From Phoronis australis (taxonomy: Eukaryota > Animalia > Phoronida), in assembly GCA_002633005.1 (NCBI GenBank), contig NMRA01000500.1:98220-162219 (forward strand): DNA of 64,000 nucleotides. The letters are read 5' to 3'. Positions 1 through 64,000 of this stretch are shown here, in pieces. The notes beneath the pieces were generated by a model. The model saw only the letters and a program-made list of their open reading frames with translations, did no database searches and was not told the DNA's origin. Every line of letters starts with the position of its first letter. Position 1 is the stretch's first letter. Position numbers and translations under genes: made by a program.

Positions 1-579
1 TTTTTTATTTTTAATCGTGTCCCTGGGGGAGGGTTGAATCCCATGAACCTCCTCCCCGTAGATCCGCCTCTGCAGTAGAACTACAAGTGGTACTTGAATT
101 CATCGTTATCTCTTGGACCTTACTGGGTTCTGGTTTTATCTGTAGGTTTTGAAGTTTCTTCGTTTACGTAGGACAATGCTTTGATTAACATCTGCATAAA
201 AATACTGAGATTCTGAGTGTATTGTTAAAATAGGTATGTCGGGTCTTCAGTTGTCTCACTGGTTCAGCTATGTAATTTCTAGTTGCTGTTCACGTTACCA
301 CAGAATGCTTGCCATTGCTATAAACTTTGTGTCAGTTTGAGCCATATCCCTCAAATTGTTTATTCAATGCAACTCTTGGAAAGTAGTTCTATCCAGTCAG
401 TTGTGGTTTTCAGTATGGGTCTGATGTGTCTGTCAGCAATTAGCCTGGTGTTTTTTGTAGTTAGATATTGTTTATGATAAGGGCCTGAAAATTCTGAGAC
501 CAGGCGAACTTTCGTCATGCGTTTGTCGTCGGCTCCATAGGAATATAGTTTTCAAAGAATTAAGTAAGTGTATCTGCGG

Positions 580-925
580 ACGCAAACATGCAAATGTCGC
601 CACTAGGGGGGCGACACAGTAGTCGGACCCGTCCGAAAGTCAACTTCAGACGTGTCCTTCTCATTAGGAATCCATGTGTACATTTCCATAATGATCCTTT
701 GAGATTTATGGCGGTATTGCACAGCTGGACAGACCGGACGACGCACGTCCAGACNAGTCAACTTCAGACGTGTCCTTCTCATTAGGAATCCATTTGTACA
801 TTTCCATAATGATCCTTTGAGATTTATGGCGGTATTGCACAGCTGGACAGACCGGACGACGCACGTCCAGACGCCCAGACAGAGATGATGCCAATATGCC
901 AATGTGCAGTTGCAAGCCTTCAATT
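580..925 (-). mobile_element. HINE-family fragment (reverse orientation)
   Basis: gccactagggggcg..agtagtcggaccc and GGAC/AGAC microsatellite; similar to 33600-33800. Confidence 0.6.
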
Positions 926-1224
926 GATGCAGAATTGCTTCAATCACTAGGGTAGCCCATTATTCCGTGTAAGTCGTGCCCCTAGCGGTCTCATGAATTT
1001 TAGCATCGCTCAAGCAAGACTGTCGGTGTTACTGAATAAATGATATGAAGGATTATAGTTCTTGACTGCCCTATGTATGTGTAATTTCTGGAAGGACGGC
1101 ACTATTTTGCCTTCAAACCTAATTGCTAATAATTGTGCAGGTCTGTCTTGCTAATGCTATGAATATGCGAATACTGCGGCGTGCTCGTTGGGCTGCAAAG
1201 CAAGTTTCTGGTGAGAAAAGAAGA

Positions 1225-1815
1225 TTTATAATGGCTACTCGTCTGCGATATGATACACTGTATAACACTAGGAGAGTGTTTATATCGGCTACTCGAATGT
1301 GATATCATACACTGTATAACACTAGGAGAGTGTTTATATCGGCTACTCGTCTGTGATATCATACACTGTACAACACTAGGAGAGTGTTTATATCGGCTAC
1401 TCGTATGTGATATCATACACTGTGCAACACTAGGAGAGTGTTTATATCGGCTACTCGTATGTGATATCATACACTGTACAACACTAGGAGAGTGTTTATA
1501 TCGGCTACTCGTCTGTGATATGATACACTATACAACACTAGGAGAGTGTTTATATCGGCTACTCGTATGTGACATTTTGCACTGTATAACGATAGGAGAG
1601 TGTTTGTAACGGCTGCTGCCACGTGATATCATGCATTATATATAACGTTAAGGGAGTGTGGGATATTATGCCTTGTACAACGCTAGGAGATTATTCATAA
1701 GGGCTACCTGCATGTGATATCATACATTTTACAACGCTTGGAGAGTGTTTAGAACGGCTACTCGTATGTGATACCATACACTTTACAACACTAGGAGAGT
1801 GTTTTTAACGGGTAC
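1225..1815. repeat. 54-bp minisatellite, about 10 copies, degenerating to the right
   Basis: Unit tatcggctactcgtatgtgatatcatacactgtacaacactaggagagtgttta. Confidence 0.95.
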
Positions 1816-3418
1816 CCTATGATACCCCTATAAGGTCAGCTTACCGTGGATTTTTTGCAACGCAGGGCATTTTGTCAAAAGAAGCTCTGACATAAGATAA
1901 TGTGGAAGTTATTAAAAAGTTGTGAGTTACAAAATGTTTAAAATACCTGATAATGATTTGTGGAAATTCACCAAAGGAGAAAGCACGAGCTTTTGCCGGA
2001 TCTTAGTCGGCACTTCCGTTCTGCATGACAACACCGGGGAGTTAGGCACTGTGCAAGACGCTTAGTCCCGCAATACAAGATAATTAATCTTCCTCTCACT
2101 GTGCTTCTCAGACGGGGTTTAATGCCACATGTAAGGCGTTCATAGTCCGTCATTTTCATGTTCACAAGATGTGGTGTAGGGCACATGCCGGTCCCATCAC
2201 GACAATAATCAGCGTTCACTTTTAAATGTTAGGGTAACGGCAGCATTGATAACCTCACTGTCTGCGTGTTTGTTCGTCGTAAAGGCACAGCCATGATGTG
2301 ACACCTATCAGGCTGATCAACTCCCGTGGCTTTCGAAATACGGAAGTCAATTCGATCAGTAACTAGTCTGTATTTCCGGTTTGTACGAAACGAATGCTTG
2401 CTGGGGCCGGAACGAGACTAGTCTGTTAAGATGACACCCTAAAGTTAGGAGATGAAGCAGGCACTAAGGAGGTTTCCAGTTTTGAAAAAGTGAGGATTTG
2501 AACTGGAAATGTGCATTATATGATACTGACAGTAGTTACAGTTAATTTGATGAAATTACTACTTGAAAGAAAGACACAACGACATCATATCTAATGGCGT
2601 GCTATTGGAGACGTGGAGTTGTGGGGATTCGATAATGTATGCACTCGTCCGCCAGCCCATGGCGTGGCTTGCTTTTTATGCTTGAAAAGTTTTAGCCTCA
2701 GTTGATTTTCTCTCAAGTGACATCCAGGAAAACATGTTTTGAAACACCAAGTACTGAGGTTTTTGCAAATACTGCAAGATTTATATGGAAGTACAAGGAA
2801 TGACCGATGTTAACATATGGATGTGCAAAGAATGTTGCTCAAGACCAAACTGCCTTAGGTTAACTTCCATAGTGAATGCATCGCATGCCAATTAGCAGAA
2901 ATGAGTAACATAGACCCTGGCCAGTTTCTTGCAAGAAAAAGCAGAATTTGCAAGACGGCCATGTTTCGCAAGCTAAGCTTGTGCTCACACTCACTTTTGC
3001 CTCAGCAAAGTTTATGCTAACANNNNNNNNNNNNNNNNNNNNNNNNNNNNNNNNNNNNNNNNNNNNNNNNNNNNNNNNNNNNNNNNNNNNNNNNNNNNNN
3101 NNNNNNNNNNNNNNNNNNNNNNNNNNNNNNNNNNNNNNNNNNNNNNNNNNNNNNNNNNNNNNNNNNNNNNNNNNNNNNNNNNNNNNNNNNNNNNNNNNNN
3201 NNNNNNNNNNNNNNNNNNNNNNNNNNNNNNNNNNNNNNNNNNNNNNNNNNNNNNNNNNNNNNNNNNNNNNNNNNNNNNNNNNNNNNNCCCTGAGAATATC
3301 AACTGGAAAGAATTAAACACGCAATCTGCACTGAAACAAAAAGTCCTGTAATGAGTTGCACAATAGTCCTCAAAACGCCCTGGTACGATCGTCCTTAAAT
3401 GTACTGGGATGATTGTTC

Positions 3419-3441
3419 TTAAACATCATCAGTAAGGAGAC
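3419..3441 (-). pseudogene. SLC28 copy A terminal coding exon (GLLTDDV*)
   Basis: tttcag acceptor, phase 1 gives ACIAG-LL; short, so a chance match is possible. Confidence 0.6.
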
Positions 3442-4567
3442 CTGAAATGGAGTAATTTTCAAATATATAAGTAATAATGAACATTCGTATCAATATCCGT
3501 TTGTTTCAAAAATGTGTTAGTACAGCGCACCTTGTCTTGTTATTGATCTTCGTGTAACTATGTGTTAAACAATATTATAGAACGTTAGAACGAAAACAAC
3601 GGATTTTATAGAAAATGGGTCTACAATTGACGTGGGTCAGTTTTAATATTTATTCTACCTGGAAGAAGCTCGTGGTACTGAAAATGGAGCATCATTTGAA
3701 CCCCACCCGACTCTGACAGGAAATTTTACAGCGGCTACAAACCAGCGTTCGGTCCAATAAGCGAAATTTTGAGTAAGAATTAGAAATTGGTCTCAACTCA
3801 AACAACAATCCAAACTACTCGCTTAACATTTAAACGTTGATTCTAGTACAACCATTAAACTCATACTTGAGGAACACTGTGGCAGCTCACGTTCCTTGAT
3901 ATTAAGTTAACCAAAAAAGAAAATGGACGTGTTAAAACGCAGGTTTTTGGACAAAGACCCACAAAGATAAATGCTTGTACTTCAAATCACGTCATCCCCT
4001 CCATCAAAAACTGGGTGCAGTAAGACCTTACGTGAGAGAAGAGCACGTCGGAATAGTAGAAGAGGGAGCCATTGCTAAAGCTCGGATGCAATGTAGTTAT
4101 CTTAAATGGGCACCGTGTGATTACACAAGGGCACGTAAAGAAAAACAGCATAAAAGACATTGTGTCTTATTGGTATACCATATATGTATGTTCAGCGACG
4201 TACGACTCAAACTAGGAGACCAAACACGAGGTCAAGCAAGTCTTTGCGAAAAATTCTAACGCATTACAAATGAAACATATGACCAGTACATGTACCTTCA
4301 CCCACAAGTACCTAGCGTCTGCGTAACAAACCCCTGGTGTCATGAATTTTAGTCTGAACTCGAGATGCCTAAATCGTTTTCCCAGCGCTGACGACAAATT
4401 GATCACCATTAACAGCGCAACAACCCGCATCTGGGCTCTGCTGAAAGCTAAGTATATACATGTAAATTTCACAGATTTCAACGTATCCTGGCATGGAAAG
4501 GTGGCAACTGAAAAGAAATACTGTGTGTTTCATGTATTTAATCCCATGCAGGTGTGCATGTACTTAC

Positions 4568-4748
4568 CAGCGATACAAGCTGTCATGAAGCAGGCTACGT
4601 TGGCGGCAATCATGGCTCACAGAGCGATCTTTGCATAGTCTGGCTTCCTGTGCGGAGCTATTGCACCCAGAACCCCTAGCATGATTCCAATAGAGCCCAG
4701 GTTCGAAAATCCGCACAATGCGTACGTGGCTATGACGTCAGAGCGTGT
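4568..4748 (-). pseudogene. SLC28 copy A TYALCGF exon with in-frame TGA
   Basis: 181 nt; AKIAL*AMIA vs [10 protein letters not shown] in copy B. Confidence 0.9.
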
Positions 4749-5673
4749 CTGAAAAGTAAAATCAAACCAAGGCGATTAAGACTAAGGCATACAATCACGA
4801 AAAAGTTAAGACATGTAGTTTTAACATCGTGTATATCAGGGTTGCGTTCCGTAGAATCAGTGCTGATCTCCCCAGAGTACTGTTGAATGAACTGATGACG
4901 GTGGATATCACGTGTTATTCAGCAAGAGATTAGAAAAAAATCAAAAATCAACGGTCGTATTTAACATGAACCTTTACGTAGGAGCAAAATAAGTTATGAG
5001 AAATACATGTACGTGCTCTTTGTACACTGCAGCACAGTTTGTTCCGAAAGTAAGAATTTCACCGACAGTCCATTCATCACCTCGATTCCAATTATTTCGT
5101 TGTGACGTGCACAATCCGGGTAGAGCTTAAAAGGGATTTACCACTACGAACATTACCGTTTCACTGAAATCAACGAATCACAAATGTGCACGCTATGACG
5201 TCACAGCGTATGCAATGAGTCAACGACATGGAGTCCGCGTTGAACTTTCCATTGAAAATACTTCGGGAGGAACAAGGCACTATGAGCAAGTTCATAAAAA
5301 GTTCACAATTGCGTGATGGCTTATTAAGTACGTTCCATTTCTACTTCGTGACTAAAAGCACCCAACTAGCAAATAGCAGTTAAAAAGGGGGGATTAGCGA
5401 AGAGCAAAGACCGACAGGAGGCCACCTTTTACACTCATGGGTGCCAGGAGACTTGCTTTGGATAGCAAATCCCGTTTTTTCTTAGCTAATATCGGATTGA
5501 CAAGACCCCCCTCCAATTTATGACTGATTCATATACTTCAAAATAATCTAAACGCCTATTCCACAAAAGAGATCCGTCCTTGTTGGTTGTTCCCCACCAA
5601 CTGAGTTAAAAACAATCAATATCCAGTACCGGTACTACTGGCCGGAGAAACACCAATCTTTCACCATACTCAC

Positions 5674-5885
5674 TGACATGAATCCATTCTTCAGAGTTCT
5701 GTTTTAGTAGACGAGATAAATATCATCGAATTCTCTCATTAATCCCGGGACGTTATAGTAGTCGCTGTATTGGTCCAGGCCAGTGATGTTGTAGAAGGTA
5801 GTGTAGTTGAGGAAGGCCTTTTTGTTTGCCATTAGTTTTCCAAGCGCATTGTATGCCACGAATTCATTAAGAAATGTTTTGACAC
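5674..5885 (-). pseudogene. SLC28 copy A NEFVAY exon with in-frame TAA
   Basis: 212 nt; ...IYLVY*NRTLKNGFMS vs [16 protein letters not shown] in copy B. Confidence 0.9.
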
Positions 5886-6318
5886 CTGGGAACAAAGCAA
5901 CAGGCAGGCATTTCGCTCACAACTTGCTTTTTTGATTCTTTCATCGAGACATGGGCTCTCTTCCCCTGTGACCTCTCATTGTAAACGTCTTAATTACAAC
6001 TTATATGTTTAGGACAGATTCTTGTACATGCAGTCATTAGCAGAAATCAATTAATTTTATTTTGCCTGAATAATTTTCATAACTATTGCGACCATAAAAC
6101 CGTCCTTTTACTCTATGCAATAATAGACATGGACCGCCAACTCCGTATACATGTACTTTCAATGGACGAAATGGGTGTCATTTACTACGTAAGCCAACAC
6201 TGCTTGTATTATCTTACTCATATGAAGTATATTAGCCTGCGCAAAAGTAGTTCATTTCTGTCGTTTTGCTGTGTAGACGGCGCTTTTGTAAACATGGTGG
6301 CTCGCAATTTCTCAGTCC

Positions 6319-6464
6319 CGTTCAATAACGCTAGGACCTCGCTAAAAACCGAAACTTGGCGAGATTACGTGAGATATTGCCGTGCATTCAAATGAGAACA
6401 CGTGACTTTGACTACGTGTTAGCTACATGTAGGTCCTAGCGCAGGTCCTAGCATCTATTGAACG
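6319..6464. repeat. Short inverted-repeat element
   Basis: cgttcaataacgctaggacct ... aggtcctagcatctattgaacg. Confidence 0.55.
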
Positions 6465-7104
6465 CACGCCTGTGGTTTAGGCAGTAGGCTATCGCGTTTC
6501 TTAGTCAGTGTAAGTGTTACTGAACAACTGTTGTAAATGCCGACTCAGATCAACCCCCCGAACTGTGAGTCTAACCTGGACCAGCCATATACGCTTGTAC
6601 GGTTGTACTTGTATAAAAGGTGAGTTAAAAGGGGTCTGAAGGTAAATTGGTGATTTTCGACACCTCACTTCAAGTCTGTGTCTTTGGCTGTGGCCGATTG
6701 AACTTCGACTTCAGTCCAGAGTTCAGTCTTTTCATACCAAACTACTCTGGAAACAAATCGGATATAATGCTCCCTGGTTTGAGAATGAGGCTATCAATAT
6801 GTTGTAATAACTTCAGTGCAGGTTCACTACTGTAAGTGTAGAGTGTACTTACACCTCACGGAGTTCGATTGAACATTAGATTACTAATGTTAGCCAGAAG
6901 GAATACACCAGTGACAGCAAATGTCTAGACTTGACCAGGCAAATACACACGTTTTCGGTCACTTTATACTAAGGAAAAATGGGAAACGAGCAACAGGACT
7001 TGGACATGGTCGAATAAAATTGATGAATGTACATGTACTAACTGAATAGCATAGCCTTATTCAATGGATTAGACAGTTACCACCAGCTCTATCTGGCCCC
7101 ATTA

Positions 7105-7636
7105 TAGGCAATGGCCACCATCTGTGCTGGTGCAGCTAGCAGATACGATGCAGCTCCTGTAGGAGCTTCATACGCCAGAAGCTTTTTGGCGAATTGTGCC
7201 TCGCACTGACTGAAACATCGAATTCGTGTTGTTATAAATACATTTTGCGCATAGAGGAACACCTTAGGAGGTCGTCGAAGTATTTAATTCCTTCCAACTC
7301 GAACAGATACTCTCATTCTTAAACTTTTTTCTTCGAGCAGACCCTCATTCAGTTCCCAAAATCGCCATTTTCACACTGCGCACGTTAGGGAATACGTATA
7401 TCATGCTACCTGCTGGTCGCAGTGTTAAAAATGGGAAGTTACTGATTTTGGTAACTGAAGGGAGACTACTCGAAGAAAAAGTTTGATTACGGGAGTATTT
7501 GTTCGAGTTGGACCTCCTAAGGTGTACATCTATGCGCAAAATGTATTTATAACAACACGACTTTGATGTTTTAGTTCGTGCGAGGCATAATTTGCCAAAA
7601 ATCTTTTGTGCCAGCAGAGACAATGGTCATTGTCTA
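7105..7636. mobile_element. MITE-like element with about 130-170 bp TIRs (TAG...CTA ends); another left end at 29801-29990
   Basis: 7180-7273 is an inverted match to 7511-7605; taggcaatggcca / tggtcattgtcta termini. Confidence 0.75.
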
Positions 7637-7759
7637 ACCCCAGTAGAGACGGTGAAGCTCCTCTAAGAGTTTCATACATTGAAAGCTTTTTGATGAATAA
7701 TAATGCCTCACACTGATTAAAACAGCAAATTCATGTTGTCATGCTAGCAAGAATTGAAA

Positions 7760-8560
7760 GCCTTTGCTATTTACGCATATTTAATTTCAGATGGTGAGCT
7801 GTAATACTCCACTGAAAAAGGCAAGGTCAAAGACATGCATATTAAGTTGAAAACTGTTATACTCTGACTCTCACGCACACAATGTTAAAAATGCTGCATT
7901 AAAGCAGAGGTACTTGGATTTTTTTGCACTCGTTGACACTCAATTCAACAATGATTTGCTGGACACCAGGCCTGTGTTTATCTGCAGCTCATGCATTTCG
8001 TTTTGTTCAAAACTCAAAACTCACGCAGCTGTAGAAATCAGCAAGAATGGTCGTCAACAATCTCATTGCTCAGTCTGAAGATCGACAGAAACATGTACTA
8101 ATTGATTCTCCATCTGTTTCTAAGAAGAAGCCAACAGAAGCAAAAATATTGTTAAATTTTGAGTCCGAGTTAGTTGACCGTGGGTATTCAGTATCTGAGG
8201 ATTATCAACAATCCAACCCTTTCCTCTCAAATAGGACTCAAGATTCAACTGAAAGTTGATTAATGTTGGTACATCTTTGAATGATCTTTTCAAGACTTCA
8301 GACAAAAGTGTGCTTAGACTTCTCATGAGGGACCAGGATGACAAGCTGCTTCTTTGGAAAAGTGGACAATCGTCCAAACGGACTACCATCTCTGCTGCTG
8401 TGTGTCATTCACTGCATATTGATATGACTAAGAACGACTTCACAGTAGCCATAATGTATGGGGTAGCTATTTTTTCAAGAAACCCTCAACTCTGTGATGT
8501 ACAGAGGCTACTGACTGTGGCGTGCATTCGTCATCAACATTTTTCATTGCAATAGATGGA
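7760..8560 (+). mobile_element. Decayed transposon-like ORF fragment (possibly an Academ-type N-terminus)
   Basis: Broken reading frames with FICSSC and AIFSRNPQLCDVQRLLT; family call from memory only. Confidence 0.3.
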
Positions 8561-11500
8561 TCACATTTATAGCTTATAATTGTTTTTGAGTTATAATTTT
8601 CAGCAAAGGTGACAAAATTGATGATGCCAATTAGATCAGTGATATAATGCGTTAAAAACTCTCCAGCAGGCCTCCTAAATTCAGAACACAGAGTGAATTG
8701 TTGAAATTCAATTTTGTTTCATCGTGAAATTTGAGGCATGAGGAATTTTTATATTTCCGTACTTTCGAATCTGCGAACCCTGTGTTTCAGCATAACAGGT
8801 CACAAGAATACTCTTGTAAGTTCATAAAAGTGACTCTCAAGGCAAATATATTTAAAAAAAATGTTACTTGTCTCCTTGAATTTGTGGCAGACAATTGTGG
8901 TAATTTCTAAAAATTGGAACAAGCTCCGACTTTGATCAAAATATTTATTCACTGTTCCAAACTAAATAATTTTTGCGTAATTAATTTTGAAATTCAGTGT
9001 GTAGTTAACTGTAAAACCGATGGATAACTGTTCTTGTTTATAAAAGGATCTGGTTTAAGAAAAGAAGTTGTACAAGTGATAACAATTTATTATTTCCTTT
9101 TTTATCTTAAGTGATGGTGTGGTAGTTTACACCAGCTTTACTTGATATCGGTATAAATGTCAGTGACGAAAGATAAAAATACTAAGTGACAACAGATATC
9201 AATAGTCCATTTCAGTTAATGACTCTGAAGCAGATAATAGTGGCAGTACCCGTGTGGTTAAAGAGTCATGACATAATGCTTTTGATTTAAAAATCTTGAG
9301 GGACTCTCTGATATGTAAGCTACGAGTGTTTTTCTCAAAAGAAGCAACTTAAGTCAATGTACAGTATAACACGGGATTACTTTTATATAAACAATTAAAA
9401 TGTAATAGATTTTGGATTTCCTACATATAGTTAAGGTTGAGAATGCATGCTTACATGATGTTCTCTGCACATTTGTTGCTTTGATAACACTATCATTGAT
9501 GGTGTTACTCTGTCAAAAATCAAAAATTAAAGGTCAATTTTGACAGTGAAGTCATCAATGAAAATCTTATTTTAATGATATGAATTTCCAACTCTGCCCC
9601 ACATTTTTTTACTTCAGGGTGATCTAAAAGGGCAGTTACGTTCCTTGTTAATTACAGGTTGTCGCGTCTTTTGGGAGGCATTTTTTATTTTTCATTTAGT
9701 GCATCTGTGTTGAATAAATGTATGTTTTCAATTGTTTTTGGCAGCTTTCCCAGATTTCCGTAAAACTTCCAGGCTCTGATTTGGAAATTCTGGGTATTAA
9801 AAAAGGCGTAAACATTGGTCTTGTGAAACCTGTCATGATACGAATAGATATAATTGAAAATATTTTTGTCTGCATCAAACTCATCATTCTAACACAATGT
9901 GTCCCTCGTCGATTAGCACAATTGCCACGTTGGAAGCTAATTCTTGTTTTCCAAGCGTTTCACGCCGTCACTTGTTGATGTCAGAGCCTCTGGATGAGTA
10001 CACTAGTTAATAATTAATGCAGAGGACTATGCTGGATATTAGCCTTTGGCTAAAGCATGTTTTACATTTATTGTATTTTTATCCTCTTTAAATAAAGTTT
10101 ATTATTATTACAATTTCCTTAATTATATCACTTATTGGAACAGTACTACAAAACGTCACCACTAGTTTCTTCATCATCAGTATCATCATCACCAACGTCT
10201 CGTGAAAAAATTGCTGCTGTTCTAGTATTGTGATTGGTGGGCAGCGAAGATCAACTAAAGTTTGGTGAAGTACAGGGCCTTTAAGCAAGCAAATTGCAGT
10301 TCAGTGGGAATGTCAATTAGTTGATCTATCAAATGTGCTTTTTCTGCTGGTTTTATTTCATTTAAATCGCACAGTGAGCGCTTTATGTTCACTTAGTGAT
10401 AACTAAATCGTTTCAATAATGTTTTTTATTTTGAAATTGCTTCAGTTAGTACTACAGGTTCCCCAATATCGTCCGCATACGTCGCTATTCTACTCGGGGA
10501 TTCCATCGAAAGTGCATTCCCCTAGTATGCATGACAGGGGAGATAAGTCTTTATTGTGATACATAAACGAGTCGACAAATTCCGATTTTTTCCACTACAA
10601 GAGTTATAATTCCATTTTTAAGAACCTAGTCCTAACTTCTACAAAAGTCATTCAAATTACAACACTGACGAATTGTTTTTCTGCGGTTTAATTGGCGCGG
10701 ATACGAACCGATATGATCTCGCGTGATCTAGCCTCCACCCGTTGTTTTTAGCGGTATTTTGTAAATGTGATGTGCCATATGTGACAGACCAGTCGCCAAC
10801 CGACTAGAGCAACGTCTTTCGTGAAAATGAATCTCTGCTTTCACAGAAGCAATGACGCCATTATTCACAAGCGACAACAGACTAAATTTTCTGGTGTTAT
10901 TTCCGACAAGTACGTCGTCTGCTAAATATGGTCGGCCGTTGTGTCGTCACAATACATTAACCACAAACTGAAACAAATACATGTAGATGAGGAAAGTGTT
11001 GCCTCCTCTAGGATAGCACGCAAGAAAACGTCGGAGTTGCAAATCTGTTGTCTATAATATATGACGCCATCGTGAAAATTTTGCTTTATACTTGTACACG
11101 TAATGATACATCGTGTTTACCGCGAAGAGCGAATATTGCGAAAAACAGCGAGAGCGTATACGTATTGGGTACTACAATCGAAACACCATACCACCCTCTC
11201 GTTCTCGTTACTCGCAAGTGTCTTGCGTCTACGGAACGCGCATCAGGTAAACAGAAAACCATATCGTGTTTTCATGCGCGCACCCAGCCTTCAAAATGGG
11301 GGAGCCCGAATTCCTGACGTTATGGACCTTTTGCTAAGAAAAGAGTGAGCGGTCTAAAAAAACCAAAAAAAAACCACTGTGAATTGCGCGTTTGCGCTTA
11401 TTTACTGGACTTTTGATCCTCGGACATTCTGTCTGTCGGGGGCGGACCTTTTTACCCACTTCGCCAAATTGAGGGCCGAGCCCCCCAGGGTGCGCGCAGG

Positions 11501-12663
11501 GTTTTAATCATGAGCTTTTAATGGAATCCTGATCAAGACCGGTGACACATTACTCCGATGCATCTTCGGCTAATTTCGTCAGACTTCATACATCAAGTAG
11601 CACAACTTGAATAGTGCCGACTGGCCATTTTATGCGAATTTTGTTAAAGCTAAAGGACACTGGTGAAAACAGAACCCTAATCTCCTTGGAAGGTTTAATA
11701 CGATCAAGTACTTGGTTGTGTATAATACCGGCCATTTTTAGTTGTCCTGTCGAGTCCGTCTCAGTCTACCTTGACTGATCTTCGTGCCTCAGTTCTCTGG
11801 CAAGGCATAATGAATCGATTAAACGTATGGTACAGTACACGGTCTGTTGTTCTAGGCAATAACGAAGGAGGTACATGTATCAACGTGACAGGTATTTTTA
11901 TTGATGTAAGGTTTATAAATTAAACCCATTATTCAAATGCGTCGCCAATGCTTCAAAATCCTTCTTGCTTTGTTTTATTCGATGTATCCAGATTGAAAGT
12001 TTCACTACTGAAATCTGGATGTAACTTCCATACGACTAGCAATTAATAATAATCAATATTCGAAGGGGATTTTTACCGTCTTGTCATTTTTATTTTCAAA
12101 TTGAAAACAACAAACGAAATAAAGTTTCTTAGCCAGCCAATTTCGTCTGAGGAGTTGGGGAAATCATGTTTTGTAAGCACTTTCCTCAAATGCTGAAAAA
12201 ATGGAGTATGGTTGTCTTGTCTACAATTACTACTTATAAGTGTATGAAACATAACAACATGCGTTCTGTACTATGCAACAAAGCAAAAAGTTTTGTATTT
12301 GAAATGTAAAGATATCGATGCTTGCAGTACTTAACATTACTTTTATGTTTAGGTAAACTCTGCGTGGAAGGTAATTGGCATGTGTGGTCTAGAACTCCAT
12401 CCATCCAGGAATGTTCATAATCAGAAAAATTAATCCTGTTCAGCTGGACTGTATCATACATGTACATGCTAAAAAATTCCTAAGCTCTCGGCAGCGTCCC
12501 GTTCCCTTCTAGATGAATGGTTGAATGCTGGCGGGACACGCGAGCTTCACATAATACATGTAGCGTTCCAAGGGGTGTACAAGGCGAACCTGCCACGTCC
12601 GTGTCTGCTGGGTGATGAATGCTGTCACACAAAAGTTCATGTCAGACGATAGTTCCCCGCTTC

Positions 12664-14170
12664 TTAGTCGGTGGGCCAGATTTTGTAGGGCCTCTAGAAA
12701 ATGGTTTTTGTGAGTACTTTAGGGGGGCAATTTTATTTTGGTGTTTTTTAATTCATTTATTAGAGTGTTTTCAAAATCTAAAAAGTTCCCACATATAAAG
12801 TTGCACATTTTTGAGAAATTTGAGTTTGAAGTTACATAATAATCACCAAAGAGCTTAGTAAACTTATATTTGTAAAAACAACAGTTTTGGTGACTTTTTT
12901 GTAAAACAAGTAATATGGTCCCATCAGTGCCATTGTATTNNNNNNNNNNNNNNNNNNNNNNNNNNNNNNNNNNNNNNNNNNNNNNNNNNNNNNNNNNNNN
13001 NNNNNNNNNNNNNNNNNNNNNNNNNNNNNNNNNNNNNNNNNNNNNNNNNNNNNNNNNNNNNNNNNNNNNNNNNNNNNNNNNNNNNNNNNNNNNNNNNNNN
13101 NNNNNNNNNNNNNNNNNNNNNNNNNNNNNNNNNNNNNNNNNNNNNNNNNNNNNNNNNNNNNNNNNNNNNNNNNNNNNNNNNNNNNNNNNNNNNNNNNNNN
13201 NNNNNNNNNNNNNNNNNNNNNNNNNNNNNNNNNNNNNNNNNNNNNNNNNNNNNNNNNNNNNNNNNNNNNNNNNNNNNNNNNNNNNNNNNNNNNNNNNNNN
13301 NNNNNNNNNNNNNNNNNNNNNNNNNNNNNNNNNNNNNNNNNNNNNNNNNNNNNNNNNNNNNNNNNNNNNNNNNNNNNNNNNNNNNNNNNNNNNNNNNNNN
13401 NNNNNNNNNNNNNNNNNNNNNNNNNNNNNNNNNNNNNNNNNNNNNNNNNNNNNNNNNNNNNNNNNNNNNNNNNNNNNNNNNNNNNNNNNNNNNNNNNNNN
13501 NTGTTCAGGTTAATTGGGTGTTTCAGATTTTTGGAAGTATAATTGATTTTCTTTGGAAATCTTGGATAACATCTGTATCACTTTCAGCAACTTCAGCTTT
13601 AGTACTACTGTTGGTGCCTTGAAACGTTGCTATGCCGTTCTATGTCCTTTCAATTTTTGGTCTAACACTTGGTCTTCTAGTCTACAGCACTCAGCAGTAT
13701 ACTGTGTAGGTTACTAGGACATGCAGCTGTTTTCTGCACAAACGTATGTGACACCTCTTCTTCTTTTTGATCTACTGATCTACAGAATTCCACAGTCAAT
13801 CCGCTTTCGTCAGGAAGCTTTCCTAAGCTTTTTTAGGCTCTGACATCACAATTTTGTGCTGTTTGATAAACCTTGAATTATACAGGCATCACAATCCATG
13901 GGAGCAGCCATATTGAAGTAACTAAGCACAACAATACAATCTGGCTCTCTGATTGGTCAATTCAATAGAAAAGCGCCATCAAGTGGCAGGAATGAGCATC
14001 AAATTTTGTGCAACAAAAACACCTTTTTTTAAAAAAATGTGCAAGTGTAGACGTGGGAACTTTTTGGAATTTGGTTTATAGGCATATTATCTAGCCACAT
14101 AGAAAAAACTAGGTTGCCCCCCGAAAGTACTCACAAGGATGAACGCTATGAGATCTGGCCCACCGACTAA
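12664..14170. mobile_element. TIR element bracketing the N gap
   Basis: TTAGTCGGTGGGCCAGAT ... ATCTGGCCCACCGACTAA plus further inverted blocks (tgtgagtacttt, gttcccac..ttgcacatttt); no matching TSD. Confidence 0.75.
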
Positions 14171-15549
14171 ACCCTGAGGTACCCCCGTGATTACGGTTGA
14201 GTAGTCAGAAAGTATACCACCGTATTTGGTGGCCTGTTTACGGTCTTACAAGTAGTTTGTAAACCAAAGGAGTTCGTTATCATTAACTCCATAAGACTCT
14301 AGATGCTTTCCTCAAAAATCGTACATGTATAATATCATGAGTTTTACCGTAACGTTTGAATCTATGCAATAGAAAATTTTTGTTATGTTGAACACTGGGT
14401 CATTTAAATTCTTTGGGTTACGGCCAGTGGCAAGTTAAAAAATCCTCTGGGTTTGACAGCCTAGTTTCTTTACGGCGCGTTCTCAGCACAAAAGCACGGT
14501 TTACATGTATCTGCAAAAACTCTACTCTGACGGCATGTAGTTGTCCATGTGTCGCGCGCGCGGCTTGTCTTCAGCGCATGCATGCACTCTCACCGAATCG
14601 TTCAACACCACCCACGTTGACGCTCAGCGTCCTCTCGCAAGACACCTCACCTTACCGACTTCTCTTATACACGCACAGTTTCTGCACTGTCTCCTCAAGC
14701 TGAGTGCAGTGATGGCTTCGGTAGCACTTGGCGTACTCAACTTATTTTTTGACAGATAGACCAACAGGCTCAGGCTCGGAACAGGAGCTGGTTCACCATT
14801 TCACTACCAACTTTCACATGGTCAAAAATAGAATTATTTTATTCTTGGTCTTGCTACAACATCAATATCAGCTGGTACAGCACTCTCGATTGCTCGGTTA
14901 CGCAATGTTTGTTGACAGGGTTATATTAGAGCTAGTGTCCTTGTGTATAAGCTCCTCCCCAGTTGTCAGTCACTGAGCTGGTGAGCACTCAAGCCATATG
15001 ACTTACTGAGGCTTGGTAAAATATAGCTAAAAAAACAACTTTGGATTTTCAAAATGATTTTATTTTTCTTCAGTATACTGTGCATCAAGAATTAAAGATT
15101 AGGATGACATAAAAATGTAAAAAACAGTCAAAAGTCATTTTTTGTGTATCCACCTACCTTAAAAACTTATCACGCACAGAAATTTTTACCACGGTGGCAA
15201 AACTCCAGCAACAGACAAGCACCCTTATCACGGACAATTTACAACGCAATTGACAAAAGTGTGGTACCGCGTTTGTACAGTGTGACGTCTTCTGACGATC
15301 AGTAAACACTACCTTATTCGTCCCTGGTGCCAGTGCCGGTTTGTCTGTGGGTTTCGAGGTAAGAGTGTGTCATGCGTGGTAAGATTTCTTGGCTTGTGTG
15401 GTATGAGTGAGTTTCGTAATAAGAATGTGTGTCCATCCCTGAACTGTCTTGCATTGCCAAATATTGTCGTAAACAACCTGGGTTGTCAAGCTTAATCCTG
15501 ACCTAGTTTAACACTCGTAACACTATATGCGTAAGCCAAAGGTCTGGAG

Positions 15550-15902
15550 CAACATGGAAACCTATTACTAGCAGCGTGTTGCAACATGAAAGCTTATTAC
15601 CAGCCGCGCGTTGTAACATGAGAGTTATTGCCACCGGCGCGTTGCAACATGACATCTTATTACTAGCAGTGTGTTGCAATATGACATCTTATTACTAGCA
15701 GTGTGTTGCAACATGACATCTTATTACTATCAGTGTGTTGCAATATGACATCTTATTACTAGCAGTGTGTTGCAATCTGACATCTTATTACCATCAGCGC
15801 GTTGCAACATGAGAACTTATTACCATCAGCGCGTTGCAACATGACAGCTTATTAATAGCAACGCGTTGCAACATGACAGCTTATTACTAACAGCGCGTTG
15901 CA
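15550..15902. repeat. 32-bp minisatellite, about 11 copies
   Basis: Unit cttattactagcagtgtgttgcaacatgacat. Confidence 0.95.
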
Positions 15903-18900
15903 CATAGTGTCTAACTCTCAGTGACATTTTCAGACAACCAGATCTTGCACTTTCTGGGAGACAATTGCGGCAAACAATTGACGCGATATCGAAAGCGATA
16001 GAAAATTCATTTTTGTTTTAAGAGTATACATCTAGTTATACAGATGCACACATATAAAAGGAAATCGAAATTTACGTTCAAGTAGCAAGTATTAAATACC
16101 TCACAATTTCAGACTTGATCTATTCTCTTACATAAGTGATCTACTTAAGTTTTTTGTCAAATGTCAAGTGATACATTCGGGAGATTTTTATTGTCATTTT
16201 TCTGTGTTGATATTAGGATGCTGTTGAATATATTGGTGATTTAATTATGTTTCTTGTTGTTCTTATGCTTTTCTTAGGCACTTGGGAGCGGGTAGAAAAA
16301 GCAATTTTGAGGTGTATAAAACTGAATATTAAATATAGATTAAGCCTTACTTTAGAAGCAGCGGGTTGAGCCGCTCGCCTAAACTGAAATGACATTAGAA
16401 CATTGTCATCATTTCGCCGGTGCCCTCGTTTTTAGATCGCCACCCCTTATCGCCAACGGCTGAATTTCTACCTCAAAAACGAGTATTCACAAAAAAGCCT
16501 GTCACCGATTATGTTTTGCGATTGTGGATTATACCTTCTAGGAAAGTTTATTCAGAGCAACCGGCAAAATCTCGTATTATATTTTCATACGTAAAGACTG
16601 TACCATTTTGGGTTTAATAATCCATGACTGGATAAAAGTTATTACAGAGGGATTCTCTTGAAACAGGCTCCAAACTTTCTGTTATTTCTACATGAGTTAC
16701 GGATTCCAACAGGCCAGCACAATTCTGTAGCCAGCAAACGCTGTACATGTAGGTTATTGAGTGCGGCTTACTAAGTTTTTTCGGCGGTGTGTCAACTTCG
16801 CTCTCGACGGATGTATTTCATAGAGCAGCACGGTTTTTAATTTTGAAACGCGCATCGAGATGTGCTTAAATTCTGAGGGTGCACATTTCCAGCCCCTGCT
16901 GTAAAAGTGTTTGAATTCAGCCGATGACAGCACTTGGAGAAGCAGCACACCACAACAGTGTAATTTTCTATAAGACTGTTCTCAGGTTCTTGGACAATTG
17001 GACTTTCTTGTCAGCTCAAACTGACCATGGACCCGTTCCGAAACACCAACTTGAGTTCATTTTTGTTTAAGTCTAAGATTTGTCTTAACCTCCAATTTTT
17101 GAAACTTCCCCAGCCGATCATTTTCTAGGAATAGACTTAACACATCTTAAAATTGTCATAGCTAAGTCAGTGTTCGGACCCTAGCTTTACAAATATTATT
17201 TCACACTCCCTCGTGCTTTATTGGATTAAATGCAACAACCGTATGGCAAACCGCTGGCACGCTGCCGAACACGTTAAAAAGGTCTAACTTCAGCATATGA
17301 AGCTCAAAATACATGTATAAAATTGACAGTCTGAAAACTTTGAGTTTCCTACCTCTATTTAAAAATATATTAGCAAAAGTTAAGGGTACTGTTTCGGAAA
17401 TATCATACTGTATTTTTTTGTTTTTATGCCTGAATAGGAGTTACTGTAAAGAAAACTTGTTCTGTTAAACTTCGCTTTTTCAATCTCGTGATTATGCATA
17501 TTGCATAATGGCGACGGGTACAGTGATAATCCAAAGCTACCAAATCTCAGATATAAACCAATGGCTCAAAGGTGAAACAGTGCATTTTCTGGACACGTTT
17601 TTTAAAGTATGACGTTAATCGGGCCGTTGCTCAAGTATAAGACCAGTCTTAATTTTTCGTGTTAAATGCTATGCATTCATGGGGTACAGAATTACTAGTA
17701 TGCTGGATTTTACCGTAAAACGTTCAATAGTCCTGGGTATTTTTGAGACACGTTGCCTCACGAGTTATAATAAGTTATCATTCCGAAATATGACAGAAAA
17801 CCACAGACGAAAAATGGGCCGTGGGCGCTTTCTTGGAAACGAGAAACGACAACGAACAATTTTTGGGCAACTAAAATGGTGTTATGTTTGGTTGGTTGGT
17901 CTGATGAATGAAAAAAACGAACGACGCCGCAAAACTGACATGGACTCTGAAATTATTCAAAGGCTTGGCGAGGTACATGTACACTTGTCGGCTGGGTATA
18001 CGGTGCCACAGCTGAGAAAGCGGGCACACAGACCCGTATGTCCACGCTCAGATCTAGGAAGCTATTCTCTTCGTACGGGTGCACATTCTACATGTATGCT
18101 TCCGCCCAAACTTTTTGCCTCCCACGAATATATTTCTTCATCAGCCTTGCCCCCGCACATCATTCCCAGCCAGGCGAGAAGCGTGACGGAACCGGGGTAT
18201 ATACGTCTGTCACACAGGAATAGCGTCACTGAGAGGAATTTCGTACGCGGCGAGAGACGTCTTGGTACCATGTACGTTGGGATCACACGCAGTGGAAGTG
18301 TGTAGCCTGTTAGGTCTCGCAAGATTTTTCATCTCCAATATACCCCATACAGGCTCATGCGCCTTATCTCAGCAATTATGCGCATTTCCCACTAAGGCGC
18401 ATACGCTCAGTTGCTAGGTTTTACGGTATAAGACGACATTTTTACAAATACTGTATGGATCTTTTACTTTATCAGGGGTGCAAAATGAACTATAGATTCA
18501 TGATATTAGTCTCATATTTATCAATTTCTCGAATTGCCGACCCTTTCCATTGTTGAGCTTAAACTTGCTTATTTTTAAATTGCAACCTGTCTTTTTATGA
18601 AACTTTCCATCACAGTAATTAGAATATTCCATTGACACAATTTACGTTGTTGTGACAAATTGGGCTGCTGTGACAATTTGGTGTGCTGTGACAATTTGTA
18701 CTATAGTACAGACTCATATTGGGCAAATTGTCACAATTTTGAAGCTGTGGCACCTTGGGACGGTTTGACAATTTGGACCTTTACACTGCACACCCTTTCG
18801 AATTACACTGCTTTAGTACACGTATACTTATAACGATTCATTGCGTACAAATAAGAACAAAATAGCAAACAAGCTGTGGTTCATGTGCTCTCTAGAATCT

Positions 18901-19056
18901 TTATTAAGTTCGAAAGTAGGGATGCCTGACATTCCCAATGTTTTGGCTTGCACAGAGCCAACTGCGCACTGGATGGTGGAAAGAGACTACGATGTTTGGG
19001 GATACAAAGGCAAACATAAGAAATTTGCAAGAAGATAAAAAGAGGACACAGCACGA

Positions 19057-19275
19057 ACACACGGAGTGGACGGCAATGTACACCATAACACACGGAGTGG
19101 ACGGCAATGTACACCATAACACACGGAGTGGACGGCAATATACACCATAACACACGGAGTGGACGGCAATATACACCATAACACACGGAGTGGACGGCAA
19201 TATACACCATAACACACGGAGTGGACGGCAATATACACCATAACACACGGAGTGGACGGCAATATACACCATAAC
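19057..19275. repeat. 31-bp minisatellite, 7 near-identical copies
   Basis: Unit acacacggagtggacggcaatatacaccata. Confidence 0.95.
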
Positions 19276-19332
19276 ATATGTGGATGCACAGTCATTACAA
19301 GGTAGTAATTTAAAAAAATTAAGAATACGAAC

Positions 19333-19568
19333 CATTGGAAAACATGCCAACGCCTTATTAAAAACAAGTACATAGGCTTGAGGCACAATTTCCAAATCTG
19401 TTTTCCAAACCTAATCTTGAAGGCGTAGTAGACAAAGCAGAAAACTGTTAGGCATGTGACCCACAATAGCCAAATTGACCCATCGTCTCCGAACTTGTAA
19501 GTCATGGCTCCGATGAAATAGGCGGCATAGCACATTGAAATAAAGACGTAAACACATCTCCAGATGTT
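19333..19568 (-). pseudogene. SLC28 copy A exon 3
   Basis: 236 nt, same length as in copy B, about 50 mismatches (about 79% identity, manual count). Confidence 0.9.
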
Positions 19569-20063
19569 CTGAAAATGTACGATAACCTTTAAAGATGTAT
19601 TTGTATGCTTCTAACTATGGTAATGAATAGCAGGAACTAAACGACAATGATATTTGAACATCATCTACGCTAAAAAATAGTGCAACTGTATTCATTGACA
19701 ACTTGTAAATTTGAAAACAAAAAAACCTGCAAATAGGTGACCTTTGCACTAATGACGTACCTTAACCCGCATCATGCATTTTTATTCTCCAACACCACGT
19801 CGCGATTCTGATTTACGTCGGATCATTTTCGACGAAAAACTCGTTCTTAAAGACATTTGGCGATTTTTAACCTACTTCATCTTCACATCGTTGCTATTTG
19901 TTGTGTTTCTAACTAATTTGACCAAGCAAACACAGACATAAGGAAATAGCGTGCGAGTTCCACTTTAAAAAATAAAATATCTGAACATTAAATGGTAATA
20001 AATAGAAACGTTAGGAATATCAAGTATTTAAAAATACATTTCACAAGAGGCTGAACTACTTAC

Positions 20064-20211
20064 ATCTTTGTTGTCGGTGTAAAACCTTGACAGGCCGCTT
20101 TGTATGCTTCCAATGCCTCTCTGACAACTCAGCGTCCTCGTGTTGTTGCCATTCAATAGTGCCTGTAGCGTTCATCGGAATGATAACGTGAGTGCCATCT
20201 GTTGGCTGCTC
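20064..20211 (-). pseudogene. SLC28 copy A exon 2 with 17-bp and 6-bp deletions (frameshift)
   Basis: 148 nt vs 171 nt in copy B; lacks ggttgggatcctcccac. Confidence 0.9.
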
Positions 20212-20705
20212 CTTAAAATGAAGTGAGCATACATTTGGTGGAAATCAAGACACAAACGCACTTTGATATATACTCTGCCGCTATCATTCTTTCCTGCCTG
20301 GAAATTCCATTTTTCAACAATACTGACAGAAGCATCCATGCTTCGGTGATACTTAGTGTCAACATTCCCAGTAACTGTTTCATACCAATAGGCGTGACAC
20401 CTATCGGTGTTAGACTGGTGTCACTTTCCTTATATTTAACGTGATCTTCAGGTTTGAGAACAACTTGTAAATTATTGTTGCTCGGAAATGGTAAGGTAAT
20501 GCTGCACGTCCATCAAGGTCTGCTCCTCCACAATTTTAATTGTAACACAAACTACTACATAATTGTACGTTTTGCTGAATCTCGCCAGTTGCTCTCCATT
20601 ATACAAACGTAAGAGACGGTGTGCCATTTAGCAGTATAAAGTCCAGAGTAGATAGCTATTACGGAATGTGGTGACAGACTTGTTAATGTAATTCCACTTA
20701 TTCAT

Positions 20706-21378
20706 TAGCTATAGATTGCACACATACGCAATGATTTGTCTAGCTATAGATTGTACACATACACAATGATTTATCTAGCTATAGATTGTACACGTACACA
20801 ATGATTTGTATAGCTATAGATTGTACACATAGACAATGATTTGTAAAGCTATAGATTGTACACATACACAATGATTTGTCTAGCTATAGATTGTACATAT
20901 ACACAATGATTTGTCTAGTTATAGATTGTACACATACATAATGATTTGTCTAGCTATAGATTGTACACATACACACAATGATTTGTCTAGCTATAGATTG
21001 TACACATACACAATGATTTGTCTAGCTATAGATTGCACACATACACAATGATTTGTCTAGCTATAGATTGTACACATACACCATGATTTGTCTAGCTATA
21101 GATTGTACACATACACAATGATCTGTCTAGCTGTAGATTGTACACATACACCATGATTTGTCTAGCTATAGATTGTACACAAACACAATGATTTGTCTAG
21201 CTATAGATTGTACACATACACCATGATTTGTCTAGCTATAGATTGTACACATACACAATGATTTATCTAGATATAGATTGTACACATACACAATGATTTG
21301 TCTAGCTACATGTATAGATTGTACATATACACAATGATCTGTTTAGCTATAGATTGCACACATACACAATGATTTGTC
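20706..21378. repeat. 35-bp minisatellite, about 19 copies
   Basis: Unit tagctatagattgtacacatacacaatgatttgtc. Confidence 0.95.
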
Positions 21379-22433
21379 AAACTGAAAACCAAACTAAACC
21401 CTTAGGATGGCCTTGAGGCGAGTTTCGACGTTGTTAAGCATTTTCTTGACATTTCCACCGATCTCTGAGACTTGGGTAGCTTTAAAGTCTATTTCGTGTT
21501 GAGGTTTCAGATAAACTGTGATAAAAATGAATAGTTAAAACTGTATTTACCGCTTTTCAGGGCCTTGGGTCTATTTTTTGTACTCTAAATTGAACTTGAA
21601 AGATTTTCAACATTTTTGTTGTTGTAGTTTTATGCGAGCTCAACCAACGTGTTGGTTATTCTTTGCTTGAGTACACTTTCGTTCTGGCAGATGACTGTCT
21701 AATTCGAGCTTGAATTTAATGACCTCGGCATAAGCACTTTAAATTTAAGTCGTAACTGGATTGTTCAACTTCTATGCCCGTTTGTCTGCTAAACAGGACG
21801 AGATGTAATCTTTGACCGATTAAAATTCTTCGCTTAACCTAAAAAATCGAATGTTCTCCACCAATTGTTGGCATAATTCTAAAAACTTTTCTCCCCCAAG
21901 TAGTCAAATCCGCTTTGAAAACTCGATAACGAAATACTTTGAATTGTTTGCATCCGTACATGCATGCAATTTTGGGACAAATTATTGCCAGTGGACTGTG
22001 TCGATAGATATTACGTCTCAATTCTAAAATTACGTGATGGGCAAACTGAGCCTAAATGGCAATTGGGTCAGCAGCTGCACAAGTCAGGTTCATTGCAACA
22101 GCACATTTCTGCGAAAGCAAAAGCAAAAGTACACATTCACGAAGTAGTTTTAGTACTTTTATGTGGTAAGCAACGTGAGCTTGCATTGCCAGTAGAGCAG
22201 TACTAGAAGACCATGTGCTTCAGTCACAGAAGTCCAGAATCAATGGCCACGAAGATTTTTGCAAAAGCAAAAGCAAAATAAACGCACATGAATCCCAAGT
22301 TATTTTTATGAAAATGCCTTGAACAACTGTTGAAGTGTTTGACAGCGAGGATTCCTGCAATTCTGTTCAACTTTGCACGCCACGTGCTTTATAGTCACGG
22401 ATCATGGCACCAGAACACGGATACCTCAGTGTA

Positions 22434-22473
<40 letters not shown>

Positions 22474-22565
22474 ACATATATACACACATACACATACACA
22501 TTTCCATTTATATTTACATATACATATACATATACATCTGCATCTACATCTACAGGTACATATAC
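22434..22565. repeat. (TA)n / (TACATA)n microsatellite
   Basis: Direct reading. Confidence 0.95.
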
Positions 22566-24666
22566 GTTTATGAATATAATTACTTTGTTTTGAATGACGC
22601 TTTCCGTGTCTATATCACACGTTAACACGTTATTTATCTTCACCGTCGTTGGAATTAAGCAGAAGTATGTTAGACACTTAGGACGTTGATAGTGCGCCTA
22701 CATTTACAGAGAAGAATACCGATGAACAGTGGTACTAGTTTGCTATAGGAAACAAACATGTTGAATTTTCTGTCGTTCAACCTATACACCAGTTAAATGC
22801 TGATTTTCCAAACACTCCCAGAACAGCTCTAGTGAATTTGGGGGTACAATCAAAGAATAGACTTCTACAATAAAACAAACCACAGTAGGCCTACAACAGT
22901 ACATACCTAAATGATATGTCATAATTCAGCAATGACCTGCAAGAAATCATACGTGCAAATTGGTTTGATTTCAACGCGTTACGGTATACCCCTGAAATTT
23001 TGTCTGTATTCAGCGGTCAGTTCACTCATTTCAATACCACTTGGCAGAGATCTACTCAACATTTGTACATATAGGTGAAAGTCTGCTTAGAACTACTTAT
23101 AAAAATAACAAATTACAACCACATTTGGGAGACTCTCTGTCTTTTCTATCTAATTGATACTTGGAAGTGCAAAAATGTAGTAACTTGATTATGAATGGGG
23201 CTACATACATACGTTGCTACAGAGACTTTTACAAAATTGTGCGATTTTGGTGAGGCACCTTACTTCTACAGATCTGTACATGTACGTTATGAAAATGCTA
23301 ACTGCATAGACGTTTTAGATGTGGGGTGAACCTAAATTCTGCTTGTTATCAGATGTGGGGGTGAATTCAGATACTGATTACTATTTCATTCACACAAGTC
23401 CAGCTTCAGCTTAGATGTTTAGTCAGAAAGATGAATGAATTAACACCTCTCAAGGTCTCCATCGAACAACTAAGCCTTCAAACATAACTAAGATGGCAAA
23501 TGAAACCTGTGATATTAAGCTCAAACACACTACAGTACACTTACATGTATATCGTTGTAGTAATCTCTCTCGCACTTTTATGCTCAAGGTAAATCTCCGA
23601 AAAGTACTAAATTTTAGCTGAAAGTGGGCATTAAATTGGCAGTAAAACAACTCGTTCCTTTAGCAACCACAAGGTATTGCACACAAAAGACTGGATGAGG
23701 GCATGAAGGTGTGGGCATTAACCCTTATCGTGACATAGCCTTACTGATTTTTGACTGATCCTCCCAATGATAGAGCTTAACATTTGGACTTTGGTTGTAG
23801 TATAGATATAAAGGCATTCATAACTTGTTTGGATTTGCAACGAAAACCTTAATTTATCCTGCAAGTGTCATGTGCCCGTAACATGAAACAGTCTCAACTA
23901 GGGAATCAATTAAGTTTCTCAAATCTTTTGCGAATTTGTTTCGTTCTCACACATGCTATGTTTTTAACACATACCTTTATTATGAGATACTTATGGCATT
24001 TTCTAATGATATAGCTAAAATTGAACTCTTAACTTAGTCACAATAATTAGGAATTTAGTCCTTAAATTGCGGGCGTTCAGTAAAAAGAACGTAGTCCTTG
24101 CTTATTTTCATTATTTTATCGTAAAGTTGTATCATAGCTAAAAAATCGACTTAGTTTTGAGACGTCGAATTTGTATAAAAACGTGTGTTCTGCATTTTAC
24201 CGGGTTTTTAAAGCCACATTTCAATGACTGCGTCTAATGTCCTTCGCAAAAATGCAAATAGGAATTTGATGTCCATCAGGTGCATGTAGACGTGTGTACT
24301 GTTGGGGTCCTTGGTTAGCTGGTAACGTAACTCAACACCGTTAAATTGGTAAGAACATCGTGGTCATATCATCTTGCATTCATCGGAGACACAAATGTTT
24401 ATATCACCAGTAAGGGTGACCTTGAGGTCTTTTCGCGAATATCAGTGAAGATAAATATAATCTTAGAAAAAAGCTAGGTCATATTATGCGTGACATGGCC
24501 TCTTACCTTCTGGAATGTTCACGTCTAACAACTTTGTGGCTATTATTGGATATCTCACTGCAGTTAGTAGGTCATTTTAGAGGTTTTTGTTTCACTCTCA
24601 TTTTGTCCCACACTCTGTGAAGACTACAAACAAGGACACAGCCCACTCCCTATGCTGGTGTGTTAC

Positions 24667-24792
24667 CGTGAGCTTGATGTTGACATCAGTGTAGAAGGCT
24701 GGATTGGCCTCATCACTTGTTGTCGCGCCGTTGTCTAGTTGTTCGTTCCTCGGCACCACCTCAGTCGTTACAGACTTGAGCTCCACATCCAT
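24667..24792 (-). pseudogene. SLC28 copy A probable first coding exon (MDVELKSV...NPAFYTDVNIKLT)
   Basis: CAACATGG start context, acceptor ttctcccag at 24806 (implies an upstream UTR exon), gtaaca donor in phase 0 matching the next exon; no copy B counterpart in the window to confirm it. Confidence 0.6.
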
Positions 24793-24989
24793 GTTGCAGG
24801 GTACTCTGGGAGAAAATATTGAACGAATATGCGTAACAATAGTCCAGCAGTTTTGAAATAAATGGAAGAATCTCGGTTAAATTCTCCAAGACGAATGACA
24901 CGCCATGTTGATTGGCCGAGTCTTCTGTTTTTTTTATATTTTGACCCCGTTAATATTATTATTATAGAATTTTAATTCTTTTTAGACGC

Positions 24990-25590
24990 ATAAATTTAAA
25001 TATTAACGGCGTAAAATAATACCTTATGGCGTAAATTAGTTAGTTGCGGGATAAATTAACTGTTGTCGATGCAAATAATTTTAGCGAGTAAATTAATTAT
25101 TTGCAGGGCAAATTAAGTTTTAAGTACTTACATAATTGTTGGCGTACTGAAATCTATCGTTGGTTAGATGGGTGTACGTTATAGACGTAAATTACGCCCC
25201 TAAATTCATTCTTGTGAACGGCGTAAATTAAATATTAACGGCATAAATGAATTCCTTACGGCGTAATTGAATCATCAACCGCGTAAATTAACTTTTCTTG
25301 GCGTAAATTATTTTACTGCGTAAATCAATTATTTGCAGTGCATATTAACTTATAACTATCGATTGTCAAATGGATGAAATTTACGCAAGTAAATTACGTG
25401 CGTAAAGTAATTCTTCTGAACGACGTATTTACTATGAACAACGTCAATTAACTTTTAACAGGATAAATTGTGTTTACGGCGGAAATTAGTTATTGGTGGC
25501 CCAAATTAACTTTTAACGATAGAATTCTTTACGGCTTAAATTATTTACTAACGGCCAAATTATTATTTAATGGCGAACATTAATTATGTC
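24990..25590. repeat. Degenerate array of about 20-22 bp units with core ggcgtaaattaa
   Basis: Recurrent cgtaaatta motif. Confidence 0.7.
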
Positions 25591-28114
25591 ATGAATTCTC
25601 ATGAAGTTAATTAAGTGCAAACATAACAATTTCGGGCGATAATTCTCCAAAATCCACTCGGGCTCTAGATAACGGGGGATAACGACTTCGCCATTTAATA
25701 ATCTATATTTATGTATGAGCATGGAATGTCTTGCTCAAAATAACCTATTTTGGTTCAAGTCGTTCTAGGAAGAAAAGCAGCTTTAAAACGGGGAAAATTC
25801 CTTGTGAGGTTTATATACACAAGGAACGTTTCCATAACCTTCGTCAGAGCGTAAAAATTAGATAAAATTGTTGAAATTGTTTGTATTGGATTGTTAGCCA
25901 TTCTTGTGGTGCTCGGGGGTGCTGATGATTTCAGATGTTTGTTTCTGATTAAGAAATTAAAAAGTTAAATGAGCTGTTAGCTGGTTTTCATGCTGAAAGA
26001 TGAAAAATGCATACAGCACCATCACGTATTCCAGAGACCGTGTCTACGGGCAGTTCGTAACAGTATTTCGTAAATCCCATGAAGGGGTTCCATTACTTAT
26101 TGAAAATATTTCCCTATGATTATGAAATCGGTCGACTTCAATTTTTTTAGATGGTTAGACTACTGATGGCTCCCTGGTGTCAGTTTCTATGATTAGATTT
26201 TTTTGGTGAAATTTCATGAAGCTTGATCAAACTGGTTCTTTCCAGGAAACAATAGCAGTTGCATATTTTCGAATGATTCTAACCTGTGATGACCCCCAGT
26301 GTCATTTTTAGCATTTTTGGAGCTGGCGATGTGACCTGATCAAGTCCACCTTATTATCTGACAATCGTTACATAAAACGTACAAAGTTTTTTCATTATGA
26401 GTCCTCTCATTTCTGTAGAACGATAATCGCTTAATTGATTCCACGCGGCACTGAGTTTTCACTCCCATGAGGTAAAAATGTAATTTCTTAAAAATGTTGG
26501 ATGCAAGTGTTTCAAACGTTTAAGGCAGTTGCGGGTTACATCTGGCAAATTACATGTAAGTATGAATTTGACAGTATAATTATCACACATTATGAAGCTG
26601 TTGTAATGAAGGAATTGGGTAAATTTCTCCATTATCCAATTATATATTATTTCTCCAATTCAAATAAGTTTTTTCACTTTTGTCATTTTGATTAGCCTGA
26701 AGTTGAAATTAACGAATTACAAGGCATGAATAAAAGCACAACTTACAGAAGAAATTTAGAAAAAAATGTGTGAAGAAAAATTGAGTTTCAAAACAATTAC
26801 AACTACATGTAATTTTCCGTAAATTGTGAGCTCTTTTATGGACACTTCACGTTGAAACAAACATAACATTCCTTTTATTTTTGGACAAAAGCAGGAAAGT
26901 GTACGAAGCTGCTTTTTTGTAGCAGCTTGTCTGCTAATTTATTTTAGTTAAATGTTCGCCGGTGACAAGGCAGGCGGTTGAACATGGCTTTCAGTTCAGC
27001 AAAAAGTCGCCATGTTGTCGGTGACGCCGGAATTGAAACTAAGTCCAGTGTGATTTGAGAACACGTTAACCACCGAATGAATAACATCTGAGTGGATAAA
27101 TATTGGTGAAACTGTAGAATAATACAGAGGGTTGGTAGTGTTGCGTATCTTAAATTTTACTCCAGATTATTTGTGAAAATGATTTGTAAAAACATTTAAA
27201 CTTCTAAGCTATACCACTGTCAACTAAGATGGCCGAGCAGACCAAAGAGCGGGTCAAATTTTGTCTCAAAAATAGAGATAAATTTCGAACGCATGGTGGA
27301 ATTGTATTATTTTTATGTTTGTGTTGCCGACAACGATATGTTTCATGTGATGAAGGCTTTTATCTCGACGGTTTGCCTGCTTCATATGCAGTGTCTCTAA
27401 CCAATACTTCAGAAGAAACGCTTAAAAATGTGACCTAAAGCGTCTTTAAATAGCTCACAATTTCACTAAAAATCCCGTGAATTATTCATATCAGTCTTAC
27501 GTTTGTCACTATGGGTGTTAACCATTTTGTATACTGGCAACAGGAGTCATCACCTGTGCATGTGTGACTTCTGACCCATGGTCAGTTGTGAACTTTTGAT
27601 AGGTGAAATGGTGTTTGGACATGTCAGACTGCATCATGGTCTCTAAAACGTTCAATGTTATTTGTAATTTGTGCCTGAGCGTATCTTTCAGTGTCTCACA
27701 GCTCCGCAAACTGGCTTGCAAAAGTATATGAGTGACACCCACTTTTAACACTACAAAAGAGATTCCACATTTATCTCCCCTGTCACGTGGTGAAAGTATA
27801 GAAAATGTCTTTATGAATTTTATTTGAGAGTCGTTATACATGACTTCCTAATCCCATTATGTGTTTTCTCTCATTGCATGCGATCTACTTGCGTTAAATT
27901 GAATTTTTCGGAAAGCAAAATGTGACATTCTCTTCGTGAACATTTTAAAGTATTTACATAAATATTAAAAGGTGAAATTAGTGCAAAATTGGTGCTTTTT
28001 GTATCAGAGCCACACCGTAATTACATACACAAAGTTCAAGCTGAATCCTTAGAGTTATTACTTGATTTGTTTTTGATTTTCTCGTCGAATGGCTCTTAGG
28101 GCTTTTTCAACGGA

Positions 28115-28300
28115 GAACAGACGTGCTGATGATCGGAGGGCAGACGTGTTGATGATTGGAGGGCAGACGTGTTAATGATCGGAGAGCAGAAGTGTTGAGG
28201 ATCGGAGAGCAGAAGTGTTGAGGATCGGAGGGCAGACGTGTTGATGATCGGAGAGCAGACGTGTTGATGATCGGAGAGCAGACGTGTTGAGGATTGGAAT
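28115..28300. repeat. 23-bp minisatellite, about 8 copies
   Basis: Unit gatcggagagcagacgtgttgat. Confidence 0.9.
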
Positions 28301-28857
28301 GCACACTTCAACGAAGTTTAATATAGTTCACTTCACATCAACGGGAAAGGATCCATTTGGAAGCTCAGTCTGAATTTTTCTCATCTGGTCCAACATCCTC
28401 CCGGAATGTAGCCAGCAAACTTTGAGGAGTACAACTTCATAACTTTCGAAAATGTTCAATTTGAACATTTTAACTCATAAAAGGCGACTCCTTATACACT
28501 TCTGTTGTCTAACCTACTCAAGTGATATGTTTTTATCTGTACTTGATTTCAGTGACCCAGACCTTATGACATCAACTGTGAACCAAAGCCCATTCACGAA
28601 AACAGGTGCGTTTTTCACAATAACTAGCGAGAACTCAAACAACAATTTAAATAGATAATGCATGATTTTTACCATGCAGAGAGCTTCCTAGTTTGTTTGC
28701 GATGAAAGAATGTGTCAACACAATAAGCAGATATCTTCCTGGTTGGTTTTCAATGAAAAATGTGTCAACACAAATGAACAAGAATAAATAATGAAATCGA
28801 GTACGGGGCATGTTCTTACGAAGGCCTACTATTGCCGTGAAAAAAAAATAAAATTTG

Positions 28858-29270
28858 AATCAGTTAATGCGGATTGCCAATCTGTAAGTACGGATAGTCA
28901 AATATATGGATTGCCAATTTGTTATTACGGATTGCAAATCTTTTAATTCGGGTCGCCAATCTAAAATTACGGATTTGCCAATCTGTTAGTAGGGATTGCC
29001 AATCTGTAATTACGGATTGCCAGTCTGCTATTACAGATGATCAATCTTTTCATACAGATTGCCAATCTGTTCATGCGGATTGCCAATCTGTAAATACGGA
29101 ATGCCAATATGTTATTACGGATTCCCAATCTGTAATTACGGGTTACCAGTCCAAAAGATTGCCAATCTGTTACCACGAATTGCAAATCTGTTAGACGGTT
29201 GCCAATCTGTCATTACGGTTTGGGAATCAGTTAATGCGATTGTCAATCAGTACTTACGGATTGCATCCAT
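28858..29270. repeat. About 21-bp tandem array, probably transposon subterminal repeats
   Basis: Unit cggattgccaatctgttatta. Confidence 0.85.
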
Positions 29271-29800
29271 GCTATGAACATTCCCACTAAATAAAATTGG
29301 TTCTAACCCCAGTGGTTAAGGTAAACGGTGGGGTATGGAAAATTGAACTAGACCGTATTTATCCACCTTGGCTGAGTCGCGCTCGGCTCACGATTAAAGG
29401 GATGCCGCCAAGCTGCTCTTGTCATCCAGTCACGAGCGAGGATAATTGGCTTCGCTCATGCGGATATGATCAGCTGATTACAATATAGCTAGCAGACTGT
29501 ACTTCTTATGGAGAGAGTTTTACGTACTTTTTACTGTAATACTTGAAAAGAGGAGCGAAAACAAATATGAGTACAACTTTGAATTTTTTCAAATCGGCCC
29601 AGGATAAGAGATTTTGCAACACAGCAACACTCACGATTACTTTCATTCGGCGCGCACTAATACAAAAATATAGGACCCAAGTTATTTAGATTTTGGAACA
29701 CATGCATTGCAATATTCAAAAATACGTTTATTATGAATCTTACAAGCTGTAAAACGACGTTGTTAATTTCATTGTGTTCATTCATTGTCATCTGTCAAAT

Positions 29801-29990
29801 TAGGCAATGACCATCGCCTCTGTTGGCCCGAAGCAGAGGCGATGCAGAGGCTGTAGGCGCTCTGTACGCCGGAAGCTTTTCGGCGAATTATGCCTCGCAT
29901 CGACTAAACCATCAAAGTCACGTTGTTATAAATACCTTTTGCGCATAGAGGAAGACCTTAGGAGGTTGTCGATGCGTTTAAGTCCTTCCA
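29801..29990 (+). mobile_element. Terminal repeat of the same family as 7105-7280
   Basis: taggcaatgacca...gttgttataaatacc ttttgcgcatagaggaagaccttaggagg. Confidence 0.75.
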
Positions 29991-30796
29991 GCGGAGCTAA
30001 CGTTCAGCATTTTTTAGGTCGTCACTTTTTGCGAGTCCAAATCCGGGAACACGAGTGCAGAATTTGCGGTCACTCGTATTTTTGAGCAGGCATTTTCGCC
30101 TGTGTCGAGGGCTGGCATGAATATGTTTGTTTTATTTTTGAAGTGCATCAGATGTCATCTATGACACCGTGCAAAAGTAAGAGTTGTATGGAAGTAGTGC
30201 TGATATATTTTACATTAGATTTTATTTTTTACTTGATCTCTTATGATTATTTTCACATGTGTTGAAATTCAGTTATTCCTCGTGGTAGAAATTTGTAGCA
30301 TTTGCATTTTGTGTATTCATTCATGATGTTCATTTTGTGCTTAGTGATGTTTCTGTTTTCACAACAATCTCTTGTTGCATGCAAACATGTCACATGAACT
30401 GGATAAATCTTCCATTCTAGTCATTTACTATTTAAATCTGAAATTAAACAGCTATTTAAAGCAGCATTGGTGGCATTTTGTATGTTTAGCGTTATAAAAA
30501 ATAAAGTTTTGAACAAAATTACGCATTTACTTTTTTCTGGCTATTATATGAACTCCTGTTTCTGTTGCTGGAAAGTCCATTCCATATTATTTACTGTTTT
30601 GAAACCAAACTTTACGCTGCATAAGTGGATTTAGGCTTCCCTTTCGCACACGATAAAAATGGCATTGACATGTCGTTTTCAGTTCCTGAAATCCTTAGCC
30701 ATTTCTGATACCTACTACTGATTCAGGAATGATAAAATTTTGTTCCATATTATTTATCTGTACACTCACCAGCACAGTCTGTTTTGAAACCAAACG

Positions 30797-31155
30797 CAGG
30801 GGCGGATCCAGGTTTTTTTAAAAAGGGGGTCCAAGTCAACAATTCGAAAATTTTATATTTTACATAACCAAAATCAAGGGATAAAGGGATCCGAAACCCT
30901 TTGACCCCCCTGGATCCGCCTCTCAAACTGTGACGGTACGCTGCATAGATGGATATTGGGGGGTCCGAAGGGGCCCAGGGCTTCCTCATTCTGCACACAA
31001 TAAAAAATGGCGCCCACCTTTCGTTTTCAGTGATCTCACTAGGGCTTGTCCTACAAAAATTGACGTCATGCCCCTCGCAAGGCTGTGATGAAGGCTTATC
31101 CTTCGGAAATTGAGGTCGGGGCCCCCATCATCTTAATTCCATGGATCCGTCTATG
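30797..31155. mobile_element. Two adjacent short GC-rich MITE-like repeats (30797-30923 and 30944-31155); relatives near 20-72, 11430-11500 and 58025-58100
   Basis: caggggcggatccagg/cctggatccgcctct and catagatggat/atccgtctatg inverted ends. Confidence 0.6.
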
Positions 31156-31924
31156 GGTATGAGTTCTTTTTTTGATAAATGTGATACCTTCAACACAGCA
31201 TAAATTAAAAACAGCAATATAATGTTAAAAAGAACTAGTACAACCTTAACCTAGCTGCGTCTCATGAAGTGCTCTGTGTGCAATAATTTCAGAATTCATT
31301 ATTTTAGAAAAATACAGGACCCGACTGCTTCTTGTTGCACTACTGGGAATTAACATAATCATTCCCGGCTAAATGTTCCTCATTAGAGCTTGCAAATCGT
31401 ACTACAGACCACGAAACTTAAAGTGACTGCTTTTTACATTTCTGACCGCGAACCCGTTTTCAACACCCTGTTGGACACCGGTTTTTTCAGAAAATTCGTT
31501 CGAAAACAGCATTTGTGATATGTAGGTCACACTGTTCGTGACCTCCGCTATCGGCAAACAAGGGAACTGAATTATACTCTCCACAGATTTGATTTGAAAA
31601 TGGGTTTGGGCTCAAATATTGCCTTCCGGGCGATTGGCTGTGACCATCAACATGGGCAAACTTCAAACTTCAATGGACACCAAAAAATCTTCATCAATCT
31701 TTCCAGTATTCAGCATAATGGCTCCTTAGATTTACGTTTTTCTCGCTAGCTATCGGCAAATTGCAGAGTTCTCTCCCCTAAATCAAAATTCCTCGGAAAA
31801 CCCCTTTTTGTGTGTATTTTTGTGGGGAATAGTTAGCTGCTGGCTGCGCATGCGCACTGCCAATGTCAGATATTTCTGGCGTTGACAACCCATCTATACA
31901 TATTCGGTCTTGCACTTCAGTTGA

Positions 31925-32425
31925 GAGAATAAGGGAGCTTATCTGTATATATTTTCATTTGGACGTTAGCTTTGACGAGACTCTGTTGTCGTTGCCATCA
32001 AATCACATAAGCAGGCGAGCTTTTCAATGACAACTTCGAAACATGGGGATGTATTGACATACAAACAGTAAAGACGTTATTTGCTTTCTTGAAGAACAGG
32101 CATGAGGACGCCTTCATGGTTATCGGTGGATGCATTTGAAGTGTATACAAAATGGGCTGAGTATCGACAAGGAAACCGTCCGCCATATGTTACGAATTTT
32201 AGATCCATATGGGGTACGATGCAGAGCAAGGAAGAGCCTACAGAGACGTGTAAGAGGCCCTAACTATATGTGGCATATTGACTCTTACGATAAAGTGAAG
32301 CATTTTGGGATATGTATCAATGGCTAAATAGATGGGTTTTCCAGAAAGATACTGTAGTTGGATGTGAACACAACAAGCAGTGGTCCAAATGTAATTGCTG
32401 GTCATTACATGCAAGCAGTGCGTTG
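31925..32425 (+). mobile_element. Degenerate DDE integrase-type transposase fragment (IS3EU/IS481-like)
   Basis: LICIYFHL..GYRWMHLKC..VRHMLRILDP..GPNYMWHIDSYDKVKHFGICING*IDGFSRKIL* with stops. Confidence 0.75.
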
Positions 32426-33567
32426 ATGCAGTTCTTTTTTAATGTCATTCAGGTATGTTTAATCGAGGATGGAAAATGAAACGAGTATTGTACCACAAGT
32501 CGTCCTCTATCCCGAAAAATGTGTAATGGGGTTTTACATGTGTGTTGTGTTTGTACGCGCGTCTGCGTGGGTGTGCGTTTGTGAAACATATTTTAATCCT
32601 TAGTATTCATTGAGCCGATAGAAGAGAGTGTGAAACAGAATTCTTCATTATTTTGGAATCAGTGTGAGCAACCTTCTAGTCTCATTGATAGATCTTCACG
32701 ATCAAAATACCAACAAAGAAAATCTAACCGAACTAACTCATGAGAAGAGTGGCTCCGCAGCATCAGGACCCGTTGATTTGCTGAATAAAGATGATTATTA
32801 TCACCTCATCACGCGTCGCGTTGTCATTGTTAAACGCTTTTTTGGCGTCATGCAAAAACCAAAGTTAGCCATCATTTTAAAGCCCAGGTGAGAACCACAC
32901 TTGTATGGTCTTATTTCCCTAGTGGCTTTCACAAATACTGTTAGAGTAATTTGTCAATTGAGAAGCAAACGCCAAAAAACCCGAAACACTATCACTTCAT
33001 GTTGGCATAAAATATACATGTACCGAATACTTCTGAAAATGGAACCGTGTTGTCGTCTCTTTAATTGAAACCTGCTTGTCGTGTTCAATGAAATTTAAAG
33101 GAAAATGCCACCCAAAAACAACCTATTTTGTATCAATTTAGATCGAAGAGTAGTTCTACTCGATAACGGCAAGTTCGGTTGCGTTACCTGACACCTGACG
33201 GCAGACGGAGGTGTTGAAATTATCCAATGACTCAATTGGTTTCACACGCAGTCTGTTTAGCAGTTCAAACACGGGTTAGTGGTGTAAGCTTATCGCTTGA
33301 ATTCATCGTTTAACACCCATAAATCATCAAACTTCGATATAAAACCCTTAAAAATACACCGAGTTCTTATAAAAAAAGTGTTGTTTTTTACACTGTTACG
33401 GATTTACTGGTATTTGGACACACCGTAGCCTACAAAGTTCGGCAGGCCAATTTACCAAAGGTAATGCCGTAGCAGGAGTTTGGGGTCCACGTTCGGCGAT
33501 AAATTCGAAGAATTCTTCCATGAAATACAGACAAGAGAACCTAGATCTGTGTTGTTTATACTTGTGA

Positions 33568-34855
33568 TTTTTATGAGCCCACATATTTATATGTGGAGGC
33601 ATTATGCAGTCATCTCCGTCCGTTCGTCCGTCCGTCCGGGCGACGTTCGTCCGGCGTCCGGCGTCCGCTGCTCTATCTCCAAAATCCTTATACATAGGTT
33701 CATGAAATTTGGCACATAAGTTCCATTTATGAATAGGACGGCATGAGTGAACTTTCGGACAGATCCGACTACCGGTGTGCCCCCTAGTGGCAATTTTAGT
33801 TTTTAACGCTTACCTTTGTATCTTCAAAGTCCTGAACAGATTTTCATGAAATTTGGTATGTAAGCACCTAATAGTGAGATGACGCTATCCTCCAGTTTTC
33901 GGATGGATTCGAAGTAGTTTGCGCCACGTAAATAGTGGCCATTTTTTTGCGTCCACCTCTCTATCAACCAAACCGCTCAAAGGATGATTGTGAAAATTGG
34001 CATGTATGTGCTTACTATAAAGAGAACGGTTGACGATGATTTTCCGACGATTTCGACTACTGTGGCGCCTCCTAGTGGTAGTTTTGTTTTTGTTGCGCCT
34101 ATGACTGTATCTTCTAATTTGTTAACAGGATCTTTACTTAATTTTGCAAGTTTATTTATATGATGTTGACTACAGATAACGACGACTTTCGGACTGATCT
34201 GACTACTGCTGTGCCCCCTAGTGGCAATTTTATTTTTTTACGTTTAACTCAGTATCTTCAAAGGTCCTCAACAGATTTTCATAAGTTTTTAATATAGGTA
34301 TATATTGGTGTGATGACGTTATCTTCCTGTCTTTGGATGGAATCGAGGTATTTATCACCAACATGTGGCCATTTTTGCTGTTTTCAAATCTTGTTTTTGG
34401 TGTCCACCCCTGTATCAACCAAATCATTTGAAAATTGGCATAGATGTTCCCAGTGTGAAGACTAGCTTTGATGATGGTGACTGACTACTGTGATGCCTCC
34501 CAGTGGTAGTTTTGTTTTGCGCCCATAGTTGTATCTCTTAAACCCACTGCAGGATCTTTACTAAATTTAGGAAGTGTATTTATATGAAGATAACAACAGA
34601 CGACGACGACTTTCAGGCGGATCCAACGGACACTGTGCCCACTAGTGGCAATTTCATTTTATACTGTTTTCCTTTGTTTCTCTGAAGTTCCTTGACAGAT
34701 TTTTATGAAATATGGCATGTTCCTGTTTTTGGATGGATTGTATGTTTTTGCGCCATCTAGTGACCATTTTTATGATACAAATAAATAACCCTAAAAGCAC
34801 ACCATTTGCGATGCCTTCGTGGGCGCTTTTCAACGCTCTGCGTTGCTCTTGTTTT
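33568..34855 (+). mobile_element. HINE/DINE-1-like Helentron-associated non-autonomous element
   Basis: T-run start, (GTCC)n microsatellite near 33617-33640, degenerate central tandem units containing ccctagtggc and atgaaatttgg, 3' hairpin caacgc-tct-gcgttg (34831-34845) then cttgtttt. Confidence 0.7.
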
Positions 34856-35092
34856 GAGATCCAAACACACAAAACTCTTGTTATCCCGGCCAGTGGTTCA
34901 GAACCCGATCAGGCCCGTCGCTGCCGCCGGGACTGGCACGAACATAAAGCAGCTTGAGTTGGAAACTAAACCTCCAGTCACGAAAAGACTATAATAGTGA
35001 GCCAAAGAAATAATGTTCACGTAATTATTTATGTGAATTAGCCACGAAACTGAAAATCTACTTACTTGTCGTTGGCCGCGAAGTTCCCCTTC

Positions 35093-38000
35093 TAGTCAGG
35101 TTTACTATGTCCAAATTTTGACATTCGTTGAAAATTTTTGGGGAAAGTGGAAACTATACATTTTTGGAAATCTCATGGAATGACGAATCAGAAAATAATT
35201 GATTCGATTTTTTCGTTTGCCATCTTGGCGGTCATCTTTCATTTTCAAAAATGGCGCCCGTAAAATACAGTTTGCTCAGTATTTCTGCTCTTGGGTCACT
35301 TTGAATGTTAGTTTTAATGGCTGCACCCACATTTTATGGGGTAAGGAATTGAAAAACACTAGTTCTAAAATGATACATGTAATCTAAATGATTTTAAATG
35401 ATTTTAATAGCAGATACGAACCCCCAGAATATTTAAAGGAATCATAGAAACGCAGATTAACATATGTTTACAGTGTATACCTATTTCTTCATGAAAAGAC
35501 ATTTGAGACATATCTTTTGAAGATTTCGTAATTACTTTCACTGTTCACTTTGGAATCCAGTTCTCCTCTACTCAATGGAAATGCATTTTGCCTTTGGCAG
35601 TCGGATGGCAGATAAGCTTGGCAGTAACCAGGCTGAGGATCAATGACGAGAACAACAAGAGTTGTAGCCAGCTTGGCAAATCGACCAGAAACCTGCTATC
35701 AACCACTATGAATTCACTCTAATACCAAGAGCAATCTTTGCTGCCAGTGGAGCAATGCTGTCATGCACAGACAAATCGAATCGAACTCACCTTCTGCACA
35801 AACTGTCCGAAGCAGACGTCTGACAAAAGGACAGTCCTCAAGCTGCAAGAGAGGTTTTAGATCCAGAAAACATGTAAACAACATCCATTGAGTGTGTTCA
35901 CCCAAGCCACAAAACTGCACGTGTGGATACTATGGAAGTGATGTTCTTAACTAAAGATTATGACATCATTCTGGTTTTTGATACCCACAAAGGCAACTCT
36001 TTTAAACAATCCACAAGAAAAAAGGAGGCAGAGAAAGGGTCAAGTACAGTACCAGATAAGAGATGAGACTTTCATACAGAACATCCCAATGAGCCGTTTC
36101 CTCTCCTATAACCAAAAAAGGCTCAACCTACTGAAAATCTGTCTGTAAAGACACTTGAATATAATAAAGACGCAGACAAGATAGCCATTACTTCAGCTTC
36201 AGGATGCACAAAGAGCAACCGACGAGATCGACGCTTAGAACAAAACGATCACGAAAAAGCAGATATATTGCTAATACACTGTAAATCATGCAGTTCTGGC
36301 ATCACATCAAAAGGTCCCTGATTCTCAGCTGTTTTTTTCACCTGACATAGATTTACTAGTACTCGTCATTGCCTATTATAACGGGCATCTCAGAAATACT
36401 TCAGTCCCCATGCAATCTGGGATTGTGGACGTGAATCCAATATGCTCATCATTAGGTGCTTTCTGGGCAAAGGCTCTTCCTGCTGTCCATGCTTTTACAT
36501 GGACAGACAACACTGGTCCATTCTGTTGGTTGAATATATATTTGAAAGCAAACACCGATGATATCAATGCACAGCAGACTTTTTGTACTGCTTATGAAGT
36601 AACAGGTGAACCTCTTTTCACATTAGCCCCTTTTACAGGTGCATACTCATCACAGGGTATAGACACAAATAGCATCCCAGAGCTGAGATAATACCTCTTC
36701 TGCTGACAGCAACAAACGTCCCCCAACCATTGGTACTGACCTTAACAAACTCTATGACTGGTCTCACAAATGGAAGATGAAATTTAAACCTGAAAAAAGT
36801 GTTGATCTTATATTTTCTAAGTCTAATGATACTCATTTACAAACAAATCCAACACTGGAATTATCAATCAATGGGGAAGTTATCCCCAATAAGTCCACGC
36901 ACAAACATCTTGACTTGCTACTCGACCATAAGCTTACATTTACTCCTCATTGTCGCGAACTCGTTCAAAAAGTACAAAAATTAATTAATCCAATTAGAAT
37001 TATCTCTCGTCATCTCAACTCCATGCATCTTGAAACTCTGTTCAAGTCTTTTGTACTTCCACATCTAGATTACTGTGACATAATCTACCAGTCGGCAAAC
37101 GCTGGCGTACTTTTCCAATTAAAAAGACTACAATACCAAGCAGCTTTAGCCATAACTGGGGCATACAAAAGGTCCAACACAATCAAGGTTCTAAGTAGTC
37201 TTCACTGGAGCAAACTAGCAACCCGTCGTAAATTCCACCTGTCCATGTATACATTCAAAGTCTTAACCAACATAAACAAATACTCTAACAAAATCCTCTT
37301 TGACTCCTACAAAAGACCAAGCCCGAGACCAGGACTCCGGCAAAGCAATATGTATACTATTCCAGCCTCCATCAGCCAAGCCTTTAGAAGATCAACGATA
37401 TTAACTTGTATTGACAACTGGAATTCCTTACCATTCAAAATAAAAGAAAGTACTTCAATCGTCACTCTCAAAAATAACTTTAAAATGCATACCACTACTC
37501 CAGACTTGCCAGTCCCATTGACATCATTCCAACTTCCCCGCAACCATGAAATAACCCTATCCAGATCAAGATGTGGTCTATTTCTTTATAACATTAAATC
37601 TCTTTGTGTGAGTGGATAGAATTTTATACATCTGTATGAAAATAAATTATTTTCTTTCGTTGTCATATATTTTATTGTATTCTTAACATCAGTTTTTTTT
37701 ATTTATGTATTTGTATATAATCATTGTATATAGACTTCTTTGTATTTTTTTACCCAGATCTAATGCCTCTTGGCGCTTTCTGGGTTATGTATATCCATTG
37801 TGTTCTGAAGATTTCGTAATAAACATTAAAAAAAACATTGGTACTTTGAAACAGCATGTGCTGAGGGTGTTAAAGCCAGAGTGTGGGGCCAGGCAGCCAT
37901 TGCTCGACAGGAGTTCCTTGACCCATTGCAGAATTAATTTACAAGGACAAAGATGACCAGCTGAAACCCTCACAACTGAGGAGCTTCCGGCGCCAGAGGC

Positions 38001-38826
38001 TATCATTGAGATGGTTAGATGCCAGTGCAAAAAACAATTCCTCTTCCCAAAGATGCTCTTGCCAATCAAAGGACCTATCTTACACAGATTTATATCAGTA
38101 TAGTGCCGAATGTCAGAATGGTAATGATGATAAAATTCCTGGTGACAGTGATGGCTATAGTAATGATATATAGACTTATTTAAAAGTTTTAAAATACCAT
38201 TGACACTACAAAAACATACTTTCGTGTTCTTCAAACGTAAATAAGTTGTTTAGGTACTGGTTTAGTTTAAAGTGTCTTGAAGGAAACAAATTCCAAACTA
38301 AATATACAAGAAAGTAAGATAGTGATCATACATGTATGTGTCGGATTACATGAAGTATGCATTTAGAAAATGCGACTACTGATAAATGGGGTTTTGACTA
38401 TGTTTATCATTTAATAAGTTGCATTTTAAGATTTCTTGACCACAAAAATGTGGGTGCAGCCATTAAAACTAACATTCTAAGTGACCTAAGAGCAAAGATA
38501 CTGAGGAAAATGTATTTTCCGGGCGCCATTTTTAAAATCCAAGATGGCCGCCAAGATGGCGCCCAAAAATTGAAATTTCCAATTCCTTGAGCCGAGAAAT
38601 GCAGGTGTAGCCATAAAAATCAACATTCTAAGTGACCCAAAAGCGGAAATATTGGCAAAATCCATTTTACAGGCGCCATTTTTTGAAAATCCAAGATGGC
38701 TGCCATGATGGCCGCCAAAAATTGAATCAATTATTTTCTGATTTGTCATTCCATGAGGTTTCCAAAAATGTATAGTTTCCACTTTCCCCAAAAAATTCCA
38801 ACAAAATTACACAACAAACTTGACTA
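35093..38826 (+). mobile_element. Academ-like (XPG-type) DNA transposon, internally degraded
   Basis: TAGTC...GACTA termini, TIRs over 200 bp, 3-bp TSD TTC (35090-92 / 38827-29). Remnants NDHEKADILL, FSPDIDLLVL, HAFTWTDNT (cf. HAFTGxD), LKQHVLRV and a decayed Cys-rich end VRCQCKK..RCSC. Confidence 0.75.
36690..37835 (+). mobile_element. 5'-truncated CR1/L2-group non-LTR retrotransposon nested in the Academ-like element
   Basis: DWSHKWKMKFKPEKS, HKHLDLLLDHKLTF, FKSFVLPHLDYCDIIY, LHWSKLATRR (RT C-terminal region); AATAAA at 37818 and A-run 37828-37835. Confidence 0.85.
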
Positions 38827-39233
38827 TTCCACAGACCGTCAGGGCAAAGGCTGTACAGTAACAATGCTTTGAATAATGTATTTGTACATGTATGTCTAAA
38901 TAAAGATTCCCCTAACATGTGACAATAGCATTTAAAATGGAATGATAGTTTTACAACAACTTTCTGTTAGCAAACACTGGATTAGCATGCGCGCACACGG
39001 TCTCGGTGCCCGGTCAATTACCTTTCAATGCCGGCATCAAAACCCGGTTGCCTAACGCAGTGGTTTATTCATTGCTGGCTTCTCAAAACATTTGCACTCA
39101 TGAGCACTCCAAGACATTACACATTGTATTTAATGAGGCAGACTTTGTTTTAATTTCATATAAGCATTGGTTAGTATCATTTTAGGATGATAATAATTCA
39201 TTTTGAAACAGAAGACAGAATAATAAATGTCTA

Positions 39234-39777
39234 CATGGCAACTCGCCCAGCGCCAATTCCGACTTAGTCAAGAGCTCATCCGACGAAGACTACACGGGTC
39301 GGATCGTTAGGTTTCACAGGCTATCAGTTCGAACCGGAATACACTGTTCAAGAAATATTAGAGGCGCCGTGAACATGCATAGGCAACGGAACGTATAGAT
39401 AGTTCTTTCGTCGACGAAATGCCGGCCACAGACACGGAGATGTTTCACGGCCTCAAACTTGCTATTAACAGTATACCTTTCATTCACCGCGAGCCACTTC
39501 CTAAACATTTCGGGTTTCCGAGGAAGTCGAAAAAACGATATACCCGCTTTCTTCGCAGCTTCATAGTTCGGGCAAGCCGAAACCGATGCACCGCAATGCA
39601 CATGTAGCAGCATTCATTCTGCAGACGAACAACTGACGTCGTTGCGTCGCTTCTCACCTTCCTCACAGGTTAACGCGACACCTCTTGGCAAGGTGAGGTC
39701 GACCGCATAAGAGGCGATGTGGATATAGACTGATTAAGACGGTAAAAAAGACTAATTAAGTCGGGTGTCATTCTTCT
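39234..39777. mobile_element. Kolobok-like remnant: minus-strand THAP domain converging on a plus-strand YQFEPE N-terminus, ending at TTAA
   Basis: THAP signature C..AC..FFRLP..W..RVCGRHF in ORF 39314-39613; GYQFEPEY near 39318; gggtgtcattcttct|TTAA at 39763-39781. Confidence 0.6.
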
Positions 39778-42700
39778 TTAATTCCGAAGACAACGAAGAA
39801 AATGAGGTAACCCGATCCGTCTTAAGTCATCTCACCTGTCGTCATTAGAAATACACCCGTAACAAAGACCCTGCAAGCGGTTAATCAGATATGACCGCGG
39901 AGAAAAAATGCAGCTAGGGGTTGACACAGCTAGTAGTCGGAGTCGACCAGAAATTTTCGTCAGTTGTGCCCTTCCTAGCTGTAAAACGCAAGCCAGTTTT
40001 AATGATGACTCTTAAGAGTAGTTGGACGGACGCCAAAACCCAGACTTGAAATTTCTAAAAATGACAACTAGGTGGCGTACAAAACTTCAGATTTACCCGC
40101 AAATGAGCACAAAGTTCCCGTCGCCTCTTTTAAGAGTGAACAATTTGTTAAATTTCATGAAAATTCAAGAAAGCACTACAAAGATAAACAGGAAAATGTA
40201 AGTAAATATAAATGCCCATAGGGGCATAATTATAGCCGGATCCGTCCGCAAGTAGTCGCCATAACCACGTGCATAAGAATTTAACTAAGTTCCCGCGAAT
40301 GTTCATGGGATACAGCCGCGAACACAACAACTGTCATTAGCAGGTGCCACAGTACTCGGAGCCGTCCGAAAACAATCTTCAAGCGTCGTATTCGTAACGG
40401 ATTATTCCAATGTTTAAAACCTTACTTAGAGTTTGTGGGCCGATAGAGTTGCGAAAGCCAAAATCAGACGTGAAAATAGAAAAAAACGGACACCAGGTTT
40501 CCCAGAATGCGTCAAGTACAGGCAAAAACAATAAAGCAGCCGGCGTAACTAATAGATGCTTTTAGCCAGCTTCATGAGAATCAGACAAAAAACTCCCACA
40601 GTGTTGTCATAATGCATTCCGTGGCTACTAAGGGGTAAGCACGTGACCCGAAGCTTTTGCGGTACACCATGAGGTGTGCTAAGCCTACGCGGATGGGCTC
40701 AGCATCTCTGTCATTTGCCCTGCATAGTGTCCTCCTCTACTTCACTACTGGTAGGTCGTTGTTATGATAATCTTTTTGGTGCCCTTTTATTAGTGAGTGA
40801 ATCAGCGCCATTTTCGGGTTGTCTAACGTATCAGCTCTGCAATACTGGATACAGTGGTAGCAAAATGTATGAAGAAATTGGTTACGTCCTAAATGTATTT
40901 ATTTGTAGTGTATATGTTTTTGGAAATTCAGATTGGTCGACTGACGTTACTTGCATGGGCGTACATGTATGAACAGGGGAAAGGAGGGACGAGGACCTCC
41001 CTCCACGTATCAAGTTTTTCGGTGGTTTTATAGTGACTCGAATATTGATACTTTTGTTCTAGAATTCCAAGCGGAGAATTCCCTTTTTTAGATCGCCATT
41101 AGGAAAACGTTATTTATAAAAACGGAATGTTCGTACACTCCGTGTGGATTAGACTCCTAGGAGTAATTTTAATGAGGGTTCACGTTGTACATGTCCGAGG
41201 GCTGCAGCCCACTCAAAGTTTCTGTATTAGCAATCATAGTTGTAAACATTTCTGCGATTCTCGGAGTGCAAGTTCTTGCCATGAACTGTATCAGGGTACA
41301 TCTGGGAGGAACGAAAATTCACGTTAACACGAATAATTTCTAAAATTTATTGGGCAATATCTTCTCACAATCCCCGTGGGATGCTCCGTCACCCGTGCTT
41401 TCCTGGCAGACCGCCAAATAAATGTGCATGGTACAGTTTATCTTTGAAAATTGCCGTGAAATTCTATACATCCGGTAATCTGAAAAGGTTAGGATTTATA
41501 TCCGTACGAACTTACAAAACTCGACCGACCCATAGACGATTATTTGACTCATGAGAGCTGTGATGCACATTACAATTCTGGAAAGTTGTCTTCATCCCTT
41601 TCCAAATGGCATTCCATGACATTCGCCAATCGATTTTTAGTGAATTTTGACGTGAAGCAATGAAATTCAGACAGTTCAGTCAATATCATTTTCCCGCTTC
41701 CGTGCGCAGCCATTAGAAACTGAGTATCCATTGTCAAAAAGTGACTTTGAAACAACGCTTAAGACAATATATCAAGGGTACCCAAGTTTCCGGTGACTAC
41801 CGTGTACCTCCGCGGTATTTGAAAACAACAAAAATTGGAGACCAGAAGGCGGTTGCATGAACTGTTGTTGATGTGGAGGAACCTGAATTTGCGCCCAACG
41901 AAGAAGACGTGTGGCAGGCGTGCTAGTGCGACTAAAAACAGGTCAGATGTAAAATTGATGAAAACATCATCATCGTACAAGCTGACAAAGGCAATGCAAC
42001 AGTAGTACTTGATAAGGATGACTACAACAGGAAGATGACTGATCTACTATCTAGCGGGCAGTACAAGGCAGTAAAATCTGACAATACCAAGAGCGTAGAA
42101 AGAAAAATCAAATCCCTCTTGAAAATTTCAGAAGGTTAATTACCACGTGGCACACTCCAAATAATCAACCCAAACAACACAAAAGTCCCGCACATGTATG
42201 GTAAACCTAAGATACACAAACCTGGTATGCCGATGAGACCAATTATAAGCAACATTGGTTCTCCCTGCCACCAACCAACTAGATTCCTCAACAACATCAT
42301 ATCCCCACTAGTTGGAAAAACTGACTCGTACGTAAAGGACTCGAAGCACTTCGTGTCAATGTTGTCATCAGTCAGCATTACACCAATTGACACCACGGTG
42401 AGCTTTGATGTCGAAAGCCTATTCACATATGTACCAACAGCAGAGGTTCTCCCAATCTCTCAGGTCAAAGTTAGAACATGACCACAAGCCATCAGAGGAT
42501 GTAAACCTCCCAATAGGCTCCATTCTGGAATTAGTGACATTCAGTGTCAACACCACCTACTTCCAATACCAAGACAAGTTGGCAATGGGTTTACCACTAT
42601 CACCAGTCTTAGCTAAATTGTACATGGAGTGGTTCGAACAAACAGCTCTCAGCTCAGCTAGCAGACCCCCGAAGATGTGGAAACGATACGTTGACGACAC

Positions 42701-43581
42701 ATTCACAATATTCGGCCAAGACTCAGAAAATCCATCAGAGTTCCTTGACTATCTGAACAACATAGCGTCTACTATTATATTCACAATAGAAGAAGAGACA
42801 AATACATGTAACAGTCTCCTATGCCTAGACGTACAGTTAACAACGTCAGTCTACTATAAGAAGACCCACACAGGCCGATACCTTGACTTCAACTCCAACC
42901 GCATCAACGGAGTCGAGAAGGATATAATCAAATGCCTTGCATCAATATCAAAGGAAATCTGCAGTGATACAACACTCAAAGCAGAAATGACAGAGTCATT
43001 CGAAAGAAATGGCTACCCAAGGCATTTCATCAAGTCGGCTTTAACATCGCAGAGGAAAGACAAAGTGGCAGAAGAACGCCCACTGCAGACTATGTGCTTA
43101 CCGTATGTACCCGGAATAACCGAAAAGCTAGGACGCATATGTAGAGAATTTAAAATAAGAACAGTATACCGCAGCTCAGACACACTGGGTCGGCGACTGA
43201 CAAAAGTCAAACCAAGAACTGACATGGGAAAAAAGAAAAATATCATCTATGAAATCCCATGTGAATGTGGTGAATCGTATATCGGTGAAACATTAAGACC
43301 ACTGGAGACAAGAATTGCTGAGCATAAGAGGTGTTGTAGAGAAGATAATACCTCATCAGGAGTAGCAGAGCACATGTGGTTGAAACAACACAACATCCAG
43401 TGGAATAACATCCGAATACTTGACAGTGAAACAGGTTGAACCAAGAGAAAGATCAAGGAAGTCATGTACATGAAAGTACAAGGCAATGTCTTCAGTCGGC
43501 CAGGCAAACAACCAAGTGACACCTGGCTCAGTCTACTTAGGAAGGTTTAAGCATAATAAAAATCCCTCTAAGTAATTAGAT

Positions 43582-43660
43582 GACTCCGTGGTGTAGTGGT
43601 TAAGGTGTTAGACTCGAATTATCTGCAGTTCCAGAAGTCGAGTATTCAACTCGTGCCTCG
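43582..43660 (+). ncRNA. tRNA-derived (SINE-head-like) sequence with Pol III A/B-box-like motifs; not a functional tRNA
   Basis: GACTCCG-TGGTGTAGTGG-TTAAGGTGTTAGACTCGAATT...GTATTCAACTC; acceptor stem does not pair. Confidence 0.6.
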
Positions 43661-43723
43661 CACAAAAAATCACACCATGAGTGTACCACGTATCCGTGCT
43701 CGGCTCTTCTAAGAACGCGGGAA

Positions 43724-43765
43724 CACCTGACGATGGCCGGAGAAGAGACTGACTGAAACGTCGTG
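43724..43765 (+). ncRNA. Minimal type I hammerhead ribozyme motif in the Penelope 3' region
   Basis: CAC-CTGACGA-T-GGCCGG..CTGACT-GAAA-CG-TC-GTG; predicted cleavage after 43762; stem II has one mismatch. Confidence 0.75.
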
Positions 43766-44110
43766 ACAGTGTATATAGACAAGAGGTCGGTGTAAATAGA
43801 CCAAGAGATTTTAATAAAAGTTGTAATACGCCACCACCTCAGAGCGGTTTTAGGAAGTCATTTTAGGAAGACGAAATTAGTACAATAGATTCACGTAAGC
43901 AGGTAGAGCGTTTGAACTAAAGAACTCAATTTTTTTTCACAATTGATTGTCCTTGACTATTACAGTATTGGTGATTATGAGAACAGGCCGGGCATGTAGC
44001 CGAATCTTCTACGCAGCGCAATGGGTCAAACCCAAATGGCGACCTTTAAACAGGAATAAATCAAATTAACGTCAACATTACGTCATCAGCTAAGACCACA
44101 ATGACAAGTG

Positions 44111-44116
44111 TTTATT
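44111..44116 (-). terminator. Candidate polyadenylation signal (AATAAA) of SLC28 copy B
   Basis: tttatt on + strand about 370 nt past the stop; motif only. Confidence 0.35.
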
Positions 44117-44487
44117 ACAGTTGTAAGAATAAAATGACAGGCAATCAAACAAAATGTTCCAACATAATTTTAAAAATCTATTGGTCGAATTGAACCAGCA
44201 TCTATCATATTTAATTCAATAGAACGTTAGGTTTTAGACATGGCGATACTTCTCACGTCATCACCGGCAAGTGGTTTCAGCAAAGATACTATATAGCTAA
44301 GATCTCCGACTTATGACCTAAATAGTCACAGCGTTACAAGTAGCGCCACCTTCTGGAAGGCGCTCAAATACAGCATAATAACACGGTTGACTGTAATGCC
44401 ACTGTGTCATCTGGTGCTTACAAAATACTTTGTTTCGCTTGCCTAAAGATAAGGAGAGGTAAGTGTATGTTCATTATGTATTCCATA

Positions 44488-44543
44488 CTACCATTGGCAA
44501 GTACTGATCGGAGAATAGGAGTCAGTACTGCAGTAGAGCAGGC
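44488..44543 (-). CDS. SLC28A3: SLC28 copy B terminal coding exon ([18 protein letters not shown])
   Basis: tgtag acceptor, phase 1 completes ACIAG-LLY, TAG at 44488-44490; separated from the previous exon by an N gap. Confidence 0.75.
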
Positions 44544-47500
44544 CTACATATTAGGGATAGTTACCAGTAGTTGACAACACTGAGGACCACAGCATGGTGG
44601 TATGAAACTCATTCGGTAGTGGCTGCACATCTTCTGCCAGGAATGTAATAAAATTGAAGTGGAGTTGTATCAGCTGTGTTTGGNNNNNNNNNNNNNNNNN
44701 NNNNNNNNNNNNNNNNNNNNNNNNNNNNNNNNNNNNNNNNNNNNNNNNNNNNNNNNNNNNNNNNNNNNNNNNNNNNNNNNNNNNNNNNNNNNNNNNNNNN
44801 NNNNNNNNNNNNNNNNNNNNNNNNNNNNNNNNNNNNNNNNNNNNNNNNNNNNNNNNNNNNNNNNNNNNNNNNNNNNNNNNNNNNNNNNNNNNNNNNNNNN
44901 NNNNNNNNNNNNNNNNNNNNNNNNNNNNNNNNNNNNNNNNNNNNNNNNNNNNNNNNNNNNNNNNNNNNNNNNNNNNNNNNNNNNNNNNNNNNNNNNNNNN
45001 NNNNNNNNNNNNNNNNNNNNNNNNNNNNNNNNNNNNNNNNNNNNNNNNNNNNNNNNNNNNNNNNNNNNNNNNNNNNNNNNNNNNNNNNNNNNNNNNNNNN
45101 NNNNNNNNNNNNNNNNNNNNNNNNNNNNNNNNNNNNNNNNNNNNNNNNNNNNNNNNNNNNNNNNNNNNNNNNNNNNNNNNNNNNNNNNNNNNNNNNNNNN
45201 NNNNNNNNNNNNNNNNNNNNNNNNNNNNNNNNNNNNNNNNNNNNNNNNNNNNNNNNNNNNNNNNNNNNNNNNNNNNNNNNNNNNNNNNNNNNNNNNNNNN
45301 NNNNNNNNNNNNNNNNNNNNNNNNNNNNNNNNNNNNNNNNNNNNNNNNNNNNNNNNNNNNNNNNNNNNNNNNNNNNNNNNNNNNNNNNNNNNNNNNNNNN
45401 NNNNNNNNNNNNNNNNNNNNNNNNNNNNNNNNNNNNNNNNNNNNNNNNNNNNNNNNNNNNNNNNNNNNNNNNNNNNNNNNNNNNNNNNNNNNNNNNNNNN
45501 NNNNNNNNNNNNNNNNNNNNNNNNNNNNNNNNNNNNNNNNNNNNNNNNNNNNNNNGTTAAATATCAAAATAATTAAATATTATCTTAATTGCATAAACTT
45601 CCACGTAAATACAAATGATGTTTCCTCAAAATTGATATTGTATTGTATTACTATGCTTACAAAGGGATCTGAAAAATATTGTTATTCATTTGAATGGCAT
45701 TTGCTTTCATTCTAGTATTATTGCATCACAATAATTATCGTATTGGCCATAACATCATCAAAAATTATGTTTTCCTCAAGTAAATTATAAATATAATTCA
45801 CCAAAATTGGTTTTATGTCTAAAAACGTATTTTTATTCAAGTTAGTTACAATCTTCACCACAGTCTCAGACCTGGTTTTGAGGGTCTCCGAATATAACTT
45901 GGTCTCCACCTAATAGGTGGCGCTGTTCCAAATGTGTGACTAGGCAAATTACACTAGGACGGCCATCTTGGGATATAGTATCTTTGGTTTCAGGGAGTTA
46001 TGGAATATCACGGAATTCTACGATGTCATCGTCGAACAATACTTATTATTGGAAGGAATATCCTCACACCAGACATGCACTCCATTGTTCAAAATCAATC
46101 AAATGTATCTTAATAATGTCACTAATATAATTTTATTAAATGCAACGTTTAGTATTAAAATTTAAAATTGAGTTATTAAAATATGACACATATATATGAT
46201 AAAAATACACGTGGGAGGTAAAAACTAGGAGACATATTTTGACCGGTGTGTAAATCTGAACAGTGTAAACATATTTGATGTTAAAATCAATGGCACACCA
46301 AACAATTTTTAAACTAAAAACCGTATCACTACGGCACGTGCTGTACTTTTAAACAATGCAATCGAATGATAATACTCAGGGTGTTGCATCGAAACTGGTA
46401 CCCGGTGTAAAACAGATATTCTGGAGTCGAAAACAGTCTCCCGCACCTTCAAAACAGTTAAACAGCCCGAAAAAACACGAACCTCCATCATTATAACAGG
46501 AACCCCAGGGATCGGACAATTTTTCAAATTTTCTGAGACTGAAGTCAGTAGTCTAAAACTTTGACTTAAAGCATCTTCAAGTACTTTCCAGTTATTTCTG
46601 CGTTTGTTTATTAAAAATTGTCAATGTTAAAACGTAAATTATGATATATTGACTTTGTTAATTGATTTTTATCGGTAAAACTCGTGCAACTTGTCTGTGG
46701 GTGAATTTCAACATAACACTCTCGACACGTTGCTATCTCGATGAATATTTGGTTAACTTCGGATTGTTCAATAGTTTCCCCAAAAATGTTTTCAAAAATG
46801 AGAAACAAAAACATTATATAGACTTTCCAGTGCCATCGTTGTTTAATTTGTTGTGACATGTGCACAACCTCGTGGAAGAACAGCTCGCTGCTTCCCTGCG
46901 TGTCCGCTAATGGGTAGAGGACACGCAGGTATCATTTAATTTCCTTCGGGAATTTTTTTACACTGGCGTTTCTGATTAGCAGGTCGAATTCGCAAAAGGT
47001 AGCACTTCACGTAAACAAACTGGCATGACTGAAGAAGGAAGGATAAACCTGGAGGTAGTTTGTGGTCTGTTGTACAGACCAATCAGTGCTTAATTGGTAT
47101 ATGTTCAAGAAATATGAATGGGAAAGTTGTGGTAGTGCTGTCCTGTATTCACACAGTATCAATAACTCACCGGTTAAATCGGCCAGATGTGTGTGCATTG
47201 TATTTGCTTCAAGCACGCAGCTATCAAGCATTACTACACAAACGACATCATTTGCCGTCACGCCACTTGCATGACAAGGCTAAAAATTGTTAACAGTCCG
47301 ACATTTTCTTTCTTTGCTGTAAAGCTAACCAATGACCGCCGAGGTTACATCAACCTGTGACAAAACGCGTGCTACCCACAACCGGACACGCAGGGAACCA
47401 GCGAGGAAGAACAATTGATTGAAGAATTGGGAAAAAAGAACCTGGTCAATAGGTGACGCAATATATCATGGCCACTGAAGCCAATGCAAAAGATGGCAGT

Positions 47501-50500
47501 ATAACTTAGAACGCCAATCCGTCATGAGTTGACTAAAATTCTTATACGGTAAAACAACATTTCACAACAACTCTTTAAAGTAGCATTAACTTATTTTTCA
47601 TCAAACAATGGTTGAGTGAAAGTGCAGGAGTGGTGTTTTGGTCCCCTCATGGTGTGCTGTCCGATCCCCGGGTTTCTTTTTTAAAGGTCGTGGTTCGTGT
47701 TTTTCGGGCTCGTTAGCTTTTGTGAAGGTGAGGGAGTCTATTTCGACTTCGGAATATCTGTTTTCACCGGTGTTCCCGTTTTGATGAAGCACCCTGATAC
47801 CAATCCGTAATTTTTTGATCACTTTACCACAATTATGCTACAGCAAGCCGCCTCTGGTAAAAATAATAACTTTTGATTTCGACTCCTTGAGTTGGTATGT
47901 GATGTAATTAGTCTAGGCTTTTTCCTTAATCAGGTTAGAACTGAATTTTGTTTGGACTTGGCGAAAATTGACAACTTTGTTACTTGATGCCACACTCGGC
48001 ACTCATATGACACGGAGACAGACCAACGTATTGCTCATCGTGTCACCCAGGCGACAAATTTAAACTGACTTGTGAGCAGGACGAGACTGATGTTGCAACA
48101 GTTATTTACGAGAGGCATGCTTATCAACAGGTGTAGCATACGGCTAATACTGACTATAACTAAGAACAAACAAACAAATGACTGCATTCCGCGTGCTCGA
48201 GTGGGTATCGCAGCAAACGGTGTCGCATTACCTACGAGAAGGTGGCCCAAACGTTTTCCTAGTATATAAACATACATTTTTTCCAACGATTAAAGCTGCG
48301 TCCTTCAAAACAGTTGTTGTACCGTGGTTAAACATCGTCAGTCAACAAACCTGCAATATCAGGAAATTGTTTCATTTAAATGCAAGCATTTATAAAATGA
48401 TAATATAAGTATACCAATCAAATCTTAAAGTGGTTGACAACACTGCTCTGTTGCCCATTTCCCTGTCTGGAATTCGACAAACACGCGTTGATCCTCATGT
48501 GAGCAATCACATATAAAGCGAGATGATGCACAGAATTCAATTTTTTAATAGTGCCTTGGTTTTGTAGTATTTTGGTGATTTTAATTTTTGGTCTATGAAT
48601 TATGTGTAGGTGACCATGAATATTAAGCTGTTGTGCCAAAATCAAACTGATATTCTTTACATGTATGTGATGACGTTTCTGGTTGTCATTGATCAAAACT
48701 TGATTTTTCACCTAACTTTTGAACGGTTATTGCAATCATCAGAGTAGCGCAGCTAACAAGCTTTAACTCACCAGCGATACAAGCTGTCATGAAGCAAGCG
48801 ACGTTGCCGGCAATCATGGCTCTCAGAACGATCTTTGCAAGGTCCGATTTCCGGTGCGGGGCCATTGCACCAAGGGCGCCCAGCATGATTCCAATAGAGC
48901 CCAGGTTGGCAAACCCGCAAAGGGCGTAAGTGGCTATGACGTCAGAACGTGCCTGGAAATCAAGCAAGACCTCACGATAGTGGACTGATATGCTCCATCG
49001 AACACAATAGAGCTAATTATCAAGTGATAAATACTGTCAAGTTTAGCTGAAATACTGCAATGTTTGGCCCTAGCTAAATGTTTGAAATTATTTGGTGAAT
49101 ATTTACTAAATTCTGTATGGGTGTTGTTATTAGAAAAGCATGGTTGGTTTCTTTTTGTTGATCTGACCACAGTGGGACGCCTAAAGACAACTTTCTGTTG
49201 CGTACGTCTGCCTTAATATCCACCACGATCATCGATGAATCCTCATGACGTCTGTTCTACAGTACTGTATGTGTTCCTTGTGACGACTGTCTGCACAACT
49301 GAGGATGAGTTTGGACGAATCCTATATCTTTAAAGGTAAATAAACTACGCGATGGGCGCACATAGACAGTCTCTGAACTTGTCGTTCGGTGCGACCACCG
49401 AATAAATATTATAAGGGCAAAATCTAAGCGAAATTTTCCGACAGAATAACCATTCTCGCTAGTGATTCCCCAAGGAGTCAAGAACTAACATTCTGGTTCT
49501 ACTCGAGAAACACAACTAGCAAGCGAATCTGGAACCGTACTTACAGACATAAATCCGTTCTCCAGGGTCTTGTTCTCGAAGACGAGATGGATATTATCAA
49601 ATTCTCTCGTTAATCCCGTGACGTTATAGTAATTGTCGTATTGGTTCACGCCAGTGATGTTGTAGAAGGTCGTGTAGTTGAGGAAGGCATTTTTGTTTGC
49701 TATCAGCTTCCCAAGCGCATCGTAAGCCACAAATTCATTGAGGAATGTTTTGATACCTAGAAAATGTATTATTGATGTGTTTTGCTTGAATCTTAGACCC
49801 AAATTAAAATCTAATGGACGTTTCTACAACTTAAAATAAACACAAATATGATAGAAATAAAACATTTCCCTGCAAATACATTCAGCAGCACTGGTGCATG
49901 TGTCTTGAAACTCTCACTTACCGATGAGCTCTGCCATCCGTCTACAGTCGTTGGCGTCTGTGCCCATGACGAAAGCAAAAGGCCAGAAAACATAGGAACA
50001 TATCAACTGAAATAGGAGAGATAACCACATGCATCATAAGCAATTGGTGCTAGCTTGGCTGATCGCTGAACGTTGGTCTTGATAGAGACAAAGCCGAGTC
50101 TTGAAAGGCCCAAACAACTGGAACGCAAGGGATTTGTTTTTAATTTCATAAAATGGCCACTAGATAGCGAAGATGTCGAACACATCTGAACTTGGGAAGC
50201 CGTTGTAGTATCTCTTATATGATTTTTTGACAAATTTCATGAAAATCCTCTAAGAAATGTCAAGATAAATAGCCAGGCGGTAGTCGAATTCGTTCATCTG
50301 TTGTATGACTGTTACGAATAGGCTTTCTACACTGTGAACCAGAAGGGGTTTAGTGGATACAGCCACAGATGCAAAAATAATGTCACGGGGGGACGACGGT
50401 GGTTGGGCCTGTCTCAAAATCTACGTCAGTTGAACTATCTTCAGTAGGAACACATCTGCCAATTTTCATCATGACGAACCTTTTAGAGTTTGGCAGGTTC

Positions 50501-53500
50501 AGACGCAGGCAGCAAAAAACATATTCAAATATCACTTAAATGGCCACTTGGTAGTGAAAAACTAGTAGAATTCACCCCAAATTGGACAGATGCTGTCATC
50601 TTTATAACAGAATCTTGTTCGCAAAATTCCATTAAAAAACATGAAGAATCTCTAAAAATATAAAGACAAAGGTAAAAAAGAGAATTGTCGATAGGGAGCA
50701 CACCGTTAATCAGAGCCAGTGGTGGATTTAGAGGCAGATTTGTTGATACATGTAGTTTAAGGCAGTGACGGACCATGCTATTGCTTTTAACCACGTAATT
50801 AACTGGAAAGACGCTCGTCCTGTCGAGTCGGAAAATAACTTGAGATCTAGACGGATTAGAGAGTGTATTTGGGTGAAAAAAGTGGCTCATTTATGAACAG
50901 AGACGATGGGAGTATAAATTGTCTAAAATTTGGAACAGTGTCATCACCTCGCCACCTAGTGTTCAATAGCTTCCGAAGATGGCTCTTGTGAGTAGCCGAA
51001 ACTGTCAAGGTACAGCGTTTTTGCTTGGTTGTGTCAATAAGAATTAATCTATGTGTTCTCTTCCAACCTTATGAAATTATTTAAGTGATATCCAACAAAG
51101 AATTCTAAAAAATACAGAGACAAACGAAAAAAAAATTGTTACTGTGGGACAACGCAGTAGTTGAGCCGGTCCAAAAGCCGTCAGGGTCTGTCTCCAGCTT
51201 CATAGGAACACATCTGCCTAATATCAATCATTATGATCCTGCAAGGGGCTTAGGAGATACGGCCACGAACGCCAGACGTAAGGACACCGGACGCTCAGAC
51301 AGAGATGACGACAATACGCACCCATGTGTTGGTGCAAAAAAAATTCTCAATGATTATTTGGAAAATCTGGTAAATAGCTAAGACAATGGGCAATAAAATG
51401 ATAAGCTATGCCACATGGAGCACATGCACATTACTATGTGAAAAACTAACGCAGCTGTGCCATAGCTGTCCGGCTTGTTTTCTAGAATGCAACAGCCCAA
51501 TAGTCCTTTGGCGAGTTTATAACAATAACGCGAGATTACGTGAGACTTAACTGTGACGTCACGGGAAGTGGGGCAAAAGCTTGTCGTTTGGCTAATTTGC
51601 CCAATACGTTATCAGAGTGTATTCTGTTATTTTCTTCCACTTTTTGGCCGTTTAGTTCGAAAAATGCCAAACAAGCATTGCTGTTATGGCAAATGAAATT
51701 CAGATTCGCACTACAACACGTTCTATCGCGTTTTGTACTAATTTCGTTTCGTGTATTTTAAACGGGCGATAGGCGAAATCCGCTGACTGATTAAGTTTTC
51801 ACCACGTCAAAAATACATTCTACATCTAAAATTATCACCTAAAAAGGCGCTTACTTTCTCCAGTGGTCCTTTCTGATCTAAACATATCTTCGATGAAGCA
51901 TAGCTACGGGAATTCAGGTGACTTTGACGAAGAATTCTAACTCCACATTATTGTGGTTAACGTTTAACTTAAACCGCGGCGTGCGCGATAACCACAAAGT
52001 AGTTCAACTGGTCAGGTGAGTATGAGGCAAAGGCTAGCGCGAGACTGAGTGAAGCGCGAGACCTGGCGTGTGACACTCTCAAAATAACATGATAACATAT
52101 CAAGTGAATTTGTAAGATTTGTGTTCCTTGGACTTATTGTTCGTGATTTCACGTAACTTCCTCAAAATGAAGCCCTGTGAGAGAAACTTGAGCGAACCGC
52201 GAGGTTTTCATGGATAGGTTCAAGTTATTTGTAGACTAAATTGTATCCAGAGTCAGGGTATGTGTTAATTAATTATAACTCCATGTGCGCATATGCATGT
52301 TTCTTTTGATTTTATTTGCTGTATTTTGAAGTGAGTAACTTTTTATGGGGATAAACTATCGCCCCGGTATGCCTGCGCATTCAGGCCTAGACCGGGTTGA
52401 GTTCCAATTTCAGTCCGCCGTTCACAGCTTCGCACAACATAACAAGTTCACATTTCCTTCGCCCATTCACAGTTATTCCACGATCCATCTATTATCTTTT
52501 AAGTTGTGTTAACGTTTTAAGCGTAAAATTCACCATAAGAACTCCAGTAAAATTTAGCGTGTGTAGCAAAGACTCGGGGCCAAACAAGAGCAATATGGCG
52601 GGTTTTGCCCCTTTTCCGGTGACGTCACATTGACTAACGAGAAACTCGCAAGTGAGCTATCGTAATTCTTCGGAGCCTAGACTCAGTATTCATGGACAGT
52701 CTAATGGCAAAAATCAGAACAAATAAAGACGACGTGCTCCAAACATGGCAGTCAGCACAAGCAAGTGAAAGACGAAAGTGAAATGAGCCGCATCGCGACA
52801 TAGGTATTCACGTACGGTTTGAATTTGAATGGATTTTTAAAGATTATATTGGACTTCGCGAATTAACCTAATGAAAAAAGTGTGCGAATGTTTAATAAGT
52901 TTCTAATAAGTAATGTACTAACAGGAATATAAACACCAAAATTGTATGCCCTTATACCTATATGACTGAAGCGTGAACATAAAAAAGTGACGACTGACCT
53001 GGAATGTGAGTTCTGGAAACTCGGGCTTGATTAGGCCAACCCTGTGTCCAAGCCATATCAATGTTTGATTGACGAATTGTAAGATCGACAAGAACGCGAT
53101 CAAATTGGCGGCTATGTTGGCCACTAACTTGATGGAGGCAGATGCTCCGGCCGAGGCAGCCTCAATGATGTTCCTCTCGGTGCTTGTTAAAGAAAAAACG
53201 AGAAATCGATTCAATTAGTCTATGAAGATGCTATTGCGTCATAAATTAAAGCTTTAATTTAGATCATTTAATTTATGAAACTGATATTGAAATTGAAGAT
53301 GATTTCAGGTCTTCGAAAGAACGGACTGAACACGGAATGTTGAAATACGTCTACGACCGCACCTCAATTAGTGTGTTTCTAGGGTATTTAACATAAATTT
53401 GAACATTGGGAGCGCAGAATACGTCAGACCCGTCCTAAAGGAAGATGTTGTCTCTGTAGTTGCCAAATTCCATGAAACTACGCCAAGAAACTGCAACGAT

Positions 53501-56500
53501 ACGGAGGCAAATGCAAAAATATTGTCATTGGGCACAGCGGTAGCCGAATCCGTCCAACTGTTGTCCAATTAATAAGAATACACTTGCCAAATTGTGATAT
53601 AGAAAATGGTCCATTGCTTACAACCGCAGATGCAAAAATATCACTATGGCTCACTACAATAGTTGGACCCTTGTAAACATCTGTGTCGGTTTTTATCTTG
53701 TCAGTAAGAATACATCTGCCAATTTTGATTACCATGCTCTGATTGGTTTGGAACAAAAAGGTGCAAACAACAGAAGACTCGGAAATCACCACAATGACCA
53801 ATAGTTGGCGCAGAATACGTCTAATCCATCCCAAAATGAAAGTACGCTTTTGGCTTCATGGAGAAACTTTTTCGTCAAATTTCATGAAAAAATGTCAAGG
53901 ATCTTTGGTGATACAGAGGCAAACCTAAATATTAAAATTGTAACTAGGTGGCACAGCAGCAGTCAGAGCCATCCTAAAAGTGTGGGCAGCCGTTGTCACA
54001 TAAATAGGAAAACACAAAACTACAACAATCCAGCAAGGGAATCAGGGAATAAACACAAAATTCATAAAAATACAAAGTCACCACTAGGGGACGTTACAGT
54101 TTTCAAACCCATCCGAAAATAAACGTTTTGCCATGGTCTTCTGATGAGAAAGGTAACTCTTAAGTTTCATAAAGCAAATGTTTCTTCAAGCAGTTTGGCG
54201 AATAAAGAGGCGGGCCCAAAAACACGATGTCAAAATAATGCGCAATAGCCAAAAGTTGGTGCAAAATACGTCGAATCCATCCGAAAATAAAAAAGCATTT
54301 TTGTCTCCTTAATAGAAACGATTTCGCCAAATGTCACGAAAATGCATTGAAATTAGGGACACATCTGTGGTCCGATTTTAAAGAAACTCCTCATATTTTG
54401 CCATATCCGTAGGAAAGCCTACCAAACTTCACTAAGATCTTTTACTATTAAAGGCTTTAACACATACAATCAACACAAAAAGCCATTAGGAGCTATTTAG
54501 CAGTTGGCATCATCGTCTACATGTCAGCCAAATTTCACGAGAATCCACCGTAGAACTTTAAAGACACAGAAACAATCGTAAAAAGCTATAATTGCGATTA
54601 GGGCACAGAAGTAGTCGGATAGGTCTGAAATTCCCCGTCATCCCTCGCCAGCTAATAGGAAAACATTTGCCAAATTTCAATAAGATCCTGCAATTAGGGG
54701 CTTAGAAGACATAGCGCCGGAAGTCAGACGCCCAGACAAGTATGACTGCGATATGCATCCACATTTCTAAATGTTGACGAATACAAAGGTCTGAAGGTTC
54801 ACGTTTTTGTTTTGGGAGGATTTTCATTGTTCCTCGACATGGCATGGTTACTCAGTGCATTTACATTTTTTGCCCATAATACTGATGCCAAGGTGCTGCT
54901 TCCAGGCAGTCCGTTTCCGCATCTGGGATGTCATGTGGTATCCTCAGCTATTACGTCACAAGAAGCCAACATGTCTTGTACCAGAAAGTCATTTTATGCG
55001 CCGAACATGGTCTCAACCAATAACAAACTGTGCAGACTTTTTCAAACTCAGTTATCTAAATAGATAGTTCGTTCCTTGGACGATTTAAAGCTGCTTTAAA
55101 ATAAAGAATTTTGTGAACTAAGACGGCCTTGATGTACCCATGTGATCACGACATAACCTCAAACAGACCTCAGTTATAAAGCATGTTGGGTGGCATTGCA
55201 TTGAAACCAACTGTCGATTGTAATCTTTGAACGGAAGAATATTCAAATATCAAACAGACCATAAATGGCACCCAACGTGAACGGAACTGTGATCCATTTC
55301 CACACGTCCTGCAAATACGGGTATAGTGGTGTCCAAGTCCCTATTTACGAACTACTAAGTGACAAAACGACAGGAGGGATATGCGATGCAAATAAGTGAC
55401 CGGGTGTCGCTGGCATTGTTGAGTGTGTTCGTGCAATAAACACTTATTAGCACCGAACAAAGTCTGGGAAATTTCCCCCACCTTTTCTGCATAGTCTTTA
55501 CATCCTTTACGGTAGTTCTCGATTTCTTAGTTTCCGGGTAGAAAAGTTTGGATATTGCTAAGGCGGCTGGAGCAGACATCACGGAAGCCGACAGTAGATG
55601 ATTGGCGGGAACCTACAGAAAGTTCAACATGTGCTAACAGTCAGTGACAATCACATCTGGCAATACAAATGGAAGTAGATGCTGTTCATTTTTGCTTGCC
55701 AAGATACAGGCCTAACATAGTAAGTCCGAAGACAAACTACATTAACTAGAGATTATAAACTGGAATTTAAGGAGCAGAAATATTGCGCAAACCCAGGAGT
55801 TTCAATTTGAAAATTGTATGCAGCTACAGTTTAAGACTTTTACTCAAGTTATGTTAATAGTAACATAAAAACGTTTGCAAAACAATGTTCTTAGAGCATT
55901 ACCCCAAACAGGATGTATGCAGCTAAGACACTTCCGGCGATAGTGGCGTAACCTCCCGTCATGACTGCGTGTAACTCTGAATTTGTCATGTCCTGAATCA
56001 GTGGTCTGATCATGAGGGGAGCTTCACTCTGAAACGAAGTATTAAATGACTAGTGCAATTAATTCCCGAATTAAACCATCACTTTTAAAGACGGACTTCT
56101 TGTGTACGACGTTGTTAATACACGAGCGTCAATTGCAATCTGCTCTGTTCAAAACTTTCCCTCTGACACAGCGCCACCTATACTGAAAAGTGGCCCTGTG
56201 GAAACATGATGAACGACACACAGAATTCCGTGTGTGAGCATCAATGTGCATGCTTATTTGGACGTTTATCTTTGACATCGTTACCACTTGCAAACGCCTT
56301 AATTCTATGCACTGAACTCGTTTGGGCTTAGTTACAGGATTAGGGTTTCCTTGATTTTGTTTACTTCGATCACTGCCCGTTTTAATAAATTGTAACTATT
56401 CAAGTCAAAGGTGGTCGCCATACCACGTAACAGTAAACTGAATGGGGTTTCCGAGATTTTAACCAATGGGAATGACTGAATATTATAACGTTGGTTTCAT

Positions 56501-59500
56501 TACTTTAACTAATGAGTGGCCCTGATAAACAACATTCCACAATACTACCTTTCGTAGCGCTGTGCGGGAAGAGTGTATTCAAAACCTGGCTTGAAGTCCA
56601 GTAATCCTTTTCACCACTGTAAGTTAACAACTTACCATGAGAAATGATCACAATCGGACATTGGATGGGTTCAGGCCACTCAATTCAAGTTTGGTTATTA
56701 CGGGTAGGCCATTTCCGGTTGGGGTTGGCTACATTATAATAAATCACTCTTTAACATTTGATTTCCTAACCAACAAGTGAGACCTTGACTAACCTGCCCG
56801 ATAAAGATATTTCCCGCTGCGTTCAGAGACTCGGCTGCCGTCGTTCCCATGGCAGCTTGCATAACCCATGCCACTTTCTCAATGACAACTTGCATCCATC
56901 CAAGATAGTACATCATAGATATAAATGTGCTGAAGAATACTACAACAGGCAATACCTGCAACATTCACAGATGTGTATTAATCTTTTTATTGGAGAAGGG
57001 AGCATTACGGTTTCGAATGCTCTAAATTGCCAAGACGTTTAAACACCGTGGGTATGTGACCTGTCAGGACTGCAGGAAAATCGTACAGGGGACATTGGTG
57101 AACGTTATGTCTAATGGAAAGCAAGTCTCGGAAGGTTTTTTTCCAGGCAGTAATGGACAACGGCAGTATCGACGATTGACTGGGGGTGTTCCGTAAATGT
57201 TGGTACTTTTAACCAAATGTCATATTGCCACATTTCGATTTTAGTTCGGGAAATGACAAATTGAACAACGACACTGGCAATAATGACGCCATGCCACGAA
57301 TAAAATAAGGACCAAAGACTGACGACCAGTTCCTTGGCAAAGATTTCTGCGTAGGCTGCTGATACATTGATACAAAAAGTGAGAATAGAAAAGTTAAATT
57401 AATTTCCTGTACCAGTGTGCCCGATCTGTACAACCAGGAGATTTTATTCTTGAGTTCGTCCTACAACGAACCGGAAAATACATGGGCCATGCTATAGTGT
57501 TCGGTATCGTAATTACAATGAATCTGAAGAACCTTGCAATCTGTTCGCCGGGGTCGTACCTTCGATTAACGTGCCTCACCGATCCATTCATACAAGCTTG
57601 CCATGCCTACTTACATAAGTTGACTTTCGTGATGCAGCGATGTAGCAAATGATTCAGGTACACGCATTAACGTAACAACTTACGCCATTTGAACGCATTA
57701 TGGACTACTAAAAGCTTCAGCGACTCAGGCTTGACTTTCATACATTTGAATCACATAACGTCTTTAACTATCATACTTTCATATGGCTCAATGAAAATAT
57801 TTTGAAAGCAAGAAGACTGACGACAGCACACCTTTTATAGAAAATCTTGTGAATGGAAGATTTGATATTCATTTCATGGTGATAATGAACAAGCCAAAAA
57901 ACACGCCAGGTGAGTGATCCAAAAGGGACTAATTATTATTTTGTTCGCGCTGCCGATTGGATTTGGTGAATGCCGCCTCCGTGTATCAACGTGGAAAAAC
58001 AGCTTGGTCATTTCGTAGTTTTCATGCACGCACCCAGGGGGACTCGGGGGGCTCGAATGAACCCCCCCCCCATTTGGCGAAGTGGGCAAAAAGGACCGCC
58101 TTAGAGAAACAAAAAGTCCGAGAAAACGAAACACAAGCCCAATAAAAGCGTGAATGCACAATTTATAGCTCTGACGGTGGTTCCCCGATTTTAGTCCCTC
58201 GTTTTTTGTTATTAAAAGGTCCACACTGTCCAAAATTCGAGCCCCCCTATATATTAGGTTGGGTGCGCGATTGGTTTTATAACGAGGCATGTCACCAAAG
58301 CTGATGACCTTCGACAAAAGAACAGACTAAACTGCCACCTATGGGCGAATGGTTTATCACAAGATTGGCAAGGTACATCACCAGATTGGATAATGCTACA
58401 TAACATATGCACTCTCTATCGTTACTTTACCTTAAACGCAAAGAAGTGGTCCAAGAATTTTTCACCAAAAACGAAGCTAGCCCCAGCGTCTGTGTGCGCG
58501 AGGAATTCACTGACTCTGTCACCCAGCCACTGAAATGCCGCGTATCCCCACGTTGTTTTAAGGATCAACAAGGCGAACACGAACTGCAGGAATAGACCCC
58601 AAATGACCGGGCGCCATTTCACCTGGGAGTATCAAGCAACATTAGTAATCGATTTATTCAGAAATTTAACCAAACTGAAAATAATAAAACAAGACGGAGC
58701 AACACCAACAACGTTATCATTCTGTGTTAAAGCCTAACTACAATGGAATTTTGTTATTTTAGATGTATTGTGCTAACAAGAGAGTTCCAGCGTAGCTTTA
58801 GTAAAATAAGAAAACTAAAGTCCAATTACGCAAATGTAAGCACGTCAAATGATAAGTGAAGTTGCCTTTTCTTGCCATATTGCGTCACTGCGAGATCCCA
58901 GCACAAACAACAAAAGGTTGTATTGAGTAGGGCTCTGAATAGAACACAATTGCCTGCGGGTATTATTAGCAGGTCTATGAATTAAACGGTGATTCTCGCG
59001 GTGACGTAAACAAAAGCAAGCTAATAATCCAAACAGCTCGTTACATTTGGCAATATTAATGGCACTCGTGGGCTCAGAGCGATGCTCTTAACATACTGTA
59101 GGAACCAAATTTGTAGATGTTAAAGTTGAAGACAGGCTTAAAGGTAATAATCTGCGCTTCCTTTCAACAACTGTTTAGGTATTAATGCTATGAACACATG
59201 AATGCAAATTCTTGAGGACTACAGAATTTATGTTATGTGCCTGAAAGCAATGCCATCGAGTTCATAATCAAATTATTACGTCTTTTATAAAAACGCAAAG
59301 TTTTCACGGATATCATCACATATTCTACAAAGACTAGTTTTTGCATGAAACTTTCAGAGACTGCTTCTTTACTTTACAACGCCTGGGATTTTTCTTTGAT
59401 GACCTTTGACCCAGGGTACTCTGCTGTCTAAAATGAAGACGCCAATATTGGTGACTTAACGGATGTCTTGAGTTTTATAAGCAGTGCTTTTGGCAAAAAA

Positions 59501-62500
59501 GTTTAAATACTTGTACCAAAATAAATGAAATATAACAAATAATTTTGCAGCAAGTTTCATGCAAAAATATGTCAGCTGTGAAAAATATGACGACATTGGG
59601 GAAATAACGCAACCAAAGTTATTTAATAATTTCAATCGCTGATAACAAAAGTAGCCAATCACTGAAGGCATAGTTTTCCGAAGTTGTCCAGCTTTAGCCA
59701 ACTAATTACCATGTTTGAACGATGCAATGTGGGTTTGGGTTCAACAGCACTTAACTCAACTGTTCTCAATTTGTGTGTGAGTATTTCTTTCAATGTACCA
59801 ATTAACACCCCATTTTATGTTGGGAAAACAACATTAAAAGTGGCTATAAACCCACTTTCCATCACAAAAACCAACTTTTAATTTAGTCCACGTGCCATTA
59901 TGAAATTGGGTTTAAATTAGAGGCAATTTCAGGTTTTCAAAAGAGCTGCTAAGTCGTGAAGTGTCACATTATGTTCCGAGCATGGCGTCAAAGAATAACC
60001 AACTGACAATTCTTTGTCAGTGAGACACCATTTTGCATCTGAGTGCGAGACAAGTTGACACTATTGCGGTAAATAATTTTTAAGTTAATAAGTTCATTTC
60101 GCTTTTAAATAGCGCTACTTCTCCCAACGAATCAGTCACGAAATCGTCCTCACAGCCTATTTATTTCAGTTGCAAGAAGGACATCTAGAGTTTGTGAGCC
60201 GAAAGAAGCTTCAGAAAATCCAAGGAGCTGGCAAATCCATTTTAAAATTGAACTCTTCAATTCACTAGCTGGTTACATTTCAACTGAATGTTGAAACCGA
60301 TAGCAAGACTAGGTTTGTTAGGATTAATTGGTGTTTGGACTACCTGTTCAGGCGGTAAATGAAGAGAGAATGTTGACATGTAGTGAGGCTTAATCATGAT
60401 GCTTTATCAATCAATTAAGCTTTAACCACCCTAACTCAGACGAATGTTTTCACGTTTGAATGCGTATGACGGACAACGAATAAGGTGACGAGTCAAAGGA
60501 GGTTCCAGAAAGTCAAAACAATGCTAAAATTTTTCAAATTTTGACATCTTTAATTCTCTAGCTGGTTACCTCTAATCAGTAACATAATGTTGACACCGAT
60601 GTTATCGCGGTTTACTTAAGATTATCTCAAACCTTATTTTGTGGCCTCTATTCAAACTCGTGTGTCAAAAAATAAAATAGATGTTGGAATGCCGTGCAGT
60701 TACCGACGGATAAGAATATAAACTAGTAAAACTAGTAAAACTAAAACGACGAGCATCGTTATTAAAATATCCCCCACGTTACGGTGTGCTACAGACTGCT
60801 GAGTATATGTAGATGGATCTAAAATAAAACGACACAGGCACATTGTCCACGCTGCCTACTGTAAGTCAGTATGTAGTCTCCTGTGCCGTTTTATTTTACA
60901 TCCATCTCTATGTATTCAGCAGTCTGTAGCACACCCTTGACAAAGAGCGCATCGCTCGGAACGTGGGAATATTTTAATATATTTTAGTAACGACGCTCGT
61001 TGTTTTAGTTTTAATAGTTTTACTATCAAAAATAAGCTTTGTCAAATAGTGAAAGTATATATTTTCTGAAAAAAATCCCATAGAATATAAAATATGGTTT
61101 GTATTCTTTACCATTAATATTATTACGTTAACACCCTTTTAAGTCAAAAATTCATTTTTATGAAAGGTACATCCGTAGCTAAATAACCCCTCGGTCGATT
61201 TTGTTGGAACCTTTTTAAACGACAACTTCAACAGTTACCTCCAAAATTTTGTTAGAAACTTTCGATTAGTCTGTTCGTTTAGTTTCAATAACAAATCAAC
61301 TCGCAAAACGCAAGGTATATTTGTAAAAAATAGAATTCGTATTCGTCTTTGTTAGATTACGCAAAAACTAGACTTTTAAATCAAAAATCCTAACAGCTAT
61401 TTTAAAAATGATTAATACATATTAACTTTGGAAAGTTTTAGTGAAATCTACCACGCTGTTTTCGAGAACCCGGTTACCTAAATTCAAATAAAGTCGAATT
61501 GCCGAAGCCGAGAGATAGGCGATTAAACTGTGACCAGCGAAAATCTCAAGGTCTTCGGTTAATTATTCGGTAAGAACTTGTTTTCGGTAAATATAACCTA
61601 TACATGCCTAAACCATGTTAGCTATTTCAACATTCACTCGCAATGTCAAATGAATTTGCAGTGCGTAATTAACTTAATTATCATTAAAGCGTACTGTCTC
61701 CAGCCACGTGGTGGGATCAACTATTACTGTTGTTTGACCTACTTAACTGTAGGTCACATTTCATCGTTATAGGCATACTCTGTACACATCAAGTGCCGCG
61801 AGACTGATACGAAACCAAATAAAAATGGATAACACAAATCGAGTCGGTGATTAAAGCATGTCGTTAGCATGAGTTCGAAACAGCGAAATGTCAATTTACG
61901 TATTGAAATAAGGAATTTGGGTGAGTATTTATCTCCTTTCACAACTTGCTGTGTTCATGACCACAGAGGCGAGAGGCTACTTGTAGCATTCGTTCTCAAC
62001 GGTCGTATGCATGTAGACAGAAAACTCCCTCAGGATCAAAACTACACGTATTTGTTTTCCTCGGCACAGTTAAATCATAAGTACACAACGTTTACTCAAA
62101 ATTATGGTGACTCAGTCAATGGTGACTTCGGGTACATACTGTTCTGTACCTGGCGAGAGGTTCGATTTGAGCGACAGCCTGTAAACTTTGACCTCGGGTA
62201 AGTAGTAAACAAATATCCACGCGGTTGTGCAGTTCCAAGGTGGTTCTGTTAAATCTTTTTTGTCTCCAACACGGTAAATGCTTTGAATTTGAAGTTTAAC
62301 AAGAATGAAGATAAGCTATTTTGCAAGACACTTTTGAATTAATGTAAAAATGGTCATTTTTTTTGAATAAGGTTTGAGATAAACTTAACACCATTGAGGT
62401 AAGTTCACGACTCTATTACCAACTATTTCACGTCATCACAGGGATGACGTCAGGATTCTTACCCTCGCTGGGCTGTACGAGAAGATGTAACAGAGAATAA

Positions 62501-63825
62501 TGTAGACCGCCATGCCACTGAGAGATACTAAATTTTTTGGTGCAACCAGTAAAGCCAGGACTAAGATCAGACCGGCGAGAAAGACAATGTAGATGAACCT
62601 GAAAAAAGAACCGTTATCGTCATTGTAATTACTCGAGTGTTTTTACGTTTTATGTAAAGTAAGAAGCACAAAAAGATGGACAATATTCCATCATCTGGGG
62701 CAAGTGTTATCAAAAGCCGGGTGACTGGTTGTAGTTATATGGTCGACCGCATTCACACACAACTGTCAGAGTCATAAACCATATTGTGTGGCAGTGAGTA
62801 GAATGACGTGTAAGGCCGGCTTAGCTACGACTGGGCGTACGACTTTTGACGGAACCAGGTCCTGGTTCACGCGGATGCGTGGCTCAGGTGACCCAGTAGT
62901 TTTACTACTTTATTCCAATTGGAAATGTTGTTTTATGAAAGATTATACGGGTTTTGTTAATAATATTGTGCACTCGTTTTAGTGAAGTTGACATTACAAG
63001 CTGTTGTAGTAAATGTTTTTAGTGCTTGTTTCTATTAGCTGAGCTTGAATGTTTATACAGGTTAAATCTCCGCAAACAAGAAAAATTTCCTTAAAAGTCA
63101 ATTATTAAGAACTTCGTTAAATGTTATGTTATGTTACAGTGAGTGTTTTGGGAAATAAAGGTTTTTACAAAAATAGAACTGAATGAACGAAAACATGTAT
63201 ACATTGTTGAAAACCCTACATTGTTGTTTTCAGTTAAAATTTTGAGAATGCATACCATTGGAAAATATGCCAATGCTTTGAGAAAAACAAGTGCATCGGT
63301 TTGAGGCATGTTTTCCAAATCTGTTTTCCAAACAGCTTCTTGATGACGTAGTAGACAACACAAAAGGCCGCCAGGCAGGTGATCCATAACAATCGAATAG
63401 ATTCCTCGTCTCCAAATTTGTAAATCATGGCTCCGATGAAGTAGGCGGCATAGCACAATAGAATGAAGACGTAAATACATCGCCATACGATCTGAAAATA
63501 AACGATAACAGCCTTCGTGACATCTAAAGATGAAGATTATTGGAGTATGAATTAGAAACTGCACTTGGAGACATTTTGCACGAGAACATTATACTTACAT
63601 CGTTAGGAAAAACAAGTATTTAAAACATTTATCATACGAGGCTGCATTACTTACATCTTTGTTGTCGGTGTAAAACCTTGACAGGCCGCTTTGTATGCTT
63701 CCAATGCCTCGCTGACAACGGTTGGGATCCTCCCACTCAGCGTCCTCGTGTTGTTGCCATTCAATAGGTGTCGTGGCTGTGCCGTTCATCGGAACGCCAA
63801 CGTGAGTGCCATCTGCTGACTTCTC
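44488..63825 (-). CDS. SLC28A3: SLC28/CNT3-like concentrative nucleoside transporter, copy B. 12 coding exons in window; the first coding exon lies beyond 64000
   Basis: Joined exons 63655-63825, 63256-63491, 62463-62598, 58431-58622, 56794-56955, 55903-56028, 55482-55612, 52999-53182, 49922-50006, 49545-49756, 48772-48952, 44488-44543 give 1872 nt with no internal stop. All introns GT-AG with matching phases. CNT motifs [55 protein letters not shown]. Symbol means CNT3-like; orthology not tested. Confidence 0.95.
46884..47405. mobile_element. 522-bp MITE with 9-bp TSD
   Basis: TIR CTCGCTG(C/G)TTCCCTGCGTGTCCG; flanks gaagaacag (46875-83) and gaagaacaa (47406-14). Confidence 0.8.
48772..48952 (-). 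CDS. SLC28A3: SLC28 copy B exon ([16 protein letters not shown]...ACIAG)
   Basis: 181 nt, ttccag/gtgagt. Confidence 0.95.
49545..49756 (-). CDS. SLC28A3: SLC28 copy B exon ([11 protein letters not shown]...NGFMS)
   Basis: 212 nt, ttctag/gtaagt, HP2 NEFVAY motif. Confidence 0.95.
49922..50006 (-). CDS. SLC28A3: SLC28 copy B exon ([15 protein letters not shown]...AELIG)
   Basis: 85 nt, tttcag/gtaagt. Confidence 0.93.
50762..51080 (+). mobile_element. 3' fragment of a second Penelope-like element family (GIY-YIG C-terminus + pLTR)
   Basis: [18 protein letters not shown]...[29 protein letters not shown] (frameshifted), followed by a hammerhead motif. Confidence 0.8.
50968..51011 (+). ncRNA. 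Hammerhead ribozyme motif, variant core CCGAAGA
   Basis: CTT-CCGAAGA-T-GGCT..AGCC-GAAA-CTG-TC-AAG directly after a Penelope ORF end. Confidence 0.65.
51500..52660. mobile_element. Non-autonomous TIR element
   Basis: atag..gcgagttt..tgtgacgtcacgggaagtggggcaaaa matches the inverted ttttgccccttttccggtgacgtcaca..aaactcgc..ctat. Confidence 0.55.
52999..53182 (-). CDS. SLC28A3: SLC28 copy B exon ([13 protein letters not shown]...ELTFQ)
   Basis: 184 nt, acaag/gtcagt. Confidence 0.93.
53350..54790 (-). mobile_element. HINE-family element with degenerate internal tandem units
   Basis: Recurrent gccaaattt/catgaaa, ccactagggg and cagacgcccagaca motifs; boundaries approximate. Confidence 0.55.
55482..55612 (-). 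CDS. SLC28A3: SLC28 copy B exon ([28 protein letters not shown]...)
   Basis: 131 nt, tgtag/gtgggg. Confidence 0.93.
55903..56028 (-). CDS. SLC28A3: SLC28 copy B exon (SEAPLMIRP...[18 protein letters not shown])
   Basis: 126 nt, tttcag/gtaatg; not in the ORF track. Confidence 0.95.
56794..56955 (-). CDS. SLC28A3: SLC28 copy B exon (VLPVVVFFS...AAGNIFIGQ)
   Basis: 162 nt, tgcag/gttagt, HP1 motif. Confidence 0.95.
58431..58622 (-). CDS. SLC28A3: SLC28 copy B exon ([10 protein letters not shown]...FFAFK)
   Basis: 192 nt, cccag/gtaaag, CNT N-terminal core motif. Confidence 0.95.
60620..62384. mobile_element. TTAA-flanked TIR element (Kolobok/piggyBac-type target) containing the inverted repeat at 60724-61025
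   Basis: TTAA|G(A/T)TTATCTCAAACCTTATT at both ends, 19 bp with 1 mismatch. Confidence 0.7.
60724..61025. repeat. About 115-145 bp arm inverted repeat, probable inverted Penelope pLTR pair, with a degenerate hammerhead-like motif at 60934-60966
   Basis: Arms 60724-60838 and 60880-61025 are reverse complements; the right arm has CCC-TTGACAA-A-GAGCG-CAT-CGCTC-GGAA-CGT-GGG. Confidence 0.75.
62463..62598 (-). CDS. SLC28A3: SLC28 copy B exon ([10 protein letters not shown]...[24 protein letters not shown])
   Basis: 136 nt, ttttcag/gtaaga, completes the split Trp codon; not in the ORF track. Confidence 0.9.
63256..63491 (-). CDS. SLC28A3: SLC28 copy B exon ([18 protein letters not shown]...HIFQW)
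   Basis: 236 nt, tttcag/gtatgc, hydrophobic TM segments; paralogous to 19333-19568. Confidence 0.9.
63655..63825 (-). CDS. SLC28A3: SLC28 copy B exon (cytoplasmic N-terminal region, EKSADG...YTDNKD)
   Basis: 171 nt, ttttaag acceptor, gtaagt donor, phase 0/0; paralogous to 20064-20211. Confidence 0.85.
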
Positions 63826-64000
63826 CTTAAAATGAAGTAAGCAGATTCATGTGTTCAAAAGAAATCAACACATGAAATTGCTTTCTTGATATTCCACATA
63901 TTACCATATATTAACTTTTTAAAAACTGGAAACCTTAAAATACATATACATGTACATTCGGCGAGCTTCCATGTCAAAATCCCTAGCCTTTCAATATCGA

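Follow-up and report, generated by a model that had tools for sequence, protein, structure and literature searches.

The closest described counterparts of the element analysed here are the Penelope-like elements (PLEs) exemplified by PAc of Anolis carolinensis (PMC11167929) and by the PLEs with minimal hammerheads (min-HHR; PMC4209133). As in our element, a single ORF encodes a reverse transcriptase (RT) followed by a C-terminal GIY-YIG endonuclease, the pseudo-LTR carries a minimal hammerhead overlapping the ORF start, and the copies display two internal 3' ends located 30-40 nt apart, 5' truncation and inverted 5'-to-5' joints. However, the word tRNA does not occur in the available text of either paper, nor in that of a third core paper on PLEs, whereas the family described here carries a leader with A and B boxes. 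In the D. virilis Penelope, the place filled by this tRNA-derived leader is occupied instead by a TATA-less internal promoter with an intron, similar to that of Drosophila LINEs (PMC2377424).

Other systems share only some of these traits. The schistosome Sm-alpha and Sj-alpha elements likewise unite a type I hammerhead with a Pol III promoter of tRNA origin, but they are non-coding, often arranged in tandem and active in cleavage assays (PMC6765202, PMC2770079), whereas here the hammerhead is minimal and the corresponding parts form the leader and the N-terminus of an autonomous RT-endonuclease ORF. The TRIMp3 elements Cassandra, Helenus and Ajax also hold the promoter of a small-RNA gene in their terminal repeat, with conserved boxes and a lost tRNA function; they belong, however, to the LTR elements, are non-autonomous, measure 0.3-1.3 kb and have no hammerhead (PMC10886601), whereas our PLE is protein-coding and about 2.6 kb long. 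Finally, animal non-LTR retrozymes also carry a type I hammerhead and derive from PLE pseudo-LTRs (PMC7229834, PMC7761336, bioRxiv 10.64898/2026.07.22.740005), but they are tandem, non-coding and, in the available text, described without a promoter (PMC7761336), in contrast to the single, ORF-linked copy with promoter boxes reported here. No description of a tRNA-derived leader in a PLE was found in the main texts of the openly accessible papers searched.

The decayed copy and its pseudo-LTR

The window, i.e., the whole stretch of 64,000 nucleotides of Phoronis australis DNA that was analysed, contains the remnant of a broken Penelope/Poseidon-type element at about 41936-43862. The interval 43582-43812, singled out in an earlier note on this DNA, sits inside the 3' pseudo-LTR of this decayed retrotransposon, whose features are the following:

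41936..43550, plus strand: broken PLE ORF, truncated at its 5' end (RT, linker without Cys motif, GIY-YIG endonuclease; tblastn)
43582..43665, plus strand: tRNA-derived head, joined to the ORF end in other copies and with the same layout in two related loci, L017 and L037
43589..43599, plus strand: A box, with no majority change listed across the reads of other copies
43643..43653, plus strand: B box, decayed in the window copy and canonical in most other copies
43677..43679, plus strand: likely start codon, out of frame in the window copy because of one extra base at 43702-04
43702..43717, plus strand: 6-bp hairpin with a TCTA loop, three of its six pairs being changed on both sides among three families
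43724..43765, plus strand: minimal type I hammerhead of the PLE type, with a predicted cut after C43762
43756..43863, plus strand: N-terminal codons of the ORF, which the pseudo-LTR repeats (translation matching residues 17-51 of the protein P0113 at 24 of 36 residues, E = 2e-11)
43809..43812, plus strand: first TTTT run, which lies within coding sequence and may act as a Pol III terminator; no majority change listed in other copies
43848..43851, plus strand: second TTTT run; no majority change listed in other copies
43817..43862, plus strand: two clusters of element 3' ends (43817/43826 and 43860-62), seen as loose ends and a depth drop

Homology from the RT to the GIY-YIG domain covers 41936-43547 (tblastn), contig depth increases at the 5' edge of the element (bin 41916-42019), and the frame closes with a TAA at 43548-50, in agreement with the ORF end previously placed at about 43550. 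The frame is interrupted in the window copy by a premature TGA (43437-39) and a frameshift near 42455. The arrangement characteristic of EN+ PLEs, a single ORF with the RT followed by a C-terminal GIY-YIG domain, is nevertheless intact in P0113, a full-length protein of 826 residues showing 71-74% identity to the window ORF (tblastn). The remaining traits of EN+ PLEs are also present, namely a minimal hammerhead in the pseudo-LTR overlapping the ORF start, 5' truncation, inverted 5'-to-5' joints and an optional tail of 30-40 nt. In the alignment, the linker between the RT and the endonuclease shows no additional Zn-finger-like Cys motif, such as the one that Neptune and Nematis possess (PMC8557442). 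By the linker criterion of that paper, the element fits the Penelope/Poseidon type, our own trees being built from unnamed relatives.

The sequence at 43756-43863 encodes an N-terminus similar to that of P0113, indicating that the pseudo-LTR repeats the ORF start, as in PAc. Since this coding sequence follows the head, the head represents the 5' leader of an autonomous element. A similar N-terminus is found in P0116, which lies outside the clade bearing the head. In the window copy, the frame that begins with the ATG at 43677 is closed by a stop. In other copies, most reads have one base fewer at 43702-04 and a C at 43750, and with these two changes the family frame starting at this ATG opens, as worked out by hand. 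Similarly, in both L017 and L037 an ATG follows the head and the frame remains open through the hairpin and the hammerhead to the end of the pseudo-LTR. P0113, the closest full-length protein, uses a different frame upstream of the hammerhead loop; therefore, the ATG at 43677 is only the likely start, and the start codon is not fixed in the clade. An ATG inside the hammerhead (43733), considered by analogy with PAc, was rejected because its frame closes after fewer than 8 codons in the window copy and fewer than 5 in the majority of the others.

The type I hammerhead previously proposed at 43724-43765 is confirmed, as it fits the min-HHR pattern, in which the core is followed by an unpaired base, stem II is long, a palindromic ACGT is present and helix III is missing (PMC4209133). 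It comprises CTGACGA (43727-33), an unpaired U (43734), stem II (43735-40/43749-54) and GAAA (43755-58), together with the palindromic ACGT and a stem I of 2-3 bp, and it lacks helix III. Most other copies have G-C where stem II of the window copy contains its two G-U pairs (43750 T>C in 309/365 and 43754 T>C in 306/370 reads, X6 and X8 combined). Considering the upstream hairpin and the hammerhead stems together, 7 of the 14 pairs covary in three families, a value reached by 0 of 500 shuffles, for three sequences from which the structure itself was drawn. Motifs of this kind without helix III do not cut as monomers (PMC4209133), and for the window hammerhead, cleavage is predicted to require a dimer or the help of a protein. 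In three standard RNA-seq runs, which do not constitute a cleavage test, no common RNA ends were found at 43762 and the depth was flat across the site. The hammerhead unit is single within the window. The hammerhead model also matches 60923-60977 weakly (E = 0.0012), with altered core letters; this is probably a chance match or a dead motif.

The two clusters of 3' ends likely correspond to the PLE "tail", that is, to the two start sites of reverse transcription (PMC11167929). The cluster at 43860-62 coincides with ATT, the cut motif preferred by PAc (PMC11167929). The 3' junction of the element is spanned by a 10-bp direct repeat (43848-43857/43861-43870) that may represent microhomology with the target primer; the G at 43854 that makes it perfect is an A in most other copies.

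Several features lie elsewhere in the window. On the minus strand, exon-like frames are distributed over 48686-63536; judging from their motifs, they presumably resemble a concentrative nucleoside transporter of the SLC28 family. On the plus strand, an open frame of 310 codons (36687-37619) without a passing Pfam match presumably resembles the C-terminal part of a LINE reverse transcriptase. Minisatellite arrays are located at 20706-21378, 1225-1815, 15549-15902, 19056-19276 and 28857-29265, and dispersed repeats pair 7105-7296 with 29801-29990 and 5655-5887 with 49526-49758.

The tRNA-derived head in other copies of the family

The ORF stop and the likely ATG are separated by 126 non-coding nt, of which the head takes up about 84. 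As in tRNA-derived SINEs, the head contains both an A and a B box. Using the consensus sequences TRGYNNARNGG for the A box and GGTTCRANNCC for the B box, the A box was recovered at 43589-43599, exactly where the earlier note had located it, with no mismatches. The B box was also found, but one base to the right of the position first given (43643-43653 instead of 43642-43652) and with three mismatches in the window copy. Considering the window copy alone, the pair is marginal, being equalled by 14 of 200 shuffles; it is secured by the other family copies and by the relatives. Indeed, the reads of other copies carry the canonical B-box letters at 43643 (76/103), 43644 (100/103) and 43653 (108/113; X6 and X8 combined).

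Model searches for the tRNA and the hammerhead of this region came back negative. With default settings, ARAGORN detects no tRNA in the head or in the relatives, a possible pseudogene appearing only at 80% of the threshold, and Rfam gives neither a tRNA nor a hammerhead match, for the window region and the relatives alike. Single-strand folding yields neither a cloverleaf nor a hammerhead. As no cloverleaf is recognised by ARAGORN or Rfam, the possibility of a functional tRNA gene was rejected. Regarding its origin, the head may derive from a tRNA-Ser, with CGA at the place of the anticodon and a spacing of 54-62 nt between the boxes, like that of tRNAs with long variable arms. However, the halves of the head match phage tRNA genes weakly (E 0.02-10), and the tRNAs in question are those for Asp, Met, Ile, Thr and Asn.

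Copies were surveyed via contigs and reads of the same species label. In copies showing 23-34 differences from the window, contigs bridge the ORF end and the head, so that the tRNA-like block is indeed shared by other PLE copies, as the earlier note had proposed to check. Since the head is common to these copies and the B box and stem II are canonical in them, it belongs to the pseudo-LTR of the family, of which the window copy is a decayed member.

These joints bear directly on the alternative initially considered, a plain SINE inserted in this one PLE copy with tctaag as its target-site duplication (TSD). Such an insertion would account for the two tctaag hexamers flanking the block, and one single-copy contig skips 43576-43704, with unknown letters in between. 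Nevertheless, the junction between ORF and head recurs in other copies, and the second hexamer (43708) is the loop of the covarying hairpin, conserved in all three families; therefore, although both hexamers exist, their reading as a TSD was rejected. Moreover, contig depth behind the head (11.2-11.7k) equals that over its first part (10.5-11.3k), arguing against a free SINE family sharing the head at a likeness of at least 80%, and no second copy of the head is present in the 64-kb window. The block was not seen apart from the host element, with a TSD and empty sites of its own, and the part downstream is coding. We regard this explanation as refuted.

Contig depth climbs toward the 3' end of the element, returning to the single-copy level past 43862, and short copies greatly outnumber long ones. 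At 43582, it increases about 2- to 3-fold in X3 and X4, both from one sample, summed contig depth not being equivalent to copy number. This step is weak in RNA (1.3-1.7-fold) and is not seen in the coarse bins of the DNA run X2 (617, then 659). Three individual copies start at 43578-43581, corresponding to two inversion joints and one further record. Opposite-strand joints are present among the copies, and no tandem short-unit or go-back joint occurs among the joints listed (15/50 and 15/23), which come from short contigs. A variant lacking 43601-43706, and thus the B box, the ATG and part of the hairpin, with four other letters in between, reaches a depth of 230 in X3 against a single-copy level of about 45, i.e., approximately five times this level. 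Separately, an arrangement joining 43346 to 43673 on opposite strands is abundant in S2 (depth 179) and appears in RNA in one direction only (12 reads in X6 and 6 in X7); having its own indels, it possibly represents an amplified or transcribed sub-family.

In three standard RNA-seq runs, in which the reads come from many diverged copies, no RNA starts or ends shared by many molecules were detected. This result says little, because in standard libraries covering many diverged copies a short unpolyadenylated RNA is easily missed.

Headed relatives and headless loci

A metagenome scan provided 78 loci, from the best 80 of 121 confirmed stretches. Among the 46 fetched loci having both an ORF end and a hammerhead, only L017 and L037 present an A and B box pair with no more than one mismatch; many of the remaining 44 are near-copies of a few families. 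In both, the boxes show no mismatches, and for each of them 0 of 200 shuffles match. The window family, L017 and L037 share the same order of elements: ORF stop, 31 nt, tRNA-derived head, A-rich linker, ATG, hairpin, hammerhead, ORF N-terminus and element ends. Outside the boxes, the head is poorly alignable between the three.

In the endonuclease part, no other loci come as close to the window family as these two (52% and 54% to P0002, about 53% protein identity). Two quick trees, of 40 and 45 selected rows, place both loci and the window protein on one side of a branch, with SH-aLRT supports of 99 and 96. P0002-P0006, P0029, P0044 and P0110-P0113 were compared as proteins only. The search of representative proteins retrieved no further full-length member of the headed clade, and no relatives were found in viral contigs. 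Two prokaryote matches to the hairpin-plus-hammerhead pattern in genome contigs (L079 and L080) have neither a stem II nor boxes and were taken as chance. A tRNA-derived head ahead of the hammerhead is, in our judgement, very probably a real architecture, both family-wide and clade-wide.

The same 12-bp direct repeat flanks the head in L017 (678-689 and 807-818) and in L037 (612-623 and 739-750), where it is followed by an AAT or AAAT microsatellite. Its first copy is also predicted to pair with the bases immediately ahead of the second copy, forming a 7-bp stem that would close the head. The window family has not retained this repeat, which may represent either an ancient TSD or an element with a function.

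The head may alternatively descend from an old SINE or tRNA insertion that became fixed in an ancestral pseudo-LTR, where it would be a slowly decaying relic or would be kept for a job other than that of a promoter, such as TFIIIC binding that aids Pol II or insulates, or an RNA structure serving translation or protein binding. The repeat flanking the head in both relatives would agree with this idea, as would the lack of any observed transcript start and the presence of the B-box-less variant in several copies. Nevertheless, the A and B boxes have been kept and the cloverleaf lost across a protein divergence of about 47%, a pattern that fits selection on promoter boxes, not a relic or a tRNA-shaped structure. 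An old insertion of this kind therefore appears improbable to us.

The spacers of the headed and headless loci also differ in composition, with a T content of 19-25% in the former versus 27-56% in 10 headless family representatives with a hammerhead. By eye, the long T-rich spacers of three headless loci (L001:2120-2800, L002:1600-2300 and L019:1100-1793) display a branch-point-like CTAAT, a pyrimidine tract and an AG just before the hammerhead. Such ends are as expected of the Penelope 5' intron, and the headed families have no such tract.

Candidate Pol III transcription of the element

A first TTTT run is present at 43809-43812, as noted before, and a second one lies at 43848-51. Both persist in the window family upstream of the main 3' ends, and in L017 and L037 there is no T4 between the head and the end of the pseudo-LTR. 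TTTT is absent from 2,832 nt of sense-strand ORF in the three headed families, whereas 28 of 32 other loci contain 0.8-18.7 per kb; four of these 32 headless loci also lack it, and once the base or codon composition of the elements themselves is taken into account, the deficit is not significant (P = 0.07-0.2 for the window and 0.21 when pooled). Regarding codon choice, TTT is used for 1 of 18 Phe codons in the headed ORFs, compared with 46 of 139 T-ending codons among the other two-fold codons (Fisher p = 0.014, a post hoc comparison of three related families). No such gap appears in 30 other loci (232/394 versus 1155/2050).

The earlier note had viewed the locus as an autonomous PLE with a retrozyme- or SINE-like cassette. 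From this reading, the tRNA-derived A/B-box block upstream of the hammerhead is retained, being common to the family and its relatives; the non-coding cassette of roughly 230 nt is abandoned, since the region is coding. Such a cassette would give a self-cleaving, retrozyme-like Pol III RNA running from 43582 to the TTTT ending at 43812. Its parts (head, hammerhead and TTTT) are present and common to the family, Sm-alpha joins a Pol III promoter and a hammerhead in the same manner (PMC6765202, PMC2770079), and retrozymes derive from PLE pseudo-LTRs (bioRxiv 10.64898/2026.07.22.740005). However, all the mapped 3' ends (43817/43826 and 43860-62) lie beyond this TTTT, so that an RNA ending at 43812 could not have templated these copies. 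Together with the relatives lacking T4 and the coding nature of the region, this makes the cassette very unlikely, and it is further disfavoured by a hammerhead without helix III, of a kind that does not cut as a monomer (PMC4209133), and by the lack of tandem joints among those listed.

Instead, we lean towards the tRNA-derived 5' leader working as an internal (type 2) Pol III promoter for the RNA of the element. The scarcity of T4 and TTT, the retention of the boxes, the depth step at 43582 and the head filling the place of the promoter were counted in favour of this interpretation, while the persisting TTTT runs, the weak or absent depth steps, the lack of a common RNA start and the B-box-less variant were counted against it. 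A further idea, which we regard as tentative and rather doubtful, is that Pol III makes the protein-coding message itself, an RT-endonuclease mRNA of 2.5 kb. The clade would have exchanged a Pol II promoter and 5' intron for a captured tRNA gene, T-run terminators would be avoided by codon choice, the message would be translated without a normal cap, and truncated copies would spread as SINE-like hammerhead passengers.

Under the proposed mechanism, TFIIIC would bind the A and B boxes and Pol III would start near 43582. Where copies form a partial tandem, the transcript would extend across the hammerhead and past weak T4 runs as far as the downstream ORF. The RT of the element would then start at two sites near 43826 and 43861 and often stop early, giving rise to many 5'-truncated copies; short copies that reach the head would keep the promoter and could spread like SINEs.

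Alternatively, the head could drive only short Pol III RNAs of about 280 nt, including the head, the hammerhead and the RT start sites, which would be SINE-like passengers of the element protein, the protein itself being made from Pol II read-through of host or tandem transcripts. Short copies are indeed far more numerous than long ones, and the depth steps up at the head. Uncapped RNA translates poorly, and the T4 runs in the N-terminal codons of this family would hamper long Pol III transcripts. Pol III elements are usually short (PMC10886601). Nevertheless, this explanation does not predict the scarcity of TTT codons and T4 deep in the ORF, the spacer of 126 nt leaves little room for another promoter, and the headed loci have no pyrimidine-rich intron end before the hammerhead. 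We find the restriction of the head to short RNAs unlikely, albeit worth serious consideration.

In the usual view, autonomous retrotransposons are Pol II genes, and SINEs are their Pol III parasites (PMC10886601). If the leader indeed promotes Pol III transcription of the element, this divide would be blurred by a PLE that encodes a protein and has no non-coding part other than a tRNA-derived promoter. Such an element would offer a natural test of a Pol III transcript as the mRNA of a large protein, as well as a direct route from an autonomous PLE to tRNA-plus-hammerhead elements similar to Sm-alpha. For annotators, some apparent SINE or pseudo-tRNA calls would be PLE pseudo-LTRs. Even if only the architecture holds, these elements would still represent an undescribed sub-clade of PLEs with a captured tRNA leader.
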